From contig JANLPG010000095.1 of the NCBI GenBank assembly GCA_031367105.1, forward strand, positions 27,142 to 91,141: a stretch of 64,000 bases of DNA. The letters run 5' to 3'. The translations under genes and the position numbers were made by a program. Under the pieces are notes generated by a model. It did not search any database. It was not told the DNA's origin and saw nothing but the letters and a program-made list of their open reading frames with translations. This DNA comes from Gemmatimonadota bacterium. Lineage in GTDB: Bacteria; Gemmatimonadota; Gemmatimonadetes; Gemmatimonadales; GWC2-71-9. Below, piece after piece: positions 1-64,000 of this stretch; position 1 is the first letter of the stretch, and each line of letters opens with the position of its first letter.

Positions 1-57
1 GCGGCCGCGGTGCTAACCCTGCAACAGCGCGAGCGCGCGCGCCTCGGCGTACAATGA
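1..57 (+). CDS. 3' end of an unidentified upstream CDS (partial)
   Basis: Frame 1 reads open from the window edge (AAAVLTLQQRERARLGVQ*). Its TGA at 55-57 forms an ATGA overlap with the next start. Too short to identify. Confidence 0.3.
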   Translation, partial: AAAVLTLQQRERARLGVQ

Positions 58-401
58 CCGATTGCATCTTCTGCAAGATTGCGACCGGCGATATTCCTGC
101 GGAGATCATTGCGCGCAACGAGCACGCCGTGGCCTTCCGTGACCTGAACCCACAGGCGCCGACGCACGTCCTCGTGATCCCGGTGGCGCACCTCAGCTCC
201 GCTGCCGACGCGACGGGTGCCGCAGGGCGCAGGATCCTCGGTGAGGTCACCGCGCTCGGCGTCGAAGTCGCCGCCACCCTCGGGCTGGTCGCCAGCGGCT
301 ACCGACTGGTGATCAACACGGGGAGTGATGGCGGCCAGAGCGTAGGGCACCTCCACCTTCACTTGCTCGGCGGGCGGCAGCTGCACTGGCCGCCAGGATG
401 A
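54..401 (+). CDS. HIT (histidine triad) family nucleotide hydrolase
   Basis: 115-aa ORF with the C-terminal histidine-triad motif HLHLHLLGG and N-terminal CIFCKI, typical of HinT-like proteins. Confidence 0.9.
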   Translation: MTDCIFCKIATGDIPAEIIARNEHAVAFRDLNPQAPTHVLVIPVAHLSSAADATGAAGRRILGEVTALGVEVAATLGLVASGYRLVINTGSDGGQSVGHLHLHLLGGRQLHWPPG

Positions 402-406
402 CCGCC

Positions 407-434
407 GGGGTGTGCCTCGACGTGCGCACGCCCC
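407..434. terminator. GC-rich hairpin between convergent genes (possible bidirectional terminator)
   Basis: ggggtgtgc (407-415) pairs with gcacgcccc (426-434), with one G-U pair. It lies between the HIT stop (401) and the minus-strand gene stop (438). No clear U-tract. Confidence 0.3.
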
Positions 435-437
435 TGC

Positions 438-764
438 TCAAGGGGTTCGTCGCATTCCCAAGGCGCGAAAGGTCAGCAAGTGCCCCAGCAGTGCCGACAT
501 CACCATCACCGTTGGCAACCAGACCCAGGGCGCGACGATCACCCAGACGTTGGCCGGCGAGTTCATGAAGAGCCGGAACGGTGTTGGGGCTGACAGCATC
601 GCGACCGCCATGATGTTTACCAGCAGTGCTAATCCCATCACATTCCAGAGGAACACCAACCGGACCGGGCGTTCGTCGCGCACCAGCCAGATGGCGAGCG
701 GGATCGCCGTGATGCCGGTCACGATATCAAGATTCCTGGCACTGTAACTCATCTGGATCGGCAT
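438..764 (-). CDS. hypothetical integral membrane protein (108 aa)
   Basis: Internal ATG (762-764) of the 438..1214 ORF. The product MPIQMSYSARNLDIVTGITAIPLAIWLV... is strongly hydrophobic with about 3 TM segments. The upstream part of the long ORF is Arg/Pro/Gly-rich and looks non-coding. Confidence 0.55.
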   Translation of the reverse strand: MPIQMSYSARNLDIVTGITAIPLAIWLVRDERPVRLVFLWNVMGLALLVNIMAVAMLSAPTPFRLFMNSPANVWVIVAPWVWLPTVMVMSALLGHLLTFRALGMRRTP

Positions 765-964
765 CAGTCCACGGCGGTGAGGGCCAGCCATCCGAACGCA
801 GCCGCCGCCGCCAAGGTGGTGCTCCGCGTCACCACGTCGGGAGGGGCCCCGTCGCGTGTCCACGCGCGATTCACCGCGAAGGCGAAGAGGGCGGCCAGGA
901 AGAGCGCCAGTCCGACGAACCCGACGCGGAGCAGGGGTGAACCAGCGGGGAGGAGCGCTGACAT
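764..964 (-). CDS. hypothetical small membrane protein (66 aa)
   Basis: Hydrophobic ORF (VGFVGLALFLAALFAFAV..., AAAAFGWLALTAV). Its TGA overlaps the downstream ATG by 1 nt (TGATG), suggesting translational coupling. Confidence 0.45.
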   Translation of the reverse strand: MSALLPAGSPLLRVGFVGLALFLAALFAFAVNRAWTRDGAPPDVVTRSTTLAAAAAFGWLALTAVD

Positions 965-1146
965 CGGAGGGGTCCAGTTCGGGTGGGCCGGCGGGCAGCG
1001 GTCGGGGTCGGCTCGGGATCAGGGGCAATCTGCCCCGCGAAACGGCTCCCGGTAATGTCCAGCGGAGGGATTCCGATCGGCGGTACGCGGCCCTGACCCA
1101 CTCGGGGCCGGTACCGCCACGGGTTGCCCCCACCCCGACCGACCGG

Positions 1147-1175
1147 TTGCCTCGACCGCTCTCGCCCGTTAAGCT
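1147..1175 (+). promoter_or_regulatory. candidate sigma70-type promoter for rpsU operon
   Basis: TTGCCT (1147-1152), 17-nt spacer, TAAGCT (1170-1175), about 58 nt upstream of the rpsU ATG. A purine-rich SD-like gagagggg precedes the ATG. Confidence 0.35.
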
Positions 1176-1232
1176 TTCCTGAGCTATGCACCAACCGCTC
1201 CCTGACCGGAGCATGAGAGGGGTGATTTTTTA

Positions 1233-1424
1233 ATGTCGGAAGTCGTCATCCACGAGGATGAAAGCTTCGAGCGCGCACTGAAGCGCTTCAAGAAGAAGTG
1301 CGAGAAGGCCGGGATCCTGTCGGATCTTCGCAAGCATCGCCACTACGAGAAGCCGAGCGAGAAGCGGAAGCGCAAGATGAACGCCGCACAGCGCAAGACG
1401 CGTCGTCGCCCGTCCCATGCCTGA
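1233..1424 (+). CDS. rpsU: 30S ribosomal protein S21
   Basis: 63-aa basic protein with ...[38 protein letters not shown]..., the characteristic S21 sequence. Confidence 0.95.
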
Positions 1425-1857
1425 GATTGCCGCCCGTCTGCGCGCCGACCAGGTTGTCGCGCGGAAGGCGTCAGACAAGGACCGAACCCTGGTACTGGGA
1501 ACGGTCCTTTCGTCGTTCAAGAATCGCGAGATCGAACTCGGCCGAGAGCCCACCGACGACGAAATCGCCGATATCCTCCGGAAACAGATCAAGCAGCGCT
1601 TCGACTCGGTGGAACAATTCACCAAGGCGGCGCGGTTGGATCTGGTCGCCAAGGAGGAGTATGAGATCGGCATATTGCGCGGGTACCTCCCCCCGGAAGC
1701 CGATCCGGAGGCGATCCGTGCCGCCGCGCGTGATGCGATCGCCGCCGGTGCGAACGATATCGGCCAGGTGATGGCAGCATTGATGGGACGCTTCAAGGGG
1801 AAGGCTGACGGCAAAGTGATCAACCAGATTGCCCGAGAGGCACTGCAGCAGGGATGA
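1417..1857 (+). CDS. yqeY: GatB/YqeY domain-containing protein
   Basis: 146 aa with YqeY-like N- and C-terminal halves (...[16 protein letters not shown]..., ...[26 protein letters not shown]...). 8-nt overlap with rpsU. Confidence 0.85.
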
Positions 1858-4298
1858 CCGTCTCAGCGATAGTCCCGCACGGGGTGCGGTCCTTCACGGA
1901 GGACGGCACCCCGTCGCCATTGGACCCCGCGCACTCTGCGGATGCACTCGACGCCCTCGAATTCGAGGTCGCGCTCGAGGTTGTGGCCGAGTATGCCGTG
2001 GGGCCGCTCGGCGCGGAAGCGCTGCGGGCACGGCGCCCCAGCGCGAACGCGGACTGGATCCGGTTCGAGCTGGCGTACGTCGGTGAAATCGTGGCACTAT
2101 TGCGCCGGGGCGAATCGGTTTCGATCGCGCCGGTGCCCGAGTTGCGGGGCGCCCTGGGCCGCCTGCGGGTCGAAGGGAGTGTGTTGGAGCTGGGGGAACT
2201 CGTCGATATCAAGTCCACGCTGGCGGCCGGTCGCGCGGTGGCAGCGGAGCTGGAGCGCGTCGCCGAGTCGTGCCCGAGAGTTGCAGCACTTCGTGTTCCG
2301 CCCGCCGACCGGGCCATCGAGCGCCTGCTCGAACGCTCGATCGGCGATGATGGCGAGCTGCTCGACACTGCCTCGCCCGCACTCGCCGCGGCTCGCCGCG
2401 AAGTGCATACGGCGCGGGAGCGGCTGGTGCGGCGACTCGAATCGCTCCTCCGAGATCTGGACAGTTCCGCCGTCGCCGGCGGGGCGAGTGTGACGATGCG
2501 CGGGGGGCGCTACGTGATTCCGGTGCGGCGCGACGCCCGCTCCCGTCCCGATGGCATCATCCACGACGAATCAGGAAGTGCGGGGACGCTCTTCATCGAA
2601 CCGACCGCTGCCATCGAACTGGGCAACGCGGTGCGCGCGTCGGTGCTCGCCGAGGAGCGCGAAGTGCTCAAGGTGCTGCGCGAGCTGACCGAAGCGTTGC
2701 GGCCAGCACGGGAGTTCATCCGCGCGCTGCACGTCGTCGCGGTGGAAATCGACACGATCGTCGCCCGGGCACGCTGGGCACTGGCGACCCACGGTGAGGT
2801 CCCCGAAATCGTGGGGGCAGGCGGGGCGCTGGTGTTGCGCGACGCCCGCCATCCGCTCCTGCTGGCACGGGGGCTAACCGTGGTCCCGTTCGACCTCGTG
2901 CTGGATCCCGGGGAGCGGACGCTGCTGATTTCAGGACCCAACACGGGCGGCAAGACCGTCCTGCTCAAGGCGACCGGGTTGATGCTCGCCCTGGCGCAGA
3001 GCGGCATTGTGCCTCCCGTCGGCTCGAGGAGCGTGCTCCCGATCGTGCAGCGATTCTTTGCAGACATCGGCGATCATCAGTCACTCGCGGCCGACCTCTC
3101 CACCTTCTCGGCACACGTGGCCGAGTTGCGTCGGATTCTTGACGCCGCGGACTCCTCCACGCTGGTCATACTGGACGAAGTCGGCTCCGGCACCGATCCG
3201 GCCGAAGGCGGCGCGCTCGCGATGGCGGTGCTCGAGACGTTGACCCTGCGGGGCACCCTGACGCTGGCCACCACACACCTGGGTACCCTCAAGACCCTCG
3301 CGACGCGCGTGCCCGGGGTCGTGAATGGGTCGCTGCATTTTGACGCGGCGACGCTCTCACCTAGCTACCGCTTCACCAAGGGAATCCCCGGCCGTTCCTA
3401 CGGGCTCGCGATCGCACGGCGCCTCGGCGTGGATGCCACCGTCCTCGCCAAAGCGGAGACGCTGGTGCCGGAAGCGGAGCGGGAGCTCGACCGACTGCTC
3501 GCCGCAGTCGAGGCGCGGGAGCAATCGCTGACGCGCGAGGAGCGGGATGTTGCCGAGCGATTGGGTGAAGTGGAGCGTCGGGAGGCTGTGGCGGGAGTGA
3601 CCGAGTCGGCCCTGCTGGCGCGTGAGTCGGCACTGAAGCGACAGGAGAAGGACGCCGAGCGCGACCGCGCCCGGCTGGCCAAAGCGTATCTGCTCGAGGC
3701 TCGGAAGCGGGTAGAGGAGGCGTTGACGCTGGCCAAAGGTGCCGTGGAGGAGGCAGGCGCCCGCGAGGCACGCCGCATCCTGGAGGATGGCGTCCGCGAA
3801 GAGAGCCGCCGACTCGACGAACCCGACCCACTTCCGGTAGGTGCCGGGGAGCGCCTCGCGGTGGGGGCGCGGGTGCGGCTGACGACTGGTTCGACCGGCG
3901 ATGTGGTCGAGTTGCGCAGCGACGGCAAAGCCGTCGTCGTGGTCGGCACAATGCGTCTGATCGTGACGGCGAAGTCGCTGGTCCTGCTTGGCCGGGATGC
4001 CCGTCACAACACGCCGAAGCCGGAGCGCACGGCGGTCGATGCACCAACACTCGAGGCCGCCTACGAGATAGACTTGCGCGGGATGCGGGCCGATGAGGCG
4101 GAGTCGGTGGTGTATTCGGCAATTGACGGCGCCACCCTCGCCGAGCAGCCGCAGCTTCGTATCATTCACGGAATGGGCACTGGAGTCTTGCGCGATGTCG
4201 TGCACCACCTGCTGAAAAGCGATCGGCGGGTTGCTTCATTCGATTTCGCACCGCGGCAGCAAGGTGGCGTCGGCGTGACTATCGCGGTCTTCCGCTAG
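1854..4298 (+). CDS. mutS2: endonuclease MutS2 (MutS domain V ATPase plus C-terminal Smr domain)
   Basis: 814 aa with Walker A GPNTGGKTVLLK, a DE motif in LVILDEVGSGTDP, a long coiled-coil middle region and a C-terminal Smr-like IDLRGMRADEAE...IIHGMGTGVLR. Confidence 0.92.
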   Translation: MTVSAIVPHGVRSFTEDGTPSPLDPAHSADALDALEFEVALEVVAEYAVGPLGAEALRARRPSANADWIRFELAYVGEIVALLRRGESVSIAPVPELRGALGRLRVEGSVLELGELVDIKSTLAAGRAVAAELERVAESCPRVAALRVPPADRAIERLLERSIGDDGELLDTASPALAAARREVHTARERLVRRLESLLRDLDSSAVAGGASVTMRGGRYVIPVRRDARSRPDGIIHDESGSAGTLFIEPTAAIELGNAVRASVLAEEREVLKVLRELTEALRPAREFIRALHVVAVEIDTIVARARWALATHGEVPEIVGAGGALVLRDARHPLLLARGLTVVPFDLVLDPGERTLLISGPNTGGKTVLLKATGLMLALAQSGIVPPVGSRSVLPIVQRFFADIGDHQSLAADLSTFSAHVAELRRILDAADSSTLVILDEVGSGTDPAEGGALAMAVLETLTLRGTLTLATTHLGTLKTLATRVPGVVNGSLHFDAATLSPSYRFTKGIPGRSYGLAIARRLGVDATVLAKAETLVPEAERELDRLLAAVEAREQSLTREERDVAERLGEVERREAVAGVTESALLARESALKRQEKDAERDRARLAKAYLLEARKRVEEALTLAKGAVEEAGAREARRILEDGVREESRRLDEPDPLPVGAGERLAVGARVRLTTGSTGDVVELRSDGKAVVVVGTMRLIVTAKSLVLLGRDARHNTPKPERTAVDAPTLEAAYEIDLRGMRADEAESVVYSAIDGATLAEQPQLRIIHGMGTGVLRDVVHHLLKSDRRVASFDFAPRQQGGVGVTIAVFR

Positions 4299-6110
4299 AT
4301 GGCCCGCATTCCCGACGAACTCATCGAGCGGGTGCGCGACACTGCCGACCTGCTTGAGATCGTTCAGGAGGCGGTCCAGTTGAAGCGGCAGGGGAGCGAC
4401 TATCGTGGACCCTGCCCGTTTCACAACGGTACCGGACGCAACTTTGCAGTGATCCCGAAGAAGAACCTCTATTACTGCTTCGTCTGCCACGCTTCCGGTG
4501 ACGTCTTCACCTGGTATCGCGAGCGGTTCGGGATGGATTATCCCACCGCAGTGCGAGAGGTAGCGCGCCGCTACAACATCGTGATCCCGGATGCGATCGA
4601 GCGTGCCGGTCCCGACCCGCGCGAGCCGCTCTATCAGGCGGCGGACGCGGCGCAGGGATGGTTCGCGGCGCAACTGCGCGACAATCCCGAGGCGGAGACC
4701 GCGCGGCGGTACCTGCTGGAGCGCCAGTTCTCGCTCGATGCCGCAGCCGAGCTCGGCCTCGGCTATGCGCCGCGCGGCAACGAACTCATCGCGGCGATGA
4801 AGCAGCTGGGCATTCCTGATGAAGCGTTGCTCGAGGCGGCGCTGGTGATGCGGCGCGAGGATGGCACCTTCTACTCCCGGTTTCGGGGGCGACTGATATT
4901 CCCCATCCACGACCTGCGCGGCCGGACGGTGGCATTCGGTGGCCGGATCCTGGGAGCGGGTGAGCCGAAGTATCTCAACTCGCCGGAAACGCCAGTATTT
5001 CACAAGGGCGAGCAGCTCTACCACATCCATCTCGCCAAGCACGCGATCAGGAAGGCCGGTTTCGCCATCGTTGTCGAGGGATACTTCGATGTGCTTCGTC
5101 TGGCGCTTGCCGGCCTCGACCACGTCGTGGCACCACTTGGTACGGCGCTCACCGAGGCGCAGGCCACGCTCCTCAAGCGATACAGCGACGAAGTCATCCT
5201 CCTCTATGACAGCGATGGGCCGGGTCTGAAGGCGACCTTCCGGGCTGGGGATGTGCTCATCGCCCACGGGGTCCGGGTCCGGGTCGCGACGATGCCGCCA
5301 GGCGAAGACCCCGATACCGTCGTGCAGCGGGGCGGGGTGGCGGCCCTCGATCCGATCCTGCGCGATGCGGTCGACCTGCTGGAGCGGAAGCTCCAGCTGC
5401 TCGAGGTGAAGGGGTGGTTCGGAGACGTCCGGCGGTCGCGAGAGGCACTTGACCGCCTGTTGTCGACGCTGCGGGCGGCGGCCGACCCGGTCACGCGGGA
5501 ACTCTACATTTCACGCGTCGCCGAGCGGCTGGGGATCCCGCGCGAGGTGGTCGCCACGGAGGCCGCCGCCCGGCCGAGCTACGAGGGACCACGGCTCGCC
5601 GCGGTACCGGAGGCGCCGTCGCGTCGGACAGCGTCGCCGCTGGTCGACCGGGGTCCGCGACCCCCGGGGGCGGAAATCGAGCGGAAGCTGCTTCGGCTGC
5701 TGCTGCATCGGCCGGACTGGCTGGCGCGCGCGCGCGAAGAAATCCCGACGGACCGCTTCACCGTTGCAGCGTTTCGGCGGATCTACGGCGTGCTCGCGGC
5801 ACTCCCCTCCGACGCACCGATCGGTGACGCACTGCCTGGGCTCGATGAACGGGCCCGGGACGCCTGGGATCGCCTCACCGAGGCGGGCGGGGCTCCCGAG
5901 GGTTACGATGTCGATCGGGAATACGTCGGCGCGCTCGAGGCACTGGAGGAGATCCACAATTTTCCCGACATCGCCTCCGAGATCGATCCGATGGAGCGGC
6001 GGCGTCGCTGGCAGGCGCTCAGCAAGGAAGGACAGGCGCGGTTTAGGTTGTATCTTGCCACTACCCCGAGGCCGCACGGCGGCCCCGGCGCTATGTCACC
6101 TGAGGAGTAA
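4299..6110 (+). CDS. dnaG: DNA primase
   Basis: 603 aa with an N-terminal zinc ribbon CPFHNGTGRNFAV...YYCFVCHASGDVFTW and a Toprim region (VVEGYFDV, LLYDSDGPG). Confidence 0.95.
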   Translation: MARIPDELIERVRDTADLLEIVQEAVQLKRQGSDYRGPCPFHNGTGRNFAVIPKKNLYYCFVCHASGDVFTWYRERFGMDYPTAVREVARRYNIVIPDAIERAGPDPREPLYQAADAAQGWFAAQLRDNPEAETARRYLLERQFSLDAAAELGLGYAPRGNELIAAMKQLGIPDEALLEAALVMRREDGTFYSRFRGRLIFPIHDLRGRTVAFGGRILGAGEPKYLNSPETPVFHKGEQLYHIHLAKHAIRKAGFAIVVEGYFDVLRLALAGLDHVVAPLGTALTEAQATLLKRYSDEVILLYDSDGPGLKATFRAGDVLIAHGVRVRVATMPPGEDPDTVVQRGGVAALDPILRDAVDLLERKLQLLEVKGWFGDVRRSREALDRLLSTLRAAADPVTRELYISRVAERLGIPREVVATEAAARPSYEGPRLAAVPEAPSRRTASPLVDRGPRPPGAEIERKLLRLLLHRPDWLARAREEIPTDRFTVAAFRRIYGVLAALPSDAPIGDALPGLDERARDAWDRLTEAGGAPEGYDVDREYVGALEALEEIHNFPDIASEIDPMERRRRWQALSKEGQARFRLYLATTPRPHGGPGAMSPEE

Positions 6111-6115
6111 CAGCG

Positions 6116-6844
6116 ATGCATCCTGACCTTCCCAAGTTGCTGGACGTGCAGACCAAGGATCGCCGACTCGCCGAAATGACCGCGCGAGTCCAGGAGATCG
6201 AGGTCGAGCGGGCTGCGCTCGACGTCGTGCTCGATCGGGTGCGCTCCGAGATCGCGTCCGCCACTAGGACGGCAGATGATATGGCCCGCCGCCGCGACGA
6301 GTTGGCCACGAAGCTCGACGGCCAGCGCACGAAACACGAAGCGCGACGCCAGCGACTGGAGCAGGAACGCAATCCTCGGGTGGCTGCGCAGCTGATGGCC
6401 GACGTCGAACTCGGGCGCTCGATCCTGACTCAGGAGGAGGGAGAGTGGCTGCGCCTCTCTGAAGACGTGTCGACGCGTACTGCAGCGGTGAAGGGGGCGC
6501 ACGAGCGCCTGACGACTCTCGAGGCAGAGCAGGAGACGACGCGCGCGCTCCTCGACGGGCGGATGGCGGCGCTGGAGCTGGAACTTCTCACGGCGCGGAG
6601 CGATCGGGAAGCTTCGGCAAGTCAGCTCGATCGTACCCTCCGGGTCCGCTATGATCGGCTGCGAGGGTCGCGCACCAGCGAGATTCTGGTGCCAGCCGGC
6701 AACCCTCAGGGTCACGCCACCTGCACCGCCTGTTTCACCGCGATCCCTCGCTCGCGGATCGGGCGGTTGCAGGCTGAGGGCCTGCTCCTCGATGGCTGCG
6801 AGATGTGCGGCGCGATCGTGTACCTCGCCGAGGTCACAGTCTGA
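6116..6844 (+). CDS. coiled-coil protein with C-terminal C4 zinc ribbon (COG1579-like)
   Basis: 242 aa with a long heptad-like coiled coil followed by CTACFTAIP...CEMCGAIVY (CxxC...CxxC). Confidence 0.75.
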   Translation: MHPDLPKLLDVQTKDRRLAEMTARVQEIEVERAALDVVLDRVRSEIASATRTADDMARRRDELATKLDGQRTKHEARRQRLEQERNPRVAAQLMADVELGRSILTQEEGEWLRLSEDVSTRTAAVKGAHERLTTLEAEQETTRALLDGRMAALELELLTARSDREASASQLDRTLRVRYDRLRGSRTSEILVPAGNPQGHATCTACFTAIPRSRIGRLQAEGLLLDGCEMCGAIVYLAEVTV

Positions 6845-6846
6845 CG

Positions 6847-8553
6847 ATGGCGCCGCGCTGGCGCCTCGCGCCGGCTCCCGATGAGGAAGCCGCGAGGTCG
6901 CTGGCGGCGGCGCTCTCGCTTCCGATGCCGCTGGCGTCCTTGCTCGTCCAGCGAGGCCTGGGTGGTATCGACCTCGCTCGCGCCTTCCTCCGTCCTCCCC
7001 TCGATTCCCTTGCCGATCCGTTTCGCCTCGCCGGGATGCCATCCGCCGTCGAAATCATTGTGGCCGCCGTGCGCGCGGGGACAGCCATTCTGATTCACGG
7101 CGACTACGATGTCGATGGCCAGTGCGCTGCCGCCTTGCTGACCCGCGCCTTGCGAGCTGCTGGCGCCACTGTCCACGCCTTTGTCCCCGATCGGCTGAAT
7201 GATGGGTATGACTTCGGTGAGGCCGGCCTCCGCGAGGCGGCGCGGGTGGGTGCCGGCCTGATCGTGACCTGTGATTGTGGCATCACGGCGGTGGCGGCGG
7301 TGGCAGCCGCGAAAGCCGCAGGGATGCAGGTGGTCATCACCGACCACCACCTGCCCGGCGAGACGCTACCCGCCGCCGACGCAATCGTCGATCCCCAGCA
7401 GCCCGGCGACCGGTCGGGTCTCGAGATGATGTGCGGCACTGGCATCGCCTTCAAGCTCGTCCAGGCGCTGGTCGAACCGTTGGGGCTCCCGGCCACACTG
7501 CCGCTGCACCTGATCGACTACGTCGCCGTCGCGACCGTCGCTGACGTTGTCCCGCTCGCCGGCGAGAATCGTGTGCTGGTCAAGCACGGGTTGCGGCTGC
7601 TCGGCGACTCGCGCTGGGCGGGATGGCGCGCGCTGCTGACGACCACGAAGCTTGCGGGTCAGGAGTTACGCGCTGGGCAGGTCGGCTTCATTCTCGCCCC
7701 GCGGCTGAACGCGGTGGGGCGCATCGCCGATGCCAAGGACGGACTGCGCCTGCTCCTGACCGATGACCCGGCAGAAGCGGCGGCGCTCGCCGCCCGGCTC
7801 GAGGAACTGAACCGCGAACGCCAGGCGTTGGATCAGCGAATTCTTGACGAGGCGCTCACGCTGATCGACCGTGACTACGCCGACCCCGAAGAGCACACCG
7901 GCCTGGTGCTCGCGCAGCACGGCTGGCACGCCGGGGTGATCGGCATCGTCGCCTCGCGCGTGGTCGAGCGATTCGGCCGACCCACGATCCTCATCGGTCT
8001 CGATGGCGCGCTGGGAAAGGGGAGCGGGCGGAGCATCGATGCCTTCGACCTGCACGCGGCGCTCACCTCGTGTAGTGAGTTGCTCGAGCGCTTCGGCGGA
8101 CATCGGATGGCCGCAGGACTCACCATCCGGCACGATCGCGTCGCTGCCTTCCGGGCGCGTTTCAACGCGGTGGCGCGCGCCGCGCTTACCCTCGGCGACC
8201 TCGGGTCGAGCCAGCGAGTCGATCTCGAGCTCTCGCTCAGCGATGTGACCGATGAGCTCGAACGACTGGGCCGATACCTGGAGCCCTGCGGGATGGGGAA
8301 TCCATCGCCCGTCTACGGGGCACGGCAGGTGCGGCTCGAAGCGCCGCGCACCGTTGGTGGCCACCATCTCAAATGTGTGCTGCAAGGGGAAGGGCGCAGC
8401 CTCGACGCGATCGCCTTCGGCTGGGCCGATCGCGTGGCGTGGCTCGGTGACGGGATGGTGGATGTGGCCTTCAGGCTGGAGCGCAACCAGTATCAGGGGC
8501 GGTCCTCGCTGCAGGCGCGGGTCGTGGCGCTCACGCCGCCGGGGGCCGTGTGA
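6847..8553 (+). CDS. recJ: single-stranded-DNA-specific exonuclease RecJ
   Basis: DHH family motifs HGDYDVDGQCA, DCG and VITDHH, plus a DHHA1-like GGHRMAAG. The start is taken at ATG 6847, just after the upstream stop (6842-6844), rather than the overlapping 6805 start. Confidence 0.92.
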   Translation: MAPRWRLAPAPDEEAARSLAAALSLPMPLASLLVQRGLGGIDLARAFLRPPLDSLADPFRLAGMPSAVEIIVAAVRAGTAILIHGDYDVDGQCAAALLTRALRAAGATVHAFVPDRLNDGYDFGEAGLREAARVGAGLIVTCDCGITAVAAVAAAKAAGMQVVITDHHLPGETLPAADAIVDPQQPGDRSGLEMMCGTGIAFKLVQALVEPLGLPATLPLHLIDYVAVATVADVVPLAGENRVLVKHGLRLLGDSRWAGWRALLTTTKLAGQELRAGQVGFILAPRLNAVGRIADAKDGLRLLLTDDPAEAAALAARLEELNRERQALDQRILDEALTLIDRDYADPEEHTGLVLAQHGWHAGVIGIVASRVVERFGRPTILIGLDGALGKGSGRSIDAFDLHAALTSCSELLERFGGHRMAAGLTIRHDRVAAFRARFNAVARAALTLGDLGSSQRVDLELSLSDVTDELERLGRYLEPCGMGNPSPVYGARQVRLEAPRTVGGHHLKCVLQGEGRSLDAIAFGWADRVAWLGDGMVDVAFRLERNQYQGRSSLQARVVALTPPGAV

Positions 8554-9068
8554 CCCGGATCGTGAGCGGGGCCTGGGGTGGCCGACGCCTCGCGACGCCG
8601 CGCGATCCGCGGGTTCGCCCCACGGCGGAGCGAGTGCGCGAGGCGTGGCTGAACATCCTCGGCGCCGAGTTGCACGGGGCGCGAGTGGTCGACCTCTTCG
8701 CGGGCAGCGGCGCGCTCGGACTGGAAGCGCTTTCCCGCGGCGCGGAGCACGCGACCTTCATTGAGCTCAACACGCCATCGCTCACTGCCCTGAAGGAGAA
8801 CGTCGCCTCGCTCAACGCCGAGGCACAATGCACCGTGCAACGGTACGATGCCCTGCGATTTGTCGCAGCGCTGGAGCCGGACGCTTTCGATGTTGCCCTC
8901 GCCGATCCACCCTTCGCGGGGGACTTCGCGGAACGTCTGGTGGCGAGCTGGCAGGCGGTGCCGTTCGCGCCGGTGCTCGCGGTGGAACACTCTTCCAAGG
9001 TGACCATTCCTGGCGGCGAGACGCGCCGCTGGGGCGATGTCGCCGTCACTTTCTTCCGGGCCCTATGA
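8550..9068 (+). CDS. rsmD: 16S rRNA (guanine966-N2)-methyltransferase RsmD
   Basis: 172 aa with RPTAERVREAWLNIL, SAM motif DLFAGSGALGLEALSRGA and catalytic DPPF. GTGA-type overlap with recJ. Confidence 0.88.
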   Translation: MTRIVSGAWGGRRLATPRDPRVRPTAERVREAWLNILGAELHGARVVDLFAGSGALGLEALSRGAEHATFIELNTPSLTALKENVASLNAEAQCTVQRYDALRFVAALEPDAFDVALADPPFAGDFAERLVASWQAVPFAPVLAVEHSSKVTIPGGETRRWGDVAVTFFRAL

Positions 9069-9547
9069 CTCGAATCGCGATCTATCCCGGTTCGTTCGAC
9101 CCTCCGACACGGGGGCACGAGGACCTCATTCGGCGTGCCGTGGGGCTCGCCGATCGGCTCATCGTGGCGGTGGCGATCAATCCGAGCAAGGAGCCCCTCT
9201 TTCCGGTTGAGGAGCGCCTCCGGCTGCTGCAGTGCTCCGTGGGGGACGAATCGCGTGTGGAGCTGGCGTCGTTCTCGGGGCTGCTGGCGGATTTCGCCCG
9301 GGATCGCGGTGCGACCATGGCTGTGCGCGGCCTCCGGGCCGTCAGTGACTTCGAGTACGAGTTTCAGATGGCGTTGATGAACCGCCGGTTGAATCCGGAA
9401 CTGGAGACGGTCTTCCTCGTCCCGGCGGTGGACCTCACCTATCTCTCTTCCTCACTGGTGCGCGAGGCCGCCCGGTTCGGCGGTAACCTCGACGGCCTGG
9501 TACATCCCGCCGTGGCGGAAGCGCTGAAGCTGCGATTCGGCCGGTGA
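9065..9547 (+). CDS. coaD: phosphopantetheine adenylyltransferase
   Basis: MTRIAIYPGSFDPPTRGHEDLIRRA... (T/HxGH nucleotidyltransferase motif), about 160 aa. ATGA overlap with the rsmD stop. The upstream part of the 8828 ORF overlaps rsmD and is not used. Confidence 0.93.
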   Translation: MTRIAIYPGSFDPPTRGHEDLIRRAVGLADRLIVAVAINPSKEPLFPVEERLRLLQCSVGDESRVELASFSGLLADFARDRGATMAVRGLRAVSDFEYEFQMALMNRRLNPELETVFLVPAVDLTYLSSSLVREAARFGGNLDGLVHPAVAEALKLRFGR

Positions 9548-10479
9548 GCTTTCGCGAGCAACTTCGGGCGCGCGCAGCGGGAACCGGTGCCCGGATTGTC
9601 CTGCCCGAGGGCGACGATCCGCGGATCCGTGGCGCCGCCGACACGCTCGTCCGGCTGGGGATCGCGACGCCAATCCTGCTCGGCGGCCCGGCGCCCCGGC
9701 CGGTCGATCACCCGATGCTCGCGTCAGTGGCCGAACATCTTCGCGCCAGACGTCCGGAAGCGGTGCGCGACGGTGTGCACGCCCTCGACCTGGCGAGCGA
9801 CCCGCTGCGGTTCGCTGCTTCGCTGGTTGCCATCGGGGCGGCAGATGGCTGCGTGGCGGGCGCGGTCGAAACGACCGCCGACGTGGTACGCGCGGCGCTC
9901 TGGGCGATCGGACTCCGGCGTGGGCTAGGCACGGTGAGTGCTGCGATGTACCACGGCCTCCCCGACGGTCGCGTCTACACCTTTACCGACATTGCAGTGC
10001 TGCCGGCGCCGACCGCGCCGCAACTTGCGGACGCCGCCCTAGCCGCGGCACTGGATCGCCGGGCCCTCGTCGGCGACGAGCCGATCGTGGCGTTCCTCTC
10101 CTACAGCACCAAGGGCAGCGCGACGGGTCCGGATCCCGTCCGGATGCAAGCGGCGCTGGCATTGTTCCGGGTCCTGGCGCCCGGAATCGTCGCGGACGGG
10201 GAGCTGCAGGTCGATGCCGCGATCGTTCCCGATGTCGCGAGGCGAAAGTGCCCCGACTCCCCGGTCGCGGGCCGCGCCAATATTCTGGTCTTCCCGTCCC
10301 TCGATGCGGCCAACATCGCCTACAAGTTGACTGAGCGACTGGGTGGTGCGAGTGCGGCTGGACCCCTGCTTCAGGGACTCGCACGACCGATGTCCGACCT
10401 GTCGCGCGGGGCCTCGACGGACGATATTGTGGATGTGGCGGCGATGGTGGCGCTCCAAGCGAGCGCCCGGACGGACTGA
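9544..10479 (+). CDS. pta: phosphate acetyl/butyryl-transferase (PTA_PTB family)
   Basis: 311 aa with IVLPEGDDPRIRGAA...PILLG at the N-terminus and C-terminal ANILVFPSLDAANIAYKL, typical of phosphotransacetylases. Confidence 0.85.
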   Translation: MSFREQLRARAAGTGARIVLPEGDDPRIRGAADTLVRLGIATPILLGGPAPRPVDHPMLASVAEHLRARRPEAVRDGVHALDLASDPLRFAASLVAIGAADGCVAGAVETTADVVRAALWAIGLRRGLGTVSAAMYHGLPDGRVYTFTDIAVLPAPTAPQLADAALAAALDRRALVGDEPIVAFLSYSTKGSATGPDPVRMQAALALFRVLAPGIVADGELQVDAAIVPDVARRKCPDSPVAGRANILVFPSLDAANIAYKLTERLGGASAAGPLLQGLARPMSDLSRGASTDDIVDVAAMVALQASARTD

Positions 10480-10490
10480 ATCAAGGAGCA

Positions 10491-10832
10491 ATGGCGATGG
10501 CGTTTTCGGCAAACCGGGATGCTGGCGGAGTGACCGTGGTGGCGGTCGAAGGGCAGCTCATCGTGGCGAACCGCCAGGAGCTCAAGCAGTTGATGCAAGA
10601 CGCGCTGGACCGGGGAGAGCTCAAGTTTTTGCTCGACTTCACTCGAACGGCGTACATCGATTCCTCCGGGCTCGGTGCCCTCGTCTCCATCAGCAAGAAG
10701 GTGCGCGAGGCGGGCGGCGACTTGCGGCTGGCCGGTCTGAATGAAGACCTTCGCTCGCTGTTCGAGTTGACCAAGCTCGACACGTTGTTCACGATCTCCG
10801 AGACCGCCTCGGAGGCACTCGCGGGCTTCTGA
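10491..10832 (+). CDS. STAS-domain anti-sigma-factor antagonist (SpoIIAA/RsbV-like)
   Basis: 113 aa with the conserved phosphorylatable motif YIDSSGLGALV and ...LRLAGLNEDLRSLFELTKLDTLF. Confidence 0.88.
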   Translation: MAMAFSANRDAGGVTVVAVEGQLIVANRQELKQLMQDALDRGELKFLLDFTRTAYIDSSGLGALVSISKKVREAGGDLRLAGLNEDLRSLFELTKLDTLFTISETASEALAGF

Positions 10833-10841
10833 GGTCGCGCG

Positions 10842-11288
10842 ATGATCACCGCCGCCCGGCTTGCTCCCCGCGACCCCAACGGCAGCCACCGCTTTCGCGT
10901 CGAGTTGCCGACGGATCTCGCGCAGGTGGGTTGCGTCGTGGAAGCGGTGATGGAATGCTGCAACACCGTCGCCACCGTTTCCAGCCGCACCCGCTTTCGC
11001 CTCTGCACGGTCGTCGCCGAGGCCGTGGCGAACGCGATGGTCAATGGCAATCGGAATGATCCCGGTCGCCTCGTCATCGTCGACATCGAATTCGATAGCG
11101 ATCAAATCGTGATCGCCGTCTCCGACGAAGGCGATGGCTTCGACCCCGAGGCGGTCCCTGACCCAACCCACCCCACCACCCTCGATGCCACTCGGGGTCG
11201 AGGCCTCTATATGATTCGCTCACTGGCAGATCACGTCGCGTTCAATGACCGGGGAAATACGATCTGGATGACGCTCCCCCGCTGCTGA
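10842..11288 (+). CDS. anti-sigma regulatory serine kinase (RsbW/SpoIIAB-like HATPase_c)
   Basis: 148 aa with an N-box-like AEAVANAMVNGN, G1 DEGDGFD and G2 GRGLYMIRSLAD. Confidence 0.82.
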   Translation: MITAARLAPRDPNGSHRFRVELPTDLAQVGCVVEAVMECCNTVATVSSRTRFRLCTVVAEAVANAMVNGNRNDPGRLVIVDIEFDSDQIVIAVSDEGDGFDPEAVPDPTHPTTLDATRGRGLYMIRSLADHVAFNDRGNTIWMTLPRC

Positions 11289-11377
11289 GCCACCTCGGGG
11301 ACGCCCTTGCGCCGCTGGGAGCCCTCGCCGGGGCCACGCTGCGACTCTGGCGACTGGAGGGGGAGCACTGGCACCTG

Positions 11378-12808
11378 GTGGCCGGCTCGACTTCGGGGGC
11401 CGACGCGCCGCGCGCGCCGCGCCAGGATGCTGCGGCGTGGCACGCCATCCCGGACGCTCCGGGTCATTTTCTCGAAATTCTCCCCGGCCCCGGTGCACGC
11501 GCCGACGATCTCGCTGCGAGGCTGCTCCCCGTGGTGCATCACCTGCTCGATGCCGATCGCAGTATCACCTCGCTCACCTACGAACTCGCGGCCCGCTACG
11601 AAGAGATTGACCTGCTCTACACCATTGGAGAATTGCTCGGTCACGCCCGGTCGGTCGACGAGGTTGCCTCGATCATTCTGCGCGAAGTCACCGCCGTCGT
11701 GGGGGCCCGTCGTGCCGGATTGCGGGTCTACCACGAAACCACCGGGATGCTGAGCACCGTGGCGACACTCGGGATGGCGGCGGGAGTGATTCCAGCGGAT
11801 ATTCACGTCGACGAGCCCGATACCGTCGTCGCCCGGGCCTTCCGTTCGGCGCAGATCGAAACCGGCGTCCAGCCACACTGGGTGCCGGGCGAAGTCCTTG
11901 CCGTGCCGATCAGCTACGCCGCCGCGGGGCAGCCGTCGCGAGTGGTCGGGACGTTGGCACTCGCCGACCGGGCGGGCGGCGGTTCGTTCACGCGCGAAGA
12001 GACCAAGTTGGTCGCGGCGGTCGCGACGCAGATCGGCGCCGCCCTCGAGAATGCTCGACTGGTCTCCCGCGAGCACGAACGGCAACGGCTGGAACGCGAG
12101 CTTGAACTCGCCCACGACCTGCAACTCCGGTTGATGCCCACCGCCGCGGTGTTGCGCGGCGAGGCCGATGTTGCAGTGCGCTCTGAAGCTGCGGAGTCGC
12201 TGGGTGGCGACTTCTACACCTTCTCCCGCCTCGGTCGCGGGCGGATCGGCGTGATGATGGGCGATGTTTCATCCCACGGATTCTCCGCGGCAATCATCGC
12301 TGCGCAAGTAATGGCAATGGCGGGGATTCACGCGAATTCGACCACACCACCCGACGAGACGCTCGCGCTGATGCACGACTCGCTGCGCGACGAACTGAGC
12401 AACACCGAGATGTACCTCTCGGTGTTCTACGGCATTCTCGATCCGACCGCGGGCCGGCTCACGTACACCAACGCGGGGCATCCCTATGCCTTCCGTGTAC
12501 CACGCTTCGGCGAACTCGAGCGGCTTGCCCCGACCGCACCGCCACTGGGCCTCGTCGATGCAGGCGGATTCGGACGACGGATCGTGCCGTGGCGCTTCAC
12601 TCAGGATCTACTGGTGCTGTTCACCGACGGAATGGTGGATCAGCAGGATGCGCACGGAGACCGCTTTGGGGAGCCGCGCCTGCTTGCACGCCTCGACGCC
12701 GAACGCCACCGGCCGCCGGCCGCACTGATGCAGTTGTTGCTCGATGAAGTCGCGACCTTCGGCGGTCGACCCACCGACGACCGCACCCTGCTCATCCTGC
12801 GGATGTAG
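11378..12808 (+). CDS. GAF-domain PP2C-type serine phosphatase (RsbU/SpoIIE family)
   Basis: 476 aa with an N-terminal GAF-like region and PP2C motifs GGDFYTF, GDVSSHG and FTDGMVD. The start is uncertain: GTG 11378 is the first ATG/GTG, but the frame stays open upstream to 11249. Confidence 0.85.
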   Translation: MAGSTSGADAPRAPRQDAAAWHAIPDAPGHFLEILPGPGARADDLAARLLPVVHHLLDADRSITSLTYELAARYEEIDLLYTIGELLGHARSVDEVASIILREVTAVVGARRAGLRVYHETTGMLSTVATLGMAAGVIPADIHVDEPDTVVARAFRSAQIETGVQPHWVPGEVLAVPISYAAAGQPSRVVGTLALADRAGGGSFTREETKLVAAVATQIGAALENARLVSREHERQRLERELELAHDLQLRLMPTAAVLRGEADVAVRSEAAESLGGDFYTFSRLGRGRIGVMMGDVSSHGFSAAIIAAQVMAMAGIHANSTTPPDETLALMHDSLRDELSNTEMYLSVFYGILDPTAGRLTYTNAGHPYAFRVPRFGELERLAPTAPPLGLVDAGGFGRRIVPWRFTQDLLVLFTDGMVDQQDAHGDRFGEPRLLARLDAERHRPPAALMQLLLDEVATFGGRPTDDRTLLILRM

Positions 12809-12810
12809 GC

Positions 12811-13608
12811 GTGCACGCCAGAAAATCGCTCGGCCAGCACTTTCTGACTGACCCGCGCCTGCTCGGGCGGATTGCGGCGGCCACCGGCGCAGGCGCGCGC
12901 GACGTCGTGCTCGAGATCGGGCCAGGGAAGGGGTCGCTGACCGGTGCGCTGCTCGATCGGGGTTGCACCGTTGTTGCCATTGAACGGGATGAGCGAATGG
13001 CGGTCCCCCTGCAGCGCCACTTCGCGGGCCGCAGCTTCGCACTGGTCACCGGTGACGCGCTCGAACTGGACTGGCCGGCCCTCGTCGCCCCCTGGACCGT
13101 CGATGGCTTCACCTGGCGGGTCGCGGGGAACATCCCCTACTACATCACCTCACCGCTGCTCGAGCGAGCACTCACCGCGCCGTTCCCGGCTTCGGTGACC
13201 TACCTGGTGCAGAAGGAAGTGGCCGATCGGATCGTCGCACCGGCGGGACACGATGACTACGGCGCACTCTCGATCGGGATTCAGGCCGTGGCGCACGCCA
13301 CCCGGTTGTTCACGGTCGGGAAAGGCGCCTTCGCGCCGCCACCCAAGGTCGACTCGGCCGTCCTTCACCTGGTTCCCCGAGCGGTGCCACTCATCCCGGC
13401 CCATCAGGTACGAGCCTTCCGCACGTTGGTCACCGGGCTGTTCTCCTATCGCCGGAAACGGATGCAACGGGCCCTGCGGGAGGCCCTCGGCCTCTCGGCA
13501 GAGGCGTCGGCGCGGATTCTTGCTGCGGCCGGGATCGATCCCGACGTCCGGCCGGAAGTGGTTGACGTCGCGGCCTTTGTCCGATTGCTGGCAGTCGTTC
13601 CGCCCTGA
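12811..13608 (+). CDS. rsmA: 16S rRNA (adenine1518/1519-N6)-dimethyltransferase
   Basis: 265 aa with KSLGQHFLTD, VLEIGPGKGSLT and GNIPYYITSP, the KsgA/RsmA signatures. Confidence 0.93.
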   Translation: MHARKSLGQHFLTDPRLLGRIAAATGAGARDVVLEIGPGKGSLTGALLDRGCTVVAIERDERMAVPLQRHFAGRSFALVTGDALELDWPALVAPWTVDGFTWRVAGNIPYYITSPLLERALTAPFPASVTYLVQKEVADRIVAPAGHDDYGALSIGIQAVAHATRLFTVGKGAFAPPPKVDSAVLHLVPRAVPLIPAHQVRAFRTLVTGLFSYRRKRMQRALREALGLSAEASARILAAAGIDPDVRPEVVDVAAFVRLLAVVPP

Positions 13609-13661
13609 CGCCGCCCCTGGCCAGACGCGGCTGGCTCCCCCAGTTGCCCCGACCCCCCCGC

Positions 13662-13679
13662 TCGTGAAACATTTCACAA
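13662..13679 (+). promoter_or_regulatory. Rex operator (ROP box)
   Basis: TCGTGAAACATTTCACAA matches the published Rex consensus TTGTGAA-N4-TTCACAA at 13 of 14 defined positions. It is a perfect GTGAAA/TTTCAC inverted repeat ending immediately 5' of the rex ATG (13680). Confidence 0.7.
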
Positions 13680-14315
13680 ATGCACTCTCGCAAGATCGCC
13701 GACTCCACGGTCCGCCGCTTGGCGATCTACCTGCGCTTTCTGGAGGAGTTCGACCATCAGGGGCAGGACACGCTCTCCTCCGACGCGCTGGCGCGGCGGG
13801 CGGGAACTACGTCGGCGCAGGTTCGGAAGGATCTTTCGTTCTTCGGATCGTTCGGCAAACGGGGACTGGGCTATGATGTACATGCGCTGGCCGAACGACT
13901 TCGCGAGATCCTCGGACTGGTGCGCCGCTACCGGGTCGTGCTGGTCGGGGCGGGGAGGCTCGCCGGGGCGTTGGTGAAATTTTCGGGATTTGGCGCACGG
14001 GGCTTCGACATCGTCGCCGTCGTCGACCAGGACCCCGCCAAGATTGGCAAGACGTGGGGCGCACTGGTCATTCAAGACGTGGTGAGGCTCGAAACGGTGG
14101 TGCGTGACGAACGGATCGACATCGCGATCCTGGTGACGCCGGGTGATCCTGCGCAGGGGCTCGTCGATCGCCTTGTCGCCGTCGGGGTCACCGCGATCCT
14201 CTCTTTCGCCCCCGTGCAGTTGCAGGTCCCCGATGGCGTCGACGTCAAGAATGTCAACCTCGCGATCGAGCTGGAGACACTGTCCTATTCACTGCAGCAC
14301 CGGGTGCACAAATGA
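13680..14315 (+). CDS. rex: redox-sensing transcriptional repressor Rex
   Basis: 211 aa with an N-terminal winged-helix RRLAIYLRFLEEF...SSDALA and a Rossmann motif VVLVGAGRLAGAL. Confidence 0.92.
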   Translation: MHSRKIADSTVRRLAIYLRFLEEFDHQGQDTLSSDALARRAGTTSAQVRKDLSFFGSFGKRGLGYDVHALAERLREILGLVRRYRVVLVGAGRLAGALVKFSGFGARGFDIVAVVDQDPAKIGKTWGALVIQDVVRLETVVRDERIDIAILVTPGDPAQGLVDRLVAVGVTAILSFAPVQLQVPDGVDVKNVNLAIELETLSYSLQHRVHK

Positions 14316-14322
14316 GGCAGGA

Positions 14323-15141
14323 GTGACCGGACTGACCGCCTATCCCAATGGCACGCTGGTGGAACGCGCGATCGAGCTGATGCAGGGCGGTGCGCTCGAC
14401 GCGGAGGTCATTGCGGCACGGGTGCTGGGGCTGCCCAATGCGCCACGCGCCGTTGCAGAACGACTCGCGACGGCGCTCCTCGGGTCCGACCCGCGGGTGC
14501 GGCAGCAGGCAAGTGGGGGCTGGGCGCTGGTCGTCGCGGCGCAGGGATCGCCACTCCTGGAACAATGTGCCTTCGCTGTCGTGGACGTCGAGACCACCGG
14601 GATGCACGCGTTGGGTGACGATCGAATCACCGAGATCGCGGTCGTGGTGGTCGAAGGAACCCGGCGGGAGGTCGTCTTCGACTCGCTGGTCAATCCCGGC
14701 CGCTCCATCCCTGGGCGCATCACCGAGCTGACTGGCATCTCGGATGCGATGGTCGCCACCGCGCCACTGTTCAGCCAGATCGCCGACCAGGTTGTGGCGG
14801 CGCTGGCGGGTCGTGTCTTCGTGGCACATAATGCGCGCTTCGACTGGGGCTTCGTAGGCGCTGAGGTCAAGCGGAGTCGAGACCTGGCGCTCGACGGCCC
14901 GCGCCTCTGCACGGTGCGCCTCGCCCGCCGACTGGTGCGCAACGAGCCCTCCTACTCGCTCGGTGCGCTTGCCGTGCGCTTCGGGCTCGAGTTCGCTGCG
15001 CGCCACCGTGCCGCCGGTGACGCGATGGTCACCGGGATGCTGCTGCAGCGCCTGCTCGACTCCGCGCGCGATCTGGGCGCGCACACGCTGGCCGAGCTCG
15101 AGCTGCTGCATCGCACGCCCGTCAGCGAGCTTCCGGGATGA
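14323..15141 (+). CDS. DnaQ-like 3'-5' exonuclease (DNA polymerase III epsilon family)
   Basis: ExoI motif FAVVDVETTG, ExoII FVAHNARFDWGF and ExoIII HRAAGDA. GTG 14323 is preceded by aggcaggag. The upstream part of the 14143 ORF overlaps rex. Confidence 0.85.
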   Translation: MTGLTAYPNGTLVERAIELMQGGALDAEVIAARVLGLPNAPRAVAERLATALLGSDPRVRQQASGGWALVVAAQGSPLLEQCAFAVVDVETTGMHALGDDRITEIAVVVVEGTRREVVFDSLVNPGRSIPGRITELTGISDAMVATAPLFSQIADQVVAALAGRVFVAHNARFDWGFVGAEVKRSRDLALDGPRLCTVRLARRLVRNEPSYSLGALAVRFGLEFAARHRAAGDAMVTGMLLQRLLDSARDLGAHTLAELELLHRTPVSELPG

Positions 15142-16034
15142 GTGGCGTCACCACATTCACGATCGGTCGACTCACCGTGCACGCCCTCGAAGGCGGGCAG
15201 CAGCGCCTCGATGGTGGTGCCATGTTTGGCGTCGTGCCGAAGCCGCTCTGGGAGCGTCGGATCGCGCCCGATCCGAGGAACCGGATCACCCTGGCGATGC
15301 GCGCGTTGCTGATCGAGCACGACGACGGCTTGGTGCTGGTCGAGACGGCACTCGGGAACAAGGAGGGGGAGAAGTTCCGCGACATCTACGGGATCGAGAA
15401 CAGTGGCGCCGACGGGCGCACGACGCTCGAAGACTCGCTTGCCCTGCTTGGGCATTCACCGGCCGATATTCGCACCGTCCTCAACACGCACCTCCATTTC
15501 GACCACGCCGGTGGCGACACCTTCATCGCGGCTGACGATCCGGAGCGGCGGGTCCAGCTGGCGTTTCCCAACGCGACCTATGTGACTCACCGTCGCGAAT
15601 TCGAATGGGCTACGCATACGAACGAGCGCACCCACGCCAGCTACATCCCGCACAACTTCCTCCCGGTCGTGGAGGCCGGGAAGTTCCGGTTCCTCGAGGG
15701 CCCTGCCGGCACTGTGGTGCCGGGAGTGCGGGTGATCGTGACGCCGGGACACGTGCCGTGGCACCTCTCGGTCCTGATCGAGAGCGCGGGAGAGGCGCTG
15801 CTCTTTCCGGCCGACGTGGTGCCCACGGCACACCATCTCCCCCTCGCCTGGATCATGGGCTATGACGTGGAGCCACTGCGGACAATGGAGAGCAAGCGGG
15901 CGCTCTTCTACCGCGGGATGGCCGAGGGGTGGCGGATTGTCTTCACCCACGACGCCGAGACGGTGGGTGGGCGGCTGGTCGCTGGGGAGCGGGGAACAGA
16001 GCTGGCAGAGGTGGTGCGGGCACCAGGAGCGTGA
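15138..16034 (+). CDS. MBL-fold metallo-hydrolase
   Basis: 298 aa with the metallo-beta-lactamase motif HLHFDHAGG and later TPGH/H residues. ATGA overlap with the upstream gene. Confidence 0.85.
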   Translation: MSGVTTFTIGRLTVHALEGGQQRLDGGAMFGVVPKPLWERRIAPDPRNRITLAMRALLIEHDDGLVLVETALGNKEGEKFRDIYGIENSGADGRTTLEDSLALLGHSPADIRTVLNTHLHFDHAGGDTFIAADDPERRVQLAFPNATYVTHRREFEWATHTNERTHASYIPHNFLPVVEAGKFRFLEGPAGTVVPGVRVIVTPGHVPWHLSVLIESAGEALLFPADVVPTAHHLPLAWIMGYDVEPLRTMESKRALFYRGMAEGWRIVFTHDAETVGGRLVAGERGTELAEVVRAPGA

Positions 16035-16066
16035 AACCGTCCGTTCCACCTCGGAACGCAGACCTC

Positions 16067-16095
16067 TTGACCGAGCGATCGGGTTCCACTAGGAT
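16067..16095 (+). promoter_or_regulatory. candidate sigma70-type promoter for infC leader
   Basis: TTGACC (16067-16072), 17-nt spacer, TAGGAT (16090-16095). Same architecture as other operon-start candidates in this window. Confidence 0.4.
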
Positions 16096-16101
16096 TGTCC
16101 C

Positions 16102-16241
16102 CGTTCAAGTGAGTGGGAAACCACTCCACCCCGAGCCGGCAGGAGATGGCGAATGGGTCCGAAGAGTCATAAGCATCCACGCCTCCGGGCGTGCGGTGCG
16201 CCTCTACGGACACCCCGCCACCAGTGGGGTGTCCTTTTTTT
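16102..16241 (+). promoter_or_regulatory. structured 5' leader RNA of infC-rpmI-rplT ending in an intrinsic terminator (candidate r-protein/L20-type attenuator)
   Basis: GNRA hairpin gagtgg-GAAA-ccactc (16111-16126) and UNCG-type hairpin cacgcc-UCCG-ggcgtg (16178-16193). The terminator stem ggacacccc/ggggtgtcc is followed by T7. Confidence 0.5.
16208..16241 (+). terminator. rho-independent terminator/attenuator upstream of infC
   Basis: Perfect 9-bp stem ggacacccc (16208-16216) / ggggtgtcc (16226-16234) with a 9-nt loop, followed by ttttttt (16235-16241). Confidence 0.8.
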
Positions 16242-16260
16242 CTGGTCTCCGAACGAGGGA

Positions 16261-16305
16261 ATGGCCCACTGTCCAGCTTCGAGCGTGAGCGTCGAGTTCG
16301 AGTGA
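16261..16305 (+). CDS. 14-codon upstream ORF (MAHCPASSVSVEFE*) overlapping the infC start
   Basis: ATG 16261 is preceded by the SD-like gaggga at the usual spacing. Its TGA (16303-16305) overlaps the infC GTG (16302-16304) as GTGA. Translation is unproven. Confidence 0.35.
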   Translation: MAHCPASSVSVEFE

Positions 16306-16790
16306 ATCGGCAGATCCGGATTTCGCCGGTTCGCGTGGTGACCGCGGAAGGAGAACAGCTCGGCGTCCTCTCGATCGAAGAGGCGTTGGCAGCCGCAGCG
16401 GAACGTGGACTCGACCTGGTCGAAGTCGCGCCGATGGCCCGCCCGCCCGTGGTCAAGATCATGGACTACGGCAAGTACAAGTTCGAGGAAGCCAAGGCAG
16501 CTCGGGCGGCCAAGAAGAAGCAGCACGTGATTCACCTGAAGGAAGTGAAGTACCGGCCCGGGATCGACGACCACGATTTCGACTTCAAGACCCGCCACGC
16601 CCGGGAGTTCCTTGGCGAAGGGAACAAGGTGAAGGTCACAATGATGTTCCGCGGTCGACAGATCGCGCACACGGAGCTGGGGAAAGCGGTCCTCGACCGC
16701 GTCGCCGCAGCCCTCGTTGATATCGGCAAGGTCGAGCAGGATGCCAAGCTCGATGGCCGAAACATGATCATGGTGCTTGCGCCGAAATAG
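16302..16790 (+). CDS. infC: translation initiation factor IF-3
   Basis: NRQIRISPVRVV...LGVLSIEEALAAAAERGLDLVEVAP...PPVVKIMDYGKYKFEE... is canonical IF-3. The 16191 ORF start would run through the terminator, so GTG 16302 is used. Exact start uncertain, since IF-3 genes often use unusual starts. Confidence 0.85.
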   Translation: MNRQIRISPVRVVTAEGEQLGVLSIEEALAAAAERGLDLVEVAPMARPPVVKIMDYGKYKFEEAKAARAAKKKQHVIHLKEVKYRPGIDDHDFDFKTRHAREFLGEGNKVKVTMMFRGRQIAHTELGKAVLDRVAAALVDIGKVEQDAKLDGRNMIMVLAPK

Positions 16791-16820
16791 GCGTGGCCCC
16801 GAACTAGGACGGAGACGAGT

Positions 16821-17015
16821 ATGCCAAAGCAGAAAACCAAGCGCGCCGCGATGAAGCGCTTCAAGGTGACCGGCAGCGGGAAGATCAAGCGTGGCCGCGC
16901 CAACAAGCGTCACATCCTGACGAAGAAGACGACCAAGCGGAAGAGCCAGCTCGGCAAGTCAGCCCTGGTCAGCTCCGCCGATTATCGTCGTACCATCAAG
17001 CTGCTTCAGGCCTGA
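16821..17015 (+). CDS. rpmI: 50S ribosomal protein L35
   Basis: 64 aa with [36 protein letters not shown]... Confidence 0.95.
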
Positions 17016-17027
17016 GGAGAGTAGACC

Positions 17028-17384
17028 ATGCCACGCGTAACCAACGGGCCGGCGCACCACGCCCGCAAGAAGAAGATCATGGAGGCGGCCAAGGGCGGCT
17101 TCGGCGCCCGCAGCAAGCTGTACAAGGCCGCCAAGGAAAATGTCGAGCGCGGGCTGGCCTATGCCTATCGCGATCGTCGCAAGAAGAAGGGAGATTTCCG
17201 GACCCTGTGGATCACGCGCATCGGTGCCGCAGCCCGGATGCACGAGCTTTCGTACTCGCGCCTGATGTTCGGCCTCAAGCAGGCTGGCGTCGAGATCAAT
17301 CGGAAGGTGCTCGCGGACCTTGCCGTGCACGACGCCGAGGCCTTTGCGAAGCTGGCTGAGGTCGCGAAGTCCCATCAGGGCTGA
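17028..17384 (+). CDS. rplT: 50S ribosomal protein L20
   Basis: 118 aa with [37 protein letters not shown]...[13 protein letters not shown]... Confidence 0.95.
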
Positions 17385-17416
17385 TTCGCCCGCATTGTTG
17401 TGACTCTCGTGGGGCC

Positions 17417-17454
17417 GGCCGTCGCTGTACGGACGGCCCCGCGCCGGTTTTCGC
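17417..17454 (+). terminator. GC-rich hairpin plus short T-run between rplT and pheS (weak terminator/attenuator)
   Basis: ggccgtc (17417-17423) pairs with gacggcc (17432-17438), followed by ccgcgccggtttt. Weak U-tract. Confidence 0.3.
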
Positions 17455-17474
17455 AGTTCCCGTCCGGAGCCCGC

Positions 17475-18539
17475 GTGCCCGTGTCTGATCACCCCTCCTT
17501 GCAGTCCCTGCGTGACCGCCTCGCGGCGGTCGAGATCCTTGACGCCGCCTCGCTCGAGGCCGAGGAGATCGCGGTCCTCGGGCGGAAGCAGGGCGAACTC
17601 ACGCAGCAACTGAAGCGGCTTGCCACGCTCCCGATCGAGGAGCGGCGCGCCCTGGGCGCGGCGTTCAACCAGTTGAAGCTGGAATTCGAAACCGCCTTCG
17701 TGGCACGCCGACGCGTGCTGGATGGAGCGCTGCGGGCGCACGATCCTGCGATCACCGATCTCACGATGCCCGGTCGCTCGACCTGGGACGGTACCCGTCA
17801 TCCGGTGACGCTCGTGGTGGAGGAGATCGTCGCGATCTTCGCAGCGCTCGGCTTCTCGGTCGCGCTGGGGCCGGAAGTGGAGAGCGAGGCGCTGAACTTC
17901 GCCGCCCTGAACTTCCCGCCAGACCATCCGGCGATGGATTTGCACGACACCCTCTATCTCGACCCTGACGGGCACCACCGTCCCGTTGGTGATCGCCTGT
18001 TGCTGCGGACCCACACCTCGCCGGTTCAGATTCGCGTGATGCAAGCCGGTCCACCCCCGTATCGAGTGGTGATTCCCGGCATCGTCTATCGCAACGACCC
18101 CTTCGATCCATCGCACGCGCCTGCCTTCTCGCAGATCGAAGGACTTGCGGTGGATGAGGGAATGACCTTCGTCGATCTCAAGGCGACGCTGGCCCACTTT
18201 GCTCGAACATTTCTCGGCAGCAGCACGCGCGTGCGCTTCCGGCCCTCGTACTTTCCGTTCACCGAACCGTCTGCCGAGATGGACGTTGGCTGCGCGATTT
18301 GTGGAGGGGCGGGGTGCGGCGCCTGCAAGGGCAGTGGCTGGATGGAGATTCTCGGCTGCGGAATGGTGCACGAGAATGTCCTCCGCAATTGCAACATTGA
18401 CGCCGAGCGGTATACGGGTTTCGCCTTCGGGATGGGACCACAGCGCATCGCGATGCAGCGCTATGCCCTGCCAGACATCCGGCTGCTGTACGCCGGCGAT
18501 ATGCGCTTCCTGACGCAGTTCGGGAGGCTCGGTCGATGA
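17475..18539 (+). CDS. pheS: phenylalanine--tRNA ligase alpha subunit
   Basis: Class II aaRS motifs (...LRTHTSPVQIR..., FRPSYFPFTEPSAE, GFAFGMGPQRIAM). The start is placed at in-frame GTG 17475, downstream of the hairpin. 17400 is the longest alternative. Confidence 0.9.
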   Translation: MPVSDHPSLQSLRDRLAAVEILDAASLEAEEIAVLGRKQGELTQQLKRLATLPIEERRALGAAFNQLKLEFETAFVARRRVLDGALRAHDPAITDLTMPGRSTWDGTRHPVTLVVEEIVAIFAALGFSVALGPEVESEALNFAALNFPPDHPAMDLHDTLYLDPDGHHRPVGDRLLLRTHTSPVQIRVMQAGPPPYRVVIPGIVYRNDPFDPSHAPAFSQIEGLAVDEGMTFVDLKATLAHFARTFLGSSTRVRFRPSYFPFTEPSAEMDVGCAICGGAGCGACKGSGWMEILGCGMVHENVLRNCNIDAERYTGFAFGMGPQRIAMQRYALPDIRLLYAGDMRFLTQFGRLGR

Positions 18540-20914
18540 AGGTCTCCCGTCGTTGGCTCGAGGCGTTTCTCCGGCGCCCCCTCGATTCGGGCGATATCGC
18601 GGCGCGGCTCGCAATGCTCGGCGCCCCGGTGGATGCCATCGACCCGGTCGGCGCCGACCTGGGTGCCATTGTCGTCGCGCTGGTAACGGCGGTGCGCCCG
18701 CACCCGAACGCCGAGAAGCTTCGAGTCACGACCGTCGACGACGGGAGCGGCACGCTGTTCTCGGTGGTCTGCGGTGCGCCCAACGTGACCGCTGGGAGCA
18801 AGTATCCCTTTGCCCGGCTGGGCACGACGATGCCGAGTGGCGTGGTGATCGAGCGGCGCAAGTTGCGCGGCGAACCATCCGAAGGGATGTTGTGCTCGGC
18901 GCGCGAGCTTGGGCTCGGAAGCGATCACGATGGGCTCCTCACCCTCCACACCGATGCCGCTCCCGGCACCGCGCTGTCGACCGTACTGGATATTACGGAC
19001 GAACAGCTCGATATCGACGTCACCCCGAACCGTCCAGACCTGCTGAGCCACAAGGGCGTCGCGCGGGAACTCGCCACGTCGTACGGCATTCCGTTCCGCC
19101 TCCCGGAGATTCCGGAACTGGCCGATGTCGACTTGCCGCCGCCGGTGCGCTACGTCGACGAGGCGGTGGTCGGCGGGATTCGCCTCGCCATCGCCGACCC
19201 CGAGGGCTGCGGCCGTTTTCTTGCGGCCGTCATCCGCGGCGTCAAGGTGGGCCCCTCCCCGGAGTGGCTGCAGCGTCGGCTCGCCAGCGTCGGCGCGCGC
19301 TCGATCAACAACATCGTCGACGCCACGAATTACATCCTGCTCGAGCTGAACCAGCCGACCCACGCCTACGATGCGGCGACACTGCGCGGCCCGGCCATCA
19401 TCGCGCGGTCGGCTGGCCCCGGCGAATCCGTTGTGACCCTCGACGGTGTCCGTCGGGATCTTGCCGAAGGTGCGCTTGTCATCGCCGATGCCGAGCGCGT
19501 GATCGGCATTGCCGGAGTGATGGGAGGCCGTGAGACCGAGGTCACTGCGGGCACCACGGATGTCTTCCTCGAGTGCGCCTGGTTCGAGCCGTCACGCGTG
19601 CGCAAGACGCGACGCCTCGCGGGACTCGCCACCGAAGCGTCGCAGCGCTTTGAGCGCGGCACCGATCGCTGGGGTGCCGTCGATGCATTCCGCCGTTGCA
19701 TTCGGCTGATGCTCTCCGTGGCCGGCGGCACGGTCGATGGTCCAACCGTGGATTGTGTCCCCGTTCCGGCGTTCCCGCCGCGAATTTTTCTGCGTCCGTC
19801 ACGGGTGGCACAACTGCTCGGTGTCGACCTGCCGTGGATCGAAATCGAGAAGCATCTGGTCGCACTCGGCGCCACCGTGGTGCGCAAGCCCGACGACGAA
19901 CGGATTGCCGTGGATGTACCCGGATGGCGGCCCGACATCACCGCCGAGATCGATCTGATCGAGGAAATCGCCCGGTTCCACGGCTACGACAACATCCCGA
20001 CCGACCTGCGCCCGTTCCGCGCCAGCCAGCGACCGGACGACGCGGCCTGGGGGGCTGCCGCCCGGATGCGGATCGGGCTGGCTGGACTTGGACTCTCCGA
20101 AGTCGTGACGCTGCCGATGGTCCGTGATCCGGCGGCGCTCGCCCCGCGCCTGCTTAATCCGCTCTCGGTCGAACACGGGACGCTCCGGACAGCGCTGGTG
20201 CCCTCGCTCATCGGCCAGGTCGAGGCGAATTGGTCCAACCAGGTGGGCGACGTGCGGCTGTTCGAGGTAGGCACCGTCTTCGCAAACTCGAATCCGGGCG
20301 AACCACCACGCGAGGCGATGCACGCCGCATTCGTCGTGACGGGTGGTCGCCAGCCCGGCCATTGGACCGGGGCGGGGAAGTCGGTCCCCTGGGACGTCTG
20401 GGATGCCAAGATCGTCTTCGAGCACCTGGTTGCTCTGGCGCAACCTTCCGCACGGGTCCAAGTTGATGGGGGACAATGGATTGCCCGGGATCCTGAGGGG
20501 GACGCGGTTGGCTGGTGCGGCCCGGTTGCCGCGGATGCGCCGCCGTGGGCCACCGCGCTGTTTGCGGGTGAGGTCACAGTGGCAGAGCGCGCGGCGCAGG
20601 CAACTGCCTACCTGCCGGTGCCACCCTTCCCGTCCAGTGCCCGCGACCTCGCGCTCCTGGTGCCGCTGCGTCGACCGGTGGTCGACATTACCTCGCTGCT
20701 GACGGAGCGTGGGAGCCGGTTCGGACTGGAGTCCGTCAGCGTCGTGGATGAGTATCGTGGCAAGTCGTTGCCTGAGGGGGTGCGGAGTGTGGCCATCCGC
20801 CTCGTGTTCCGGGCTGCGGATCGGACCCTGACCGACACCGAGGTGGAGCAGGCCGTGCATCGCCTGCGGACTTCGCTGGAGCGTGAGCTTGACATCACCC
20901 TACGTTCGTCCTGA
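18536..20914 (+). CDS. pheT: phenylalanine--tRNA ligase beta subunit
   Basis: 792 aa with an N-terminal tRNA-binding domain (HPNAEKLRVTTVDDG), B3/4 and B5 regions and a C-terminal FDX-ACB-like domain. ATGA overlap with pheS. Confidence 0.93.
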   Translation: MKVSRRWLEAFLRRPLDSGDIAARLAMLGAPVDAIDPVGADLGAIVVALVTAVRPHPNAEKLRVTTVDDGSGTLFSVVCGAPNVTAGSKYPFARLGTTMPSGVVIERRKLRGEPSEGMLCSARELGLGSDHDGLLTLHTDAAPGTALSTVLDITDEQLDIDVTPNRPDLLSHKGVARELATSYGIPFRLPEIPELADVDLPPPVRYVDEAVVGGIRLAIADPEGCGRFLAAVIRGVKVGPSPEWLQRRLASVGARSINNIVDATNYILLELNQPTHAYDAATLRGPAIIARSAGPGESVVTLDGVRRDLAEGALVIADAERVIGIAGVMGGRETEVTAGTTDVFLECAWFEPSRVRKTRRLAGLATEASQRFERGTDRWGAVDAFRRCIRLMLSVAGGTVDGPTVDCVPVPAFPPRIFLRPSRVAQLLGVDLPWIEIEKHLVALGATVVRKPDDERIAVDVPGWRPDITAEIDLIEEIARFHGYDNIPTDLRPFRASQRPDDAAWGAAARMRIGLAGLGLSEVVTLPMVRDPAALAPRLLNPLSVEHGTLRTALVPSLIGQVEANWSNQVGDVRLFEVGTVFANSNPGEPPREAMHAAFVVTGGRQPGHWTGAGKSVPWDVWDAKIVFEHLVALAQPSARVQVDGGQWIARDPEGDAVGWCGPVAADAPPWATALFAGEVTVAERAAQATAYLPVPPFPSSARDLALLVPLRRPVVDITSLLTERGSRFGLESVSVVDEYRGKSLPEGVRSVAIRLVFRAADRTLTDTEVEQAVHRLRTSLERELDITLRSS

Positions 20915-21203
20915 TCGCGCGGCCGTCGGCGAGCTTGAGCGGGTGCTCCGGCACCTGACGGATGAGCTTGCCGGCTGGCGGCGTCGCTGCCTCAAGGCCG
21001 AGGGTGAATTGTCGGGGCTGAAGGCGACGGATGGAATGGTGCCTGGGGACGACGTGGTCCGGATGCGCGCCCATCTGCTCGATCTCGAACGCGCGAATCT
21101 GGATCTCCGTGCGCGGGTCGACCGGGCCCGTGAGGCGTTGCTCCGGATGCAGCAACGGTTGGCGTTTGTCGAGGGCGAATTCGAACCCGAGGTCCGCGCG
21201 TGA
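20883..21203 (+). CDS. hypothetical coiled-coil protein upstream of zapA (possible division-associated)
   Basis: 106-aa ORF rich in heptad-like Leu/Arg/Glu (LERANLDLRARVDRAREALLRMQQRLAFVEGE). ATGA-type overlap with zapA. Start uncertain: GTG 20883 overlaps pheT by 32 nt, and GTG 20943 is an alternative. Confidence 0.5.
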   Translation: MSLTSPYVRPDRAAVGELERVLRHLTDELAGWRRRCLKAEGELSGLKATDGMVPGDDVVRMRAHLLDLERANLDLRARVDRAREALLRMQQRLAFVEGEFEPEVRA

Positions 21204-21514
21204 GCGAGACGCCGAAGCACTCTGTCCGGGTGCAGGTTGGCGGCGAAGAGCTCCTGGTGCGCTCCGAACTGCCGCCGGAGTATACTCGGGAGGTCGCGGC
21301 GTACTTCGACGACGCCCTTCGACGCATTCGCGCGATGCTGCCGACGATCGAGGCGCACAAGGCCGCCATCCTCGCCGGACTTGCCGTGACGGATGAACTC
21401 TTCCGCGCGCGCCGCGCCGATCTCGACGTTGCGGCACGCGTCACCACGTTGTCCGAAGAAATGGCCCGCCTGCTGCCGCCTGCGAAGCGCGGGCAGCGCG
21501 TCGGCGCAGACTGA
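21200..21514 (+). CDS. zapA: cell division protein ZapA
   Basis: 104 aa with VRVQVGGEELLVRSELPPEYTREVAAYFDDALRRIR...AAILAGLAVTDELFR, matching the ZapA fold pattern. Confidence 0.8.
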   Translation: MSETPKHSVRVQVGGEELLVRSELPPEYTREVAAYFDDALRRIRAMLPTIEAHKAAILAGLAVTDELFRARRADLDVAARVTTLSEEMARLLPPAKRGQRVGAD

Positions 21515-21554
21515 CTGCAAGGCGACGCGCAAAGCGTCGCATGGAGCATAGATA

Positions 21555-23135
21555 ATGGACGTGACCCTCCTGGCCGCCGTGGGTGGCGGTGTGGCGCTGG
21601 GCATCCTGCTCGGCGCCTTTCTCTGGAATCTCTCGCTGGCCTCCAAGGGACGATCGGCACGCGCACTCGTCGCGGCGGCGGAGCACGAGGCGACCGAAGT
21701 CCGTGCGGTCGGGGAACGCGAGGCGATCATCGCCCGGGAGCGTCACCTCGTTGCGGCGCGAGAGGAAGCCCTGGGCCTCAAGGAAGAAGTCGCCCGCGAA
21801 GCCGCCCGTCGGCGGGAAGAGGTGGAACGCGCTGAGCGGCGCCTGAGCGAACGGGAATCGCAACTCGCCGAGCGGCAGGACCATCTGCGGGGCGAGGAGC
21901 GGGCGCTCGAGCAGCGCCGTGCCGACTTGGCTCGCTCCGAAGCGGGGCTGGTCGAGCGACGCGAGGCGCTCGTCCAGGAGCATCACGAACTGCAGCTTCG
22001 CCTCGAACACGTGGCGGGACTGACCGCCGAAGCAGCCGCGCGCGAAGTGCGCCAGCAGGTCGAAGACGAGGCGCGGACGCAGGCTGCCGCGGGCGCGCGG
22101 GAGATCAAGGAGAAGGCGCGCCGCGAGGCCGACAAGGAGGCGCGGCGACTCATCGCGATGAGCACCCAGCGGCTTGCCGCCGAACACACCGCCGAAACCA
22201 CCGTCTCCGCCGTCGCACTGCCGAGCGATGAGATGAAGGGCCGCATCATCGGCCGGGAAGGGCGCAACATTCGCGCTTTCGAACTCGCCACCGGGGTCGA
22301 TGTGATCATCGATGATACCCCGGATACGGTGGTCGTCTCCTGCTTCGACCCGATCCGTCGTGAAGTGGCGCGCCGCGCGCTGGAGTCGCTGGTCGCCGAC
22401 GGGAGAATTCATCCCGGGCGCATCGAGGAACTGGTCGCCAAGGCACGTGTGGAGCTGGACGGCCAGCTGGTCGAGCTCGGCGAACGCGCCGCATACGACG
22501 TTGGCGTTCACGGATTGCACCCCGAATTGATCAAGCTCGTCGGTCGGATGCGCTACCGGACCTCCTACGGCCAGAATATGTACGAACACTCGAAGGAAGT
22601 AGCGTGGATCGCCGGGATGATGGCCACCGAACTCCACCTCGATGTCGCGCTGGCACGTCGTGGTGGACTGCTGCACGATATGGGGAAAGTCCTGACGCAC
22701 GAACACGAAGGAACCCACGTTCAGCTCGGCGCGGAGATGGCCCGCAAGTACGGCGAGAGTGCGGCAGTGATCAACTGCATCGAGGCACACCACGATGACG
22801 TGGCCCACGAGAGCAGCGAGTCGGTGCTGGTGCAGGCCGCCGACGCCATCAGCGGCTCGCGCCCTGGCGCGCGGCGCGAGGCGTTCGAGAGTTACGTCAA
22901 GCGCCTGACCCGACTCGAGGAGATCGCGGGGGGCTATCCCGGGGTCGAGAAGACGACGGTGATCCAGGCAGGCCGGGAGGTTCGGGTCATCGTCGTACCG
23001 GAGCAGGTCAATGATGCCGAAGCCCAGCTGCTCTCTGAGACGATCGCGCGGCGCATCGAAAGTGAGCTCCAGTATCCGGGACAGATCCGGGTCACCGTGA
23101 TCCGGGAGACGCGCGCAACGGACGTGGCGAAGTGA
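21555..23135 (+). CDS. rny: ribonuclease Y
   Basis: 526 aa with an N-terminal TM helix, a long charged coiled coil, a KH domain ([15 protein letters not shown]) and an HD domain (LLHDMGK...EAHHDD). Confidence 0.95.
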
Positions 23136-24022
23136 GTGGCCGCCTGCTCGATGGGGTGGCGATCGGTGCCGGCATTCGCGCGGAAGTGGCCGAAGGTGCC
23201 GCCGGATTGCGTGCGCGGGGGGTCGTTCCAGGACTGGCCGTCGTGCTCGTGGGTGAAAACCCCGCCTCGCAGATCTACGTGCGATCCAAGGGGAAGGCCT
23301 GCACGGAAGCCGGGATGCTTTCCGAGACCGTCCGCTTGCCGATCGATACCCCCGAGCTCGAGTTACTGGCCGTCATCGACCGACTCAACGCCGATCCCCG
23401 GATTCACGGGATCCTCTGTCAGCTACCGGTGCCGCCCCATATCGACACTGATAAGGTGCTCCGGCGGATCGATCCCGCGAAGGATGTCGATGGCTTCCAT
23501 CCCGTCAACGTGGGCAAGCTGGTTCTGGGCGACCCCACGGCGTTCCGTCCGGCCACCCCATTCGGCATTCAGCAGCTCCTGCTGCGCTCAGGCACCGAGA
23601 CGCGCGGTGCCCACGCGGTGATCGTCGGACGCTCGACGATCGTGGGGCGCCCGATGGCTTCGCTGCTGCTGCAGTCGGGCCCTGGCGGGGACGCCACCGT
23701 CACCGTCGCGCACTCACGCACGCGCGATCTGCCGGCGATCTGTCGCTCCGCCGACATCCTGATCGTCGCGATCGGTCGGGCACACTTCATCGGCGCCGAT
23801 GCGGTGAAGCCCGGCGCGACGGTGATCGATGTCGGGATCAACCGGATCGCCGACGCGACCCGTCCCAGCGGGTACCGGGTGGTAGGCGACGTCGATTTCG
23901 ATGCGGTGGTCGACAGCGTGGCCGCCATCACCCCGGTACCGGGTGGGGTGGGTCCGATGACCATCGCGATGCTGCTCGTCAATACGCTGCAGGCGGCGAC
24001 CCTGCAGGCCGGGAGCCGATGA
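23132..24022 (+). CDS. folD: bifunctional methylenetetrahydrofolate dehydrogenase/cyclohydrolase
   Basis: 296 aa with [47 protein letters not shown] and [14 protein letters not shown]. Confidence 0.95.
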
Positions 24023-25278
24023 CGGCGGTCGACGAGGCCTGGAGCGTCACGCGCCTCGCCCGCACCATCAAGCGTCGGGTCGAGGACGACTTTCCCGCCG
24101 TCTGGGTAAAGGGCGAACTGGTCGGCGTGAAACGCTACCCGAGCGGGCACTGGTACTTCGGGCTGCGCGATGCCGAGGCGAAAGTCGATTGCACGATGTG
24201 GAAGTTTGCCGCGGCGCGGCTGAAGGGACCGCTGGAGGAAGGAACCCAGGTGTTTGTCCTCGGCACCGTAAATGTATGGGAAGAGCGCACCGCGCTTCGT
24301 TTCAATGTCACGCAGGTGCTGCCCGCCTCGGGTGTCGGTGCCCAGGCGCAGGCGGTGGAACAGATCAAGCAACGGCTGCTCGCCGATGGGCTGCTGGATC
24401 CCGCGCGCAAGCGACCGCTTCCCCCCTATGCCACTCGGATTGCGGTGGTGACGTCGATTGCGGGCGCTGCAGTACGGGATATCATCACCGTTGCCGCGCG
24501 ACGCTGGCCAAGCGTGGAACTCCTGGTGGTGAACAGCGCGGTGCAAGGCGACGGAGCGCCCGCGGAACTGGTCGAAGCCCTCGGCATCGTTTCCCGCCTG
24601 GAGCGCCTTGATTGCTGCATCGTCGGGCGGGGCGGCGGTTCGAAGGAGGATCTCGCCGCTTTCAACGACGAAGCGGTCTGCCGGGCGATCGCCGCCTGCC
24701 CCGTGCCGGTTATCAGCGCCGTTGGCCACGAGGTCGATGTGACGCTTGCCGATCTGGTGGCAGACCTTCGCGCGGCGACCCCGTCCCAGGCCGCCGAGTT
24801 CGCCCTGCCGGATCGGCACGATGTCGCCGCGCGAGTCGCCGCGCTGCGCAGCGCATTCCTCTCGGCGACCCGCGACCAGGTGACCACCAGGCAGCAGCGA
24901 CTGCAGCGTACCCGCGAGCGGATGGGGAGCGCGTTGCTCGAGCGCCTGCGCGGAGTCGAGCGCCGCCTCCTCACTGCTCGCGGCCGACTCGCACCGGCGC
25001 TCGCCCGTCACGCGCACCGTCCCGGAGTTCGCCTGGCACAACTCGAGGGGCGTATCGCCCCCGCGATGCAGCGGCGGCTCGAGCGCGCACGCGCGACCAT
25101 TGGACGATGTTCGGCGCAACTCGACGCCCTCTCTCCACTGGCCGTGCTCGGTCGAGGGTATGCCGTCCCCCGCGACGAGAACGGCACGGTGCTGCGTCGT
25201 ACCGCAAACTTTCCGCCCGGCACGGCATTCACCTTGAGCATTTCCGACGGCCGCGTGGCCGCTCGGGTGGAGGACTGA
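24019..25278 (+). CDS. xseA: exodeoxyribonuclease VII large subunit
   Basis: 419 aa with an N-terminal OB fold ([24 protein letters not shown]), [16 protein letters not shown] and [15 protein letters not shown]. Confidence 0.93.
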
Positions 25279-25508
25279 TGGCTGACACACCGACATCACT
25301 CGACCAGGACCTGCGGCGGCTGGAGGAGATCGTTCGCAAACTCGAGGACGACGATCTGGCCCTCGAATCGGCCTTGCAGCTCTTCGAGGAGGGCGTCGGC
25401 CGCCTCAAGGCAGCGCAAGCGCGGCTCGGCGAGGCAGAGACCCGGGTGATGCAGGTGCTGAAGGACGCCGAAACGGGCGAGCTCCGGACCGAACCACTCG
25501 ATGGCTGA
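25278..25508 (+). CDS. xseB: exodeoxyribonuclease VII small subunit
   Basis: 76 aa with LRRLEEIVRKLEDDDLALESALQLFEEGVGRLKAAQARL. The ATG overlaps the xseA TGA by 1 nt. Confidence 0.9.
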   Translation: MADTPTSLDQDLRRLEEIVRKLEDDDLALESALQLFEEGVGRLKAAQARLGEAETRVMQVLKDAETGELRTEPLDG

Positions 25509-26412
25509 ATCGTCGGAGGGCGATGCGATCGCCCTCCTCGCTGAAGCGCGGGATGTTGTCGATCGCGAGCTTGAAGCCTGTGCCACCCGAATGGCAGCCA
25601 CGATGGTGCCGCCACTCGGGGCAGCGCTTGCCTATGCCCTGCGCTCCCCCGGCAAACGGGTACGCCCCGCGCTGGTGTTGGCCGCGTATCGAGCCGCCGG
25701 TGGAACCTCTGGGGCCATCTCAGGCGTCGCGACTGCCGTCGAGATCGTGCACACCTACTCGCTGGTGCACGACGACCTCCCCTGTATGGACGACGACGAC
25801 CTCCGTCGAGGTCGGCCGACCACGCATCGCACCTTCGACGTCGCCACAGCGACTCGCGTCGGCTATCTCCTGGTCCCGGTCGCCGCCGAGGAACTCGCCC
25901 GGGCCGGGAAGGCACTCGGGCTCGCGCCGATTGCCGTCGGGCGGCTGGCGTCAGCGCTGTTCGAGGCCGGCGGGATCCGCGGTATGGTGGGAGGGCAGTG
26001 GCTGGATCTCGAGGCCGAGGGGCGCTCCCTCGACCTCCCGGAACTGATGGCTGTCCACCGGGGGAAGACGGGGGCACTGATCCGCGCCGCGGTGGTCCTC
26101 GGCGGACTTGCCGCGGGTGCGGGCGAGCAGGTCTTGCAAGCATTCGGGGCCTTCGGCGATGAAATCGGATTGGCCTTTCAGGTTGCGGATGACGTCCTCG
26201 ACGCCACGGGCACGTCGGAAGCCCTGGGCAAGACCGCTGGTCGCGATGCCGCGCTGGCCAAGTCCACCTACGTCGGCCTCCTTGGTGTCGAGGGGGCACG
26301 CCAGGCGGCGTCGAGACACGAGACCCTCGGCCTCCGCGCATTGCAGGCGACGGAGGTACCGCTGGGATCCCTGGCTGCTCTGGCACGGTATATTGTGACG
26401 AGATCATCGTGA
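25501..26412 (+). CDS. ispA: polyprenyl (farnesyl/geranylgeranyl) diphosphate synthase
   Basis: 303 aa with first DDxxD in LVHDDLPCMDDDDLRRG and second in FQVADDVLD. Sits in the classic xseB-ispA-dxs context. Confidence 0.9.
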   Translation: MAESSEGDAIALLAEARDVVDRELEACATRMAATMVPPLGAALAYALRSPGKRVRPALVLAAYRAAGGTSGAISGVATAVEIVHTYSLVHDDLPCMDDDDLRRGRPTTHRTFDVATATRVGYLLVPVAAEELARAGKALGLAPIAVGRLASALFEAGGIRGMVGGQWLDLEAEGRSLDLPELMAVHRGKTGALIRAAVVLGGLAAGAGEQVLQAFGAFGDEIGLAFQVADDVLDATGTSEALGKTAGRDAALAKSTYVGLLGVEGARQAASRHETLGLRALQATEVPLGSLAALARYIVTRSS

Positions 26413-28325
26413 CTTCCTCCGCTTCTGGAGCGACAGTGTCTTTGCTCGCCGGCATTCAGGACCCCGCCGACCTCAAAAAGCTCACCCGGGCGCAGCTCCC
26501 GCACTTGGCGCAGGAGATTCGCGACCGGCTGATCGACTGCGTCTCGGTGACGGGTGGCCATATCGGTGCCTCGCTCGGGGTGGTGGAGCTCACGATCGCC
26601 CTGCTGTACGAATTCGACTCCCCGACCGACAAAGTGGTCTGGGACGTCGGCCATCAGGCCTATGCCTGGAAGTTGCTTACCGGCCGTAACGACCGCTTCG
26701 AAACCCTCCGATCCGTCGACGGAATTTCCGGGTTCCTCAAGCGCGATGAGAGTGCGCACGATCAATTCGGAGCGGGGCACGCCGGCACGGCGATGTCGGC
26801 CGCGCTGGGGATGGCGACTGCCCGTGACCTCCACGGCGAACACAACAAGGTGATCGCCGTCGTAGGGGATGGCGCACTGACCTGCGGCCTCACCTACGAA
26901 GCGATGAACAACGCCGGCCACTCGGATCGCGACATTCTGTTGATCGTCAACGACAACGGAATGAGCATCTCACCCAACGTCGGCGGGATTTCCAAGATGC
27001 TCGGCGGCATCGTCGCCGATCCGCGGACCGACCGCGTGCGCGAGGCAGTGAAGAAGCTGACCTTCAAGCTCGGTGGGGTCTTCGGCGAGGGCGTCGTGCA
27101 CCTCGCGCGCAATGTCGAGGAGTCGGTCAAGAACCTCTTCTCGGAAGGGATGCTCTTCGAGGAACTGGGATTTCGATATTTCGGACCGATCGACGGGCAC
27201 GATCTCGACAAACTGTGCGACACCCTCGCCTTCGTCGGAAAGATGAAAGGACCGCGGGTGCTGCACGTGCTCACCGAGAAAGGGAAGGGCTTTTCCTTCG
27301 CCGAAGCGAATCGCGAGAAGTGGCACGGCCTCGCTGCCTACGACCCGAAGACCGGTGAGGCCCGGAAACTGCCGAGCGGTCCACCGACCTGGACCCAGGT
27401 GTTCGGTGACACGTTGGTCGCCCTCGCGGAGGAGTATCCCGAGTTCGTCGCGATTACGGCAGCGATGCCGGCCGGTACGGGGACCAATATCTTCCAGAAG
27501 GCGTACCCAGACCGCTTCTTCGATGTCGGAATCGCCGAAGGACACGCCGTCACCTTTGCTGGCGGGCTCGCGACGCAGGGCGTCCGGCCGGTGGTCGCCA
27601 TCTATTCGACCTTCTTGCAGCGCGCGTACGACAACATCATCCACGATATCGCGGTGCAGCGCCTGCCCGTGGTCTTCTGTATGGACCGGGCTGGACTGGT
27701 CGGCGAAGATGGCCAGACCCATATGGGGCTGTATGACATTTCCTATATGCTGGCGGTCCCCGGAATGACGGTGGCAGCGCCCAAGGATGCGGATGAGCTG
27801 GTGGGGTTGCTGCGCACCGCGTTGGTGCACGACGGCCCCTTCTCGCTCCGCTACCCGCGCGACAAGACGCCGATCGACCCCAATCCGGTGGCGAGCGTCC
27901 CGCCCGTCCCCTACGGCACCTGGGAGATGCTGCGCCCCGGCGGGGGGATCGCCATCGTCGGTACCGGCACGATGGCCCTGGCAGCACTCGAGGCTGCCCA
28001 CCAGCTTGCCGCGGACGGGATTGATGCCGCCGCGGTCAATGCGCGATTCATCAAACCGATGGATGAAACAATGCTCGCCGAACTGGCGGCGACTTGTCGT
28101 ATTCTCGTGACCTGCGAGGAGGGATCGGTCGTGAACGGCTTCGGGGCCAGCCTTGCCGCCCGTATGCAACTGACCCACCCCGAGGTGCGTGTCGTGGTCC
28201 TCGGCATTCCGGACGAGCTGGTGGTGCAAGCACCGCGGAGTGATCAGCTCGATCGTTATGGGTTGTCGCCGAGACGCATTGCGGCCTCGGCCCGCGCGGC
28301 CCTTACCTTTGCTGCGGTGCGCTGA
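26409..28325 (+). CDS. dxs: 1-deoxy-D-xylulose-5-phosphate synthase
   Basis: 638 aa with GGHIGASLGVVELT, GDGALTCGLTYEAMNNAG (ThDP motif) and AIAEGHAVTFAGGLA. Confidence 0.96.
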   Translation: MTSSASGATVSLLAGIQDPADLKKLTRAQLPHLAQEIRDRLIDCVSVTGGHIGASLGVVELTIALLYEFDSPTDKVVWDVGHQAYAWKLLTGRNDRFETLRSVDGISGFLKRDESAHDQFGAGHAGTAMSAALGMATARDLHGEHNKVIAVVGDGALTCGLTYEAMNNAGHSDRDILLIVNDNGMSISPNVGGISKMLGGIVADPRTDRVREAVKKLTFKLGGVFGEGVVHLARNVEESVKNLFSEGMLFEELGFRYFGPIDGHDLDKLCDTLAFVGKMKGPRVLHVLTEKGKGFSFAEANREKWHGLAAYDPKTGEARKLPSGPPTWTQVFGDTLVALAEEYPEFVAITAAMPAGTGTNIFQKAYPDRFFDVGIAEGHAVTFAGGLATQGVRPVVAIYSTFLQRAYDNIIHDIAVQRLPVVFCMDRAGLVGEDGQTHMGLYDISYMLAVPGMTVAAPKDADELVGLLRTALVHDGPFSLRYPRDKTPIDPNPVASVPPVPYGTWEMLRPGGGIAIVGTGTMALAALEAAHQLAADGIDAAAVNARFIKPMDETMLAELAATCRILVTCEEGSVVNGFGASLAARMQLTHPEVRVVVLGIPDELVVQAPRSDQLDRYGLSPRRIAASARAALTFAAVR

Positions 28326-28381
28326 GGCTCCCGCTGCGCATCGGACTCGTCGGCAACCCCCGCTACGCTGATCTCCGCGAA

Positions 28382-29197
28382 GTGCTGGCCGACACGGCCC
28401 GCCTCGCCTCCGAGCGCGGTTGGGCTCTGGCCGGCGACCCCGAACTCCAGTCGCTCTCTCCCGCTCCGCTCACACCGCTCGATCCCGATGCCATCGACCT
28501 GCTGGTGACCTTCGGTGGCGACGGCACGCTGCTCCGTGGCGCGCGGCGCCTGCAGGGGCGTGAAGTGCCGATTCTCGGCGTGAACTTCGGTCGGGTGGGG
28601 TTCCTCACATCGGTTGCCCGGGATGGTGCCGCGGACGCGCTGAGCGCGTTCGCCGCTGGAGAGCACCGCCTCTCAGTTCGGGCCGCGCTCCTGGCCACTG
28701 TCCGCGACGTCAATGGCGACGCCCGGGCCGACCTTGCCGCCCTGAACGATGTGGTGCTTCACAAGGGCGGTGTGGCGCGGGTGGTGCGCTTTCAGGTGCT
28801 GATCGACGGCGAGCCGATGGGACCGGTATCGGCCGATGGCCTGGTGGTTTCGACACCGACCGGGTCGACTGCCTATTCGCTCAGTGCGGGCGGGCCGGTG
28901 GTGGTCCCCAGTCTCGAAGCGATGGTCGTGACGCCGATCTGCGCGCATTCGCTTGGCGTCCGACCCCTGGTGGTCCGAGCGGACGCCGTGGTCACGGTCG
29001 ATCCACTCGACGCGCGGGTCAACGATATGCTCGTGTCGGTCGATGGACAGGAGACGGCGATGCTCGCGCCGGGCGAGCGGCTTGAGGTTCGTGCCGCGCC
29101 GTGGCGGGTGGTGCTGGTCCGCTTCGGGGAGCCCGGGTTCTTCCGGCGACTGCGAGAGAAGCTGCATTGGGGTGACCTCATCGACCGCGAGCAGTGA
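28382..29197 (+). CDS. nadK: NAD(+) kinase
   Basis: GGDGTLL motif, NDVVL and STPTGSTAYSLSAGGP. The true start is probably upstream (see finding): in-frame LRIGLVGNP precedes the first GTG/ATG. Confidence 0.88.
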   Translation: MLADTARLASERGWALAGDPELQSLSPAPLTPLDPDAIDLLVTFGGDGTLLRGARRLQGREVPILGVNFGRVGFLTSVARDGAADALSAFAAGEHRLSVRAALLATVRDVNGDARADLAALNDVVLHKGGVARVVRFQVLIDGEPMGPVSADGLVVSTPTGSTAYSLSAGGPVVVPSLEAMVVTPICAHSLGVRPLVVRADAVVTVDPLDARVNDMLVSVDGQETAMLAPGERLEVRAAPWRVVLVRFGEPGFFRRLREKLHWGDLIDREQ

Positions 29198-30858
29198 CAC
29201 TGCTCTCGCTCCGGGTCCGCGACCTCGCCACGGTCGCCGACGTGACCCTCGAACTTGCCGGTGGCCTCAACGTGCTCACCGGCGAGACCGGGGCAGGGAA
29301 GTCGATGCTGGTCGACGCGATCGCGCTGCTCCTCGGTGATCGCGCCGATCGCGCGGCGGTGCGCCCTGGCGCCGGCAAAGCCACGATCGAGGGTGTCTTC
29401 GACGCGGTGCCATCCGCCACCCGCCAGGCGCTCGAAACCGCGGGCCTTGACGCCGAGGAGTCGCTGATCCTTCGGCGGGAAGTGACCTCGGAAGGGCGGT
29501 CGCGCGCCTGGATCAACGGATCGCCTGCCACGATTGGTGCACTCGCCCGGCTGGGAGAGTCGCTCGTGGATCTGCACGGGCAGCATCAGACAGTCCAGTT
29601 GCTCGAGCCGGCGACACAGCGTGACCTGCTCGATGCCTTCGGCGATTCGCTCCCCGTGGCACGCGCCGTCGCCACGGCATTCGCGGAACTGCAGCTGCTT
29701 CGCCACCAGGCCGATGTGCTGGCAGCTCGGCGAGATGAGGCGCTGCGCCGTGCGGATTGGCTGCGCCACGTCATCACGGACATTGATACCGTGAAACCCC
29801 GCCCCGAGGAGGAGATCGCGCTTGACCGCGAGGTGCGCCGCCTCGGACACGCCAGCACGTTGGGCGAGCACGCCCGCGAGTTGCACGACGCACTCGACGG
29901 CGAGGAGGTCAGTGCCCGTGCCGCAATCGGGCGGGCCGAGCGGGCGCTGAACGCCCTCGAACGGCTCGATGGCACGGTGACGCCGTGGCGGGAGTTGCTC
30001 GACGCGGCCTACGCCCAACTCGACGAACTCGCCCGTGTCGCCGACAGGTACGCCAACGACCTCACCGAGGATCCCGGACGGCTGGATGCCCTCGAGCAGC
30101 GGCGGAATGCACTCGACGCGCTCCGGCAGAAACACGGCTCATCGCTCGAAGCGGTCCTCGCGACACGGGATGCGGCGCGCGCCGAGCTTGAACTGCTGGA
30201 CACCGCGGCATTCGATCTGCGCACCTTCGCGACGCGAATCGTGGCAGCAGAGTCAGCACTGACGCAGCTCGGCGCGGCGCTGACGCTCCGACGCCAACAG
30301 GCCGGTGAGCAGCTCGCCCGCGAAGTCAGTCGGCTACTGCCCCGGCTGGGGCTGGCGGGGGGTGAGCTGAGCGTTGCGCTGGATCCACTCGAGTCGGTCG
30401 GATCGAGTGGCACAGAACAAGTGACACTGATGATTCGATTGAATCGAGGGATGGCTGCGCAACCGCTGGCCCGGGTGGCCTCCGGAGGCGAACTCTCCCG
30501 ACTGATGCTCGCACTCAAGGTCGTGCTCGCGCGGCACGACGCCGTCCCGACGCTGGTCTTCGACGAAATCGATCAGGGAATCGGTGGCGAGGTGGGAGCT
30601 CGCGTCGGAGAGGCACTCAGTCAGATTGCGGCCGGCCATCAGGTCCTGGTGATCACACACCTGCCCCAGATCGCTGCGCGAGCGGACCATCACCTCCGCG
30701 TCGCGAAAGCCACGAGAAGCGGCATTGCGACCAGCGACGTCACGACGCTGCACGGGGAGGATCGGGTGCTGGAACTTGCCAGGATGCTGGGGGACGGAGA
30801 AGACGACGCCGCGCGGCGGCTGGCAGTCTCACTACTCCGCGGCGCGACTACTGGCTGA
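29194..30858 (+). CDS. recN: DNA repair protein RecN
   Basis: 554 aa with N-terminal Walker A GETGAGKSMLVDA, a long coiled coil, a C-terminal SMC signature ASGGELSRLMLAL and Walker B LVFDEIDQGIGG. Confidence 0.94.
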   Translation: MTLLSLRVRDLATVADVTLELAGGLNVLTGETGAGKSMLVDAIALLLGDRADRAAVRPGAGKATIEGVFDAVPSATRQALETAGLDAEESLILRREVTSEGRSRAWINGSPATIGALARLGESLVDLHGQHQTVQLLEPATQRDLLDAFGDSLPVARAVATAFAELQLLRHQADVLAARRDEALRRADWLRHVITDIDTVKPRPEEEIALDREVRRLGHASTLGEHARELHDALDGEEVSARAAIGRAERALNALERLDGTVTPWRELLDAAYAQLDELARVADRYANDLTEDPGRLDALEQRRNALDALRQKHGSSLEAVLATRDAARAELELLDTAAFDLRTFATRIVAAESALTQLGAALTLRRQQAGEQLAREVSRLLPRLGLAGGELSVALDPLESVGSSGTEQVTLMIRLNRGMAAQPLARVASGGELSRLMLALKVVLARHDAVPTLVFDEIDQGIGGEVGARVGEALSQIAAGHQVLVITHLPQIAARADHHLRVAKATRSGIATSDVTTLHGEDRVLELARMLGDGEDDAARRLAVSLLRGATTG

Positions 30859-32416
30859 CGAGTGCCTTGTAGACCCGGAACACCAGCCGGGAGGTCAGTC
30901 GCGCCGGAACCACGCCGCTCCCACTGAAGACCGTGCGCTCAATTGAGAGGCCCGCTTCCACCGGCATCCGCAAGATCCCGTCGCGGTGCCGGCCATCGTG
31001 TACGTAGCTGAAACCCAGTCCGATAATCGTCGCGTCCGACGCGGTCCCCCCATCCAGCAAGTTGGCTGCGGCGCCGGCGACGGGAGTCTGCCCCGTCACG
31101 TACCTCGTCGCATCGGCGCCCCGTCTCCGATATGAGACCAGCCCGGCAAGTGCAAGTCGCGGCGCGACCCGGAAAAACGGTTGCGCGGTGATGGTCAGGA
31201 TATCGCCGGGATCCCGGCGGACGGCGGCACGTCGGTAGGCCGGCACCAGGAGCTGGTCGCGACTCGCCACTCGGGTAAATCGATCCGACGCGAGTTGTAT
31301 CGTATAGCGCCCCTCCGCGCGCAGCCCCAGCCGATGGCGACCGAGTTCCAGTATGCCCGCGACTTCGGCGTCGATCTGCCGGTCGCCCGTGCCTTGGTCA
31401 AGGAGGTATTGCGGGCGAGGCAGCTGACCGGTGCGAAGCCGGCCTACCCCCTGGAGCCAGAGCCCCAACCAGCTTGGATCACCGGCTCGGCCGTGTTGAA
31501 TCAGCTCGGCGGTGATGCCACCTTCCATATCACCCAGCGCGACCAGCGGCTTGTCCTCTGGAGCGAGAACGCCAAAGCCGCTCGGCGAGCCGAGCAGTGC
31601 ATCGAAGCCCGCCGCATTCAGCGGAGCGGATGGCAGGGCGGGGGCGCTGGAAAATCCCGGGATCCCGAGCGACGTAGTAAAGGTGCTTCTCACGCCGGCA
31701 ACGCGCGCGAGCAGTGCGGAGCCGTCGGCACTGCGCTCAGTCGGAAGGACCACGCTCGCCAGTGCGCTGTCGGCGAACAGCGTGTACAGCGTGTTGCGGA
31801 GTAGAGGCGCCTCGGTCAGGGTCTGCTGGGCCAGCGCCTGCGCTGCAGGATTGCTGACATAGTCACCGCGGCTGAATCGGGTGGTCAAGCTGGCGATCGC
31901 TGCATCGAACTCGGTGAAGAAGGCAGTGGTTCGCGCCCGTCCCGCAGGATCGCCGATGTTTGGATCGGCGGGATTGATCCCGACCGTCGCGCCGAGCGGG
32001 TCATAGGTCGTGCGGCGTTGGGTGCGGACCGAAACAATCGGCACCGTCCCGAAGAGCGTGATCCGGCGGGTCAGGCCAAGCGCCAGCCCGATCGTCGCCG
32101 TACCACGCTGGTGCTCGGCGATTGTGGTGAGTCCACCGAGGGCGGTCGGAGCCGCTGGGCGCCCGAGGATCTCGGAGAGGCGCGATTCGAGATCGCCGAG
32201 CAATGGCGTCGTTGTGGACGTCAGCGCCGCAATGGTCAGGGGCGACCCGAGGTCACGCTTGGTTCCATCAATCCACGCGGAGGTGGCGGGGGCGAACGCA
32301 CCGCCGAACTCGATCCGCACGGTACCACGCGGCGCCGTGAGGAGTGGGAGCTGGGCTGTGAGCCGGGTTGTGGGCAACCAGACCAGCAGGAGCAGGAGGG
32401 GGGCTCGGACTCTCAT
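30848..32416 (-). CDS. hypothetical secreted / outer-membrane-like protein
   Basis: Start set at MRVRAPLLLLLVWLPTTRLTAQ (signal-peptide-like). The longer 32527 start would overlap the tRNA. 522 aa, Gly/Thr/Ala/Arg-rich with alternating-hydrophobic stretches in the C-terminal third (beta-barrel-like). No motif recognised. Confidence 0.6.
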   Translation of the reverse strand: MRVRAPLLLLLVWLPTTRLTAQLPLLTAPRGTVRIEFGGAFAPATSAWIDGTKRDLGSPLTIAALTSTTTPLLGDLESRLSEILGRPAAPTALGGLTTIAEHQRGTATIGLALGLTRRITLFGTVPIVSVRTQRRTTYDPLGATVGINPADPNIGDPAGRARTTAFFTEFDAAIASLTTRFSRGDYVSNPAAQALAQQTLTEAPLLRNTLYTLFADSALASVVLPTERSADGSALLARVAGVRSTFTTSLGIPGFSSAPALPSAPLNAAGFDALLGSPSGFGVLAPEDKPLVALGDMEGGITAELIQHGRAGDPSWLGLWLQGVGRLRTGQLPRPQYLLDQGTGDRQIDAEVAGILELGRHRLGLRAEGRYTIQLASDRFTRVASRDQLLVPAYRRAAVRRDPGDILTITAQPFFRVAPRLALAGLVSYRRRGADATRYVTGQTPVAGAAANLLDGGTASDATIIGLGFSYVHDGRHRDGILRMPVEAGLSIERTVFSGSGVVPARLTSRLVFRVYKALVSQ

Positions 32417-32475
32417 CCCGGGGAAAGGTAGCGGGAGGCGCGACGGCCGGCGCTGTGGCATATTGTTCGCAGTCG

Positions 32476-32558
32476 GCTCGGGTGGCGGAATGGCAGACGC
32501 AGGGGTCTTAAACACCCCAGGGGGCAACCCCGTGCGGGTTCGAATCCCGCCCCGAGCA
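32476..32558 (+). tRNA. tRNA-Leu (anticodon UAA)
   Basis: Acceptor gctcggg/cccgagc plus discriminator a, and a D-arm GTGGCGGAATGGCAGACGC like known tRNA-Leu. Anticodon stem-loop ggggt-CTTAAAC-acccc, long variable arm, T-arm gcggg-TTCGAAT-cccgc. CCA is not encoded. Confidence 0.9.
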
Positions 32559-32587
32559 CTTGACTACCCATTGTGGAGAATCGACGA

Positions 32588-33040
32588 ATGCAAAACGCCC
32601 GGCGTGGTTTTACGCTCATCGAGCTGCTGACCGTTATCACGATCATCGGGATTCTGGCGACCGTCGGCTTCCCCAAGCTGCAGGCCACCAAAATGAAGGC
32701 GACCCGCGCCTCGATGGTGTCGGATCTGCGGAATCTGGTCAGTGCGCAGGAAGCGTTCTTCTCGACCTACGCCGACTACGCCGGCTCGATCACATCGGGT
32801 GCAGACGTCGCCGGGTCGCCCTCCAGCTCCGGCGCGCTCGCTTTTCGGCTTAGCCCAGGCAACGCGATCGTCCTTTCCCGGATGAGCCCGAACAGCGCGA
32901 CCGGCCCGGGATGGACTGCGACGATCACCAACCCCGCGATCGCAAATACCACGTTCACGACGTGTGGGATTTTTATCGGATCGATCACCTATTCGCCGAA
33001 TGCTGCCGTCACGCGCGAAGGGACGCCGACCTGCTACTGA
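32588..33040 (+). CDS. type IV pilin (prepilin-type N-terminal cleavage/methylation domain)
   Basis: MQNARRG|FTLIELLTVITIIGILATV is a class III signal peptide with Gly-1, Phe+1 and Glu+5. C-terminal Cys pair TCGIF...PTCY (D-region). SD GGAGA lies 8 nt before ATG 32588, and the track start 32573 is a GTG inside the SD. Confidence 0.9.
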   Translation: MQNARRGFTLIELLTVITIIGILATVGFPKLQATKMKATRASMVSDLRNLVSAQEAFFSTYADYAGSITSGADVAGSPSSSGALAFRLSPGNAIVLSRMSPNSATGPGWTATITNPAIANTTFTTCGIFIGSITYSPNAAVTREGTPTCY

Positions 33041-33540
33041 ACCGGCGAAGGAATCTGTCGCAACGCGTCGCCGAGAAACGAGTCGGCCGACATACGGTCG
33101 CTGAGTCGGAGTACGGTGCCATCGACGGATCCGGAAATCTGGTAGTCGGCTTCGGTGGTACGCTCGTACTGGACACCCGTTTCCACGGCGCCTGCCTCAC
33201 GCAGCGACTCCGGCAGCCTGCCCTTCGCCGCCCGGTAAGCCTCGACGCGTCCGCGTTGCAAAAAGATGGCGTAGCGCATCCTGGCTTCCCGCTGAACCGC
33301 CGAGAGGGTGATGCGCGGAGGTCCGCCGAAGAGGAACGCCGGACGCGCAACCCAGGCATAGCCGATGAAGCCCCACGCGGCGACGATGAAAAGCAACAGT
33401 CCGGGCTGGTACATGATGTGGGCCTCCCGCTCCTTCCTGGCCGCCCGGATGTGGCGGAGCTCGCCCTCGGACACCCGCTGGGAATCCAGCACGTCCCGGA
33501 GTGCCTCGCCCAGCTCGTGCTGTGGCTTTCGGTCGGTCAT
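33034..33540 (-). CDS. hypothetical bitopic membrane protein, paralog A
   Basis: 168 aa: about 45-aa charged N-terminus, one TM (PGLLLFIVAAWGFIGYAWV), about 100-aa C-terminal domain. Clear paralog of 34047..34571 (REARMRYAIFL...RLPESLREAG...SADSFLGDAL). Confidence 0.65.
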   Translation of the reverse strand: MTDRKPQHELGEALRDVLDSQRVSEGELRHIRAARKEREAHIMYQPGLLLFIVAAWGFIGYAWVARPAFLFGGPPRITLSAVQREARMRYAIFLQRGRVEAYRAAKGRLPESLREAGAVETGVQYERTTEADYQISGSVDGTVLRLSDRMSADSFLGDALRQIPSPVQ

Positions 33541-33605
33541 CGCTCAGCGCCTCGATGGTTTCAATGGTTGCATTTGGTCCCGTCTCGGAGCGAGAATCCC
33601 GCCTG

Positions 33606-34043
33606 ATGACTTCCGCCCGCTCACTACCCACTTCGGTCGCACCGCCGTGGCAGTTCACGCTGATGAGCCTGACCGGCCTCGGTGCCGCCGCCATCCTCTG
33701 GATGCTGATCTCCAGCGGGATTGCCCGGCACAATGATACCCGTCGACACGCCGCCCTCCGGACGGAACTGCAGCGCCTCGACCAGGCCCAGTCGAGCGTT
33801 TACGCTAACAATGGGCGATTCGCAGCCTCACTCTCGACGGCGTCGGACGGAACCGGGCTTGGCTTCACGCCGACCTCCGGGTTGCAGATCGATTTTGAGG
33901 CGCTCTCGACCGAGGCGTGGCGCGCCACGGTTCGAGATACCACGCTGACGAGCGGACCCGCCAGCTGTGGAATTTTCCGAGGACCACCCGAGGCCTCCCC
34001 GCACCGCTCGGTGGTGATACCCGGGGTGATCGGCTGCTGGTGA
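33606..34043 (+). CDS. divergent pilin-like protein lacking canonical prepilin cleavage motif
   Basis: 145 aa. ...PPWQFTLMSLTGLGAAAILWMLI resembles G|FTLIEL but has Trp-Gln in place of Gly-1 and Ser at +5. The globular part aligns with the 32588 pilin, including SCGIFRGP...IGCW versus TCGIFIGS...PTCY. Confidence 0.6.
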   Translation: MTSARSLPTSVAPPWQFTLMSLTGLGAAAILWMLISSGIARHNDTRRHAALRTELQRLDQAQSSVYANNGRFAASLSTASDGTGLGFTPTSGLQIDFEALSTEAWRATVRDTTLTSGPASCGIFRGPPEASPHRSVVIPGVIGCW

Positions 34044-34046
34044 GGC

Positions 34047-34571
34047 TCACGGTCGTCGCAACTCGCTGAGGCTTTCCCCCAGAAAGGCATCCGCCGATCC
34101 GCTGCTCGTCAGCTTGACGCCCACCGCGTCCTCGCTGCCCACTAATTCGTAGCTTCGCTCGCCCGTCACGATCAGTTGAATCGTTGGATCGCCCACACCC
34201 GCTTCGCCCAGGAACGATGGCAAGCGCTTGTTCGTCGTCAGGAAGCGCCGCACCGCGCCATCGGCCAGCCAGACGCCGTAGCGGAGCGAGGCCTCCCGCC
34301 GGGCGAGGGGGGACGACCACGGCTGCCCGACGGGGGCCGAGACGAAGCCGGGCCGGAACACGACCAGCGCCGCGACGGTCAGCCAGGTGAGCAGCGCGGC
34401 CGCGAGCCACCCGCCAGAGGCGAAGGCAGGCGCATCGGGAGTCAGTGCACCGGCGCGCTGTGCTTCGATGTGTTCGAGTACCTCGGCCTGGATCTGCTCC
34501 AGCAGTCCCGCAGAGTCCGGGAGCGATCGTGGCCCCCCGAACGCAGGGCCGACACTCGAACCGCTAGCCAT
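34047..34571 (-). CDS. hypothetical bitopic membrane protein, paralog B
   Basis: 174 aa with the same architecture as paralog A (TM WLAAALLTWLTVAALVVF; REASLRYGVWL...RLPSFLGEAG...SADAFLGESL). 8-nt overlap (ATGGCTAG) with the upstream receiver gene. Confidence 0.65.
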   Translation of the reverse strand: MASGSSVGPAFGGPRSLPDSAGLLEQIQAEVLEHIEAQRAGALTPDAPAFASGGWLAAALLTWLTVAALVVFRPGFVSAPVGQPWSSPLARREASLRYGVWLADGAVRRFLTTNKRLPSFLGEAGVGDPTIQLIVTGERSYELVGSEDAVGVKLTSSGSADAFLGESLSELRRP

Positions 34572-34944
34572 CCTGGGGCGACTCGCCGGCCAGCGCCTTC
34601 AGCACCTGCTCCGGGAAGAGCCGGATGTCGATCGGCTTCGTGATATAGCCATCGAAACCCGCCGATATCGCCTTCTCGCGGTCACCCGACATTGCGTGCG
34701 CGGTGAGGGCGATGACGCGGAGATCCCGGAAGTCCGAGGCACGGATTTCGGCAAGGAGGGCAAAGCCGTCCTTCCCAGGCATCTGGATATCCATCAGGAC
34801 GAGCTCTGGCCGTCCTGCGGCGAGCGTGGCGAACAATTCCTCGCCCCCAGGCAAGCCGTGTACCTCGTGGCCTTTCAGGGTCAGCACGGTCCGGAAGAGC
34901 TTCATATTGTCGGGGCTGTCCTCGACGATCAGGATCTTGGCCAC
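34564..34944 (-). CDS. single-domain response regulator (CheY-like receiver)
   Basis: 126 aa: ILIVEDSPDN, phospho-acceptor context LVLMDIQMPGKDG, ALTAHAM and GYITKP. GTG start 2 nt after the upstream ATPase stop. Confidence 0.9.
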   Translation of the reverse strand: MAKILIVEDSPDNMKLFRTVLTLKGHEVHGLPGGEELFATLAAGRPELVLMDIQMPGKDGFALLAEIRASDFRDLRVIALTAHAMSGDREKAISAGFDGYITKPIDIRLFPEQVLKALAGESPQDG

Positions 34945-34946
34945 GG

Positions 34947-37109
34947 CTATTCAATCCTTGTGCGCTTGAGAACGGCCTTGACTCGGGCCACGAGCGAACG
35001 GGGCTGGACCGGCTTGGTCAGATAGTCCTGGGCGCCCAGGTCGAGTGCCTGACTTTCGGTGTCATCGGTCCTGGCGGTGAGCATGATCACCGGCAGTCCG
35101 GCGGTCGAAACCTGCGCCCGCAACTCCTCCAGCACGCCAAGCCCGGTCAGGCGAGGCATATCGTGGTCGAGCAGGACCAGGTCGATCCCGTGGGTATCGA
35201 TGGCCTCGAGGGTTTCGAGACCGTCGGTTGCTTCGAGCACCTTGAAGCCCTCGCGCTCCAACACGGTGCGCAGCAGCCGGCGCATCTGTGCATCATCGTC
35301 CGCCAGCAGGATGGTCGCTCCGGCACCGTCGGGGGAGGTGGTCGTCGGTTCGCGTGCGGGAGGCCGCTTGGTCGTCGCCATCGCCGCCTCGGTCGGTGTC
35401 TGTTCCACGGCGCCGCGGTCGGTGTCTCCCAGCACTCGCCGCACTTCCTCGAAGGACGTCACGCCCAGCCAGAACCGGACCAACCCGCTCTGCCAGAGGG
35501 TGCGCATACCGAACGGGACGGCGGCCTCGAGGATCTGAGCCTGCGGTGCGCCCGTCTCGATCAATCTCCCCACCGTTCCTTCGACGGGCAGTAACTCCAT
35601 CACCGCGACGCGCCCCTTGAATCCGCTGCCGCTGCAGCTTTTGCACCCCGGGGCCCGGCGCGGCGCAAACTTTCCTGCATAGCTCGCAGGAGGCCGCCCC
35701 GCCTCCGGGATCTCTTCGAACGGCATTGGTTCCGCGCACCGCTCGCACAGCCGGCGGACGAGACGCTGGGCCAGAATCCCCTTGAGCACGGTGCCGATCT
35801 TGAACGAATCCACTCCCATATCGCGCAGGCGCACAATGGCAGAGACGGCATCGTTCGTGTGCAACGTCGAGAAGACAAAATGTCCGGTGAGTCCCGCCTG
35901 AATCGCGATGGTCGCAGTCTCCCCATCGCGGATCTCGCCGACGAGCACGATGTCGGGATCCTGGCGCAGCACCGATCGAAGGGCAGTGGCAAAGGTGAAT
36001 CCCTGCGCTTCGTTCACCTGCATCTGTGAGATGCCATCGACATCGTACTCCACCGGATCTTCGACGGTCACGATGTTGACGCGACCGGTCTTCAGATGAT
36101 TCAGGACGGCGTAGAGCGTGGTCGTCTTGCCGGATCCGGTTGGGCCGGTGACCAACAGCATTCCTTCGCGGTGCCCCAGCATCCGCATCAGCACTTCTTC
36201 TTCGTCGGCGGGGAGCAGGAGCTCGGGGATGGACGCCCGGAGGTTCGACTTGCTCAGGATACGGATCACCAGCTTCTCGCCTCGACGTGCCACGGGCGCG
36301 GTGGCGACGCGAAGATCGACCTGTTGTCCGTCCACCCGGGCGCTACTGCGGCCGTCCTGGGGAGTCATCGAGTTGGTGACATCGAGCCCGGACACGATCT
36401 TGACACGGCGCACGAGCGAGGGGCCTGCCGCCTCGGGCAGTCGCATGACTTCACGGAGGATGCCGTCGACGCGGTACCGCACGACCACGTGGGGACCCTC
36501 GATTTCTGCGTGTACGTCGCTGGCGCCGATCCGCACCGCATCAGCAATCATTGCGTCCACCAGTTTTGACATCGGGGCATCCAGCGCCGGATCACGATCC
36601 TCCACGTCGAGCTGGAGATCGAGTTCGATCGAGGCCGGAGCGAGCCCTTGCAACAGCCGGTTGATGCTGTTTTCCGGTCGGTAGTATTCATCCAGCTTCT
36701 CGGCGATCGCGCTGGGCGAGGCGACCTCGAGCAGGACGTCTCGACCGGTGAGGAAGCCAAGGCTCTGCTCGGCGGAGAGGTCGTTGGGGTCGGCGGTCGC
36801 GAGGCGGACGCTACGCTCATCGAGGGCGAGCGGCACGACGTGGTATTTTCGAGCAGCTGCCTCGGGGAGTACCGCGGTCGCACGCGCATCGATGGTGGCG
36901 AGGTCCGCAATCGGCAGCCGGAACCGGGTGGCGAGCAGCCGGATGATGTCGCTGTCGGTTGTGAACCCCGCATCGACCACGCTCGACCAGAGCCTCCCCT
37001 TGCCGCCAGACTTGAGGGTCGCAACCTGCGCTTCCGGCAACAACCCACCTTCGATCAGGTGGGCTGCCAGCCAGGCGTCGGGGAACGTCGTGGACGCAGG
37101 TGAGGTCAT
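34947..37109 (-). CDS. PilB/GspE-family secretion ATPase with N-terminal T2SSE_N-like domain and C-terminal receiver (REC) domain
   Basis: Start at MTSPASTTF (ATG 37109). Walker A GPTGSGKTTTLY, Asp box VEDPVEY, Walker B DPDIVLVGEIRD, His box STLHTNDA and tetra-Cys CERC...CKSC. After a Thr/Pro linker, REC is ILLADDD...LVLLDHDMPRLTG...MLTARTD...LTKP (about 34950-35321). Confidence 0.88.
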   Translation of the reverse strand: MTSPASTTFPDAWLAAHLIEGGLLPEAQVATLKSGGKGRLWSSVVDAGFTTDSDIIRLLATRFRLPIADLATIDARATAVLPEAAARKYHVVPLALDERSVRLATADPNDLSAEQSLGFLTGRDVLLEVASPSAIAEKLDEYYRPENSINRLLQGLAPASIELDLQLDVEDRDPALDAPMSKLVDAMIADAVRIGASDVHAEIEGPHVVVRYRVDGILREVMRLPEAAGPSLVRRVKIVSGLDVTNSMTPQDGRSSARVDGQQVDLRVATAPVARRGEKLVIRILSKSNLRASIPELLLPADEEEVLMRMLGHREGMLLVTGPTGSGKTTTLYAVLNHLKTGRVNIVTVEDPVEYDVDGISQMQVNEAQGFTFATALRSVLRQDPDIVLVGEIRDGETATIAIQAGLTGHFVFSTLHTNDAVSAIVRLRDMGVDSFKIGTVLKGILAQRLVRRLCERCAEPMPFEEIPEAGRPPASYAGKFAPRRAPGCKSCSGSGFKGRVAVMELLPVEGTVGRLIETGAPQAQILEAAVPFGMRTLWQSGLVRFWLGVTSFEEVRRVLGDTDRGAVEQTPTEAAMATTKRPPAREPTTTSPDGAGATILLADDDAQMRRLLRTVLEREGFKVLEATDGLETLEAIDTHGIDLVLLDHDMPRLTGLGVLEELRAQVSTAGLPVIMLTARTDDTESQALDLGAQDYLTKPVQPRSLVARVKAVLKRTRIE

Positions 37110-37145
37110 CGGGGTCCGTGGGCAGCAGTGGCTCGGGGGCCGTGG

Positions 37146-37174
37146 TTGTTCACCACGTCGGGGAAAGATACGAT
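37146..37174 (+). promoter_or_regulatory. candidate sigma70-type promoter for aroA-cmk(-rpsA)
   Basis: TTGTTC (37146-37151), 17-nt spacer, TACGAT (37169-37174), in the divergent region between the ATPase gene and aroA. Confidence 0.3.
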
Positions 37175-37226
37175 TCCGTGGCTCGATTTCACCCCTGTCG
37201 CCCCCAGTCGGAGTTCGATTCCCTTC

Positions 37227-38504
37227 ATGGCCCTTCGAGAACGTGTCGCCGGAACCCACCGAGTCCCCGGCGACAAGAGCATCACCCACCGGGCCCTGAT
37301 GCTCGCGGCCCTTGCCCCGGGGACCTCCCGGCTGCGGGGTGCCCTGGCCTCACTCGACGCCCGATCCACTGCTCGAGTGTTGCGCCAGCTCGGGGCAGGG
37401 ATCTCCCCCCTTCGCGAGGGGGCAGTCATCTCGGTGGCGGGGAAGCGGCGCTTCGCCGCGCCAGGGCACAGCCTCGACTGCGGCAATTCCGGGACCACGA
37501 CGCGCCTCCTCCTTGGCCTCCTCGCCGGCCACCCCTTTCTCGCCCGGCTGACGGGTGATGCCTCGCTTCGTCGCCGGCCGATGCGCCGAGTGACAACGGC
37601 CCTCCGAGCGATGGGTGCGAAAATCGACGATGGCGGCCGCGACGGCCTTCCTCTGGCAATCATCGGCGGCAAACTGCGTCCGCTGGACTGGCAGATGGAA
37701 GTGCCGTCCGCGCAGATCAAGAGTGCGTTGCTGCTGGCCGGCCTGGCCGGTGGCGTGCCCGTGCTGCTGCGGGAGGGAGCCGCAACCCGAGACCACACCG
37801 AACGGCTCCTGCGACACTTTGGCTTCGAGGTGGCGTCGCGCGACGGTGTCCTGCGCTTCGCCCCAACCGGGCGACTGGTGCCCTTTGAGCTTGATGTCCC
37901 GGGCGACCCTTCCTCGGCCGCCTTCCTCCTCGCTGCGGCCTTGCTGGCTAGTGAGGGCGAGATCCGAGTGGCAGCTGTCGGACTGAACCCGAGCCGGACC
38001 GGATTTCTGGAAGTACTCCGCCAGATGGGGGCAATCATTACGGTCGAGGGGACTCATTCGCCATTCGGGGAAGCTGTGGGTGATCTTGTGACCAAACCGG
38101 CCCGGTTGCGCTCTGTGGATGTTCCGGCCCGAGCGATTCCCGGGGTGATCGATGAAATTCCGGTGCTCGCTTGCCTTGCGGCGCGGGCGGAAGGAGTGAG
38201 TCGCTTTCGCTCGGTCCAGGAGCTGCGGGTCAAGGAGAGCGATCGCCTCACCCAGATTGCGCGCAATCTGCAAGCGATCGGCGTCGTGGCTGCCATCGAG
38301 GGGGACGACCTGCTGGTCACCGGAACCGATGCACCACTCGCTGGGCGCGTCGTCACCGAGGGAGATCATCGGATTGCGATGGCCTTCACGGTCCTCGGAT
38401 CCTCCGGGCGCGCACGCCTCCGGATCGACGACCCTGACTGCGCCGCCGTCTCGTTCCCGGGGTTTTCCGGTGCACTTCGACGGTTGTTTGTGGCCGCGCG
38501 ATGA
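37227..38504 (+). CDS. aroA: 3-phosphoshikimate 1-carboxyvinyltransferase (EPSP synthase)
   Basis: MALRERVAGTHRVPGDKSITHRALMLAALA...LDCGNSGTTTRLLLGLLA...KESDRL...DHRIAMAF. The start is taken at the internal ATG that gives a canonical N-terminus. Confidence 0.93.
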   Translation: MALRERVAGTHRVPGDKSITHRALMLAALAPGTSRLRGALASLDARSTARVLRQLGAGISPLREGAVISVAGKRRFAAPGHSLDCGNSGTTTRLLLGLLAGHPFLARLTGDASLRRRPMRRVTTALRAMGAKIDDGGRDGLPLAIIGGKLRPLDWQMEVPSAQIKSALLLAGLAGGVPVLLREGAATRDHTERLLRHFGFEVASRDGVLRFAPTGRLVPFELDVPGDPSSAAFLLAAALLASEGEIRVAAVGLNPSRTGFLEVLRQMGAIITVEGTHSPFGEAVGDLVTKPARLRSVDVPARAIPGVIDEIPVLACLAARAEGVSRFRSVQELRVKESDRLTQIARNLQAIGVVAAIEGDDLLVTGTDAPLAGRVVTEGDHRIAMAFTVLGSSGRARLRIDDPDCAAVSFPGFSGALRRLFVAAR

Positions 38505-39181
38505 GTGGCCTCCGCGTCGTGGCGATCGATGGACCGTCTGCGTCGGGGAAGTCGAGCACCGCTGGCGAGGTGGCCCGGCGGCTCGGTTTGATCCACTTCG
38601 ACACGGGCGCGCTCTACCGTGCACTCGCGTGGGTTGCGCTCGAAGAGGGGACGGAGGAGCCGGAGCGGATCCTCCGCGCCGCCGCACGAGTCGGCCTCGC
38701 ACTGGAACTCTCCGAAGGCGGCTTGATTGTGGAGGCCGCGGGTCGCGACCTCGAGCCGCAGCTCCGCAGCCCCGAGGTCAGCGCCGGCGCTTCGAGGGTG
38801 GCTGGCCACCCACTGCTGCGCGACTGGGTGAACGAACGACTCCGGGCCGGAGTCGTGGCTGCCGGGGGCGGGGTCCTCGACGGCCGCGATATCGGGACGG
38901 TCGTCTTCCCGGATGCGCAGCTGAAGGTCTTCCTGACCGCCACGCCGGAGGTCAGGGCACTCCGGCGGTTGCGCCAGCGAGGGGACGCGGTGGACCCCTC
39001 CCGCCTGGCCCGGGAAGCAGCTGCCTTGGCCGAGCGGGACCGACGGGATGCCGCCAGACCAGTGGCGCCTCTGGTGCAGGCCCCGGATGCGATCCTGCTG
39101 GACACCACCTCGCTCTCCCTCGGCGAACAGGTGGAGCGGATCGTGGCCATGGCGCGGGAACGCGGGTTGCTGCTCGACTGA
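38501..39181 (+). CDS. cmk: cytidylate kinase
   Basis: 226 aa with P-loop VVAIDGPSASGKSS, DTGALYRA and LDGRDIGTVVFPDA. Confidence 0.93.
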   Translation: MSGLRVVAIDGPSASGKSSTAGEVARRLGLIHFDTGALYRALAWVALEEGTEEPERILRAAARVGLALELSEGGLIVEAAGRDLEPQLRSPEVSAGASRVAGHPLLRDWVNERLRAGVVAAGGGVLDGRDIGTVVFPDAQLKVFLTATPEVRALRRLRQRGDAVDPSRLAREAAALAERDRRDAARPVAPLVQAPDAILLDTTSLSLGEQVERIVAMARERGLLLD

Positions 39182-39301
39182 GGTGACGCTATTCTTGAAG
39201 GCTGGCCTGAAACGGTTTTGGGCCGCCCTCGAGGAACCCTCCTCGCCCCGTGCGGATCCTCGCGCGGCTTCTCGCAGTCGCTGTTTCAGGACCCTACCCG
39301 A

Positions 39302-41068
39302 ATGCCCGAAACCCTTGCCACCGACGACACCCCGACCTCCGACGCGATTCCCTTCGTGACGCCGACTGGCCTGCGCGTGCGCGCGGACCTGTACGATGAG
39401 GACTATTCCGACGACGAGTACGAGTCGATGCTGGCCCTGTACGAAGGGACCATGTCGCAGATCGCCGAAGGCGAAATCGTCAAGTCGAAGATCCTCCGGA
39501 TCACCGAAAACGCGGTCATCCTCGACGTCGGCTTCAAGTCGGAAGGCTCCGTGCCGCTCGACGAGTTCAAGGACCCGCAGAATCTTCAGGTCGGCGACGA
39601 GGTCGAGGTCTTCCTCGAGCACCTCGAAGACCAGGAAGGCGCGGTCGTCCTCTCGAAGAAGAAGGCCGACTTCATGCGCGTCTGGGAGAAGATCCGGATG
39701 GCGCACGAGTCTGACGAGCCGGTCGAAGGCACCCTGATGAAGAAGATCAAGGGTGGCGTGGTAGTGAACCTGATGGGCGTCGATGCCTTCCTTCCCGGGT
39801 CGCAGATCGCGCTCCGTCGCGTGCCGAACATCGATGAGTTGCTCGGGTCGACGTACGAGTTCAAGATCATCAAGCTGAACAAGCGCCGCCGGAACATCGT
39901 CGTGTCGCGTCGCGTGATCCTCGAGAACGAGCGGGCCCACAAGCGCGAGCACCTGATGAAGGAGCTCGAGGTGGGCCAGGTGCGGAAGGGCATCGTCAAG
40001 AACATCACCGACTTCGGTGCGTTCATTGATCTCGGCGGCGTCGACGGCCTGCTGCATATCACGGATATGTCGTACGGGCGCGTCTCGCACCCCAGCGAGC
40101 TGGTCGGGATCGGTCGTGAAGTCGAAGTCAAGATCCTCGACATCGACTGGCAACGCGAGCGCATCTCCCTCGGGATGAAGCAGCTGCAGTCCTATCCGTG
40201 GCAGAACGTGGCCGAGAAATACCCGGTCGGTTCGCGCGTGCAGGGGAAGGTGGTCTCGATCACCAACTACGGCGCCTTCGTCGAGCTGGAGCCGGGCATC
40301 GAAGGGCTGGTGCACATTTCCGAGATGAGCTGGACACGCAACGTTCGCCATCCGTCGAAGATCGTCTCGATCGGCGAGACCATTGATGCGGTGGTCCTCA
40401 AGGTCGATGAGAGCGAAGAAAAGATCTCGCTCGGGATGAAGCAGACGGAGCAGGATCCGTGGATGATCCTCCCGCTCAGGTACCCGGTGGGCACGCGGAT
40501 CTCGGGCAAAGTCCGCAACCTGACCTCCTTCGGAGCGTTCGTCGAGATCGAGCCGGGTATCGACGGACTGATCCACATCTCCGATATGTCCTGGACCAAG
40601 CGAGTGCAGCATCCGTCGGAAGTCGTGAAGAAGGGCGACGGTGTCGACGTCATCATTCTGAACATCGATTCCGATAACAAGCGGATCTCCCTCGGCCTCA
40701 AGCAGGCCACCGACGATCCGTGGCTCACCATCGGCGAGAAGCTGCCGATCGGAACCGAGCTGCGGGCCACGGTGCTCCGCCCAGTCGACAAGGGGATCGT
40801 GCTTGACCTCGGCAACGATATCGAGGGCTTCGCCCCGGTCTCGCAGATGGGAATCGGGCAGGACCAGAATCCCGAAGATGCGGTGGTCCTGCAGCAGCAG
40901 GTCATCGTCCGGATCCTGGAAGTCGACCCGATCCATCATCGGGTCGTCGTCGCGATCATCGAATATCCGGAAGACGGCATCCCCTCGCCGGAGCAGGTGG
41001 CGGCAGCGGTCGCCGAGGCAGCGCGCGCCGCCGAAGCGGCGAAGGCCGCCGAGGACAACGGGGAGTAG
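39302..41068 (+). CDS. rpsA: 30S ribosomal protein S1
   Basis: Six S1 repeats (e.g. GIVKNITDFGAFIDLGGVDGLLHITDMS, GKVVSITNYGAFVELEPGIEGLVHISEMS). ATG 39302 chosen over the longer 39218 start. Classic aroA-cmk-rpsA context. Confidence 0.95.
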   Translation: MPETLATDDTPTSDAIPFVTPTGLRVRADLYDEDYSDDEYESMLALYEGTMSQIAEGEIVKSKILRITENAVILDVGFKSEGSVPLDEFKDPQNLQVGDEVEVFLEHLEDQEGAVVLSKKKADFMRVWEKIRMAHESDEPVEGTLMKKIKGGVVVNLMGVDAFLPGSQIALRRVPNIDELLGSTYEFKIIKLNKRRRNIVVSRRVILENERAHKREHLMKELEVGQVRKGIVKNITDFGAFIDLGGVDGLLHITDMSYGRVSHPSELVGIGREVEVKILDIDWQRERISLGMKQLQSYPWQNVAEKYPVGSRVQGKVVSITNYGAFVELEPGIEGLVHISEMSWTRNVRHPSKIVSIGETIDAVVLKVDESEEKISLGMKQTEQDPWMILPLRYPVGTRISGKVRNLTSFGAFVEIEPGIDGLIHISDMSWTKRVQHPSEVVKKGDGVDVIILNIDSDNKRISLGLKQATDDPWLTIGEKLPIGTELRATVLRPVDKGIVLDLGNDIEGFAPVSQMGIGQDQNPEDAVVLQQQVIVRILEVDPIHHRVVVAIIEYPEDGIPSPEQVAAAVAEAARAAEAAKAAEDNGE

Positions 41069-41089
41069 GACCCTCCGGCACCGGCAACT

Positions 41090-41130
41090 CCACGGGCGGG
41101 CTGGACGAAGGATGTCCCGCCCGCCCGTGG
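41090..41130 (+). terminator. stable hairpin downstream of rpsA (probable terminator, no strong U-tract)
   Basis: An 11-bp perfect stem ccacgggcggg (41090-41100) / cccgcccgtgg (41120-41130) starts 22 nt after the rpsA stop. A second small hairpin cctgca-aaccg-tgcagg follows. Confidence 0.5.
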
Positions 41131-41320
41131 CGCGTTCAGCCCTGCAAACCGTGCAGGCGGTGTGGCGCCCGTGAGTGCTGCACGCCGAGGGTCAGCTCTC
41201 CCCTGGAGCCGCTCCACAGCGACCTGCCGATCTGGCCGAAGTGCGCCACCGAATGGATCGGAGTCCGGCGGTATCCCACCGTGGTGGCGAAGGCGTCTGG
41301 GGCACTAGATTCCGCTGATC

Positions 41321-42874
41321 ATGACAGACATCCAGGCGCGTCTCGACGACCTCCATCACCGCCAGACGCTGAGCGAGCAGGGTGGTGGTGCCGACCGCAT
41401 CGCCCAGCAGCACAAGAAGGGGAAGCTCAGTGCCCGCGAGCGCCTCGATCTCCTGCTCGACCCGGGCAGCTTCGTGGAACTGGATCGCTTCGTCACCCAC
41501 CGTGCCACCGAGTTCGGCGTCGAGGCCAATCGTCCGCTCGGCGATGGCGTCGTGACGGGCTGGGGACGGATCGACGGCCGCCTCGTCTATGTCTACTCGC
41601 AGGATTTCACCGTTTTCGGCGGATCGCTTTCCGAAACGCACGCTGCCAAGATCTGCAAAGTGATGGAACTCGCGATGCGCAACGGCGCACCGGTCATCGG
41701 ACTCAACGATTCCGGCGGTGCCCGGATCCAGGAAGGTGTGGCATCCCTCGGCGGTTACGCGGACATCTTCCTGCGCAACACCCTCGCATCGGGTGTTGTG
41801 CCGCAGATATCTGCGATCCTGGGACCGTGCGCGGGCGGAGCGGTGTACTCTCCGGCGATCACTGACTTCGTCTTCATGGTTCGCGGCGTCAGCTATATGT
41901 TCGTCACCGGGCCCAGCGTCGTGAAGACGGTCACGCACGAAGACGTCAGCTTCGATGATCTCGGCGGCGCCGATGTGCACGCCGAGACGTCCGGTGTCGC
42001 GCATTTCGTCCACGCGTCGGAACCCGAGTGTCTCGCGGCAATCCGGGAGCTGGTCGCCTTCCTCCCTGCCAACAATCTCGACGATTCTCCCCGGCTGCCG
42101 GTCTCAGATCCGGTGGACCGGCGCGAGGAACGCCTCCTGGAGCTCATTCCCGAATCGGCGAGCACGCCGTACGATATGCACGAGGTAGTCCGGCTGGTGG
42201 TCGACGACGGTAACTTCTTCGAAGTGATGGCAGGGTTTGCCGGGAACATTCTTACCGGCTTCTCCCGGCTCGGGGGGCAGTCGGTCGGAATTGTCGCGAA
42301 CCAGCCAGCGGTCCTCGCCGGGGTGCTTGATATCTCCTCGTCGGTGAAGGCGGCTCGATTCATTCGCTTCTGTGATGCCTTCAACATCCCGCTCGTCACC
42401 TTCGTCGATGTTCCCGGCTTCCTGCCTGGGGTGAGCCAGGAACACGGTGGGATCATCCGGCACGGAGCGAAGCTGCTCTATGCCTACTGTGAGGCCACCG
42501 TTCCGAAACTCACCGTCATCACCCGGAAGGCTTACGGCGGAGCGTACGACGTGATGAGTTCCAAGCACATTCGCGGTGACATCAACCTGGCCTGGCCAAC
42601 CGCCGAAATTGCGGTGATGGGGCCCAAGGGGGCTGTCGAAATTCTCTACCGGGATGAGATCTCGAAGGCTGCCGATCCGGTCGCCGAGGCGGCCGCCAAA
42701 ACAGCCGCCTACACCGCGGCGTTCGCGACCCCCTATCAGGCCGCCGCGCGCGGTTACATTGATGATGTCATCGATCCGAGGGACACCAGGCTCCGCCTGA
42801 TCGACGCCCTGCAGACCCTCGGCGCCAAGCGAGACCGGAACCCGCCCAAGAAACACGGATGCATCCCGCTCTGA
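41321..42874 (+). CDS. acyl-CoA carboxylase carboxyltransferase (beta) subunit, PccB/AccD-like
   Basis: 517 aa: ...[22 protein letters not shown]...[18 protein letters not shown]...GGARIQEG...[12 protein letters not shown]...[11 protein letters not shown]. Confidence 0.92.
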
Positions 42875-43881
42875 CTCACTCGTCGCGCCGCGCCGCCAGC
42901 GCCTGGACTCCCCTCGTGGTCGGGCTCACGATGGCGGCCTCGTCGTTGCCGGCGCAAACTCCTGTGGTGGTGACCACCGGCGGTGGGACGGCAGTCCAGC
43001 GTGCCGAACTGTTATTGCGGGATGGTCGGCGGGCCGACGCTGCCGACCTGCTCGGGCGGCATCTCGCCGAACAGCCCACGGATGGACGTGCCTGGCTCTA
43101 CCTCGGTCGGATCTACCTCGCCGACGCACAGCGCTGGCACCGCGCAGGGCACGCCGGCGACCCACCGGGGAGCCTGCTGCTCGATTTTGCCGGCGCCGCG
43201 TTCGAACAGTCGCAACAGCTCCTCGCCGACTCCGGCAACGTGCATCGGGTGCTGGTCGCAGTGGAGCGCACCACGAACCGCGTCGAACAGCTGGGGTGGA
43301 TCGAAGCCGTCCATCGTGGATTGCCCGCCGAGGAACTCCCACTTCCCCCGGTGCTCGGCGAACTGGGCCGCAACTTGCTCGCCTCGTGCCCTCGGGGTGG
43401 CGTGCTGGTGACGGGGTCGATGGTCGAAACCGCCGCGACCTGGGGCATTCGCCTGCTCGAGGCGACCCGTCCCGATCTGCTCCTGTTGCGGCCCGACCTC
43501 TATGCCTGGGATTTGCGCTATCGCGCTCAGATGGCCAGGGCGCTGGATGTCGATTCCACCGTTGACCTCCCCGTGGCACTCTCACGCGCCTCGGCCAACC
43601 GCCCCATCTGCCTGACACCCACGGTGGATTCACTTACCGCACCTGCGCTTGAGTGGCGTGTCGTTCGGCTCGTCCTTGCGGCCGGGCCTGCCGGTGCCTT
43701 CGGCGAGGAGCAGATCAGCGTCCACACCTTTGCCAGGACCGGCCTCGCCGGCTCGGTCTGGAGCGAAGCCGTGCGCGACGTCTACGACCTCGCCGCCCGT
43801 CGGAACCAGTCGCTCTGCCAGACGCTGTTCGGTGCGAGTGACGCTCAGGGCCTGCCGACCATCGCTTCCTGTCCGCGATGA
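42859..43881 (+). CDS. hypothetical exported protein (twin-arginine-like signal)
   Basis: 340 aa. N-terminus [27 protein letters not shown] looks like a Tat/Sec signal, and no catalytic motif is recognised. Overlaps both neighbours (16 nt and ATGA). Confidence 0.55.
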
Positions 43882-45410
43882 CAGCTGGGGAAGTACGGCG
43901 TGTCCTGATTGCCAACCGCGGCGAGATCGCGCTGCGCATCATCCGCGCCTGCCGTGATGAAGGGCTTGAATCGGTGGCGGTCTATTCCGAGGCGGATCGC
44001 CACGCCCCCTTTGTGCGCGCCGCCGACCTTGCCGTGCCGATCGGCCCTTCCGCTCCCTCCCAGAGTTATCTCGAGATCGCCCGACTCCTCGAGGCGGCGC
44101 GGATCAGCGGCGCCCAGGCGATTCACCCCGGCTACGGCTTCCTCTCCGAACGCGCCGCGTTTGCGCAGGCCGTGGTCGACGCCGGTCTGGTGTTCGTCGG
44201 ACCGCCGGCAAGCGCCATCGCGGCGATGGGCGACAAGACCAGCGCCCGTCGGTTGATGGCCGCCGCCGGCGTCCCGATCGTGCCGGGCGGCGTCAGTGCC
44301 GTGACCAACCCTGCCGAGGCGGCGATCCTGGCTGGGGACCTCGGCTATCCGGTGCTGGTAAAGGCTGCCGCTGGCGGGGGCGGGAAGGGGATGCGGGTGG
44401 TGAGGCATCCCGCGGAGCTGCCGGCGGCACTGACCACGGCGGCGAGCGAAGCGCTGAAAGCGTTCGGGGATGGCAGCGTCTATCTCGAGAAGTACATCGA
44501 GTTGCCGCGACACGTCGAAATTCAGGTGCTGGCGGACCACGAGCGCACCATCCACATCGGAGAGCGCGAGTGTTCGGTGCAACGCCGCCACCAGAAACTG
44601 GTCGAGGAGGCACCGTCGGTGGCCGTCGATCAGTCGCTGCGCGAGCAGATGGGTGCCGCCGCAGTTGCGGCGGCGACGGCCGTGGGATATCGCGGTGCGG
44701 GCACCTGCGAGTTTCTCCTCGCGTCGGACGGCTCCTTCTACTTTCTCGAAATGAATACGCGGATCCAGGTCGAGCACCCGGTGACCGAGGAGGTCTACGG
44801 CGTCGATCTGGTGCGCGAGCAGCTCCGCATCGCTCGTGGCCTGCCCATGTCGGTTCCTCTCGGGCCACTGTCGCCCCGCGGCTGGTCGATCGAGTGTCGC
44901 ATCACCAGTGAAGACCCTGCCAACGGACTGTTGCCGAGTTCGGGGGTGATCCGCTGGCTGCGCGCTCCGTCGGGGGCAGGTGTCCGCTGGGATAGCGGCG
45001 TGGAAAGTGGCAGTGAGGTCACGCTGTTCTACGACTCGATGCTCGCCAAATTGATCGTTCGGGGTGCCACGCGCACCGAAGCGATCGACACGATGCGACG
45101 CGCCCTCGATGAGCTGATGGTGGTGGGAGTCGCCACGAATATTCCGTTTCACAGGCGGCTCTTCAACGACGCGGAGTTTGTGGCGGGCGCAATCGACATC
45201 CAGTTCCTGGAGCGGCGTGGCGATCTGCTCGCCAGTACGGACGACGACGCCACCTTGCAGCGGCTCGCCGTGACCGCGGCACTGCTTGAGCAGGAGCGGC
45301 GCGGCAGCCGGCGACCGGTGGGCCGACAGGGTGGCGAGGCCCGAACCGATCGCGCGGCACCGAATGCGCCTGGATGGCGTGATGCCGCGCGGCGCGAAGG
45401 GCTGCGATGA
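43878..45410 (+). CDS. accC: biotin carboxylase subunit (acetyl/propionyl-CoA carboxylase alpha, BC part only)
   Basis: 510 aa: VLIANRGEIALRIIRAC, ATP-grasp GYPVLVKAAAGGGGKGMR, EMNTRIQVEHPVTE. No biotinyl domain on this polypeptide. Confidence 0.92.
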   Translation: MTAGEVRRVLIANRGEIALRIIRACRDEGLESVAVYSEADRHAPFVRAADLAVPIGPSAPSQSYLEIARLLEAARISGAQAIHPGYGFLSERAAFAQAVVDAGLVFVGPPASAIAAMGDKTSARRLMAAAGVPIVPGGVSAVTNPAEAAILAGDLGYPVLVKAAAGGGGKGMRVVRHPAELPAALTTAASEALKAFGDGSVYLEKYIELPRHVEIQVLADHERTIHIGERECSVQRRHQKLVEEAPSVAVDQSLREQMGAAAVAAATAVGYRGAGTCEFLLASDGSFYFLEMNTRIQVEHPVTEEVYGVDLVREQLRIARGLPMSVPLGPLSPRGWSIECRITSEDPANGLLPSSGVIRWLRAPSGAGVRWDSGVESGSEVTLFYDSMLAKLIVRGATRTEAIDTMRRALDELMVVGVATNIPFHRRLFNDAEFVAGAIDIQFLERRGDLLASTDDDATLQRLAVTAALLEQERRGSRRPVGRQGGEARTDRAAPNAPGWRDAARREGLR

Positions 45411-46639
45411 GCAGTACGGGACCAGAGGTGGTGGTCCGCAGCATCGCCGCGGGCGGCGACGGCGTGGCGACCCTCGATGACGGTCGGACCGTTTTCATCC
45501 CCCGTGCTGCGCCGGGAGATCGGCTTCGGCTCCGATCGGTCCGGACCCACGCCCGATTCGCACGCGCCGAAATCGCCGAGATCCTGACGCACGGCCCGGG
45601 ACGGGTCACGCCGCCCTGCCCGCATTACATCGGCGATCGTTGCGGTGGCTGCCAGCTGATGCACCTCACCCCCGAGCTCCAGCGTGAGGTGAAGGGGCGC
45701 AATGCCGGCGATGCGCTCCGCCGGATTGCCAAACTCGACGTCAAGGATCCGGAGGTGATGGCCTCCCCAGTGCAGTTGGGCTATCGAGCCAAGGTGACGT
45801 TCGCGATGTCAGCCGGAGCGCTGGGCTACCACCGGGCCGGCGATGCGGACCGCGTGTTCGACGTTCGCGACTGTCTGGTCGCCGAGCCTGCCGTGCGTCG
45901 CCTGCATCAGGCACTGCGTTCGGCGCGGTCGGCACTGCCGAGCAACACGACGCGCGTAGTGTTGCGCCGCGATCGAGACGGGTCGTTGCACGTCGTCGTT
46001 CGCACCGACGAGCGTGAGGCGTGGCGCCACGGCGCACGGCTCCATGCCCGGATGCAGGCCGCGGGAGTCGACGCTGTCGTCTGGTGGCATCCTGAGGGCG
46101 GGGCCCCGCGTGCGGTCGGAGGCAGCAAGGACCCCTGGCCGGCCACGGTGTTCCAGCAGATCCATCCTGCGATGGGACGGCTGGTTCGCACTCACGCCCT
46201 GGATTCGCTGGGCGTGGTGACCGGGCTGCACGCCTGGGATCTCTATGCGGGTGTCGGGGAAACCACCACCGAGTTGCTGCGCCGCGGCGCCACGGTGGAG
46301 AGCATCGAACTCGACGCCCGTGCGGTGGCCCACGCCGAGCGCACTGGCCCCGCCGGCCCGCGCCGTCTCGCAGGCCGGGCCGAAGAGCGCATCGTCCAGC
46401 TCGCACCGCCCGCGGTGATCGTCACCAACCCGCCACGGACCGGGATGGACCAGGTCGTGACGACCGCGATTGCGGCGTCCGGCGCCAACCGCCTCGCCTA
46501 TATCTCCTGCGATGCGGCGACGCTGGCGCGGGATCTCGCGCGGCTCGCGGGCCACTATCGTCTCGCACACGTGGAGGCGTTCGATCAATTCCCCCAGACC
46601 GCCCACCTCGAGTGCGTCGCCTTGCTGGAGCGCCGATGA
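45407..46639 (+). CDS. 23S rRNA (uracil-C5)-methyltransferase, RlmD/RumA family
   Basis: 410 aa with an N-terminal TRAM-like domain, Fe-S Cys cluster CPHYIGDRCGGCQLMH, SAM-MTase DLYAGVGE, NPPRTGMD and YISCDAATLARD. Confidence 0.85.
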   Translation: MSSTGPEVVVRSIAAGGDGVATLDDGRTVFIPRAAPGDRLRLRSVRTHARFARAEIAEILTHGPGRVTPPCPHYIGDRCGGCQLMHLTPELQREVKGRNAGDALRRIAKLDVKDPEVMASPVQLGYRAKVTFAMSAGALGYHRAGDADRVFDVRDCLVAEPAVRRLHQALRSARSALPSNTTRVVLRRDRDGSLHVVVRTDEREAWRHGARLHARMQAAGVDAVVWWHPEGGAPRAVGGSKDPWPATVFQQIHPAMGRLVRTHALDSLGVVTGLHAWDLYAGVGETTTELLRRGATVESIELDARAVAHAERTGPAGPRRLAGRAEERIVQLAPPAVIVTNPPRTGMDQVVTTAIAASGANRLAYISCDAATLARDLARLAGHYRLAHVEAFDQFPQTAHLECVALLERR

Positions 46640-47136
46640 GGTACGTCGTCACGATTGCGGGCCGCGAGTTCCAGGTCGAAGTGGATGGCGATCGCGTGAC
46701 GGTCGATGGCCGCAGCGTGCTGGCGTCGATCGCGCGGAGCGCCTCCTCGCCGGAACTACGACTGACACTCGACGGCCGCTCCCACTCCCTCGCGGTCGAG
46801 GGGCAGGATGCGCTCGGCTGGCGACTCGTGGATCAGGGGGCCGTGCGCGACGTCGCAATCGAGGACGAGCGCACCCGCCATATCCGCTCGCTTGCGGGGT
46901 CGGCGAAGAGTGCCTCGAGCGGGGGCCTGGTCAAGGCACCGATGCCGGGTCTCGTGGTCCGGATCGAGGTGGCCGAAGGGGACGTTGTTGCTGCAGGCGC
47001 GGGCCTCCTCGTTCTCGAGGCGATGAAAATGGAGAACGAGTTGAAGGCTCCGGCCGCCGGAACCGTCCGCGCCATCCGCGTGTCGGCGGGGCAGGCGGTC
47101 GAGAAGGGCCAGGTCCTGCTGGAACTCGGGCCATAG
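46636..47136 (+). CDS. biotin carboxyl carrier / biotinyl-domain protein
   Basis: 166 aa. C-terminal biotinyl domain VKAPMPGLVVRIEV...LLVLEAMKMENELKAP with the AMKM biotinylation site. ATGA overlap with the upstream methyltransferase. Confidence 0.88.
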   Translation: MRYVVTIAGREFQVEVDGDRVTVDGRSVLASIARSASSPELRLTLDGRSHSLAVEGQDALGWRLVDQGAVRDVAIEDERTRHIRSLAGSAKSASSGGLVKAPMPGLVVRIEVAEGDVVAAGAGLLVLEAMKMENELKAPAAGTVRAIRVSAGQAVEKGQVLLELGP

Positions 47137-47235
47137 TAGCCCCACCAGGGCCTATTCGGGGGCTATTCGGGCCCGGGTGATTTTTCGGCCCCCCCCATCA
47201 CAGCCTCTCCCGGCGCTCCCAGCAGGTACTCCGGC

Positions 47236-47264
47236 TTGACCCAACCCCTTACTGGAGCTTAGCT
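47236..47264 (+). promoter_or_regulatory. candidate sigma70-type promoter for rplM-rpsI
   Basis: TTGACC (47236-47241), 17-nt spacer, TTAGCT (47259-47264), about 55 nt upstream of the rplM ATG. Confidence 0.4.
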
Positions 47265-47318
47265 TTCGAGTCTGTGTCCGAAGTGGTTTTTTGTGTCCCG
47301 GTGGCAGGAAGAGACTCG

Positions 47319-47768
47319 ATGAAGACGTATAGCGCCAAGCACGGCGATCTGCAGCACGACTGGCACGTGGTCGACGCGACCGACGTGCCCCTCGGCCGTC
47401 TGGCAAGCACGGTGGCTCAGCTGATCCGCGGGAAGCACAAGCCGACCTTCACCCCGCATATGGACGGGGGCGATTTCGTCATTGTCCTGAATGCGTCGAA
47501 GGTCAAGCTGACGGGTCGGAAGCTGAGCCAGAAGACCTACTTCAAGCACACCGGCTATATGGGCCACGACACCCACACGCCAGCCCAGGAGCTGCTCGCC
47601 AAGCACCCGGACCGCGTGATCGAAAAGGCGGTCTTTGGTATGCTGCCGAAGAACTCGCTCGCCAAGCAGAAGCTGCGCACCAAGTTGAAGGTCTACGGTG
47701 GCGCCGAGCATCCGCACGAGGCGCAGACACCGAAGCCCCTCACCATCGTTACTGCGAAGGCCAACTGA
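47319..47768 (+). CDS. rplM: 50S ribosomal protein L13
   Basis: MKTYSAKHGDLQHDWHVVDATDVPLGRLAS...IRGKHKPTFTPH. Internal ATG 47319 gives the canonical N-terminus. Confidence 0.95.
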   Translation: MKTYSAKHGDLQHDWHVVDATDVPLGRLASTVAQLIRGKHKPTFTPHMDGGDFVIVLNASKVKLTGRKLSQKTYFKHTGYMGHDTHTPAQELLAKHPDRVIEKAVFGMLPKNSLAKQKLRTKLKVYGGAEHPHEAQTPKPLTIVTAKAN

Positions 47769-48166
47769 TGAGTTCTGATGCACTCCGCTGGCAGGCCGTC
47801 GGCCGCCGCAAGACGAGCGTGGCTCGCGTCTACCTGACCCCGGGCACCGGCAAGTGGGACGTCAACGGCCGCACGCTGGGTGACTACTTCCCGCGTCCCT
47901 CCCTGGTCCAGCACATCCAGCAGTCGTTCACGGCCACCGACACCCTCGGCGCGTTCGACGTCAAGGCACACGTCGATGGTGGCGGGATGAGTGGTCAGGC
48001 TGGCGCGATGCGTCACGCCATCGCGCGGGCGCTGTGCAATGCGGACGCGGCCCACCGCCCCAAGCTGCGCACGGCAGGGCTCCTGACCCGCGACCCGCGC
48101 GCCGTGGAGCGGAAGAAGCCGGGCCAGCCAGGCGCCCGGAAGAAGTTCCAGTTCTCGAAGCGGTAG
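47768..48166 (+). CDS. rpsI: 30S ribosomal protein S9
   Basis: 132 aa: GRRKTSVARVYLTPGTGKWDVNGR...C-terminal ...RKKPGQPGARKKFQFSKR. Confidence 0.95.
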   Translation: MSSDALRWQAVGRRKTSVARVYLTPGTGKWDVNGRTLGDYFPRPSLVQHIQQSFTATDTLGAFDVKAHVDGGGMSGQAGAMRHAIARALCNADAAHRPKLRTAGLLTRDPRAVERKKPGQPGARKKFQFSKR

Positions 48167-48329
48167 TCGCTTCCCGCGGGCCGACGGTCACCGGCCGACG
48201 CAGTTCACGCGCGCACCATTTCGGTGCGCGACGACGCACGCCTCCCGATGCCGATGCGGGTGCCCTCCGGGGTCGCTACGGCAGGTGACGGAGGCGGTAG
48301 CATCAACCACCAAGGAGCCGTCTGTACTT

Positions 48330-49196
48330 ATGGCAATGCCAACCCTGCAGGAACTGCTCGACGCCGGCACGCACTTCGGTCACCAGACTCGCCGTTGGAA
48401 CCCGAAGATGCGCAAGTTCATCTTCGCCGAACGTTCGGGCATCTATCTCATCGATCTCCAGAAGACCCTCAAGCAGCTGACCTTGGCCACCGAACTGGTT
48501 CGGTCCATCGCGCTCAAGGGTGAGAACATTCTTTTTGTCTGCACCAAGCGCCAGCTGAAGGCCGTAGTCGAGGCGGAGGCGCGCAATGCATCCTGCCACT
48601 GGGTGAATGAGCGCTGGCTGGGTGGCACGCTGACCAACTTCCAGACGATCAAGAAGCAGATCAAGCGACTCCGCGACCTCGAGCAGGGCTCTGCTGAAGG
48701 CGACTTCGAGAACTACACCAAGAAGGAGCAGCTGCTGTTCTCGCGTGAGCGCGAGAAGCTCTCCCGCAACCTCGAAGGGATCAAGATGATGACCCGCCTG
48801 CCGGGCGCGCTCTTCATCGTGGACGCGAAGAAGGAGAAGATCGCCATCCAGGAGGCCAACCGTCTCGGCATCCCGGTGGTGGCGATCGTCGATACCAACG
48901 CCGACCCCGACACGATTACCGTGCCGATTCCGGGCAACGACGACGCCATCCGTTCGGTGTCGCTGATTACGTCGGCGCTGTGCGACGCGATCCGCGAAGC
49001 CCGTATGGCGATGCCGGTGCGTGAAGTGGCCGGCGGCGATGATGACTCCGAGACCTACTCCGCTGGCGATGGCGATGGGGCATCCGATGAAGATCGCAAG
49101 AAGCGCCGCCCCCGCCGCAAGCGGAAGGCACGCCCCGAGGCGATCGCCGCACGGTTGAAGCACGACCCGGCTGCGCCGGGCGACGTCGGCGCCTGA
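48330..49196 (+). CDS. rpsB: 30S ribosomal protein S2
   Basis: MAMPTLQELLDAGTHFGHQTRRWNPKMRKFIF...IVDTNADPD, with an acidic/basic C-terminal tail. Confidence 0.95.
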   Translation: MAMPTLQELLDAGTHFGHQTRRWNPKMRKFIFAERSGIYLIDLQKTLKQLTLATELVRSIALKGENILFVCTKRQLKAVVEAEARNASCHWVNERWLGGTLTNFQTIKKQIKRLRDLEQGSAEGDFENYTKKEQLLFSREREKLSRNLEGIKMMTRLPGALFIVDAKKEKIAIQEANRLGIPVVAIVDTNADPDTITVPIPGNDDAIRSVSLITSALCDAIREARMAMPVREVAGGDDDSETYSAGDGDGASDEDRKKRRPRRKRKARPEAIAARLKHDPAAPGDVGA

Positions 49197-49224
49197 CCGG
49201 GGCAGTTCCCGGACTTGGGTCACT

Positions 49225-49263
49225 CCGCCGCCTGTCGGGCTTCAGGGCCCCGGGCGGCGGTTT
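49225..49263 (+). terminator. hairpin between rpsB and tsf (attenuator/terminator-like)
   Basis: ccgccgcc (49225-49232) pairs with ggcggcgg (49253-49260) with extra inner pairs, followed by ttt. Confidence 0.4.
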
Positions 49264-49296
49264 CACACACGGAACCAGACACTTCAGGCAGCAATA

Positions 49297-50148
49297 ATGG
49301 CAATGACGATCAGTACCAAGGATATCTCCGAGCTCCGCGGTCGCACCGGCGCGGGGATGATGGATTGCAAGAAGGCCCTCGAGGAAGCCAACGGCGACAT
49401 GTCGCTCGCATCGGAACTGCTTCGCAAGAAGGGCATCGCCAAGGCCGAGAAGCGCGCCGGTCGCGACGCGTCGCAGGGCCTGGTCGTGATCGAGACCGCT
49501 GCCGACGGCTCCACCGGCGCGATGCTCGAGTTGAACTGCGAGACCGACTTCGTGGCGCGCAATGAGGACTTCCAGTCGCTCGCGAAGCAGCTGGTGATGC
49601 ACGCCCAGACCCGAAGCCCGGTGAGTGTCACGCACGACGCCTTCCTGGCTGAGACGCTGGACGGCAAGAGCATCGACGAAGTCGTCAAGCTCGCCTCAGG
49701 CAAAACCGGTGAAGCGATGACCGTCAAGCAGGTCGCCAAGTTCGGCGGCGCCGGCGGGGCGGTTGGCGAATATCGCCACCACAACAGCCAGGTCGGTGTG
49801 CTGGTCGAACTTGGCGGGGCAAGCGGTGCAGCGGCAATCGCGCTGGCACGTGACCTCGCCCTGCACGTCGCTTCGGCCGATCCGATCGCTGTGGCAACCA
49901 GCGATATCCCGACGGAGCTGCTCGACCGTGAGCGGCGCATTGCCGAGGAGATGGTCGCTGCCGAGGGGAAGCCCGAGGCGATCCGCGCCAAGATTGTTGA
50001 GGGGAAGGTCAGGAAGTTTGCGCAGGAGCGTGCCCTCCTGGAGCAGCCCTTCGTGAAGGATGAATCGGTCACGATCGGGGCGCTGGTGGCAAAGCTCTCC
50101 GGTGCGAAGGTGATCCGCTTCGCTCGCTTCAAGGTCGGCGAGGCCTGA
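49297..50148 (+). CDS. tsf: elongation factor Ts
   Basis: 283 aa: ISELRGRTGAGMMDCKKALEEANGDM...ELLRKKGIAKAEKRAGR...LELNCETDFVARNEDF. Confidence 0.95.
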   Translation: MAMTISTKDISELRGRTGAGMMDCKKALEEANGDMSLASELLRKKGIAKAEKRAGRDASQGLVVIETAADGSTGAMLELNCETDFVARNEDFQSLAKQLVMHAQTRSPVSVTHDAFLAETLDGKSIDEVVKLASGKTGEAMTVKQVAKFGGAGGAVGEYRHHNSQVGVLVELGGASGAAAIALARDLALHVASADPIAVATSDIPTELLDRERRIAEEMVAAEGKPEAIRAKIVEGKVRKFAQERALLEQPFVKDESVTIGALVAKLSGAKVIRFARFKVGEA

Positions 50149-50858
50149 TGCCAGTCGCCTACCGTCGGGCTCTATTGAAGCTCTCCGGTGAGGCGTTGGC
50201 CGGAGGGAAGGACGGCGGACTCGACTATGCCGTGGTCGAAGCCCTCGCCGAAGAGATCAAGCAGGTCACCACGATGGGGGTGAGCCTCGGACTGGTGGTG
50301 GGTGGCGGTAACATCGTGCGAGGCGCCACGGCGAGCCGGGAAGGTCTCGACCGCGTATCGGCCGACTATATGGGAATGCTCGCCACGGTGATCAATGCCC
50401 TGGCGTTGCAGAACGTGCTGGAGACGCTGGGCGTCGAGACCCGTGTGCTCACGGCCATCCGGATGGAATCGCTGGCGGAACCGTACATTCGCCGGCGGAT
50501 GATGCGCCACCTGGAGAAGGGGCGCATCGTGATTTTTGCAGGCGGTACCGGCAATCCATTCTTCTCGACCGACACCGCCGCGGTCTTGCGCGCGCTCGAG
50601 ATGGATGCGGAGGTGGTTCTCAAGGCGACCAATGTCGACGGGATCTATACCTCCGATCCACGCACGAATCCCGACGCAACGTTGCTCACCGAGCTCACCT
50701 TTCAGGAAGCGCTCGTGAATGGGTACGCCGTGATGGACGCCAACGCCTTCGGGCTCTGCCAGGCGCACGCTCTTCCGATCATTGTCTTCAACATCAATCA
50801 ACCCGGTGCCATTGCCCGCACGTTGAGCGGCGAACGGGTCGGGACTCTCGTCCGATGA
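50148..50858 (+). CDS. pyrH: UMP kinase
   Basis: 236 aa: YRRALLKLSGEAL..., VVGGGNIVRG, DYMGMLATVINALAL, IFAGGTGNPFFSTDTAA. Confidence 0.95.
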   Translation: MPVAYRRALLKLSGEALAGGKDGGLDYAVVEALAEEIKQVTTMGVSLGLVVGGGNIVRGATASREGLDRVSADYMGMLATVINALALQNVLETLGVETRVLTAIRMESLAEPYIRRRMMRHLEKGRIVIFAGGTGNPFFSTDTAAVLRALEMDAEVVLKATNVDGIYTSDPRTNPDATLLTELTFQEALVNGYAVMDANAFGLCQAHALPIIVFNINQPGAIARTLSGERVGTLVR

Positions 50859-51406
50859 CTACTGCCGACATCGTGAAGGCCTCCCGCGAAGGGATGCAGA
50901 AGGCCGTCGAAAGCACCAAGCGTGAACTCGGCGGAATTCGCTCCGGCAAGGCATCGCCCGGTCTCCTCGACAGCGTCCGGGTTGACGCCTATGGGAGCTC
51001 GATGCCGCTGAATCAGGTGGCGATGGTCAGTGCACCGGAACCCCGGATGCTGGCCGTGACACCCTTCGACAAGAGCCTCACCCAGGCGATCGACAAGGCG
51101 ATTCGTGATGCCAACCTCGGCCTGAATCCGCAGTCCCAGGGCGGCCTCATTCGCGTTCCTCTGCCGATGCTCTCCGAGGAGCGCCGCAAGGAGATGGTCA
51201 AGATCTGCGGCAAGCTGGTCGAGGATGGTCGCGTCTCGGTGCGCGGTGCCCGCACCGACGCGATGGGAAAGATCAAGAAGCTCGAGCGAATCCCCGAGGA
51301 CGAAAAGACCAGGGCGGAGAAGGACGTGCAGAAGCACACCGACGAGGCGATCAAGCAGATCGAGGAACTCTTCAAGGCCAAGGAAGCCGAGATTCTCGAA
51401 GTGTGA
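50855..51406 (+). CDS. frr: ribosome recycling factor
   Basis: 183 aa: ...ELGGIRSGKASPGLLDSVRVDAYGS...IRVPLPMLSEERRKEMVK... Confidence 0.95.
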   Translation: MTTADIVKASREGMQKAVESTKRELGGIRSGKASPGLLDSVRVDAYGSSMPLNQVAMVSAPEPRMLAVTPFDKSLTQAIDKAIRDANLGLNPQSQGGLIRVPLPMLSEERRKEMVKICGKLVEDGRVSVRGARTDAMGKIKKLERIPEDEKTRAEKDVQKHTDEAIKQIEELFKAKEAEILEV

Positions 51407-52152
51407 CCACCGAGCCCGCCCCGCTTCTCGATCAGTTGCGCCTCCACGGCGCCATCCCCCGGCACATTGCCATCATTATGGACGGCAACGGCCGTTGGGC
51501 GCAGGAGCGCGGCCTGCCACGTTCCGCAGGCCACCAGGCCGGGATGGCGGCCGTTCGGGAAACGGTCGAAGGTTGCCTGCACGCTGGCGTCCACATTCTC
51601 ACGATCTTCGCCTTCTCGCAGGAGAACTGGCAGCGCCCGCCCGCGGAAATCGACGCCCTGATGGCGTTGCTGGAGGAGTTCGTCGGCCAGGAAGCCGAGG
51701 AGTTGCGTCGGCGCGGCGTTGCGGTCCGGATGCTTGGCGATCTGACCCGGCTCTCGGACCCGGCCCGAGCCGCGGTGGAACGAATCGAAGCCGCCACCGC
51801 TGGTGGCACCCAGCTTGCCTTCAACATCTGCATCTCCTACGGTGCCCGCGCCGAGATCGTGCGCGCGACCCAGCACCTGGCCGAACGGGTGCGTGCGGGA
51901 ACGATCGAGCCGGCTGCGATTGACGAGGCGATGTTCTCCAGCGAGCTGTACACGGCCCCGTGGCCGGACCCGGATCTGCTGGTCCGGACGTCCGGTGAGA
52001 TGCGAGTGTCCAACTTCCTGCTCTGGCAGCTCGCCTATGCCGAGTTTCACGTGACGCCGATCCTCTGGCCCGACTTCAGTCGCGACGACCTCTACACCGC
52101 GATTCTCGACTTCCAGCACCGCGATCGTCGCTTCGGACGCGTGGGCGTCTGA
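51403..52152 (+). CDS. uppS: undecaprenyl diphosphate synthase (cis-IPPS)
   Basis: 249 aa: HIAIIMDGNGRWA..., FAFSQENWQRP, RTSGEMRVSNFLLWQLAYAEF. Confidence 0.95.
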   Translation: MTTEPAPLLDQLRLHGAIPRHIAIIMDGNGRWAQERGLPRSAGHQAGMAAVRETVEGCLHAGVHILTIFAFSQENWQRPPAEIDALMALLEEFVGQEAEELRRRGVAVRMLGDLTRLSDPARAAVERIEAATAGGTQLAFNICISYGARAEIVRATQHLAERVRAGTIEPAAIDEAMFSSELYTAPWPDPDLLVRTSGEMRVSNFLLWQLAYAEFHVTPILWPDFSRDDLYTAILDFQHRDRRFGRVGV

Positions 52153-52160
52153 GGCTGCCG

Positions 52161-53027
52161 ATGGACAACAATCTGGTTCGCCGCATTCTCTTCGCTGTCG
52201 TGGCTATCCCGCTGGCGTTGCTTCTCGTCTGGGCCGGCGGTTGGCCCTTGGCAGTGCTGGTATCGACCATCGCGGTGCTCGGAACCCGCGAACTCTTCGA
52301 CATCGCCGGGAAGAAAGGCATTCGACCGCTGCGAGCGACCGGGCTTGGTGCCGCGGCTATTGCGCCCTTGCTGGTATATGCAGCCACCACCATTCCCGAA
52401 GCGCAGCTCTGGCTCGCCGACTGCTGGATCTACCTCGGTGCGGGCTTCGTGTTGCTGCTGCTCGGCGAAGCCCTGACGAGCCGCGCCCCAGCCGACGCGC
52501 CGCTCGGTGCCGTCGCGGTCACCGTATTCACGGTGGCGTACACGGCATTACTGCCTGCATTCCTGATCGGTATTCGTCACGGAAGCGTCGGGATGTACTC
52601 GTGGGCTGGCACCGCGATGGTCTTCTTCCCGCTGGTGGTCACCTGGGTGTGTGATAGTGCCGCGATGTTTGGAGGGCGAGCATTCGGCGGCGCCAGGCTG
52701 GCGCCCACCATCTCGCCGGGGAAGACGCGATCCGGCGGGATTGCCGGACTGGTCGGCGGGGTCGCGATCGCACCACTCTTCGCACTGATGGTGTTCCCGC
52801 GCGTCGGAATCGAGCTCGCGTTGATCCCAGCCTCCCTGATGGCCCTGGCGCTCTCCGTGGTGGGTCAGCTCGGCGATCTTGCCGAATCGCTCTTCAAGCG
52901 CGAAGCTGGCGTCAAGGATTCCTCGACGTTGATTCCCGGCCACGGTGGGGTGCTCGATCGCTTTGACTCGCTCTACGTTGTCCTCCCCACCGCCGCGTTC
53001 TGTTATCACCTGCTGGGATTGGTGTGA
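52161..53027 (+). CDS. cdsA: phosphatidate cytidylyltransferase
   Basis: 288 aa polytopic membrane protein with the C-terminal signature SPGKTRSGG...SLFKREAGVKDSSTLIPGHGGVLDRFDS. Confidence 0.93.
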   Translation: MDNNLVRRILFAVVAIPLALLLVWAGGWPLAVLVSTIAVLGTRELFDIAGKKGIRPLRATGLGAAAIAPLLVYAATTIPEAQLWLADCWIYLGAGFVLLLLGEALTSRAPADAPLGAVAVTVFTVAYTALLPAFLIGIRHGSVGMYSWAGTAMVFFPLVVTWVCDSAAMFGGRAFGGARLAPTISPGKTRSGGIAGLVGGVAIAPLFALMVFPRVGIELALIPASLMALALSVVGQLGDLAESLFKREAGVKDSSTLIPGHGGVLDRFDSLYVVLPTAAFCYHLLGLV

Positions 53028-54139
53028 AGCGCATTGCGCTGCTCGGATCGACCGGCTCGATCGGCGTCACCGCGCTCCGCGTCCTCGATCGCCATCGTGA
53101 CGCGTTCGAACTGATCGCACTGGTGGCCGGGTCGAACCGGGAGCGCCTCGCCGAACAGGTGGCTGTGTGGAACCCACGATACGCCGGGCTCGTAGGCGGC
53201 AATGGTGATTCGCAATTCCCGTCGGGGCCGGAGACGCTGATCGAAGCGGCCACCCGCCCCGATATCGACATCGTGATCAATGCAGTGGTCGGTTCGGCCG
53301 GGCTCGACGCAACGCTGGCGGCACTCCGGGCCGGGAAGCGAGTCGCCTTGGCCAACAAGGAGACACTGGTCACGGCCGGGCCGCTGGTGGCCGAAGCGGC
53401 CAAGCAGGGCGGGGGAGAAGTGGTTCCGATCGACTCGGAGCACAGCGCCGTGCTGCAGTGCATCGTGGCGCAGGGGGCCGAGCCGTCACGGGTCATCCTG
53501 ACCGCTTCCGGTGGCCCCTTCCGGACCTGGGATCGCGAGAAGCTGGAGCAGGCCACGGTGGCCGAGGCGCTCAACCACCCGACGTGGCAGATGGGCGCAA
53601 AAATCACCGTGGATTCGGCAACGCTGGCGAACAAGGCGCTCGAAGTGATCGAGGCGCACTTTCTCTTCGGGCTGAGCTACGACGCGATCGACGTGATCGT
53701 GCACCCCCAGAGCATTGTCCACGCCTTCGTCGAGTTTCCTGATGGGAGCGTCCTGGCGCAGGTCGGCTTCCCTTCGATGGAAGTGCCGATTTTGTACGCC
53801 CTCACGCATCCCGGTCGTCTTAGCGACGGTGGGGTCCGGCGTTTCGATCCTGTCGCAGCCGGATCGCTCACCTTCGAACCGGTGCGGCGGGAGTGCTTCG
53901 GAGCGTTCACGCTCGGGGTGGCCGCCGGGCGAACGGGCGGAACAGCGCCCGCAGCGTTCAATGCCGGGAATGAGGTGGCTGTGGCAGCATTTCTCGACGG
54001 TCGGATTCCGTTCGGTCGCATTCCCACCGTGATCGAGGCAGCACTCCGGCGTCACGATGACGCCGGCACCATCACGCTCGATGCCGTGCGGGCCGCCGAT
54101 ACGGCGGCGCGGCGTCACGCAGAGGAAGCAGTCGAATGA
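53024..54139 (+). CDS. dxr: 1-deoxy-D-xylulose 5-phosphate reductoisomerase
   Basis: 371 aa: IALLGSTGSIGVTAL, LANKETLV, PIDSEHSA, NHPTWQMGAKITVDSATLANKALEVIEA. Confidence 0.95.
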   Translation: MKRIALLGSTGSIGVTALRVLDRHRDAFELIALVAGSNRERLAEQVAVWNPRYAGLVGGNGDSQFPSGPETLIEAATRPDIDIVINAVVGSAGLDATLAALRAGKRVALANKETLVTAGPLVAEAAKQGGGEVVPIDSEHSAVLQCIVAQGAEPSRVILTASGGPFRTWDREKLEQATVAEALNHPTWQMGAKITVDSATLANKALEVIEAHFLFGLSYDAIDVIVHPQSIVHAFVEFPDGSVLAQVGFPSMEVPILYALTHPGRLSDGGVRRFDPVAAGSLTFEPVRRECFGAFTLGVAAGRTGGTAPAAFNAGNEVAVAAFLDGRIPFGRIPTVIEAALRRHDDAGTITLDAVRAADTAARRHAEEAVE

Positions 54140-55506
54140 GCGGGTTTCTCTTCACGGTGGCAATTCTCGCGGTTGTGCTCGGCGTGCTCGTTTTCGTCCA
54201 CGAGCTCGGGCACTATATGGCGGCCAAGGCCTTCGGCGTCTGGGTGCATCGCTTCGCCATCGGCATCGGCAAGCCGATCAAGGGGCTGACCTTCCAGCGC
54301 GGCGAGACCGAGTGGGCGATCGCCTGGCTCCCACTCGGCGGCTACGTGAAAATGGCGTCCCGCGAGGAGGACCCGGCGTCGTCGGTGCTTGAAGGCGGCT
54401 CGGCGGCCGAGGTGCCCGCCGATCGCGTGTTCGAGGCGAAGCCGATCTGGCAGCGGATGGTCATCATTCTCGCCGGCGTCACGCTGAACGCCCTGTTCGC
54501 GTTCGTGATATTCACCGGGCTCGCCTTCAAGAACGGTCGTCAGTATGACCCGACCACCACGATCGGGCACGTGGCGGGCGAAAGACTTCCGGCGGCGGCC
54601 AACGCACTTGCCGCGCTTGAATCGGGCACGCGCATCACGGCCATTGATGGCGAGGCCGTGGCATCGTGGGACGACATCGTCGACCGACTGACCTCCGCGA
54701 AGCGCAATGAGATCGCCTTCACCTTCGCCAATCACGCGCCAGTCACCGTGCAACTCCACCGCGACGCGCTCGCGGAGCGCGGCCAGCTGGTCACCGCGCT
54801 CGAACCGCTGCATCCGGCCGTGATCGGGAGCGTGTCGCCCAACTATCCCGCCCTCGCTGCCGGCATTGCGGCGGGCGATTCGATCGTCACGATCGATGGC
54901 ACGCCGATCGGCCAGTGGTCCGAAGCGGTCGAGAAGATCAAGGCGGCGCCGGGTCACGAACTGCGAATCGCGGTGAGCCGTGCGGGAGTGATCCAGACGT
55001 TCGCGGTCACCCCCAAGGCGGAGCGGGAACTGAAGGGAGACAGTTCGACGGCGATGATCGGGCGGATCGGCGCGATGGTGCGCACCCCGTACCAGCGAAT
55101 TTCGCTGGGCATCGGCGGCGCACTCCGGGCTGGGTCCGAGGCCACGATCACTTCGGCCGGGACGATTTTCCAGACCTTTCGTGGGCTGGTGACGCGCAAG
55201 ATCAGCAGCAAGGAGATCGGCGGTCCGATCCTGATCGGTCAGATGGCGGCGCAGCAGGCGCGGGCCGGCCTCGACAACTTCCTCGCCTTCATGGCGCTGA
55301 TCTCGGTGAATCTGGCGGTGGTGAACCTGCTGCCGATTCCGGTGCTCGATGGCGGCGCCTTCCTGATGCTTGTGATCGAAGGGTTGATCCGTCGACCGCT
55401 GCCGAACAGGCTGCGGGAAGCGGTTACGCTGGTCGGACTTGGCCTGGTGGTGTTGCTGATGGTGCTGGCGTTCAGCAATGACATCGGGCGGCTGATCGGG
55501 CGGTAA
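54136..55506 (+). CDS. rseP: RIP metalloprotease RseP (site-2 protease)
   Basis: 456 aa with HELGHY zinc motif at the N-terminus, internal PDZ-like regions and C-terminal LNLLPIPVLDGG. Confidence 0.92.
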   Translation: MSGFLFTVAILAVVLGVLVFVHELGHYMAAKAFGVWVHRFAIGIGKPIKGLTFQRGETEWAIAWLPLGGYVKMASREEDPASSVLEGGSAAEVPADRVFEAKPIWQRMVIILAGVTLNALFAFVIFTGLAFKNGRQYDPTTTIGHVAGERLPAAANALAALESGTRITAIDGEAVASWDDIVDRLTSAKRNEIAFTFANHAPVTVQLHRDALAERGQLVTALEPLHPAVIGSVSPNYPALAAGIAAGDSIVTIDGTPIGQWSEAVEKIKAAPGHELRIAVSRAGVIQTFAVTPKAERELKGDSSTAMIGRIGAMVRTPYQRISLGIGGALRAGSEATITSAGTIFQTFRGLVTRKISSKEIGGPILIGQMAAQQARAGLDNFLAFMALISVNLAVVNLLPIPVLDGGAFLMLVIEGLIRRPLPNRLREAVTLVGLGLVVLLMVLAFSNDIGRLIGR

Positions 55507-55587
55507 TTTCGGCGTAGGGGGTGTCCGACGCAGGGTAGCAGAGCCCGGCGCGTGCCAGGCAGCCGCGGGTGCCCGAAAATCGGTCAG

Positions 55588-55608
55588 CCACCATCCACCA
55601 TCCACCAT
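55588..55608. repeat. perfect tandem heptamer CCACCAT x3
   Basis: ccaccat ccaccat ccaccat read directly at 55588-55608 in the rseP-rpsO intergenic region, 15 nt upstream of the candidate -35. Confidence 0.9.
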
Positions 55609-55622
55609 CCCGCTCTCAGGAC

Positions 55623-55652
55623 TTGCCCGCAATTGGAGGCCTGGGCTATATT
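55623..55652 (+). promoter_or_regulatory. candidate sigma70-type promoter for rpsO-pnp
   Basis: TTGCCC (55623-55628), 18-nt spacer, TATATT (55647-55652), about 65 nt upstream of the rpsO ATG. Confidence 0.4.
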
Positions 55653-55716
55653 GCGAGGCTATCCAAGCGAACCTAAGTGTAAGCGCAGCATTGACTCAGG
55701 GCAGGAACAACACGGT

Positions 55717-55974
55717 ATGATCGAGAAGCAGACTGTCATCGAGAAGCACCGCCTGCATGGCGAAGATACCGGCTCCGCCCGGGTCCAGGTCGCCCTGCTG
55801 ACGACGCGTATCAACAGCCTCACCGAGCACTTCCGGACCCACGCGAAGGACCATCACGGTCGCCGTGGCCTCCTGAAGATGGTCGGAACCCGGCGCCGGC
55901 TCTTGAATTATCTCAAGGGCAACGACATCTCGACCTACCGCGCCCTGGTCACTGAACTCGGCCTCCGGAACTGA
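55717..55974 (+). CDS. rpsO: 30S ribosomal protein S15
   Basis: 85 aa: ...[53 protein letters not shown]. Internal ATG 55717 gives canonical length. Confidence 0.95.
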
Positions 55975-55993
55975 ACCGCGGCTGAAACTGCAA

Positions 55994-56030
55994 GGCGTCC
56001 CACGCGAGCACCGTGGGACGCTTTCCGTTT
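55994..56030 (+). terminator. rpsO terminator / pnp leader hairpin
   Basis: gcgtcccacg (55995-56004) pairs with cgtgggacgc (56012-56021), followed by tttccgttt. This is the position of the known rpsO terminator/RNase III hairpin in other bacteria. Confidence 0.7.
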
Positions 56031-56060
56031 ATGGGTGCTCAAACGCAGTGAAGGAAATCC

Positions 56061-58142
56061 GTGCATCGTATTGAAACGCAGTTCGCAGGCCGCCCGCTGG
56101 TCATCGAGACCGGCCGCCTCGCCAAGCAGGCCGCAGGATCGGTTCTGGTCCAGTATGGAGAGACCACCGTCCTCGCCGCCGTCACCGTCTCCCCCAACAT
56201 CACGCATCTCCCGTTCTTTCCATTGACGGTCGAGTACAAGGAGAAGACCTACGCCGCGGGCAAGATCCCGGGTGGGTTCCTGAAGCGTGAAGGGCGTCCG
56301 TCGGATGACGAAATCCTCAATTGCCGCATCATCGACCGCTCCATCCGGCCGCTCTTCCCGGAGGGATTCCGTCACGAGGTGCAGGTGTTCGTCACGGTGT
56401 TGTCAACCGACCAGGAGAACGAATCGGATGTGATCGGCGTCCTGGCGGCATCCGCCGCGCTCTCGATCTCCGGAATTCCGTGGAACGGCCCGATTGCCGC
56501 CGCTCGCGTCGGCAAGGTCGAGAACAACTGGATCCTGAATCCGACGTTCCAGCAGCTGGAGTTCTCGACGCTCGACCTGATCGTGGCCGGGCTCGACGAC
56601 TCGATCATGATGGTCGAGGGTGGCGCACTCGAGGTCAGCGAAGCCGAGATCCTCGACGGCCTCAAGGTCGCGCAGGTCGGCATCAAGGAGCAGGTCAAGC
56701 TGATCGCCGACCTGGTCAAGAAGGCCGGCAAGCCGACGATGAAGTGGGAAGGACCCACCAAGAACGCCGAGCTGGTCAAGGCGGTGAAGGCTGCGGCCGA
56801 GAAGTCGATGGCCAAGGCGATGAACGCCAAGGACAAGGCCGGGCGCGCCGCCGGGATCCGCGGCATCCGCGACGAGGTCAAGGCGAAGCTGCTCGAGACC
56901 TTTCCCGAGGGCGCCAAGGAAATCGGCAACGAGCTCGAGGAAATCGAGTACACAGTGATGCGGGCCCAGATTCTCGACAAGGGTGAGCGCATCGACGGTC
57001 GCGACGGCACGACCGTCCGCCAGATCACCCCGGAAGTCGGTGTCGTTCCCCGCGTACACGGCTCGGCGGTATTCACCCGTGGTGAAACGCAGGCGTTCGT
57101 GGCCGTCACGCTCGGCACCGCCGACGACGAGCAGCGGATCGATTCCATCGAAGTGCCGGGTGAGTCGAAGAAGTCGTTCATGCTCCACTACAACTTCCCG
57201 CCGTACTCGACCGGCGAAGTCCGTCCGCTGCGTGGCACCTCGCGTCGCGAGATCGGTCACGGCGCGCTGGCGGAGCGGGCGATTCATCCGCTCCTGCCGG
57301 CCACGGCCGACTTCCCCTACACCATCCGGATCGTCTCGGAAATTCTCGAGTCGAATGGGTCGTCCTCGATGGCCACCGTCTGCGGCAGCTCGCTGGCGCT
57401 GATGGAAGCCGGTGTGCCAATCAAGGCCGCCTGCGCTGGGGTAGCGATGGGGTTGATCAAGGAAGGCGATCGCGTCGCCATCCTTACCGACATCCTCGGC
57501 ACCGAAGACCACCTCGGTGATATGGACTTCAAGGTGGCCGGGACGGAGCAGGGGATCACCTCCATCCAGATGGATATCAAGATTCAGGGGCTCTCGCACG
57601 AGATCATGAAGACCGCGCTGGAACAGGCGCACAAGGGCCGGCTGCATATCCTCGCGGAAATGAACAAGGTCCTCGCCACCCCGCGCGACGAGATGTCGCC
57701 GTGGGCGCCGCGAATCTTCACGATCCAGATCAAGCCGGACAAGATCGGCGACGTGATCGGCCCGAAGGGCAAGACCATCCGCGGCATTCAGGATGCGTCG
57801 GGCGCCAAGGTCAACATCGACGACACCGGTCTCATCACGATCGCCGCCGTGGGGGCCGAAGCTGGCGCCAAGGCGCGCGAGATGGTGATGGGGATCGTCG
57901 CCGAGCCGATCGTCGGGACGATCTACACCGGGCCGATCAAGAGCATCACGGCCTTCGGTGCCTTCGTCGAGATCATGCCGGGTGTCGAAGGACTCCTGCA
58001 CATCTCGGAAATCGACCACAAGCGGGTCGAGAAGACCGAGGACGTCCTCAAGAAGGGCGAGATGGTCACGGTGAAGTTGCTGGAAGTGGATGAGCGCGGC
58101 CGGATGCGCCTGTCCCGGAAGGCACTCCTCCCGAAGGAATGA
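56061..58142 (+). CDS. pnp: polyribonucleotide nucleotidyltransferase (PNPase)
   Basis: 693 aa with two RNase PH domains (...REGRPSDDEILNCRIIDRSIRPLFP..., GSSSMATVCGSSLALMEAGVP), KH (GPKGKTIRGIQDASGAKV) and S1 (GAFVEIMPGVEGLLHISE). Confidence 0.96.
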   Translation: MHRIETQFAGRPLVIETGRLAKQAAGSVLVQYGETTVLAAVTVSPNITHLPFFPLTVEYKEKTYAAGKIPGGFLKREGRPSDDEILNCRIIDRSIRPLFPEGFRHEVQVFVTVLSTDQENESDVIGVLAASAALSISGIPWNGPIAAARVGKVENNWILNPTFQQLEFSTLDLIVAGLDDSIMMVEGGALEVSEAEILDGLKVAQVGIKEQVKLIADLVKKAGKPTMKWEGPTKNAELVKAVKAAAEKSMAKAMNAKDKAGRAAGIRGIRDEVKAKLLETFPEGAKEIGNELEEIEYTVMRAQILDKGERIDGRDGTTVRQITPEVGVVPRVHGSAVFTRGETQAFVAVTLGTADDEQRIDSIEVPGESKKSFMLHYNFPPYSTGEVRPLRGTSRREIGHGALAERAIHPLLPATADFPYTIRIVSEILESNGSSSMATVCGSSLALMEAGVPIKAACAGVAMGLIKEGDRVAILTDILGTEDHLGDMDFKVAGTEQGITSIQMDIKIQGLSHEIMKTALEQAHKGRLHILAEMNKVLATPRDEMSPWAPRIFTIQIKPDKIGDVIGPKGKTIRGIQDASGAKVNIDDTGLITIAAVGAEAGAKAREMVMGIVAEPIVGTIYTGPIKSITAFGAFVEIMPGVEGLLHISEIDHKRVEKTEDVLKKGEMVTVKLLEVDERGRMRLSRKALLPKE

Positions 58143-59407
58143 GCACTCCGTCGGTGCGTACCGTCCAGCTTGACGACGCGCTCTTTCGCACCGACGCCCC
58201 GAACGGACTCGTGGTCGTGACCGAACGCCTTCCCGGCGTTCGGTCCGCGGCCGCCGGGATCTGGGTCCGGTCGGCCAGCGGGCACGAGGCCCGCGCCAAG
58301 ATGGGAGTTTCCCACCTCCTCGAACATATGGTCTTCAAGGGCACCGAACGTCGCACCGCGCGGGACATTGCGGTGTCGCTCGAGGCCCGAGGTGGTTCGC
58401 TTGACGCCTACACCTCCCGGGATACCACGTCCTTTCAGGCCCACGTGCTCGACGCCGATCTTCCGCTGGCGCTTGATGTGCTGACCGACCTGGTCCGCAA
58501 GCCGCTGTTGCGCGAGAGCGATCTCGAGCTCGAACGGAACGTGGTGCTCGAGGAGTTGAACGGCGTGCAGGACACCCCAGACGACCTGGTATTCGAACTC
58601 TGGGGCGAGACCCTCTGGCCCGACCATCCCTACGGCTTCTCCATTCTCGGCACCGCCGAGACCGTGGGCAACCTTGACACGTCTGACCTGCGTGAGCTGC
58701 ACACCAGTAACTACTATCCCGGCAACTGCGTCATCGCGGTGGCCGGGCACGTTGAGCACAGCCAGGTGCTCGGGCTGCTCGCCGGGCTCGGCTGGTTCGA
58801 AGGAACGGCCCAGGGGCCACGGCCCATCGTGGTGGCGGCACCCGCGGTGCGGGCCGCGACTCGTGTTGAAGTCAGCAAGCTGCAGCAGGTCCACGCCGTG
58901 CTGGGCACCGACAGCATCGCCGCCAACGACCCGCGCCGCTATGGTCTGGCATTGCTGGGCGCCGTGCTGGGGGGCGGGATGTCGAGCCGCCTCTTCCAGC
59001 GGGTGAGGGAAGAACTCGGGCTCTGCTACGCGGTCTACGCCTGGCACTCGGCGTACCGTGCCACGGGTACCTTTGGTGTGTATGTCGGCACGGCCCCGGC
59101 AACCGCCGATCAGGCGATCGCCGCCATTCGTGACGAGTTGGCGCTGATGTCGCGCGAGGGGCTGCCCAACGCCGACCTGATTGATGGGAAAGGCCAGCTG
59201 AAGGGCTCGTTGATGCTGGCATTGGAGAGCACGACGAGCCGGATGCATCGACTCGCGACACACGTACTGCAGGATGAACCGTACCGCCCCCTCGACGAGG
59301 TCCTTCGCCTCGTGGATGGTGTCACACGCGAGGAGTCGGTGGCGCTGGCTGCCGAGTTCCTCGCCCCCGAGCGGATGACGACCGTCCGCCTCGGACCGAC
59401 CCGTTGA
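58139..59407 (+). CDS. M16 family (pitrilysin/insulinase-like) zinc peptidase
   Basis: 422 aa with the inverted zinc motif HLLEHMVFKG (HxxEH) and a downstream E in LERNVVLEEL. Confidence 0.88.
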   Translation: MSTPSVRTVQLDDALFRTDAPNGLVVVTERLPGVRSAAAGIWVRSASGHEARAKMGVSHLLEHMVFKGTERRTARDIAVSLEARGGSLDAYTSRDTTSFQAHVLDADLPLALDVLTDLVRKPLLRESDLELERNVVLEELNGVQDTPDDLVFELWGETLWPDHPYGFSILGTAETVGNLDTSDLRELHTSNYYPGNCVIAVAGHVEHSQVLGLLAGLGWFEGTAQGPRPIVVAAPAVRAATRVEVSKLQQVHAVLGTDSIAANDPRRYGLALLGAVLGGGMSSRLFQRVREELGLCYAVYAWHSAYRATGTFGVYVGTAPATADQAIAAIRDELALMSREGLPNADLIDGKGQLKGSLMLALESTTSRMHRLATHVLQDEPYRPLDEVLRLVDGVTREESVALAAEFLAPERMTTVRLGPTR

Positions 59408-59447
59408 CCCTTTCGAGGCGCGCCACGAGCGCGCAAGCGAGATTGCG

Positions 59448-60560
59448 ATGCTGATTGGCGTGCCGAAGGAGATCAAGACCAACGAGAACCGTGTCGGGCT
59501 GGTGCCATCGGGGGTCGAAGCCCTCGTGCGCGAGGGTCACACCGTGCAGGTCGAGACCGGTGCCGGCCTCGGCAGCGGCTTTTCCGACGAGAACTACCTC
59601 GCGGCCGGTGCGACCATAGCGCCGGACGCCGATGCGACGTGGGCCAGGGCCGAGATGGTGATCAAGGTCAAGGAGCCGATCGCGGTCGAGTGGCCGCGGA
59701 TGCGTCCGGGCCTGGTGATGTACACCTACTTTCACTTCGCCGCCGATGAACCACTGACCCGCGCGGTGATGAAGTCGGGCGCGATCGCGGTGGCCTATGA
59801 GACCGTGCAGCTCCCCGGCGGTCAGCTGCCGTTGCTGACGCCGATGTCGGAAGTCGCGGGACGCCTCGCGGTGCAGGAAGGCGCCAAGTACAACGAGAAG
59901 CTGTACGGCGGCCGTGGTGTGCTGCTGGGCGGCGTTCCGGGCGTGAAGCCGGCCAAGGTGGTGATCATCGGCGGCGGCGTCGTCGGCATCAACGCGGCGA
60001 AGATGGCGGCGGGCCTCGGCGCGGACGTGACCCTGCTCGACAACTCGCTCGACCGGCTTCGCTATCTCGACGACGTGCTGCCGGCCAATGTCGACACCGT
60101 GTTCTCCAACCGTCACAACATTCTCGACGCTGTGAAGGACGCCGACCTGATCATCGGTGCGGTGCTCATCCCGGGGAAGAAGGCGCCCCACCTGATTACC
60201 AGGGAAGACCTCAAGGGCATTCCCGACGGCTGCGTGATCGTGGATGTTGCCGTCGACCAGGGTGGTTGTGTCGAGACCATCAAGCCAACCACACACGAAA
60301 ATCCGACGTACTTTGTGGAAGGCGTGCTGCACTATGCCGTGGCGAATATGCCAGGTGCGGTACCGCGCACCTCCACGCTGGCGCTCACCAACGCCACGCT
60401 GCCATATGCCATCACGCTGGCGAACCTGGGGTGGAAAGAAGCGTGCAAGCGGGACAACGCGCTCAAGCTTGGCCTCAACGTGGTCGACGGCAAGATCGTG
60501 TACGCGGGTGTGGCGGAAGCGTTCGGACTCGAGTGCACCGACGTTGACTCCGTCCTCTAG
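59448..60560 (+). CDS. ald: alanine dehydrogenase
   Basis: 370 aa: [23 protein letters not shown]..., Rossmann [32 protein letters not shown]. Confidence 0.94.
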
Positions 60561-60588
60561 TTCGGCTCAGGGCATTCAACTCCTCGTC

Positions 60589-61008
60589 GTGCGATTGCCG
60601 CACGGCGAGGGGTTGCCACTTCCGACCCGGGCGACCAGCGGTGCGGCAGGAATGGACATCGTGTCGGCGGTGGAGACGGTCCTTGCCCCGGGGGCGCGGG
60701 GGCTGGTGCCGACTGGGTTGTCAGTCGCGGTGCCCGATGGCTACGAGCTGCAGTTGCGGCCGAGGTCAGGGCTGGCGCTCAAGCACGGTATTACGCTGCC
60801 CAACACGCCCGCCACGATTGATTCAGATTATCGCGGAGAGTTGCAGGTGATCCTGATCAATCTGGGAAGTGAGCCGTTCGTGATTCACCGCGGCGACCGG
60901 ATTGCCCAGGCGCTGGTACAGAAGGTGGAGCCAGTGGAATTCGTGGAGGTTGCCGAACTGCCGCCCAGCGGGCGCGGGGCGGGGGGATTCGGGAGTACCG
61001 GGCGGTAG
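60589..61008 (+). CDS. dut: dUTP diphosphatase
   Basis: dUTPase motifs [31 protein letters not shown] and C-terminal [10 protein letters not shown]. Start uncertain: GTG 60589 is the first canonical start after the ald stop, and homology seems to extend a few codons upstream. Confidence 0.88.
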
Positions 61009-61131
61009 CTTGCCTCGATCGCATCGCCGCGGGGCGCGTTTCCCCTCAGGAAGTTGTGAGTAATCGCTCACCGGCCAGTATCGCGACACCCGAAGCCGCC
61101 GCATAACTCGCCGTCCCTCTTCACGTTGCGC

Positions 61132-61160
61132 TTGCCGAGCGGATGCTCTCCTCTTAGGTT
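61132..61160 (+). promoter_or_regulatory. candidate sigma70-type promoter for mreBCD-mrdA
   Basis: TTGCCG (61132-61137), 17-nt spacer, TAGGTT (61155-61160), about 30 nt upstream of the mreB GTG. Confidence 0.35.
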
Positions 61161-61190
61161 CGCAGCTAGACTCGACCGGCGGCTGCCTAC

Positions 61191-62222
61191 GTGAAATTTC
61201 CCAATTTTGGTTCCTTCCTCCCCGCCAATGAAATCGCGGTGGACCTCGGAACGGCCAACACCCTGATCTATGTCAAGGGTGAAGGGATCGTGCTCAACGA
61301 ACCCTCCGTCGTCGCCATCGAGAGGGCGACTGGCCGCGTCAAGGGGATCGGTCTCGAAGCGAAGCGAATGCTCGGGCGCACCCCGGAAGCGATCATCGCC
61401 GTCCGGCCGATGCGCGATGGCGTCATCGCGGATTTCGACGTCACCGAAAAGATGCTGCGCTACTTCCTCAAGACCATCATCGACAAGCACTTCTTCCGGG
61501 TGAAGCCGAAGGTCATTGTCGCGGTTCCCTCCGGCATCACCGAAGTCGAACGTCGTGCCGTGCGCGACTCGGCCGAAACCGCCGGTGCGAAGCAGGTGCT
61601 GATGGTCGCCGAACCGATGGCGGCCGCGATCGGCGTCGGGCTGCCGGTGGACACGCCGACCGGCAATATGGTGATCGACATTGGCGGTGGTACCACCGAG
61701 ATCGCCGTCATCGCGTTGAGCGGAATCGTCTCCGACACGTCGATCCGGATCGGCGGCGACGAGTTCGATCAGGCGATCGTGATGTTCATGCGCAAGAATT
61801 ACAACCTGCTGATCGGCGAACCCACCGCCGAACTGATCAAGATCAAGGTTGGCTCGGCGTACCCCTCCGGGGATGAGCGAGAAATGGAAGTGAAGGGCCG
61901 CGACCTCGTCTCGGGCATCCCCAAGACCGTCCGCGTGCACTCGACCGAGATCCGCGAGGCGGTCCAGGAGCCGGTCCAGCAGATCGTAGACGCCGTGCGG
62001 CGTGCGCTCGAAATCACTCCCCCCGAGCTGGCCTCGGATATCGTCGATCGGGGCATCGTGATGACCGGCGGCGGCGCCCTGATCCGCGGGCTGGACCTGC
62101 TCCTCTCGCAGGAGACCGGCCTGCCGATCCACGTCGACGAGGACCCCCTCACCTGTGTGGTGCGCGGGACCGGCCGGATCCTGGATGACTTCGAGAAGTA
62201 CCGCAGCGTTCTGACGACCTGA
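61191..62222 (+). CDS. mreB: rod shape-determining protein MreB
   Basis: 343 aa: ...[29 protein letters not shown]..., [26 protein letters not shown]. Confidence 0.96.
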
Positions 62223-62224
62223 CG

Positions 62225-63163
62225 ATGCGCGGCCAGAGTGGGCGGGAGACAGCCCGCAGCGACCTGGTGCTGCTTGCCGGGTGCGTCGTGCTCGCCTTGC
62301 TCGCCCTCGCCTTGCCTCGCCCCTGGTCCGCTGCCCTGACCGCGACCATTCGTGAAACCGCCTTTCGCCCAGTCGTGGCGGTGCAGTCGCGCGCCGTCTC
62401 CGACCGCACCGCCCGCGAAGGGCTTCAGGCCATCGAACACACACGGGACTCACTGGCGCTGCTGGTACAGGATTTCTCGGCGACCGTCCGCGAAAACGGC
62501 AACCTGCGCGCCCTGCTCGCGCTCCGACCCAAGCTCACGCGTCGCTACCTCCCTGCCGAAATTCTTCACCAGCCCGCCATCACCGACGATCGAATGGCGT
62601 TGCTCGGCGTCGGATCGGTCGATGGGGTGAGGCAGTTCGATCCGCTGGTCACTGCCGATGGCCTGATCGGGTACATCTGGTCGGTCAGCAGCCATTCGAG
62701 TGCGGCCTATACCTGGGCCCATCCCGAGTTTCGCGCCGCTGCGGTCACTGGCGATGGCCGGGTGACTGGCCTGATATCGGCGAGTCCCAGCACCGATGCG
62801 AGTCGGACGGTACTGCAGTTGCGCGGGGTGGCGTTGCGCGACTCGCTGGCGATCGGGACACCGGTCTTCACGTCGGGGCTCGGGGGGGTCTTCCCCCGGG
62901 GTATCCCGATTGGCAGGATCAGTGCGATCGAACGCGACCAGTTCGGTTACGAGCGCGTCTATCGGGTCACGCCCTTCGCCCACCCTGCGCTGGCGACCCA
63001 CGTGCTGGTGCTGACCACTCCCCGGGATTCGCTGTTCCAGGCGTTCCCACCGTCCGATTCGGCCCGCAAGGTCGACTCGCGTCGGAAGGTCGATTCGCTC
63101 CGAGTGCGGGACTCCCTGAGGGAGGCGGCGACCATCCGCGTGATCAAGGACTCCGCCCGATGA
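62225..63163 (+). CDS. mreC: rod shape-determining protein MreC
   Basis: 312 aa with an N-terminal TM, a coiled coil (ENGNLRALL), beta-barrel domain motifs (VVTADGLIGYI, VFTSGLGGVFPRGIPIG) and a repetitive C-terminal tail. Sits between mreB and mreD. Confidence 0.85.
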   Translation: MRGQSGRETARSDLVLLAGCVVLALLALALPRPWSAALTATIRETAFRPVVAVQSRAVSDRTAREGLQAIEHTRDSLALLVQDFSATVRENGNLRALLALRPKLTRRYLPAEILHQPAITDDRMALLGVGSVDGVRQFDPLVTADGLIGYIWSVSSHSSAAYTWAHPEFRAAAVTGDGRVTGLISASPSTDASRTVLQLRGVALRDSLAIGTPVFTSGLGGVFPRGIPIGRISAIERDQFGYERVYRVTPFAHPALATHVLVLTTPRDSLFQAFPPSDSARKVDSRRKVDSLRVRDSLREAATIRVIKDSAR

Positions 63164-63687
63164 GCAGCGTCTGGACGGGTGAAGGGCCAAAACGGCGTCG
63201 CTCAAGCGACAAGTTCCGAGTCGCCGTCGTGATCGGCGGTCTCTTCCTGCTGGAGTTCTACCTGCGGCCGTCGCTGGTGGAAGGGCGGGGAATGCCCGAC
63301 TTCCTGATGCTCGCACTACTACTGCTGGCGATCCGACAGCGTCCGGGCACGGCTGCCGTCACCGGTTTCGCAGTCGGCCTGATGGTGGACGTGCTGACCC
63401 CGGCGCGTTTCGGCGCTGGCATCCTGGCGCACGTTTTGGTTGGCTGGGGTGCGGCGTGGGGCCGTTCGGTCTTCTTCGCCGACAACCTGCTGGTCACGGC
63501 CGGGGTGTTCTTCGTCGGGACCTGGACGCGGAATCTGCTGGTGCTGCTGTTCAGCGGTACTTCCTCGGGGCGGTTGCTGACCGAGATGCTGGTGTGGTCA
63601 CCGCTGCAAGGGGTCACGACCGCCGCGGTGGGGGTGGTGATTGTGATGCTGTTCCGCGACTGGCTTGCGATCCGGATGGACCAGTGA
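63160..63687 (+). CDS. mreD: rod shape-determining protein MreD
   Basis: 175-aa polytopic membrane protein immediately after mreC with an ATGA overlap. Identification rests on position and hydrophobicity. Confidence 0.7.
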   Translation: MSSVWTGEGPKRRRSSDKFRVAVVIGGLFLLEFYLRPSLVEGRGMPDFLMLALLLLAIRQRPGTAAVTGFAVGLMVDVLTPARFGAGILAHVLVGWGAAWGRSVFFADNLLVTAGVFFVGTWTRNLLVLLFSGTSSGRLLTEMLVWSPLQGVTTAAVGVVIVMLFRDWLAIRMDQ

Positions 63688-64000
63688 GCGCCTTCGCCTC
63701 CTTCGAGGTGGCGCGGCGTGCGACCGGCGCCCGCTGGATCCTCGTGCTTGCCTTTGGAGTGCTTGGCTCGGCCTTTTTCAGAGCGCAAATCATCGAGCAC
63801 GATCGCTTCCGCGTCGAGGCCGGCAGCAACCGGCTGCGCCCGATCACATTGCCATCGCCGCGCGGCGACATCCTCGACCGCAACGGCCTCCCCATCGCAG
63901 AGAACATCCCCGGCTATTCGATCAAGCTGCTCGCGGCCCGCGAGGATTCCCTGCGCGCAGTGCTGGGCAGGCTGCTCGCCTACGTCCCGGCTGACTCGGT
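63684..64000 (+). CDS. mrdA: penicillin-binding protein 2 (elongasome transpeptidase), 5' partial
   Basis: Not in the ORF track because there is no stop in the window. GTG 63684 (GTGA overlap with mreD) opens VSAFASFEVARR...WILVLAFGVLGSAFFRAQIIEHDRFRVEAGSNRLRPITLPSPRGDILDRNGLPIAEN, the typical PBP2 N-terminus. Runs off the window end. Confidence 0.85.
   Translation, partial: MSAFASFEVARRATGARWILVLAFGVLGSAFFRAQIIEHDRFRVEAGSNRLRPITLPSPRGDILDRNGLPIAENIPGYSIKLLAAREDSLRAVLGRLLAYVPADS

Follow-up and report, generated by a model that had tools for sequence, protein, structure and literature searches.

A receiver-fused PilB-like ATPase, paired pilins and bitopic membrane proteins at the recN-aroA junction of Gemmatimonadota: a probable type IVa pilus locus

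A short block of genes on alternating strands separates recN from aroA in a bacterium of the phylum Gemmatimonadota. The block encodes a prepilin, a degenerate pilin, two small membrane proteins, a stand-alone receiver and a motor ATPase carrying a receiver of its own. Which kind of pilus system do these genes serve, and is the block a foreign insertion, a self-contained machine or part of a larger apparatus? The initial annotation described an accessory island, harbouring either a minimal pilin-based apparatus or a regulatory satellite of a pilus locus elsewhere.

Layout and chromosomal setting

The analysed stretch of DNA (“the window”) spans 64,000 nucleotides. Reading of the open reading frames (ORFs) together with Pfam, NCBIfam and Rfam searches reproduced the gene content, order and strands initially given for the recN-aroA block:

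30848-32416, minus strand: 522-aa protein with a signal peptide, of no known family (100% identical to database protein P0018)
32476-32559, plus strand: tRNA-Leu(UAA) (ARAGORN; Rfam, 58.4 bits)
32588-33040, plus strand: type IVa-style prepilin, 150 aa (N_methyl, E = 2.8e-8)
33034-33540, minus strand: bitopic accessory protein A, 168 aa (unmatched in Pfam, NCBIfam and PDB)
33541-33605, no strand: 65-bp intergenic spacer from which A and the pilin-like gene diverge (sequence reading)
33606-34043, plus strand: degenerate pilin paralog (“pilin-like”), 145 aa (BLASTP to the pilin, E = 5e-9)
34047-34571, minus strand: bitopic accessory protein B, 174 aa (paralog of A)
34564-34944, minus strand: stand-alone CheY-like receiver (REC), 126 aa (Response_reg, E = 8.7e-27)
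34947-37109, minus strand: PilB-REC, 720 aa (E-values: MshEN, 1.6e-17; T2SSE, 1.2e-118; Response_reg, 5.4e-30)

The remainder of the window consists of plus-strand housekeeping genes, as noted before; three apparent minus-strand reading frames (10371-11171, 14254-15111 and 23569-25299) are only shadows of these genes, and a tRNA-Asn called by ARAGORN at 37121-37202 is a false positive. A scan of the 64 kb window, which comprised the majority of ORFs from ~150 aa upwards and covered the 17-26 kb stretch solely through synteny with annotated relatives, found no PilC, PilD, PilM or PilQ, in line with the first reading, and no histidine kinase. The rest of the PilM-Q set and PilT were likewise not seen within these 64 kb.

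The term “accessory island” does not fit the block. Its GC content is not deviant, neither att-like or flanking repeats nor mobility genes were found around it, and in every module-bearing Gemmatimonadota junction examined (L001, L003, L004, L007, L008, L010-L015, L020, L022 and L023) the module occupies the same position between aroA and recN, with PilB-REC identities that drop from 90% to 59%. The module is absent from junctions L006, L024 and L025. These form one clade, sister to L011 and nested among module-bearing lineages, and thus point to a single secondary loss. Normal composition, the lack of flanking repeats, the shared junction and the single-clade loss pattern therefore argue against a foreign island. 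The locus holds a fixed chromosomal slot, reaching from aroA to a frame formed by tRNA-Leu, the 522-aa protein and recN; within this slot, four genes form a single co-directional operon in L023.

The family of the 522-aa protein is Gemmatimonadota-wide. Its earlier description as an OMP-like protein is borne out as to the signal peptide, but the outer membrane label finds no match in Pfam, NCBIfam or PDB, whether the protein is searched singly or as a family of 35 sequences. The gene lies next to recN at every junction, even at the three without pilus genes; in L012 and L023, PPK2 and LOG genes stand between it and the pilin gene. The protein forms part of the invariant junction frame and is at most a candidate member of the pilus module. 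The free REC is likewise still present in L006, L024 and L025; since both proteins persist without pilus genes, they may serve another function. The tRNA-Leu gene, which every locus keeps at this junction, points away from the 522-aa gene, and its end lies 28 nt before the pilin start codon. Nine loci have only 25-30 nt between this tRNA and the pilin ATG; a Shine-Dalgarno sequence is present there, but the space is too short for a promoter. The pilin cassette of Pseudomonas aeruginosa is bordered by a tRNA gene as well.

Motor ATPase and receivers

According to Pfam, PilB-REC comprises an MshEN/T2SSE_N domain (36672-36923), an ATPase core (35436-36581) and a receiver (34977-35312), the latter joined to the core by a Pro/Thr/Ala-rich linker of approximately 40 residues. 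The translation shows Walker A, Asp box, Walker B and His box, as well as a CxxC...CxxC motif. In NCBIfam, PilB (489.8 bits) and GspE (485.6 bits) score almost alike and both below their equivalog cut-offs, and therefore the two assignments are not separable by these scores. The best PDB sequence matches are the type IVa pilus (T4aP) PilB proteins of Geobacter and Myxococcus. The receiver fusion, already claimed at first sight, proved genuine; among the 120 closest clusters in the database, at least 117 share it. Judged from its sequence, the ATPase is PilB-like and has all catalytic motifs, and a flexible linker at its C-terminus bears an OmpR/PhoB-like receiver that can be phosphorylated; such a motor with a built-in phosphorylation switch is an unusual feature of the locus.

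The phospho-acceptor residues are complete in both the fused and the free receiver, the latter harbouring equivalents of D13, D57, T87 and K109. Translational coupling links the free REC with PilB-REC on its upstream side and with B on its downstream side, where the start of B overlaps the REC stop (34564-34571).

Across the closer loci L001-L010, PilB-REC (72-89% identity) and REC (69-95%; 68-95% with further loci included) compare with aroA (60-75%) and recN (64-79%). The corresponding ranges are 48-76% for the pilin, 40-64% for A, 50-57% for B and 38-60% for the pilin-like protein. By these identities, PilB-REC is conserved at housekeeping level, whereas the pilins and A/B diverge fast and together.

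Pilins and their bitopic partners

The prepilin carries the motif RRG|FTLIELL with a 7-residue leader, Gly-1, Phe+1 and Glu+5, and a C-terminal cysteine pair (Cys126...Cys149). It matches TIGR02532 (E = 1.2e-8), and its top NCBIfam match is Myxococcus PilA (1.4e-11), with the N-terminal part covered. The pilin-like protein is a true paralog, which shares the C-terminal cysteines with the pilin (alignment A4). While the pilin head and the Cys pair are kept, its N-terminus reads PPW-Q-FTLMSL, lacks both Gly-1 and Glu+5 and gave no N_methyl match in Pfam. This degenerate motif is readable in the window copy and seven orthologs; four more pilin-like ORFs were recovered, whose N-termini are outside this count. 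Accordingly, the pilin-like protein is predicted to remain uncleaved and to stay in the membrane. The 65-bp region between its gene and A presumably holds promoters for both genes; a consensus sigma-70 site was not found in it.

A and B are true paralogs (32% identity, E = 4e-17). Sequence searches against Pfam, NCBIfam and PDB gave no match for either of them, the models of PilN, PilO and GspM included, as expected from the initial view of an unrecognised family. This family, with about 727 cluster representatives, carries no annotation and is previously undescribed; that each pilin gene has a partner from it is a second unusual feature of the locus. Protein A is composed of a charged cytoplasmic helix, one transmembrane helix (residues ~46-65) and a periplasmic helix followed by a three-stranded sheet, and conservation within the family is concentrated in the periplasmic domain. 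AlphaFold2 models this domain with confidence (pLDDT 91, pTM 0.82). Foldseek places type IV pilins on top, led by 4d40_A (probability 0.97, TM-score 0.56/0.60), with a best E-value of 0.18 and hence no significant match, and hhalign of A/B against a pilin alignment yields a probability of 4.9%. The modelled domain thus resembles a pilin head, yet the likeness is not statistically significant.

The proposed co-occurrence of A/B with pilins turned out to be strict: a pilin or pilin-like gene directly follows the A/B-family gene in 34 of 34 cases, representing 19 distinct loci. The 3' ends of A and the pilin gene are convergent and overlap by 7 nt, an arrangement kept in at least seven other loci; those of B and the pilin-like gene converge 3 nt apart. 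Partners are fixed, B-type proteins always accompanying degenerate pilins and A-type proteins canonical ones. A single A/B copy is found in L011, L022 and L023, and L016 contains two accessory-pilin pairs outside the aroA/recN junction, with neither ATPase nor receivers nearby.

Role of the locus and alternative explanations

The block is probably the ancestral pilB-pilA locus of a type IVa pilus in Gemmatimonadota, which relies on a core machine encoded elsewhere, employs lineage-specific pilin accessory proteins and links a phosphorelay directly to its motor. PilC, PilD, PilMNOPQ and PilT would be encoded at other sites, to judge from phylum-level tables, and would use the ATPase and pilin of this locus. 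Type IV pilus genes were reported for Gemmatimonadota from all environments except marine ones (PMC10581226); in two environment groups the mean abundance of PilM is 0.83 and 0.95, the level of ribosomal proteins, and GspD and GspF are frequent (PMC10581226 supplement). The phylum has homologues of PilY1 as well (PMC13190605). The suggestion of a regulatory satellite comes close as regards machinery elsewhere but undervalues the block, which would be the main motor and major-pilin locus.

Some histidine kinase or chemosensory system might phosphorylate the fused receiver, and this could turn the extension motor on or off or direct its location in cis, a task that PilG- or PixG-type response regulators perform in trans in other bacteria. 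The free receiver would then compete for phosphate as a sink, or work as an antagonist. A and B may be accessory proteins anchored in the inner membrane, each specific to one pilin; their pilin-head-like domain might capture the matching pilin within the membrane pool and assist in priming or stabilising its assembly. The accessory-pilin pair would have been duplicated within the lineage, and in one subclade the second pilin would have lost its cleavage site and Glu5, become membrane-retained and co-diverged with its B-type partner.

Alternatively, the locus could serve a specialised second system with its own ATPase and filament subunits, such as a DNA-uptake (competence) pilus or a T2SS-like pseudopilus. 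A canonical twitching pilus, encoded elsewhere with an unfused PilB and a major pilin of its own, would then have PilC, PilD and the secretin in common with it. This reading is possible but doubtful. The PilB/GspE tie in NCBIfam, GspG and ComGC models that also match the pilin N-terminus, the multiple PilB/GspE paralogs of many bacteria and the SEED annotations “GspE”, “GspF” and “GspD” in many Gemmatimonadota genomes speak for it. However, the best full-length match of the ATPase is T4aP PilB rather than GspE, the pilin, with a mature length of ~143 aa, shares its short leader and C-terminal disulfide with T4a major pilins, the ATPase shows housekeeping-level conservation at a locus fixed phylum-wide, and none of the flanks showed a second pilB. 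An independent machine, in which A/B replace PilC and PilMNO, the 522-aa protein replaces the secretin and a phosphorelay drives the process, is very improbable, even though A and B are bitopic paralogs like PilN/PilO or GspL/GspM, translational coupling ties B to the ATPase operon and the signal-peptide protein, which matches no family, is always close by. The canonical class III signal of the prepilin implies the need for a prepilin peptidase, and none is encoded in the locus; this, the L016 pairs without ATPase and the near-universal PilM of the phylum leave the formerly proposed minimal apparatus unsupported. Furthermore, three junctions have a single A/B copy, the 522-aa protein outlasts the pilus genes and is split from them in two loci, and A/B bear no likeness to PilN, PilO, GspL, GspM or PilC in sequence or fold.

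Pseudomonas PilS senses PilA, and A and B might similarly be regulators instead of assembly factors. As membrane-spanning sensors of the pool of pilin, or as proteins of an anti-sigma-like kind, they would pass pilin occupancy on through the cytoplasmic helix to the receivers or to transcription. The long, charged helix of ~40 residues and the coupling of B to the CheY-like REC agree with this idea, and strict pilin pairing suits a pilin-binding sensor as well as a chaperone. A regulatory role nevertheless appears unlikely, given that the cytoplasmic segment is the family's least conserved part and has no recognisable signalling domain, and that the L016 pairs have no receivers near them.

Comparison with known systems

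Under the preferred reading of a pilB-pilA locus with pilin-specific accessory proteins, a close parallel is the pilin cassette of P. aeruginosa, where pilB and the major pilin gene are neighbours and a small membrane-anchored accessory gene (TfpY/TfpX/TfpZ/FimB) adjoins each pilin and co-diverges with it (PMC11841053). The periplasmic part of TfpY is likewise modelled as a helix leading into a three-stranded antiparallel sheet. In contrast, A/B comprise one transmembrane helix and ~170 aa, TfpY three helices and ~235-245 aa, and the extra mixed-sheet domain of TfpY is missing from A/B. A/B are convergent to the pilin gene, often with the 7-nt 3' overlap, whereas tfpY lies downstream of the pilin behind a terminator, and the TfpY family is reported in Pseudomonadota only (PMC11841053). 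A/B may thus be functional analogues of the Pseudomonadota TfpY/FimB proteins; given the different helix number and no detectable sequence similarity to TfpX/Z in NCBIfam, the analogy is one of gene position and topology.

PilB-REC matches the N-terminal domains and ATPase core of PilB from Geobacter (5TSG/5ZFR) and Myxococcus (3JC8) with E = 1e-115 to 1e-118, and shares all ATPase motifs and the C4 zinc motif. Unlike PilB, it adds the ~40-residue linker and the C-terminal OmpR/PhoB-like receiver, and its score does not reach the equivalog cut-off of TIGR02538. Inspection by eye against the MshEN consensus RLGxxLVxxGIL...LxxxLxxQ (PMC7288161) shows that its N-terminus lacks the canonical c-di-GMP motif.

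CheY-like proteins regulate PilB in trans, namely PilG/PilH in Pseudomonas and PixG/PixH or TaxP1/TaxY1 in Synechocystis, and antagonistic receiver pairs are a known control logic for pilus extension and polarity (PMC10519157; bioRxiv 10.1101/2021.06.11.447907; PMC11181946). The Gemmatimonadota locus similarly links two receiver domains to the extension motor. In contrast to the trans regulators, PilB itself carries one of the two receivers as a covalent fusion, while the second is a plain single-domain protein from the operon of PilB-REC. Neither a PATAN domain nor a gene for CheA or a chemoreceptor lies near the locus, and antagonism between the receivers would be a feature shared by analogy.

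Finally, A and B resemble PilN/PilO and GspL/GspM as small bitopic inner-membrane proteins with N-in/C-out topology that exist as paralogous pairs within type IV filament systems. Their domain, a helix-beta-beta-beta unit followed by short helices, differs from the ferredoxin-like (alpha-beta-beta)x2 fold of those proteins, and their copy number of one to two tracks the pilin genes and not pilM.

Gene content and conservation of the recN-aroA block

The block between recN and aroA harbours two pilin genes, two genes for paralogous bitopic membrane proteins (A and B), a free CheY-like receiver (REC) and a motor ATPase fused to a further receiver (PilB-REC), together with a tRNA and a large signal-peptide protein. 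These are the same parts that the initial annotation had listed for this site:

29194-30858, + strand: recN, flanking the block (aroA lies at the other end)
30848-32416, - strand: 522-aa signal-peptide protein
32476-32559, + strand: tRNA-Leu(UAA)
32588-33040, + strand: canonical prepilin, MQNARRG|FTLIELL, with two C-terminal cysteines
33034-33540, - strand: bitopic protein A
33606-34043, + strand: pilin paralog (termed pilin-like)
34047-34571, - strand: bitopic protein B
34564-34944, - strand: REC, a receiver of 126 aa
34947-37109, - strand: PilB-REC, 720 aa, MshEN+T2SSE+Response_reg

The window has a GC content of 66%, and every named homologue stems from Gemmatimonadota. The rest of the window consists of housekeeping genes, all on the + strand, as judged by Pfam scans of most remaining open reading frames (ORFs) of at least about 150 aa and, for the 17-26 kb stretch, by synteny with annotated relatives. 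PilC, PilD, PilM, PilQ or a histidine kinase were not found in the 64-kb window among the ORFs scanned and by synteny, and the earlier statement that the pilus partner genes are missing from it is borne out.

Between these housekeeping genes lies a partner-switching module (10842-12808), in which an RsbW/SpoIIAB-like anti-sigma serine kinase gene (HATPase_c_2; 10842-11288) is followed by a GAF-SpoIIE/PP2C phosphatase gene (11378-12808); the ORF upstream of the kinase gene (10343-10744) has no Pfam match. The 522-aa protein belongs to a Gemmatimonadota-wide family of at least 61 clusters (33-100% identity) without a Pfam, NCBIfam or PDB match. Its ends are Gly-rich, its middle is Ala/Leu-rich, and its stop region overlaps the recN stop region in every case. 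Two further tRNA calls by ARAGORN show odd anticodon positions. The tRNA-Asn in the pilB/aroA spacer (37121-37202) was rejected, as it has no Rfam match even at E <= 1, and the tRNA-Ile (44218-44296) has none at the gathering threshold; both are likely false positives in GC-rich DNA.

The block had been interpreted as an accessory genomic island, a reading that is ruled out by its normal composition (GC 0.62-0.70, the same as the flanks), by the absence of flanking repeats (direct and inverted) and of mobility genes (Pfam, NCBIfam), and by the presence of the module, i.e., the pilB-REC, accessory and pilin genes, in the same position throughout the phylum as sampled. Checks for tRNA-fragment duplication and with PADLOC yielded nothing in favour of an island either. 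Among the related contigs retrieved, the module is found at the aroA/recN junction in L001, L003, L004, L007, L008, L010-L015, L020, L022 and L023, and it occupies the same site in every module-bearing junction, while PilB-REC identity to the window copy falls from 90% to 59%. Narrower locus-retrieval queries yielded four genome loci and nine metagenome loci. Carriers of the cassette include the 3.3-Mb contig ERZ25039495:contig_19078, GCA_040384245.1, GCA_035703525.1 and cultured Gemmatimonas species.

The module-bearing junctions hold one or two accessory+pilin pairs, with REC located either before or after them. L012 and L023, the most divergent loci, carry inserted genes for a PPK2 polyphosphate kinase and a LOG/lysine-decarboxylase-like protein between pilin and tRNA-Leu (L012 14422-16003; L023 13528-15124), on the same strand as the tRNA, and in L023 the four genes form a single co-directional operon.

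Three junctions (L006 9491-11611; L024 6504-8569; L025 6588-8644) hold REC, tRNA-Leu and the 522-aa gene only, PilB-REC, accessory genes and pilins having been lost. In rough, simple neighbour-joining trees of two gene pairs (recN+nadK; aroA+cmk) they form one clade, sister to L011 and nested within module-bearing lineages. The pattern is explained by a single deletion of a contiguous three-gene block, since PilB-REC, accessory and pilin genes are contiguous in L011 and followed by REC; we thus infer a single loss of the module in this clade. Because the module-bearing loci all share the aroA/recN site and the loss is nested among them, the module is ancestral, and the same comparison defines REC, tRNA-Leu and the 522-aa protein as the invariant frame of the junction. 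The free receiver probably has a role beyond the pilus module, as it is kept in the clade that lacks PilB-REC, accessory genes and pilins.

The receiver-fused motor ATPase

PilB-REC matches the Pfam families PF00437 (E = 1.2e-118) and PF05157 (E = 1.6e-17), the latter corresponding to the N-terminal T2SSE_N/MshEN domain. Walker A, Asp box, Walker B, His box and the C4 (tetracysteine) zinc motif are all present (GPTGSGKTT, VEDPVEY, DPDIVLVGEIRD, GHFVFSTLHTN, CERC...CKSC). The best PDB matches are the T4aP PilB proteins of Geobacter and Myxococcus, which align over the full length (E = 1e-115 to 1e-118), and the PDB sequence search favours PilB slightly over GspE. The NCBIfam scores for PilB (TIGR02538; 489.8 bits, cut-off 675.65) and GspE (485.6 bits, cut-off 630.25) lie under both equivalog cut-offs and thus do not separate the two.

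The same ATPase-receiver fusion occurs in at least 117 of the 120 database clusters closest to PilB-REC (59-100% identity), and all named ones are Gemmatimonadota. Across the closer loci L001-L010, PilB-REC (72-89% identity) and REC (69-95%) are conserved at the level of the housekeeping gene dxs (80-92%) and above aroA (60-75%) and recN (64-79%). Judged from this conservation, PilB-REC is a functional, strongly constrained motor and no remnant. Neither a description of a PilB-receiver fusion nor a direct description of Gemmatimonadota T4aP gene inventories was found in the searchable literature.

The fused receiver follows a Pro/Thr/Ala-rich linker and is closest to OmpR/PhoB-type receivers. 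Both receivers match PF00072 (fused, E = 5.4e-30; free, E = 8.7e-27), and the equivalents of CheY D13, D57, T87 and K109 are invariant in both (alignment A9). The ATPase-REC fusion and the CheY-like REC of the initial annotation are thus upheld as Pfam receiver domains with intact phospho-acceptor sites. PilB-REC, REC and B are translationally coupled, as their stop and start codons overlap (34944-34947, 34564-34571). In L001 (429-2384) and L004 (1-1200), a gene inserted beside rpsA, a few kb away from the pilus genes, codes for a protein of 651-678 aa with several PAS domains and further domains. The window has no such gene; its product is a candidate for the sensor kinase that acts on the receivers.

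The extreme N-terminus of PilB-REC (window 36970-37109, residues 1-62) resembles tandem MshEN repeats without the key Arg, Gly and Gln residues. The MshEN c-di-GMP receptor consists of a tandem RLGxxLVxxGILxxxxLxxxLxxQ motif with a 5-residue separation (PMC7288161). In contrast, residues 13-62 of PilB-REC (WLAAHLIEGGLL...; RLWSSVVDAGFT...) have a spacer of 2 residues, and, compared by eye, they carry other residues in place of the Arg/Gly of motif I and the Gly/Gln of motif II. At PilB-REC, phosphorelay control may stand in place of c-di-GMP control.

Pilins and the membrane proteins encoded beside them

The pilin (MQNARRG|FTLIELLTVITIIGILA; N_methyl E = 2.8e-8) carries the full class III prepilin signal (PF07963/TIGR02532), including a short basic leader to Gly-1, Phe+1, Glu+5 and a hydrophobic alpha1-N. 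The pilin-like gene lacks this class III signal and an N_methyl match: its N-terminal sequence is PPWQ|FTLMSL, in which Gln occupies position -1 and Ser position +5. The two are nevertheless paralogs (E = 5e-9) and retain homology in the head domain. The degenerate N-terminus is itself conserved, as PPW-x-F-x-L without Gly-1 and Glu+5 in seven orthologs with readable N-termini.

The pilin start codon lies 25-30 nt 3' of tRNA-Leu(UAA) (window 32456-32600). This spacing also occurs in L001, L003, L004, L008, L013, L014, L020 and L021, and is absent from L011, L012, L022 and L023. The gap contains a conserved Shine-Dalgarno sequence and is too short for a separate promoter, and a conserved, -10-like CATATT is located about 8 nt upstream of the tRNA; together, this suggests that tRNA-Leu and pilin are co-transcribed, as in tRNA-tufB operons. 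A sigma-54 promoter upstream of the pilin was rejected, as the pattern count is at chance level and the sole nearby match (32456-32471) overlaps the conserved CATATT resembling a tRNA -10 box. Consensus sigma-70 sites and terminators did not exceed chance in the block.

A and B are paralogs (32% identity, E = 4e-17). A word-index search retrieved 17 relatives, and 727 were recovered by a profile from 1.84 billion representatives at E <= 1e-3, 300 of them at E <= 1e-10; one of the distant members has a taxon name, and it is Gemmatimonadota. Neither protein has a Pfam or NCBIfam match at E <= 0.1, none of 100 diverse family members matches the Pfam families of PilN, PilO, GspL, GspM or FimV, the family profiles match no PDB sequence, and PilN, PilO or GspM structures do not occur among the top 50 Foldseek matches. 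An identity as PilN, PilO, GspL or GspM was thus rejected, and the description of A and B as two copies of an unrecognised bitopic protein stands.

All 34 A/B-family genes, from 19 distinct loci, have a pilin or pilin-like gene directly next to them. The orientation is mostly convergent (co-directional in L012 and L023). The 3' ends of A and pilin overlap by 7 nt and those of B and pilin-like are 3 nt apart, both recurring in many loci and leaving no room for terminators between accessory and pilin genes. In the window, overlap and gap are at 33034-33040 and 34043-34047, with the same in L001, L003, L004, L007, L008, L011 and L015; the A/pilin stop overlap reads TGC TAC TGA on one strand and TAG on the other. 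Through convergent transcription or antisense overlap, this arrangement may determine how much accessory protein is made relative to pilin.

B-type copies are paired with a pilin-like gene in every case and A-type copies with a canonical GFT(L/I)IEL pilin, while loci outside the degenerate-pilin subclade (L010, L012, L014, L016) have two canonical pilins each. A, B and the pilins diverge rapidly and in concert (38-76% identity across L001-L010). On a 75-kb contig (L016), two accessory+pilin pairs occur among unrelated flanking genes and without an ATPase, which identifies the pair as the minimal unit.

In an AlphaFold2 model of A, residues 6-42 form a cytoplasmic helix and residues 46-65 the single transmembrane helix, which a linker joins to a periplasmic domain. 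As the helix orientations are uncertain, a fold search with the whole protein is uninformative. On its own, the periplasmic domain is modelled confidently (pLDDT 91, pTM 0.82) and comprises a helix of 26 residues, an antiparallel sheet of three strands and two short helices. Type IV pilins head its Foldseek list (Shewanella 4d40_A, Neisseria PilE, Thermus TTHA1222), none significantly: 4d40_A reaches a probability of 0.97, TM scores of 0.56/0.60 and an rmsd of 3.2 A over 77 columns, with no E-value below 0.18. When the family was aligned to the local pilins with hhalign, the A helix fell on alpha1-C, but the probability was only 4.9%. Given these values, a pilin-head-like domain is a lead, not established.

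Function of the locus and comparison with known systems

The block is probably an ancestral pilB-pilA locus that works with T4aP core genes located elsewhere. A canonical prepilin needs a prepilin peptidase and an assembly machine, and as the locus encodes neither, both must be elsewhere. Type IV pilus genes were found in Gemmatimonadota from all environments except marine ones, with PilM as abundant as ribosomal proteins (means of 0.83 and 0.95; SIMPER table), and GspD and GspF in many genomes (SEED table; PMC10581226); PilY1 homologues are also present in the phylum (PMC13190605). Peptidase and machine would thus be supplied from elsewhere in the genome. A kinase would phosphorylate the fused receiver and thereby control activity or localisation of PilB in cis, with the free receiver competing as a phosphate sink or antagonist. 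A and B would bind the neighbouring pilins in the inner membrane and promote their priming or stability, and the degenerate pilin would remain membrane-anchored together with B.

The dependence of the prepilin on a peptidase and a machine argues against the self-contained minimal pilin-based apparatus first proposed, which we reject as highly improbable. A specialised second filament system with shared core parts is unlikely. The strict pairing of accessory and pilin genes could also reflect pilin-pool sensors or regulators, an unlikely function for A and B. Speculatively, and with a similarly low chance, the A/B family might be a new class of pilin mimics anchored in the membrane, through which two-component signalling would act directly on pilin supply. 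The variable cytoplasmic helices of these proteins would dock the phosphorylated CheY-like receiver, which is translationally coupled to B, and/or the PilB-fused receiver, phosphorylation would control whether the cognate pilin is passed on to the motor, and the non-cleavable pilin paralog would form with B a permanent membrane complex, acting as primer or sensor. Such phosphorelay-gated pilin delivery, if true, would be a device without a described counterpart.

On the favoured reading of a pilB-pilA locus, a series of "hypothetical proteins" can be annotated as a defined pilus module rather than an island, at a site in Gemmatimonadota that is fixed and easy to recognise. Two features appear to be undescribed so far: a PilB with a fused receiver that is conserved throughout the phylum, and the A/B proteins as a new membrane-protein family coupled to pilins.

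The placement of A/B genes directly beside a pilin resembles that of TfpY/TfpX/TfpZ/FimB in Pseudomonadota, each encoded next to its cognate pilin. In these proteins, three N-terminal transmembrane helices are combined with a mixed-sheet domain and with a helix plus an antiparallel sheet of three strands (PMC11841053). In contrast, the model of A/B has one transmembrane helix and only the helix with three-stranded sheet, the second domain being absent; there is no NCBIfam match, and the comparison with TfpY is one of described architecture. On these grounds A and B are not members of the TfpY family, though the pairing pattern matches, and represent a second, unrelated family of pilin-coupled accessory proteins. 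This suggests a dedicated membrane partner per pilin as a recurrent solution, and about 700 hypothetical-protein clusters gain a testable role.

For PilG/PilH and cyanobacterial PixG/TaxP1, the way in which CheY-like regulators switch the extension motor of the pilus is a matter of continuing debate. The covalent receiver-PilB fusion of a whole phylum provides a natural, genetically simple test system, comprising one polypeptide and one aspartate. In the known systems, CheY-like proteins act on PilB in trans (PMC10519157; bioRxiv 10.1101/2021.06.11.447907; PMC11181946), whereas in Gemmatimonadota the receiver is covalently fused to PilB.

Follow-up and report, generated by a model that had tools for sequence, protein, structure and literature searches.

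Two diverged copies of a module pairing a pilin-type gene with a membrane-protein gene in a Gemmatimonadota soil bacterium

Few nanomachines are as widespread in prokaryotes as type IV filaments, yet little is understood of how single pilins are kept in the membrane and passed on to the motor. A 64-kb stretch of DNA from a Gemmatimonadota soil bacterium (hereafter the window) carries, at positions 32588-34571, two diverged copies of a module in which a pilin-type gene is paired with a gene for a membrane protein. This raises the question of what the membrane protein does for the pilin beside which it is encoded. A first-pass annotation of the sequence had described the copies as tandem convergent units, had not recognised the membrane-protein family, and had read the products of each unit as a cognate pair.

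The four genes lie in the order p2 (+), A (-), p1 (+), B (-), and all four open reading frames were found at the positions given in Table 1. The convergent layout was borne out: the stop codons of p2 and A overlap by 7 nt and those of p1 and B are separated by 3 nt, leaving no space for terminators. Terminator-like sites are not enriched either (4 found vs 2.8±1.7 expected). The peptide strings quoted earlier for the pilins and the membrane proteins all occur in the translations. Relative to three orthologous loci, third-position substitutions are 2-3.5 times those at first and second positions in all four genes, which are thus coding in the frames given. A consensus scan of the 65 nt between A and p1 found no sigma-70-like promoter. 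At the other end of the module, the start of B and the stop of the receiver gene upstream of it share 8 nt (ATGGCTAG). B lies in one operon with a PilB-type ATPase that carries a fused receiver domain, and two receiver domains are encoded beside it.

Table 1. Features of the locus and its neighbours (positions in the window).
Feature	Coordinates	Strand	Evidence
Exported protein, ~521 aa, syntenic neighbour of the last unit	30848..32410	-	synteny
tRNA-Leu(UAA) gene	32476..32559	+	ARAGORN; Rfam RF00005, 58.4 bits
p2, type IV pilin, 150 aa	32588..33040	+	Pfam, NCBIfam, ortholog length, codon pattern
A, partner protein, 168 aa, bitopic inner-membrane (predicted)	33034..33540	-	BLASTP, AF2, positive-inside statistics, codon pattern
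A-p1 divergent intergenic region, 65 nt between both starts	33541..33605	.	sequence
p1, pilin-like protein, 145 aa, p2 paralog	33606..34043	+	BLASTP, codon pattern
B, partner protein, 174 aa, A paralog	34047..34571	-	BLASTP, codon pattern
Stand-alone response-regulator receiver protein, 126 aa	34564..34944	-	Pfam Response_reg, E=8.7e-27
PilB/GspE-type assembly ATPase, N-terminal MshEN, fused C-terminal receiver	34947..37112	-	Pfam

The ATPase has both an MshEN domain (E=1.6e-17) and a T2SSE core (E=1.2e-118) in Pfam, together with its receiver (Response_reg, E=5.4e-30). Its NCBIfam scores for PilB (490 bits, cut-off 676) and GspE (486 bits, cut-off 630) are both under the equivalog cut-offs. 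The likely product has 721 aa (720-721 aa in orthologs), the mechanical open reading frame reaching 37289. The stand-alone receiver gene, here translationally coupled to B, is kept in all Gemmatimonadales loci. The window encodes no PilC, prepilin peptidase, secretin or PilMNO, and the 20 large flanking open reading frames scanned for pilus machinery gave housekeeping matches or no match. On the opposite side, the gene for the 521-aa exported protein adjoins the tRNA gene in all Gemmatimonadales loci and is missing from the co-directional loci described below. The protein, a possible member of the system, matches nothing in Pfam, NCBIfam or the PDB.

The two membrane proteins are paralogous (BLASTP E=4e-17, 32% identity over 145 aa), as the first-pass annotation had proposed. 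Their family counts 956 representatives at E<=1e-3, and all its named members are Gemmatimonadota. It was rightly said to be unfamiliar: A and B match no family in Pfam (even at E<=1) or NCBIfam and no entry in the PDB, a sequence-profile search of the PDB gave no meaningful match, and our literature search found no paper on the family or on a Gemmatimonadota pilus locus. The single-pass membrane proteins A and B thus belong to a family that had not been described before and is restricted to Gemmatimonadota. A single transmembrane (TM) peak is found in 186 of 200 members, and lysines and arginines are concentrated on its N-terminal flank (mean 4.0 vs 1.1 on the C-terminal flank; N>C in 180/200). 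By this positive-inside pattern, the family is predicted to be bitopic with the N-terminus inside and a periplasmic C-terminal domain. A would consist of a charged cytoplasmic helix, a TM helix spanning residues 46-65 and, in the periplasm, an alpha-beta3-alpha domain. When modelled alone with AF2, this domain has a pLDDT of 91.9 and a pTM of 0.80, with the element order H-(h)-E-E-E-h-h. Foldseek searches of the PDB with the full-length model or with the high-confidence domain model returned nothing at E<=0.001. The cytoplasmic tail is variable in length and poorly conserved, which argues against a specific ATPase-docking domain.

The pilin-type proteins are also paralogous (p2 vs p1: BLASTP E=5e-9, 26% identity over 169 columns), in agreement with the first-pass annotation. 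The similarities are thus significant for both pairs. The further claim that both are pilins stands for p2 and does not for p1. The p2 sequence, MQNARRG|FTLIELLTVITIIGILA from the leader onward, opens with a class III signal (MQNARRG|FTLIEL), i.e., a short basic leader ending in Gly followed by a hydrophobic helix with Glu5. It matches Pfam N_methyl (33.5 bits, cut-off 21.2), the NCBIfam model IV_pilin_GFxxxE (TIGR02532; 34.4 bits, cut-off 16.3) and the NCBIfam model PilA_Myxo (E=1.4e-11), ends in a Cys...Cys pair, and has orthologs of 146-150 aa. For p1 the mechanical open reading frame starts at 33501; orthologs of 142-145 aa indicate that M36 is the likely start. The protein (PPWQFTLMSLTG) has PPWQFTLMSL in place of the class III signal, without G(-1) and E5. 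It matches no Pfam family, and no N_methyl model in NCBIfam either. The motif is found in none of the 19 p1 orthologs and in every p2 and p3. At its N-terminus p1 retains the hydrophobic helix, and at its C-terminus the Cys pair. Having lost G(-1) and E5, it is a pilin derivative, not a processable pilin, and is predicted from its sequence to remain uncleaved and membrane-anchored. The archaellum offers precedents for such proteins in FlaF and FlaG, non-cleaved pilin/archaellin-like membrane proteins. Like them, p1 is a pilin homolog without the cleavage motif and a predicted anchored machine component instead of a polymerising subunit. Unlike them, it comes from a bacterium, still has the C-terminal disulfide of pilins and is paired with a partner of its own, B; it is not homologous to them.

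The tRNA-Leu(UAA) gene lies on the strand of p2, 28 nt before its start codon; the spacer contains only a GGAGA ribosome-binding site. In all the other Gemmatimonadales loci that extend that far (17/17), the tRNA-Leu gene is directly 5' of a pilin-type gene. The tRNA-Leu promoter is thus the probable source of p2 transcription.

Related loci were retrieved with an alignment of the B-type subfamily. The comparison covered 25 independent loci, chosen without any pilin criterion, 19 in Gemmatimonadales and six elsewhere. A pilin-type gene is immediately adjacent to every one of their 50 A/B-family genes, the opposite of what is expected if homologs usually occurred apart from pilins. In the 19 Gemmatimonadales loci, all 40 family genes are tail-to-tail with a pilin-type gene, at stop-to-stop distances of -43 to +15 nt. 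In the six others, which we call Longimicrobiales-type, 10/10 family genes are directly upstream of, and on the same strand as, a pilin gene with a class III signal, with a 4-nt overlap in 9/10; these pairs are co-transcribed and translationally coupled. Hence, it is the pairing that is conserved, and the convergent geometry is limited to one clade, Gemmatimonadales. Of the earlier proposal, the part on pairing holds, and the tail-to-tail arrangement, which it proposed to check across genomes, is absent from these 10 co-directional units. These loci occur in several differing genomic contexts, so the adjacency is more than simple inherited synteny. One locus (L010) has a p2-type pilin without an A gene; a partner encoded in cis is therefore not strictly necessary.

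The number of units varies from 1 to 3, at a fixed site between fixed flanks. Unit 1 (B and p1) is present in every Gemmatimonadales locus, loci with a single copy exist (L016, L020 and L024), and third units were gained twice, each time as a whole unit. The duplication that produced the two units is older than the Gemmatimonadales radiation. A recent duplication was ruled out in the window: the units share no DNA-level direct repeat, which makes the event ancient. The tree of the partners is a mirror image of that of the pilins, with a distance correlation of r=0.84; when partners were permuted within loci, the correlation was 0.34±0.045 and never exceeded 0.58 in 500 permutations. Mirrored trees and whole-unit duplication support the cognate-pair reading of the first-pass annotation.

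We therefore think it probable that A and B are dedicated, pilin-specific escort or accessory proteins of the inner membrane, encoded in two ancient copies of a pilin and partner module. The partner would bind the membrane-embedded pilin, most likely through the TM helix and the conserved alpha1 region, not through the variable head. It would then stabilise the pilin and hand it to the PilB-type assembly machine. Against this reading stand locus L010, the absence of genes for PilC, prepilin peptidase, secretin and PilMNO from the window, and the co-directional loci, none of which has an ATPase beside the pair. The two units might divide the labour. Unit 1 shares an operon with the receiver-fused ATPase and is missing from no Gemmatimonadales locus, and thus probably forms a constant component of the machine that stays in the membrane as an anchor or primer. 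Unit 2 (A and the cleavable p2), probably driven by the tRNA-Leu promoter, would supply the polymerising subunit, and further units (A' and p3) would contribute variant pilins along with a partner for each.

There is precedent for such pilin-accessory cassettes. TfpY promotes PilA assembly in Pseudomonas; it interacts with pilins and is no component of the fibre, and the ratio of its expression to that of the pilin matters (PMC11841053). TfpY-like proteins were reported from Pseudomonadota; they are about 235-245 aa long, begin with three TM helices and have two beta-sheet sub-domains in the periplasm (PMC11841053). TfpY/FimB is the only well-known pilin-linked accessory family, and its function was probed only recently. 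The likeness to TfpY, TfpX and TfpZ (FimB-like) of Pseudomonas aeruginosa and other Pseudomonadota is in part genomic: these are membrane proteins of unknown biochemistry encoded beside the major pilin, as the A/B genes are beside a pilin-type gene in 50/50 cases, and the accessory gene differs with the pilin allele that it accompanies. The TfpY cassette was reportedly located between pilB and a tRNA gene in the work of Kus and colleagues in 2004. There is also a structural likeness, since in TfpY models the C-terminal element is a helix followed by an antiparallel sheet of three strands, as in the models of A and B. However, TfpY has an extra mixed beta-sheet domain and three TM helices, whereas A and B have a single TM, 168 and 174 aa, one alpha-beta3-alpha domain and a long charged cytoplasmic helix. 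They are set apart from TfpY by this description, by the lack of a Pfam match and by their restriction to Gemmatimonadota, TfpY-like proteins being from Pseudomonadota. A second parallel is with PulM, whose transmembrane contacts with PulG, the major pseudopilin, serve to direct PulG to PulL-PulE (bioRxiv 10.1101/2022.07.16.500195), the very mechanism that we propose for A and B. Most likely, A and B are analogous to TfpY or PulM, not homologous.

The parallel with PulM leads to the first alternative, in which A and B would form the alignment or assembly-platform layer, like PilN/PilO or GspL/GspM, as an A-B heterodimer linking the ATPase to the periplasm, and their adjacency to pilins would be incidental. 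The proteins do resemble GspM/PulM and PilO/PilN in size, in their predicted N-in bitopic topology and in having a small periplasmic domain. Moreover, they are paralogous bitopic proteins of ~170 aa, in which they recall PilN/PilO and the pair of GspL-CTD and GspM. The ATPase-REC-REC operon is translationally coupled to B, and the genes of PilMNO and GspLM are absent from the window. Yet platform proteins occur once per machine, whereas A and B occur once per pilin gene and co-duplicate with it, so that their copy number follows that of the pilins (1, 2 or 3) instead of being fixed at two. The single-copy loci, the mirroring of partner and pilin trees, and the co-directional loci without a nearby ATPase are also at odds with a heterodimeric platform. 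Finally, the predicted alpha-beta3-alpha fold differs from the ferredoxin-like (alpha-beta-beta)x2 one, no structure of PilO, PilN or GspM is among the best 50 Foldseek matches listed, and no Pfam family of the PilO, PilN or T2SSM (GspM) type is matched even at E<=1. We consider this reading unlikely.

An equally unlikely alternative is that A and B descend from pilins and have diverged strongly, shedding the class III signal and acquiring an extension in the cytoplasm, so that each unit would be a 'co-pilin' with its pilin. The profiles of the A/B family and of the pilins align colinearly in hhalign, with the TM helix on alpha1N, the EASLRY...F....GRLP helix on alpha1C...G.YAG, and strands on strands. 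The full-length alignment has P=0.0048. For the periplasmic part only, the score is 17.7 (P=0.018), vs 10.2±2.4 and a maximum of 17.4 in 25 column-shuffled controls. The hhalign probability is only 2.5-7%. The order of elements, a helix then a three-stranded antiparallel sheet, is pilin-like, and the pilins PilE of Neisseria and TTHA1222 of Thermus recur among the best Foldseek matches. However, the Foldseek matches are not significant (E 0.3-1.7, TM-scores 0.2-0.3; for pilins, E of at least 0.5) and dsRBD domains score equally well. In addition, the AF2 model has a 15-residue non-helical linker between the TM and periplasmic helices, whereas the alpha1 of pilins is continuous, and A and B have no conserved G(-1) or E5.

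A bolder combination, to which we give still less credence, would have pilin-derived 'co-pilins' replace the PilMNO/GspLM layer together with the uncleavable p1. The PilB ATPase, under receiver control, would then meet every pilin together with a membrane adaptor of that pilin's own, a modular type IV filament machine found in Gemmatimonadota alone. The ratio of pilin to adaptor would, in Gemmatimonadales, be set by transcriptional interference or antisense RNA, arising from the terminator-less convergent layout behind the tRNA promoter.

Membrane sensing of pilins has a precedent in Pseudomonas aeruginosa, where PilS senses PilA. Least probable of all is that A and B are signalling or regulatory proteins, sensing unassembled pilin for the receivers and ATPase or controlling pilin expression by convergent antisense: the two receiver domains beside B, the overlapping or abutting stops with no enrichment of terminator-like sites, and the strong antisense transcription into A expected from the probable tRNA promoter would fit, but A and B have no kinase, HAMP, anti-sigma or other signalling domain in Pfam or NCBIfam, their cytoplasmic segment is short, variable and poorly conserved, and the co-directional pairs are co-transcribed and coupled with neither REC nor ATPase nearby, which rules out both antisense control and receiver coupling as the conserved function.

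A and B represent a second, phylum-wide family of pilin-linked membrane proteins, most likely unrelated to TfpY/FimB. Its genomic signature is unusually clean and consists of one partner per pilin, co-duplication, mirrored phylogenies and an adjacency that outlasts a change in orientation. The family offers a hypothesis of cognate binding that can be tested directly, loci with 1, 2 and 3 units that form a natural series, and a confident model of a small domain. Gemmatimonadota, an abundant and little-studied soil phylum, gains a candidate pilus locus with an unusual PilB, fused to a receiver, and a putatively tRNA-driven pilin gene.

Two other kinds of control were considered and rejected. An invertible pilin segment, acted on by a site-specific recombinase, is not indicated, as no inverted repeats flank either pilin gene and the short matches present are at chance level. 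Control by rare UUA codons, as with bldA, is not indicated either: TTA positions are not conserved in orthologs, and TTA rates match those of flanking housekeeping genes. The survey of ~15,000 codons contained three TTA codons, two of which are in B and the ATPase.

The first-pass annotation had described tandem units in which a pilin gene faces a membrane-protein gene, and all four genes lie where it placed them (see table). The membrane proteins A and B, here called partners, align with E=4e-17 (32% identity) and the pilin p2 aligns with its pilin-like paralog p1 with E=5e-9 (26% identity), so that both paralogies are significant. In comparisons with three orthologous loci, substitutions at codon position 3 were 2-3.5 times those at positions 1 or 2 in each gene, an excess that identifies p2, A, p1, and B as real coding genes in the frames given. 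The start of p1 is probably Met36, given that its orthologs are 142-145 aa long. The stop codons of p2 and A overlap by 7 nt, and those of p1 and B are 3 nt apart. Neither a DNA-level repeat between unit 1 (B and p1) and unit 2 (A and p2) nor inverted repeats flanking them were found. The duplication is old, and the two-unit feature is real, beyond chance.

Features of the window and of the compared loci (L numbers; own coordinates, tRNA-pilin junctions given as examples)
Feature	Position	Strand	Basis or remark
p2, pilin	32588-33040	+	ORF list and sequence
A, partner	33034-33540	-	ORF list and sequence
p1, pilin-like	33606-34043	+	ORF list and sequence; mechanical ORF starts at 33501
B, partner	34047-34571	-	ORF list and sequence
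Stand-alone receiver	34564-34944	-	
PilB/GspE-type ATPase	34947-37112	-	Fused C-terminal receiver
tRNA-Leu(UAA)-p2 junction	32476-32587	+	
521-aa protein	30848-32410	-	
Hairpin and T-run	32949-32967	+	Inside p2 ORF
ARAGORN tRNA-Asn	37121-37202		In or at edge of coding gene; aroA/ATPase boundary
ARAGORN tRNA-Ile	44218-44296		In or at edge of biotin carboxylase gene
tRNA-pilin junction, L001	8957-9066		
tRNA-pilin junction, L005	2326-2436		
tRNA-pilin junction, L016	6854-6936		
tRNA-pilin junction, L020	6799-6881		
One and a half units, L010	6401-7385		p2-type pilin kept, A gene cleanly lost

Judged by its sequence, p2 qualifies as a genuine type IV pilin, with the leader MQNARRG|FTLIEL, matches to Pfam N_methyl and TIGR02532 both above cut-off, and a Cys pair at the C-terminus. 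Its homolog p1 still has a hydrophobic helix at the N-terminus as well as the Cys pair, reads PPWQFTLMSL, without Gly(-1) and Glu5, and has no N_methyl match. The signal is likewise missing from 19 of 19 p1 orthologs examined; the orthologs of p2 and of p3, the pilin of the extra unit in some loci, all carry G|F(T)(L/I)(I/V)E. We predict from these absences that p1 should escape cleavage by the prepilin peptidase and stay anchored in the membrane. A terminator-like hairpin with a T-run lies 75 nt ahead of the p2 stop and overlies the conserved TCGIF peptide motif; p1 has a similar GGAATTTTCC, and both may be merely a product of codon usage.

A and B had no match in Pfam or NCBIfam, even at E<=1, nor among PDB sequences, and we found no publication on their family in the literature. 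Word-seeded searches returned only ~34 close homologs, all 'hypothetical' and all from Gemmatimonadota; an exhaustive profile search (50% clustering) gave 956 representatives at E<=1e-3 and 434 at E<=1e-10, nearly always 155-185 aa long. In a profile search of an annotated collection the named matches, from which the taxonomic restriction is judged and which are a minority of all matches, were all Gemmatimonadota, including Longimicrobiales. The predicted topology is N-in, C-out, because 186 of 200 members have just one hydrophobic segment and the positive-inside bias is strong (mean K+R, 4.0 in the N-terminal and 1.1 in the C-terminal flank; the N-terminal count is the higher in 180 of 200). 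The AF2 model runs from a long charged cytoplasmic helix through the TM helix (46-65) and a 15-residue linker, which begins with the near-invariant Pro67, to helix 81-106, a set of three antiparallel strands, and a pair of short helices; the domain-only model is confident (pLDDT 91.9, pTM 0.80). Conserved sites cluster in the domain and where the TM helix meets the periplasm (motifs W..RPAF, EAsLRY..L...V..F....GRLP..L.EAG, and SaDSFLG), and the cytoplasmic tail varies in both sequence and length.

Foldseek searches of the PDB with the full-length and domain-only models gave nothing significant (best E=0.3-0.5, TM-scores <=0.3). The best matches mixed dsRBD domains and type IV pilins, and structures of GspM, PilO, and PilN were absent from the top 50 matches listed. 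A pilin ancestry of A and B is possible: hhalign produced a colinear alignment with P=0.005, and the periplasmic part by itself scored 17.7 vs 10.2+-2.4 for shuffles (maximum 17.4), with probabilities <=7% in both cases. The partner family is new; the pilin-accessory cassette is, as a concept, already known.

All loci were gathered without a pilin criterion: three via close A homologs, three via distant B homologs, 13 by scanning genomes with B-type peptide patterns as seeds, and six by starting from distant members of the family. Both families were then mapped in these loci with HMMs. Far from usually lacking adjacent pilins, the family genes abut a pilin-type gene in 50 of 50 cases, in a sample of 25 loci that is small beside the 956 representatives. 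The 19 independent Gemmatimonadales loci, window included, share one gene order: aroA/PilB-REC (the ATPase with its fused receiver), receiver, B, p1 on the opposite strand, zero to two copies of A with p2 on the opposite strand, tRNA-Leu, and the 521-aa protein/recN. All 40 of their family genes stand tail-to-tail with a pilin-type gene (stop-to-stop, -43 to +15 nt). L021-L026, six loci that are more distant (one is labelled Longimicrobiales), have differing neighbourhoods and no ATPase near the family genes; here 10 of 10 family genes lie directly upstream, on the same strand, of a pilin gene with a class III signal, with a 4-nt start/stop overlap in nine of the 10 pairs. The pairing thus outlasts changes of relative orientation and genomic context, whereas the convergent geometry, which the first-pass annotation had described as kept through the duplication, is a state specific to Gemmatimonadales. 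As far as comparative data can tell, its proposal that the products form a cognate pair is supported and extended.

A fixed chromosomal site, with the receiver gene on one side and the tRNA/521-aa gene on the other, holds one (L016, L020) to three units (L005, L014, L015, L017, L019), and most loci have two. Neighbour-joining trees of the partners and of the adjacent pilins share their architecture: a co-directional clade, B-type partners matching the degenerate p1 clade, and A-type partners matching the true pilins. Third units have two origins (L005/14/15/19 and L017), and in both the extra partner, A', sits in its tree where the extra pilin sits in the other. Pairwise distances correlate at r=0.84, vs 0.34+-0.045 (maximum 0.58) in 500 permutations of partners within loci; of 32 swap configurations within the A-type units, the observed pairing comes out on top. 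In midpoint-rooted trees the co-directional loci fall outside both Gemmatimonadales classes, which would fit one inversion and a later tandem duplication of the unit once it was convergent. The variable copy number, the existence of single-unit loci, and the mirroring of pilin trees by partner trees disfavour A-B as a PilN/PilO-like platform, with which the predicted fold also disagrees. A signalling role is not supported, as A and B carry no signalling domain and the co-directional loci lend it nothing.

A pilin with a dedicated inner-membrane partner is the best-supported reading. Recognition of the pilin by the partner more probably involves the conserved alpha1/TM part than the variable head, because the partner's periplasmic domain is recognisable (E ~1e-30 to 1e-41) in lineages where heads are unalignable and pilin matches are limited to the first ~70 residues. 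PulM binds PulG via transmembrane regions and passes it on to PulL-PulE (bioRxiv 10.1101/2022.07.16.500195), and TfpY interacts with pilin and promotes assembly without being in the fibre (PMC11841053); by analogy, the partner could act as a pilin escort or stabiliser. Unit 1, which belongs to the ATPase operon and occurs in every Gemmatimonadales locus, would with its uncleavable p1 be a fixed component of the machine, and the polymerising pilins would come from units 2 and 3. A terminator that follows pilA holds the accessory protein of Pseudomonas sub-stoichiometric (PMC11841053), and a convergent layout downstream of a tRNA promoter could act similarly on stoichiometry here. This layout is not the conserved feature, because other lineages are co-directional and translationally coupled.

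The tRNA-Leu(UAA) gene ends 28 nt before p2, and the spacer contains a ribosome-binding site and nothing else. In 17 of 17 other Gemmatimonadales loci reaching that far, the same tRNA immediately precedes a pilin-type gene of like orientation, with spacers of ~25-28 nt where measured. As this leaves no room for a separate pilin promoter, tRNA and pilin are likely co-transcribed, which suggests processing at the tRNA 3' end. On the other side, the start of B overlaps by 8 nt the stop of the receiver gene, which follows the ATPase. This ATPase-receiver arrangement, unusual for pilus-motor regulation, is kept in every Gemmatimonadales locus reaching that far. A scan of 20 large flanking ORFs showed no gene for PilC, PilD, a secretin, or PilMNO in the 64-kb window (66% G+C), whose content is nearly all housekeeping genes on the + strand with named relatives exclusively in Gemmatimonadota.

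The ~521-aa protein, apparently exported, adjoins the tRNA in all Gemmatimonadales loci and matches nothing in Pfam, NCBIfam, or the PDB; its true start must lie further downstream, because the mechanical ORF, at 559 aa, extends into that of the tRNA. Two of the three TTA (Leu) codons among ~15,000 surveyed fall in the pilus operon (B and the ATPase) near tRNA-Leu(UAA). A bldA-like link was rejected, since TTA positions are unconserved in orthologs and rates are as in flanking genes. The two further tRNAs called by ARAGORN were not confirmed by Rfam and are probably false positives. Finally, L020 (CAZPPM010000027.1) is titled 'uncultured Citrobacter sp.', yet carries a Gemmatimonadales-type aroA-PilB-REC-B-p1-tRNA-521aa locus, and is probably a MAG contig that was binned or labelled wrongly.

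What the first reader, a model, noticed from the sequence alone, without database searches (positions are those of the whole stretch)
34564..37109. PilB/GspE-type extension ATPase fused to a C-terminal receiver domain and coupled to a stand-alone CheY-like gene
The 720-aa ATPase has all GspE/PilB hallmarks (T2SSE_N-like N-domain, Walker A/B, Asp and His boxes, tetra-Cys zinc motif). After a Thr/Pro-rich linker it carries a complete REC domain with intact acidic pocket, phospho-acceptor Asp (LLDHDMP), Thr (MLTA) and Lys (TKP). Two nt downstream starts a separate 126-aa receiver, whose stop overlaps the start of bitopic paralog B by 8 nt. Two receivers and no histidine kinase in the locus imply that phosphotransfer from an unlinked kinase or chemosensory system gates the motor ATPase directly. 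That wiring is not a feature of classical T4P/T2SS ATPases. The N-domain segment WLAAHLIEGGLLPEAQVATL loosely resembles the MshEN c-di-GMP-binding motif but lacks its leading Arg and Gly.
Basis: partly seen in the sequence, partly recalled or inferred. Interest (0 to 1): 0.6.

Follow-up and report, generated by a model that had tools for sequence, protein, structure and literature searches.

The report
Pilus motor ATPase with built-in receiver
This uncultured Gemmatimonadota bacterium has a PilB-type pilus/secretion motor ATPase with a phosphorylation-receiver domain fused to its tail and a second free receiver gene beside it; the design is conserved and found in several phyla, and I found no study of it, so the motor itself probably acts as the output of a two-component signalling pathway.

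Summary
Window 34947-37109 (-) encodes a 720-aa protein with MshEN/N1, T2SSE ATPase and Response_reg domains. A 126-aa stand-alone receiver starts 2 nt downstream, and its end overlaps the next gene by 8 nt.

The fusion is not an artefact:
- 117 full-length homologues (59-100% identity) keep every ATPase motif and the receiver's Asp/Asp/Asp/Thr/Lys set.
- 14 of 14 orthologous loci in other Gemmatimonadota sit beside aroA-cmk-rpsA, and 13 have the free receiver directly downstream. The locus is therefore an old, fixed feature, not an island.
- The genome has a second receiver-tailed paralogue.
- It also has a canonical PilB with a perfect c-di-GMP (MshEN) motif. Both fused copies lack that motif.

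At least 112 clusters at 50% identity share the architecture, including members labelled Elusimicrobia, WOR-3, Omnitrophota and Actinomycetota. In 7 of the 8 loci outside Gemmatimonadota that I annotated, the gene lies beside a histidine kinase, an Hpt protein, free receivers or chemosensory genes; the eighth follows flagellar filament genes. None lies beside pilC or pilM.

Best reading: a response regulator whose output is a PilB-like hexameric ATPase. The direction of control and the filament it serves are inferred.

I found no experimental study. This scan has already noted the family in at least 39 other genomes. Verdict: new variant of a known kind.

The parts
34947..37109 (-). PilB/GspE-like ATPase with C-terminal receiver (720 aa plus stop codon)
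   Evidence: Pfam gives MshEN + T2SSE + Response_reg. The best solved relatives are Geobacter PilB 5zfr (E 9e-118) and 5tsg. 117 homologues share the architecture.
36939..37079 (-). Degenerate MshEN_N region (residues 11-57). The two RLG c-di-GMP motifs are replaced by W-L-A and R-L-W, and motif I is 3-4 residues shorter.
   Evidence: Alignment and family consensus. Motif definition from PMC7288161. No regex match here, against 2 in the genome's canonical PilB.
36672..36923 (-). N1 / MshEN_C subdomain (residues 63-146)
   Evidence: Pfam PF05157, E 1.4e-17.
35436..36581 (-). T2SSE ATPase core (residues 177-558) with Walker A/B, Asp box, His box and tetracysteine motif
   Evidence: Pfam PF00437, E 1e-118. 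Motif conservation in 117 of 117 homologues.
35313..35435 (-). Thr/Pro/Ala-rich linker (residues 559-599); its length varies across the family
   Evidence: Translation. The gap between the ATPase-core and receiver matches ranges from about 10 to over 260 residues among cluster representatives.
34977..35312 (-). Receiver (REC) domain, residues 600-711: D605/D606, phospho-acceptor D648, T678, K699
   Evidence: Pfam PF00072, 104.7 bits. Best NCBIfam and PDB matches are OmpR/PhoB-family receivers. The five residues are kept in at least 116 of 117 homologues.
34564..34944 (-). Stand-alone receiver (126 aa; E8/D9, D52, T81, K103), translationally coupled on both sides
   Evidence: Pfam REC, E 8.7e-27. 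Best NCBIfam matches are receivers of hybrid kinases HrmK, BarA, TorS and ArcB. An orthologue lies directly downstream of the ATPase in 13 of 14 other Gemmatimonadota loci.
34047..34571 (-). Single-pass membrane protein B (174 aa), function unknown
   Evidence: 32% identical to paralogue A, E 4e-17. No Pfam or NCBIfam hit. A homologue lies downstream in 11 of 14 related loci.
33606..34043 (+). Pilin-like gene without the prepilin-peptidase signature (reads ...PPWQFTLMSL)
   Evidence: 26% identical to the neighbouring pilin, E 5e-9. Translation.
33034..33540 (-). Single-pass membrane protein A (168 aa): cytoplasmic helix, one TM helix, periplasmic helix plus 3-strand sheet
   Evidence: AF2 model, pLDDT about 90 over residues 81-160. 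Foldseek finds no significant match; the best are pilins at E 0.36. Homologues found only in Gemmatimonadota.
32573..33040 (+). Type IV pilin with canonical RRG|FTLIEL signal
   Evidence: Pfam N_methyl, E 2.8e-8; NCBIfam IV_pilin_GFxxxE.
30848..32416 (-). Outer-membrane beta-barrel (522 aa) resembling the FapF / COG4313 channels, with a helical insert. Linked to the locus only in the closer relatives.
   Evidence: AF2 pLDDT 92.4. Foldseek 5o67 E 2e-10 and 4rl8 E 1.9e-9. Synteny in L011, L012 and L093-L096.

Best explanation
The 720-aa protein is a response regulator whose output domain is a catalytically competent PilB-like hexameric ATPase.

Proposed mechanism:
- A kinase or phosphorelay encoded elsewhere in the genome phosphorylates D648 of the C-terminal receiver.
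- The phosphorylated receiver, tethered by a flexible linker, changes the activity, ring assembly or platform engagement of the ATPase.
- The adjacent 126-aa receiver, which resembles the receivers of hybrid kinases, belongs to the same pathway, either as a relay step or as a competing phosphate sink.
- The ATPase most likely works with the genome's shared type IVa pilus machinery to assemble the pilin(s) encoded beside it.
- Phosphorylation takes the place of the c-di-GMP input that the canonical PilB of the same genome still has.

Shown here: the domain architecture, intact catalytic and phospho-acceptor residues, conservation, synteny, and kinase or Hpt neighbours in relatives.

Inferred: that phosphotransfer occurs, the direction of control, the role of the free receiver, and the filament that is served.
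For: Architecture and residues:
- Domain architecture and intact motifs.
- The receiver's five signature residues are invariant in at least 116 of 117 homologues, which argues for real phosphochemistry rather than a pseudo-receiver.

Size and conservation of the family:
- The best 120 word-index hits nearly all have the same architecture.
- 112 of the 150 best 50%-identity cluster representatives are ATPase-REC.
- At least 43 of 201 Gemmatimonadota genomes have a match covering the receiver.
- The gene pair ATPase-REC + free REC is conserved in 13 of 14 orthologous loci. The same pairing recurs in unrelated lineages: L117 has a free REC 29 nt downstream, and L118 has two free RECs upstream.

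Signalling partners next to distant members:
- PAS-HisKA-HATPase kinase 3 nt downstream and a pilin upstream in Omnitrophota L017.
- CheA-P1-like Hpt 3 nt downstream in Elusimicrobia L113.
- REC-Hpt-REC and a hybrid kinase in L117.
- HisKA and hybrid kinases in WOR-3 L114.
- PAS kinase upstream in L115.
- MCP and CheB in L118.

What this genome supplies:
- A full type IVa kit for a motor to plug into: pilB-pilT-pilC, a second pilT-pilC, pilM and a secretin on one contig, and pilD.
- Possible phosphodonors: at least 8 hybrid kinases, 2 non-CheA Hpt domains and one CheA cluster.

Precedent for receivers acting on PilB in trans:
- Only phosphorylated PixG binds PilB1, and PixH counteracts it (PMC11181946).
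- DrdR binds PilB and PilT and raises their ATPase activity (PMC13507683).

The canonical PilB of this genome has two perfect MshEN motifs and both fused paralogues have none.
Against: - There is no pilC/gspF, pilM-like or secretin gene in this locus or in any of the 9 lineage loci I examined. A role as a filament motor therefore rests on homology and on neighbouring pilins in only two lineages.
- The NCBIfam scores (PilB 490, GspE 486) are below both equivalog cut-offs of 675.65 and 630.25, so the protein is neither a standard PilB nor a standard GspE.
- No kinase could be assigned.
- Loss of the MshEN motif is weak evidence for an input swap, because 68 of 101 receiver-less PilBs in my sample also lack it.
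- The clade that unites the fused ATPases is recovered by two tree methods but has low support in one (FastTree 0.89; IQ-TREE SH-aLRT 13).
Confidence: 0.65

Rival explanations
1. The ATPase is no longer a filament motor. It would be a signalling ATPase: a receiver-controlled nucleotide switch that regulates another process such as matrix production, flagellar motility or metabolism, without assembling pilins.
For: - It is orphaned from pilC and pilM in every locus I examined.
- Neighbours are often housekeeping or signalling genes: aroA-cmk here, hisC for the paralogue, lysA/dap genes in Elusimicrobia, flagellin-fliD-fliS in L116.
- The same clade carries NUDIX and PAS-GGDEF tails, which are typical of signalling proteins.
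- From my own knowledge, M. xanthus PilB has been reported to signal to exopolysaccharide production.
Against: - All motor motifs, including the zinc-binding tetracysteine and the N1 domain used for machine docking, are strictly conserved.
- Pilin genes are adjacent in Gemmatimonadota and Omnitrophota.
I did not test this.
Confidence: 0.2
2. The locus is a self-contained, minimal T2SS-like or pseudopilus export module. It would consist of the ATPase-REC, the free receiver, the single-pass membrane proteins, the pilins and the FapF-like outer-membrane barrel, and would work independently of the type IVa machine.
For: - These genes are co-located in the closer relatives.
- The barrel resembles the FapF polypeptide secretion channel.
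- The single-pass membrane proteins have a helix-plus-sheet periplasmic domain.
Against: - There is no polytopic platform protein, which every known type IV filament system needs.
- The barrel and the pilins drop out of the locus in more distant orthologous loci, while ATPase-REC + REC stays.
- The fold of the membrane protein has no significant match.
- The barrel similarity is generic for 12-strand channels: COG4313 and FadL also match.
Confidence: 0.1
3. The receiver is a structural, localisation or oligomerisation module that is not phosphorylated, like the FimX or TadZ pseudo-receivers.
For: No kinase gene is linked in Gemmatimonadota. The review PMC11656802 describes a non-phosphorylatable receiver in the pilus regulator FimX.
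Against: - The acidic pocket, acceptor Asp, Thr and Lys are kept in at least 116 of 117 homologues. Pseudo-receivers typically lose them.
- Kinase or Hpt genes are adjacent in other lineages.
Confidence: 0.04
4. The fusion is an assembly or frameshift artefact that joins two genes.
For: None found.
Against: The same uninterrupted reading frame is seen in more than 100 independent assemblies, including contigs of megabase size.
Confidence: 0.01

Closest known systems
Type IVa pilus extension ATPase PilB (Geobacter 5ZFR/5TSG/6OLJ, Myxococcus 3JC8) and T2SS GspE (Vibrio 4PHT/1P9R)
   Same: Shares the N1/MshEN_C domain, the N2 and C-terminal ATPase domains, Walker A/B, Asp and His boxes and the tetracysteine motif. 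Aligns over residues 31-560 with E 9e-118 to 4e-104.
   Different: - Carries a roughly 40-residue linker and a full receiver at the C-terminus.
- Scores below the NCBIfam equivalog cut-offs for both PilB and GspE.
- Not encoded with pilC/pilT or gspF.
- Falls in a separate clade from the genome's canonical PilB.
Free response regulators that act on PilB in trans: Synechocystis PixG/PixH (and PixE), Pseudomonas PilG/PilH, Xanthomonas DrdR and EmvR
   Same: A receiver domain communicates phosphorylation state to the extension ATPase. A pair of receivers, one acting as output and one as antagonist, belongs to one pathway (PMC11181946, PMC13507683, PMC10519157).
   Different: - Here one receiver is covalently fused to the motor, so no docking step is needed.
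- There is no PATAN domain.
- There is no CheA or MCP in the locus.
NtrC/DctD-type receiver-AAA+ activators
   Same: This is an analogy only. In both, a receiver controls the assembly or activity of a ring ATPase in the same polypeptide.
   Different: The ATPase belongs to a different lineage (PilT/VirB11-like secretion ATPase, not a sigma-54 AAA+ protein). The receiver is C-terminal instead of N-terminal. There is no DNA-binding domain.
MshE/PilB-type c-di-GMP-binding ATPases (V. cholerae MshE, 5HTL)
   Same: Same overall N-terminal domain family; the Pfam MshEN model matches the N1 part.
   Different: The tandem RLG...Q binding motifs are not present. The canonical PilB of the same genome does have them.

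Membership tests
T2SSE secretion/pilus ATPases (PF00437; PilB/GspE branch) | Pfam T2SSE match above the gathering score | tested here: met
   396.7 bits against a cut-off of 24.9.
T2SSE secretion/pilus ATPases (PF00437; PilB/GspE branch) | Walker A, Asp box, Walker B and His box intact | tested here: met
   GPTGSGKT, VTVEDPVEY, DPDIVLVGEIRD and TGHFVFSTLHTND are present. The key residues are invariant in 117 of 117 homologues.
T2SSE secretion/pilus ATPases (PF00437; PilB/GspE branch) | Tetracysteine zinc motif of the extension-ATPase (PilB/GspE) type | tested here: met
   C455, C458, C489 and C492 are invariant in 117 of 117 homologues.
PilB equivalog (TIGR02538) / GspE equivalog (TIGR02533) | Score above the curated equivalog cut-off | tested here: not met
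   PilB 490.2 bits against 675.65; GspE 486 bits against 630.25.
Type IV filament extension motor (functional class) | Encoded with, or shown to bind, a PilC/GspF platform protein | tested here: not met
   There is no T2SSF gene in the locus. The two T2SSF genes of the genome are on contigs C178 and C205. Physical interaction cannot be tested with these tools.
Response regulator receiver (PF00072) | Pfam match above the cut-off, for both the fused and the free receiver | tested here: met
   104.7 and 93.9 bits against a cut-off of 30.2.
Response regulator receiver (PF00072) | Acidic pair, phospho-acceptor Asp, Thr/Ser and Lys present | tested here: met
   Fused receiver: D605/D606, D648, T678, K699, kept in at least 116 of 117 homologues. 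Free receiver: E8/D9, D52, T81, K103 (read from the sequence).
Response regulator receiver (PF00072) | Actual phosphorylation by a cognate kinase or Hpt protein | not testable with these tools
   The only evidence is indirect: kinase or Hpt genes adjacent in relatives.
MshEN c-di-GMP receptor | Two 24-residue motifs RLGxx(L)(V/I)xxG(I/F)(L/V)xxxxLxxxLxxQ separated by 5 residues | tested here: not met
   No regex match. The motif positions read W-L-A and R-L-W, and motif I is shortened. The control, canonical PilB on C178, gives 2 matches.
Pil-Chp / Tax1-type chemosensory control of PilB | The receiver pair is encoded with CheA, CheW and an MCP | tested here: not met
   No CheA or MCP lies in the window. 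The single CheA is on contig C44 in a cheW-cheY-cheA-cheC-TPR-DUF4388-Roadblock cluster. Whether it feeds this receiver is unknown.

The most novel reading that the evidence does not exclude
A large, multi-phylum clade of PilB-like motors has become a direct output of two-component and phosphorelay signalling. The motor itself would be the response regulator, and phosphorylation would replace c-di-GMP as its input.

The C-terminus of this clade would act as a general plug-in site for regulatory domains: REC, triple REC, REC-TPR, NUDIX and PAS-GGDEF tails are all seen.

In Gemmatimonadota, two such motors and one c-di-GMP-type PilB would then compete for one pilus machine, giving signal-dependent choice of motor and pilin.
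Probability: 0.4. Interest if true: 0.7.

Novelty: new variant of a known kind. Interest (0 to 1): 0.55.

Why it matters
Control of type IV pilus extension is currently explained by cofactors that bind PilB in trans: PilZ/FimX, c-di-GMP through MshEN, and CheY-like regulators such as PixG and DrdR. A natural covalent fusion of a receiver to the motor acts as a 'Rosetta stone'. It argues that direct receiver-to-PilB communication is ancient and common.

It also offers a simple one-polypeptide system for working out how a phosphorylated receiver changes a PilB hexamer, using ATPase assays and cryo-EM with and without BeF3-.

It marks a large set of orphan PilB-like genes in soil and groundwater phyla as signalling outputs rather than redundant motor copies.

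Tried and rejected
- **Assembly or frameshift artefact:** rejected.
- **Accessory island:** rejected. GC content is flat at 0.64-0.69 across the window, and the gene sits beside aroA-cmk-rpsA in 14 of 14 related genomes.
- **Identity of the single-pass membrane proteins:** no Pfam or NCBIfam hit. The AF2 model gives helix plus 3-strand sheet, but Foldseek finds nothing significant; the best matches are pilins at E 0.36. Left open.
- **Genome-contig scan for taxonomic spread:** Only L014, L015 and L017 were ATPase-REC, and L025 was REC-ATPase.
- **MshEN-motif contrast as evidence for an input swap:** weak, because 68 of 101 receiver-less PilBs also lack the motif.
- **Context of the second paralogue:** the hisC adjacency seen in this genome is not conserved. 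The only recurrent neighbour is a roughly 900-aa DUF5686-like protein upstream.
- **Single origin of the fusion:** both tree methods recover one clade, but it includes 18 receiver-less members, needs 13-15 state changes, and has low support in IQ-TREE. I make no firm claim.
- **Promoter and terminator scan of 33900-37400:** nothing found.
- **GC3 filter for gene calling on contig C44:** unreliable, so I used Pfam instead.
- **Literature:** seven full-text searches and the 2024 review of PilB cofactors gave no description of a receiver-fused PilB. The MshEN paper says only that MshEN co-occurs with REC in some architectures.


Full report
**1. What is there**

The window is part of contig C204 of a 2.67-Mb, 96%-complete Gemmatimonadota metagenome-assembled genome. 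On the minus strand, ORF 34947-37289 contains a 720-aa product that starts at ATG 37109.

- Pfam finds MshEN (residues 63-146), T2SSE (177-558, E 1e-118) and Response_reg (600-711, E 4e-30).
- The closest solved structures are Geobacter PilB (5zfr, 5tsg, 6olj; E about 1e-115 to 1e-118), Myxococcus PilB, Vibrio GspE and Thermus PilF. The C-terminal 120 residues match CpxR, PhoP and PhoB receivers.
- NCBIfam scores PilB at 490 bits and GspE at 486 bits. Both are below their equivalog cut-offs, so this is a PilB/GspE-like ATPase that is neither a standard PilB nor a standard GspE.
- Two nucleotides after its stop codon, a 126-aa stand-alone receiver begins (34564-34944; Pfam E 8.7e-27). Its best NCBIfam matches are the receiver domains of hybrid kinases (HrmK, BarA, TorS, ArcB).
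- The receiver's end overlaps by 8 nt the start of a 174-aa single-pass membrane protein.

**2. The fusion is real and under selection**

- The word-index search returned 120 best hits down to 59% identity. Nearly all have the Pfam string MshEN-T2SSE-Response_reg, and those that carry a taxon in their name are labelled Gemmatimonadota or Gemmatimonadales.
- In an alignment of 117 full-length homologues, Walker A, the Asp box, Walker B, the His box and the four cysteines are invariant.
- In the same alignment the receiver's D605/D606, D648, T678 and K699 are present in 116-117 sequences.

This pattern fits a working phospho-receiver, not a pseudo-receiver or a mis-joined gene.

**3. It is a fixed part of the chromosome, not an island**

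Two loci fetched by protein identity (L011 at 69% identity, L012 at 61%) and twelve more taken from related genomes were compared.

- In 14 of 14 loci the gene lies beside aroA-cmk-rpsA.
- In 13 of 14 the stand-alone receiver orthologue (51-94% identity) is directly downstream. In L011 it is displaced by 1.2 kb.
- In 11 of 14 a homologue of the single-pass membrane protein follows.
- The pilin genes, the tandem duplication of the convergent pilin/membrane-protein cassette and the outer-membrane protein are present only in the closer relatives.
- GC content is flat across the window.

The conserved core is therefore the gene pair ATPase-REC + REC, usually with one single-pass membrane protein.

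**4. The rest of this genome**

There are three PilB/GspE-like genes.

- *Canonical pilB.* Contig C178 carries a canonical pilB (581 aa, no receiver) followed by pilT and pilC. Its N-terminus has two perfect MshEN c-di-GMP motifs with the 5-residue spacer: RLGDLLLAQGLLTREQLAHALHEQ-RTTHQ-RLGFVLVRLGLIDELELTKVLARQ. The motif definition comes from PMC7288161.
- *Second receiver-tailed paralogue.* Contig C190 carries it: about 741 aa, 47% identical, with a complete acidic pocket, acceptor Asp, Ser and Lys. It lies next to hisC-hisB-hisH-hisF. That neighbourhood is not conserved in relatives.
- *Motif loss in the fused copies.* Both have W-L-x and (R/S)-L-W where the RLG motifs should be, and a shortened first motif. 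The W residues are conserved across the family.
- *Pilus machinery.* The genome also has a second pilT-pilC pair, pilM and a secretin on contig C75, and a prepilin peptidase. A complete type IVa machine is therefore available.
- *Possible phosphodonors.* There are about 25 HATPase_c genes, at least 8 of them hybrid kinases, 37 receivers, two non-CheA Hpt domains and a single CheA. The CheA sits in a cheW-cheY-cheA-cheC-TPR-DUF4388(PATAN-like)-Roadblock/LC7 cluster.
- *Distance to a kinase.* No clear histidine kinase lies within about 58 kb of the locus on this contig. The only HATPase_c match inside the window is a weak 36-bit hit in a 151-aa ORF about 24 kb away.

**5. Spread beyond this genome**

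- A full HMMER pass over 1.84 billion cluster representatives, combined with my own ATPase and receiver HMMs, shows that 112 of the best 150 representatives (50% identity clusters) are ATPase-REC. The ranking favours receiver-bearing proteins, so this is a lower bound on diversity, not a frequency.
- Named members come from Elusimicrobia (OGS21113.1) and WOR-3 (HAV91642.1). A genome scan adds Frankiaceae, Mycobacteriales and Omnitrophota.
- Within Gemmatimonadota, at least 43 of 201 sampled genomes have a match that extends through the receiver. Three complete genomes of another genus of the same order do not.
- In trees of 217 and 92 ATPase cores, the receiver-tailed proteins and this genome's two copies fall on one side of a split. 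The canonical PilB of this genome and canonical PilBs of many phyla fall on the other.
- That split has FastTree support of 0.89 but IQ-TREE SH-aLRT support of only 13. The fused side also contains 18 receiver-less members.
- Some of those 18 have other tails: NUDIX (P0170, P0171, Gemmatimonadetes L013) and PAS-GGDEF (P0181). Among the receiver-bearing members, some have three receivers or REC-TPR.
- I therefore describe a clade prone to C-terminal regulatory fusions, without claiming a single origin of the receiver.

**6. Neighbours in distant members point to phosphotransfer**

| Locus | Lineage | Neighbours of ATPase-REC |
|---|---|---|
| L017 | Omnitrophota | pilin upstream; PAS-PAS-HisKA-HATPase kinase 3 nt downstream |
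| L113 | Elusimicrobia | 140-aa protein 3 nt downstream that matches CheA P1 (Hpt) structures 2ld6 and 1tqg at E 5e-6 to 7e-6, though not Pfam Hpt; embedded among lysA and dap genes |
| L117 | not labelled | hybrid kinase, REC-Hpt-REC and REC-HisKA upstream; free receiver 29 nt downstream |
| L114 | WOR-3 | REC and REC-HD_5 upstream; HisKA, NtrC-like and PAS hybrid kinase downstream; then cmk |
| L115 | not labelled | PAS kinase upstream |
| L118 | not labelled | MCP, CheB and two free receivers upstream |
| L116 | not labelled | gene follows fliC-csrA-fliC-fliD-fliS |

None of these loci, nor the Gemmatimonadota loci, contains pilC, pilM or a secretin gene.

**7. Mechanism**

*What is shown:*
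- The ATPase is catalytically intact.
- A phosphorylatable receiver sits on a flexible linker of variable length.
- A conserved partner receiver lies beside it.
- Kinase or Hpt partners lie beside relatives.

*What follows from established knowledge:* receivers with this residue set accept phosphate from His kinases or Hpt proteins, and OmpR/PhoB-like receivers often dimerise on phosphorylation.

*What I infer:*
- Phosphorylation of D648 changes ring assembly, ATP turnover or docking of the motor onto the PilC/PilM platform. This is analogous to receiver control of NtrC-type ring ATPases.
- It is also analogous to the trans-acting cases. Only phospho-PixG binds PilB1 and PixH antagonises it (PMC11181946). 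DrdR raises PilB/PilT ATPase activity (PMC13507683).
- The free receiver resembles hybrid-kinase receivers, so it is either a relay step or a phosphate sink.
- I cannot tell whether phosphorylation activates or inhibits.

The main rival reading is that the protein is a signalling ATPase that no longer assembles a filament. It is kept alive by the constant absence of platform genes and by the signalling or housekeeping neighbourhoods.

**8. Other parts of the locus**

- The two single-pass membrane proteins are paralogues (32% identity), and homologues were found only in Gemmatimonadota.
- The AF2 model has a confident periplasmic helix plus 3-strand sheet but no significant structural match.
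- The second pilin copy is a diverged paralogue without the G|F...E signature.
- The 522-aa exported protein (30848-32416) is predicted with pLDDT 92 as a beta-barrel. It resembles the FapF and COG4313 channels and has a long helical insert.

**9. Novelty**

- Seven full-text searches, the 2024 review of PilB cofactors (which contains neither the word 'receiver' nor 'fused') and the MshEN paper gave no description of a receiver-tailed PilB.
- Database annotators do see the two domains: JGI names some members 'PilB-like protein/CheY-like...'.
- This scan has already flagged the family in at least 39 other genomes. Earlier follow-ups reached similar conclusions. I treat those as leads only.
- One of those notes reports a member in an operon with pilC. 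I did not test it.
- My verdict is an uncharacterised variant of a known kind of machine. It is interesting mainly as a natural fusion that makes receiver-to-PilB control directly testable.

Noticed in passing
G000 contig C190:9543-11762 (-), outside the window: There is a second receiver-tailed PilB-like paralogue (about 741 aa, 47% identical), next to hisC-hisB-hisH-hisF. In relatives it instead follows a roughly 900-aa DUF5686-like protein.
   Followed up: partly
G000 contig C178:8975-10762 (+), outside the window: The canonical PilB of the same genome carries two perfect MshEN c-di-GMP-binding motifs with the 5-residue spacer. It is followed by pilT and pilC.
   Followed up: partly
L013:5977-8265 (+); proteins P0170, P0171, P0181: The same ATPase clade contains PilB-NUDIX fusions (Gemmatimonadetes) and a PilB-PAS-GGDEF fusion (Gemmatimonadota MBI4408787.1). 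Many Gemmatimonadota genomes have 750-800-aa open frames at 46-48% identity whose match to the query stops before the receiver; these may be the NUDIX type.
   Followed up: partly
proteins P0125, P0128-P0131, P0135-P0141 and others: 14 of the 150 best cluster representatives are proteins of about 1000 aa with two complete T2SSE ATPase cores in tandem.
   Followed up: no
window 30848-32416 (-): A 522-aa exported protein with no Pfam hit is predicted with high confidence (pLDDT 92) as an outer-membrane beta-barrel. It resembles the FapF amyloid-secretion channel and the COG4313 channel and has a long helical insert. It lies next to the pilin cassettes in the closer relatives.
   Followed up: partly
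window 32573-34571: A convergent two-gene cassette (a plus-strand pilin facing a minus-strand single-pass membrane protein) is duplicated in tandem. Related genomes carry one to three copies (L094 and L095 have three).
   Followed up: partly
G000 contig C44:49953-56626 (+), outside the window: The only CheA of the genome lies in a cluster cheW-cheY-cheA-cheC-TPR-DUF4388(PATAN-like)-TPR/Roadblock-Roadblock, with no MCP seen nearby. This looks like a polarity or pilus-type module and is a candidate phosphodonor.
   Followed up: partly
L113:8001-10552 (+): In an Elusimicrobia genome the ATPase-REC gene and a CheA-P1-like stand-alone Hpt gene sit inside a lysine biosynthesis array (lysA ... dapF-dapA-dapB). 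Neighbourhoods of amino-acid or nucleotide housekeeping genes recur: aroA-cmk here, hisC for the paralogue, and cmk in WOR-3 L114.
   Followed up: no
L116:1-8151 (+): In one uncultured lineage the ATPase-REC gene overlaps by 4 nt the last gene of a flagellar filament operon (fliC-csrA-fliC-fliD-fliS-unknown).
   Followed up: no
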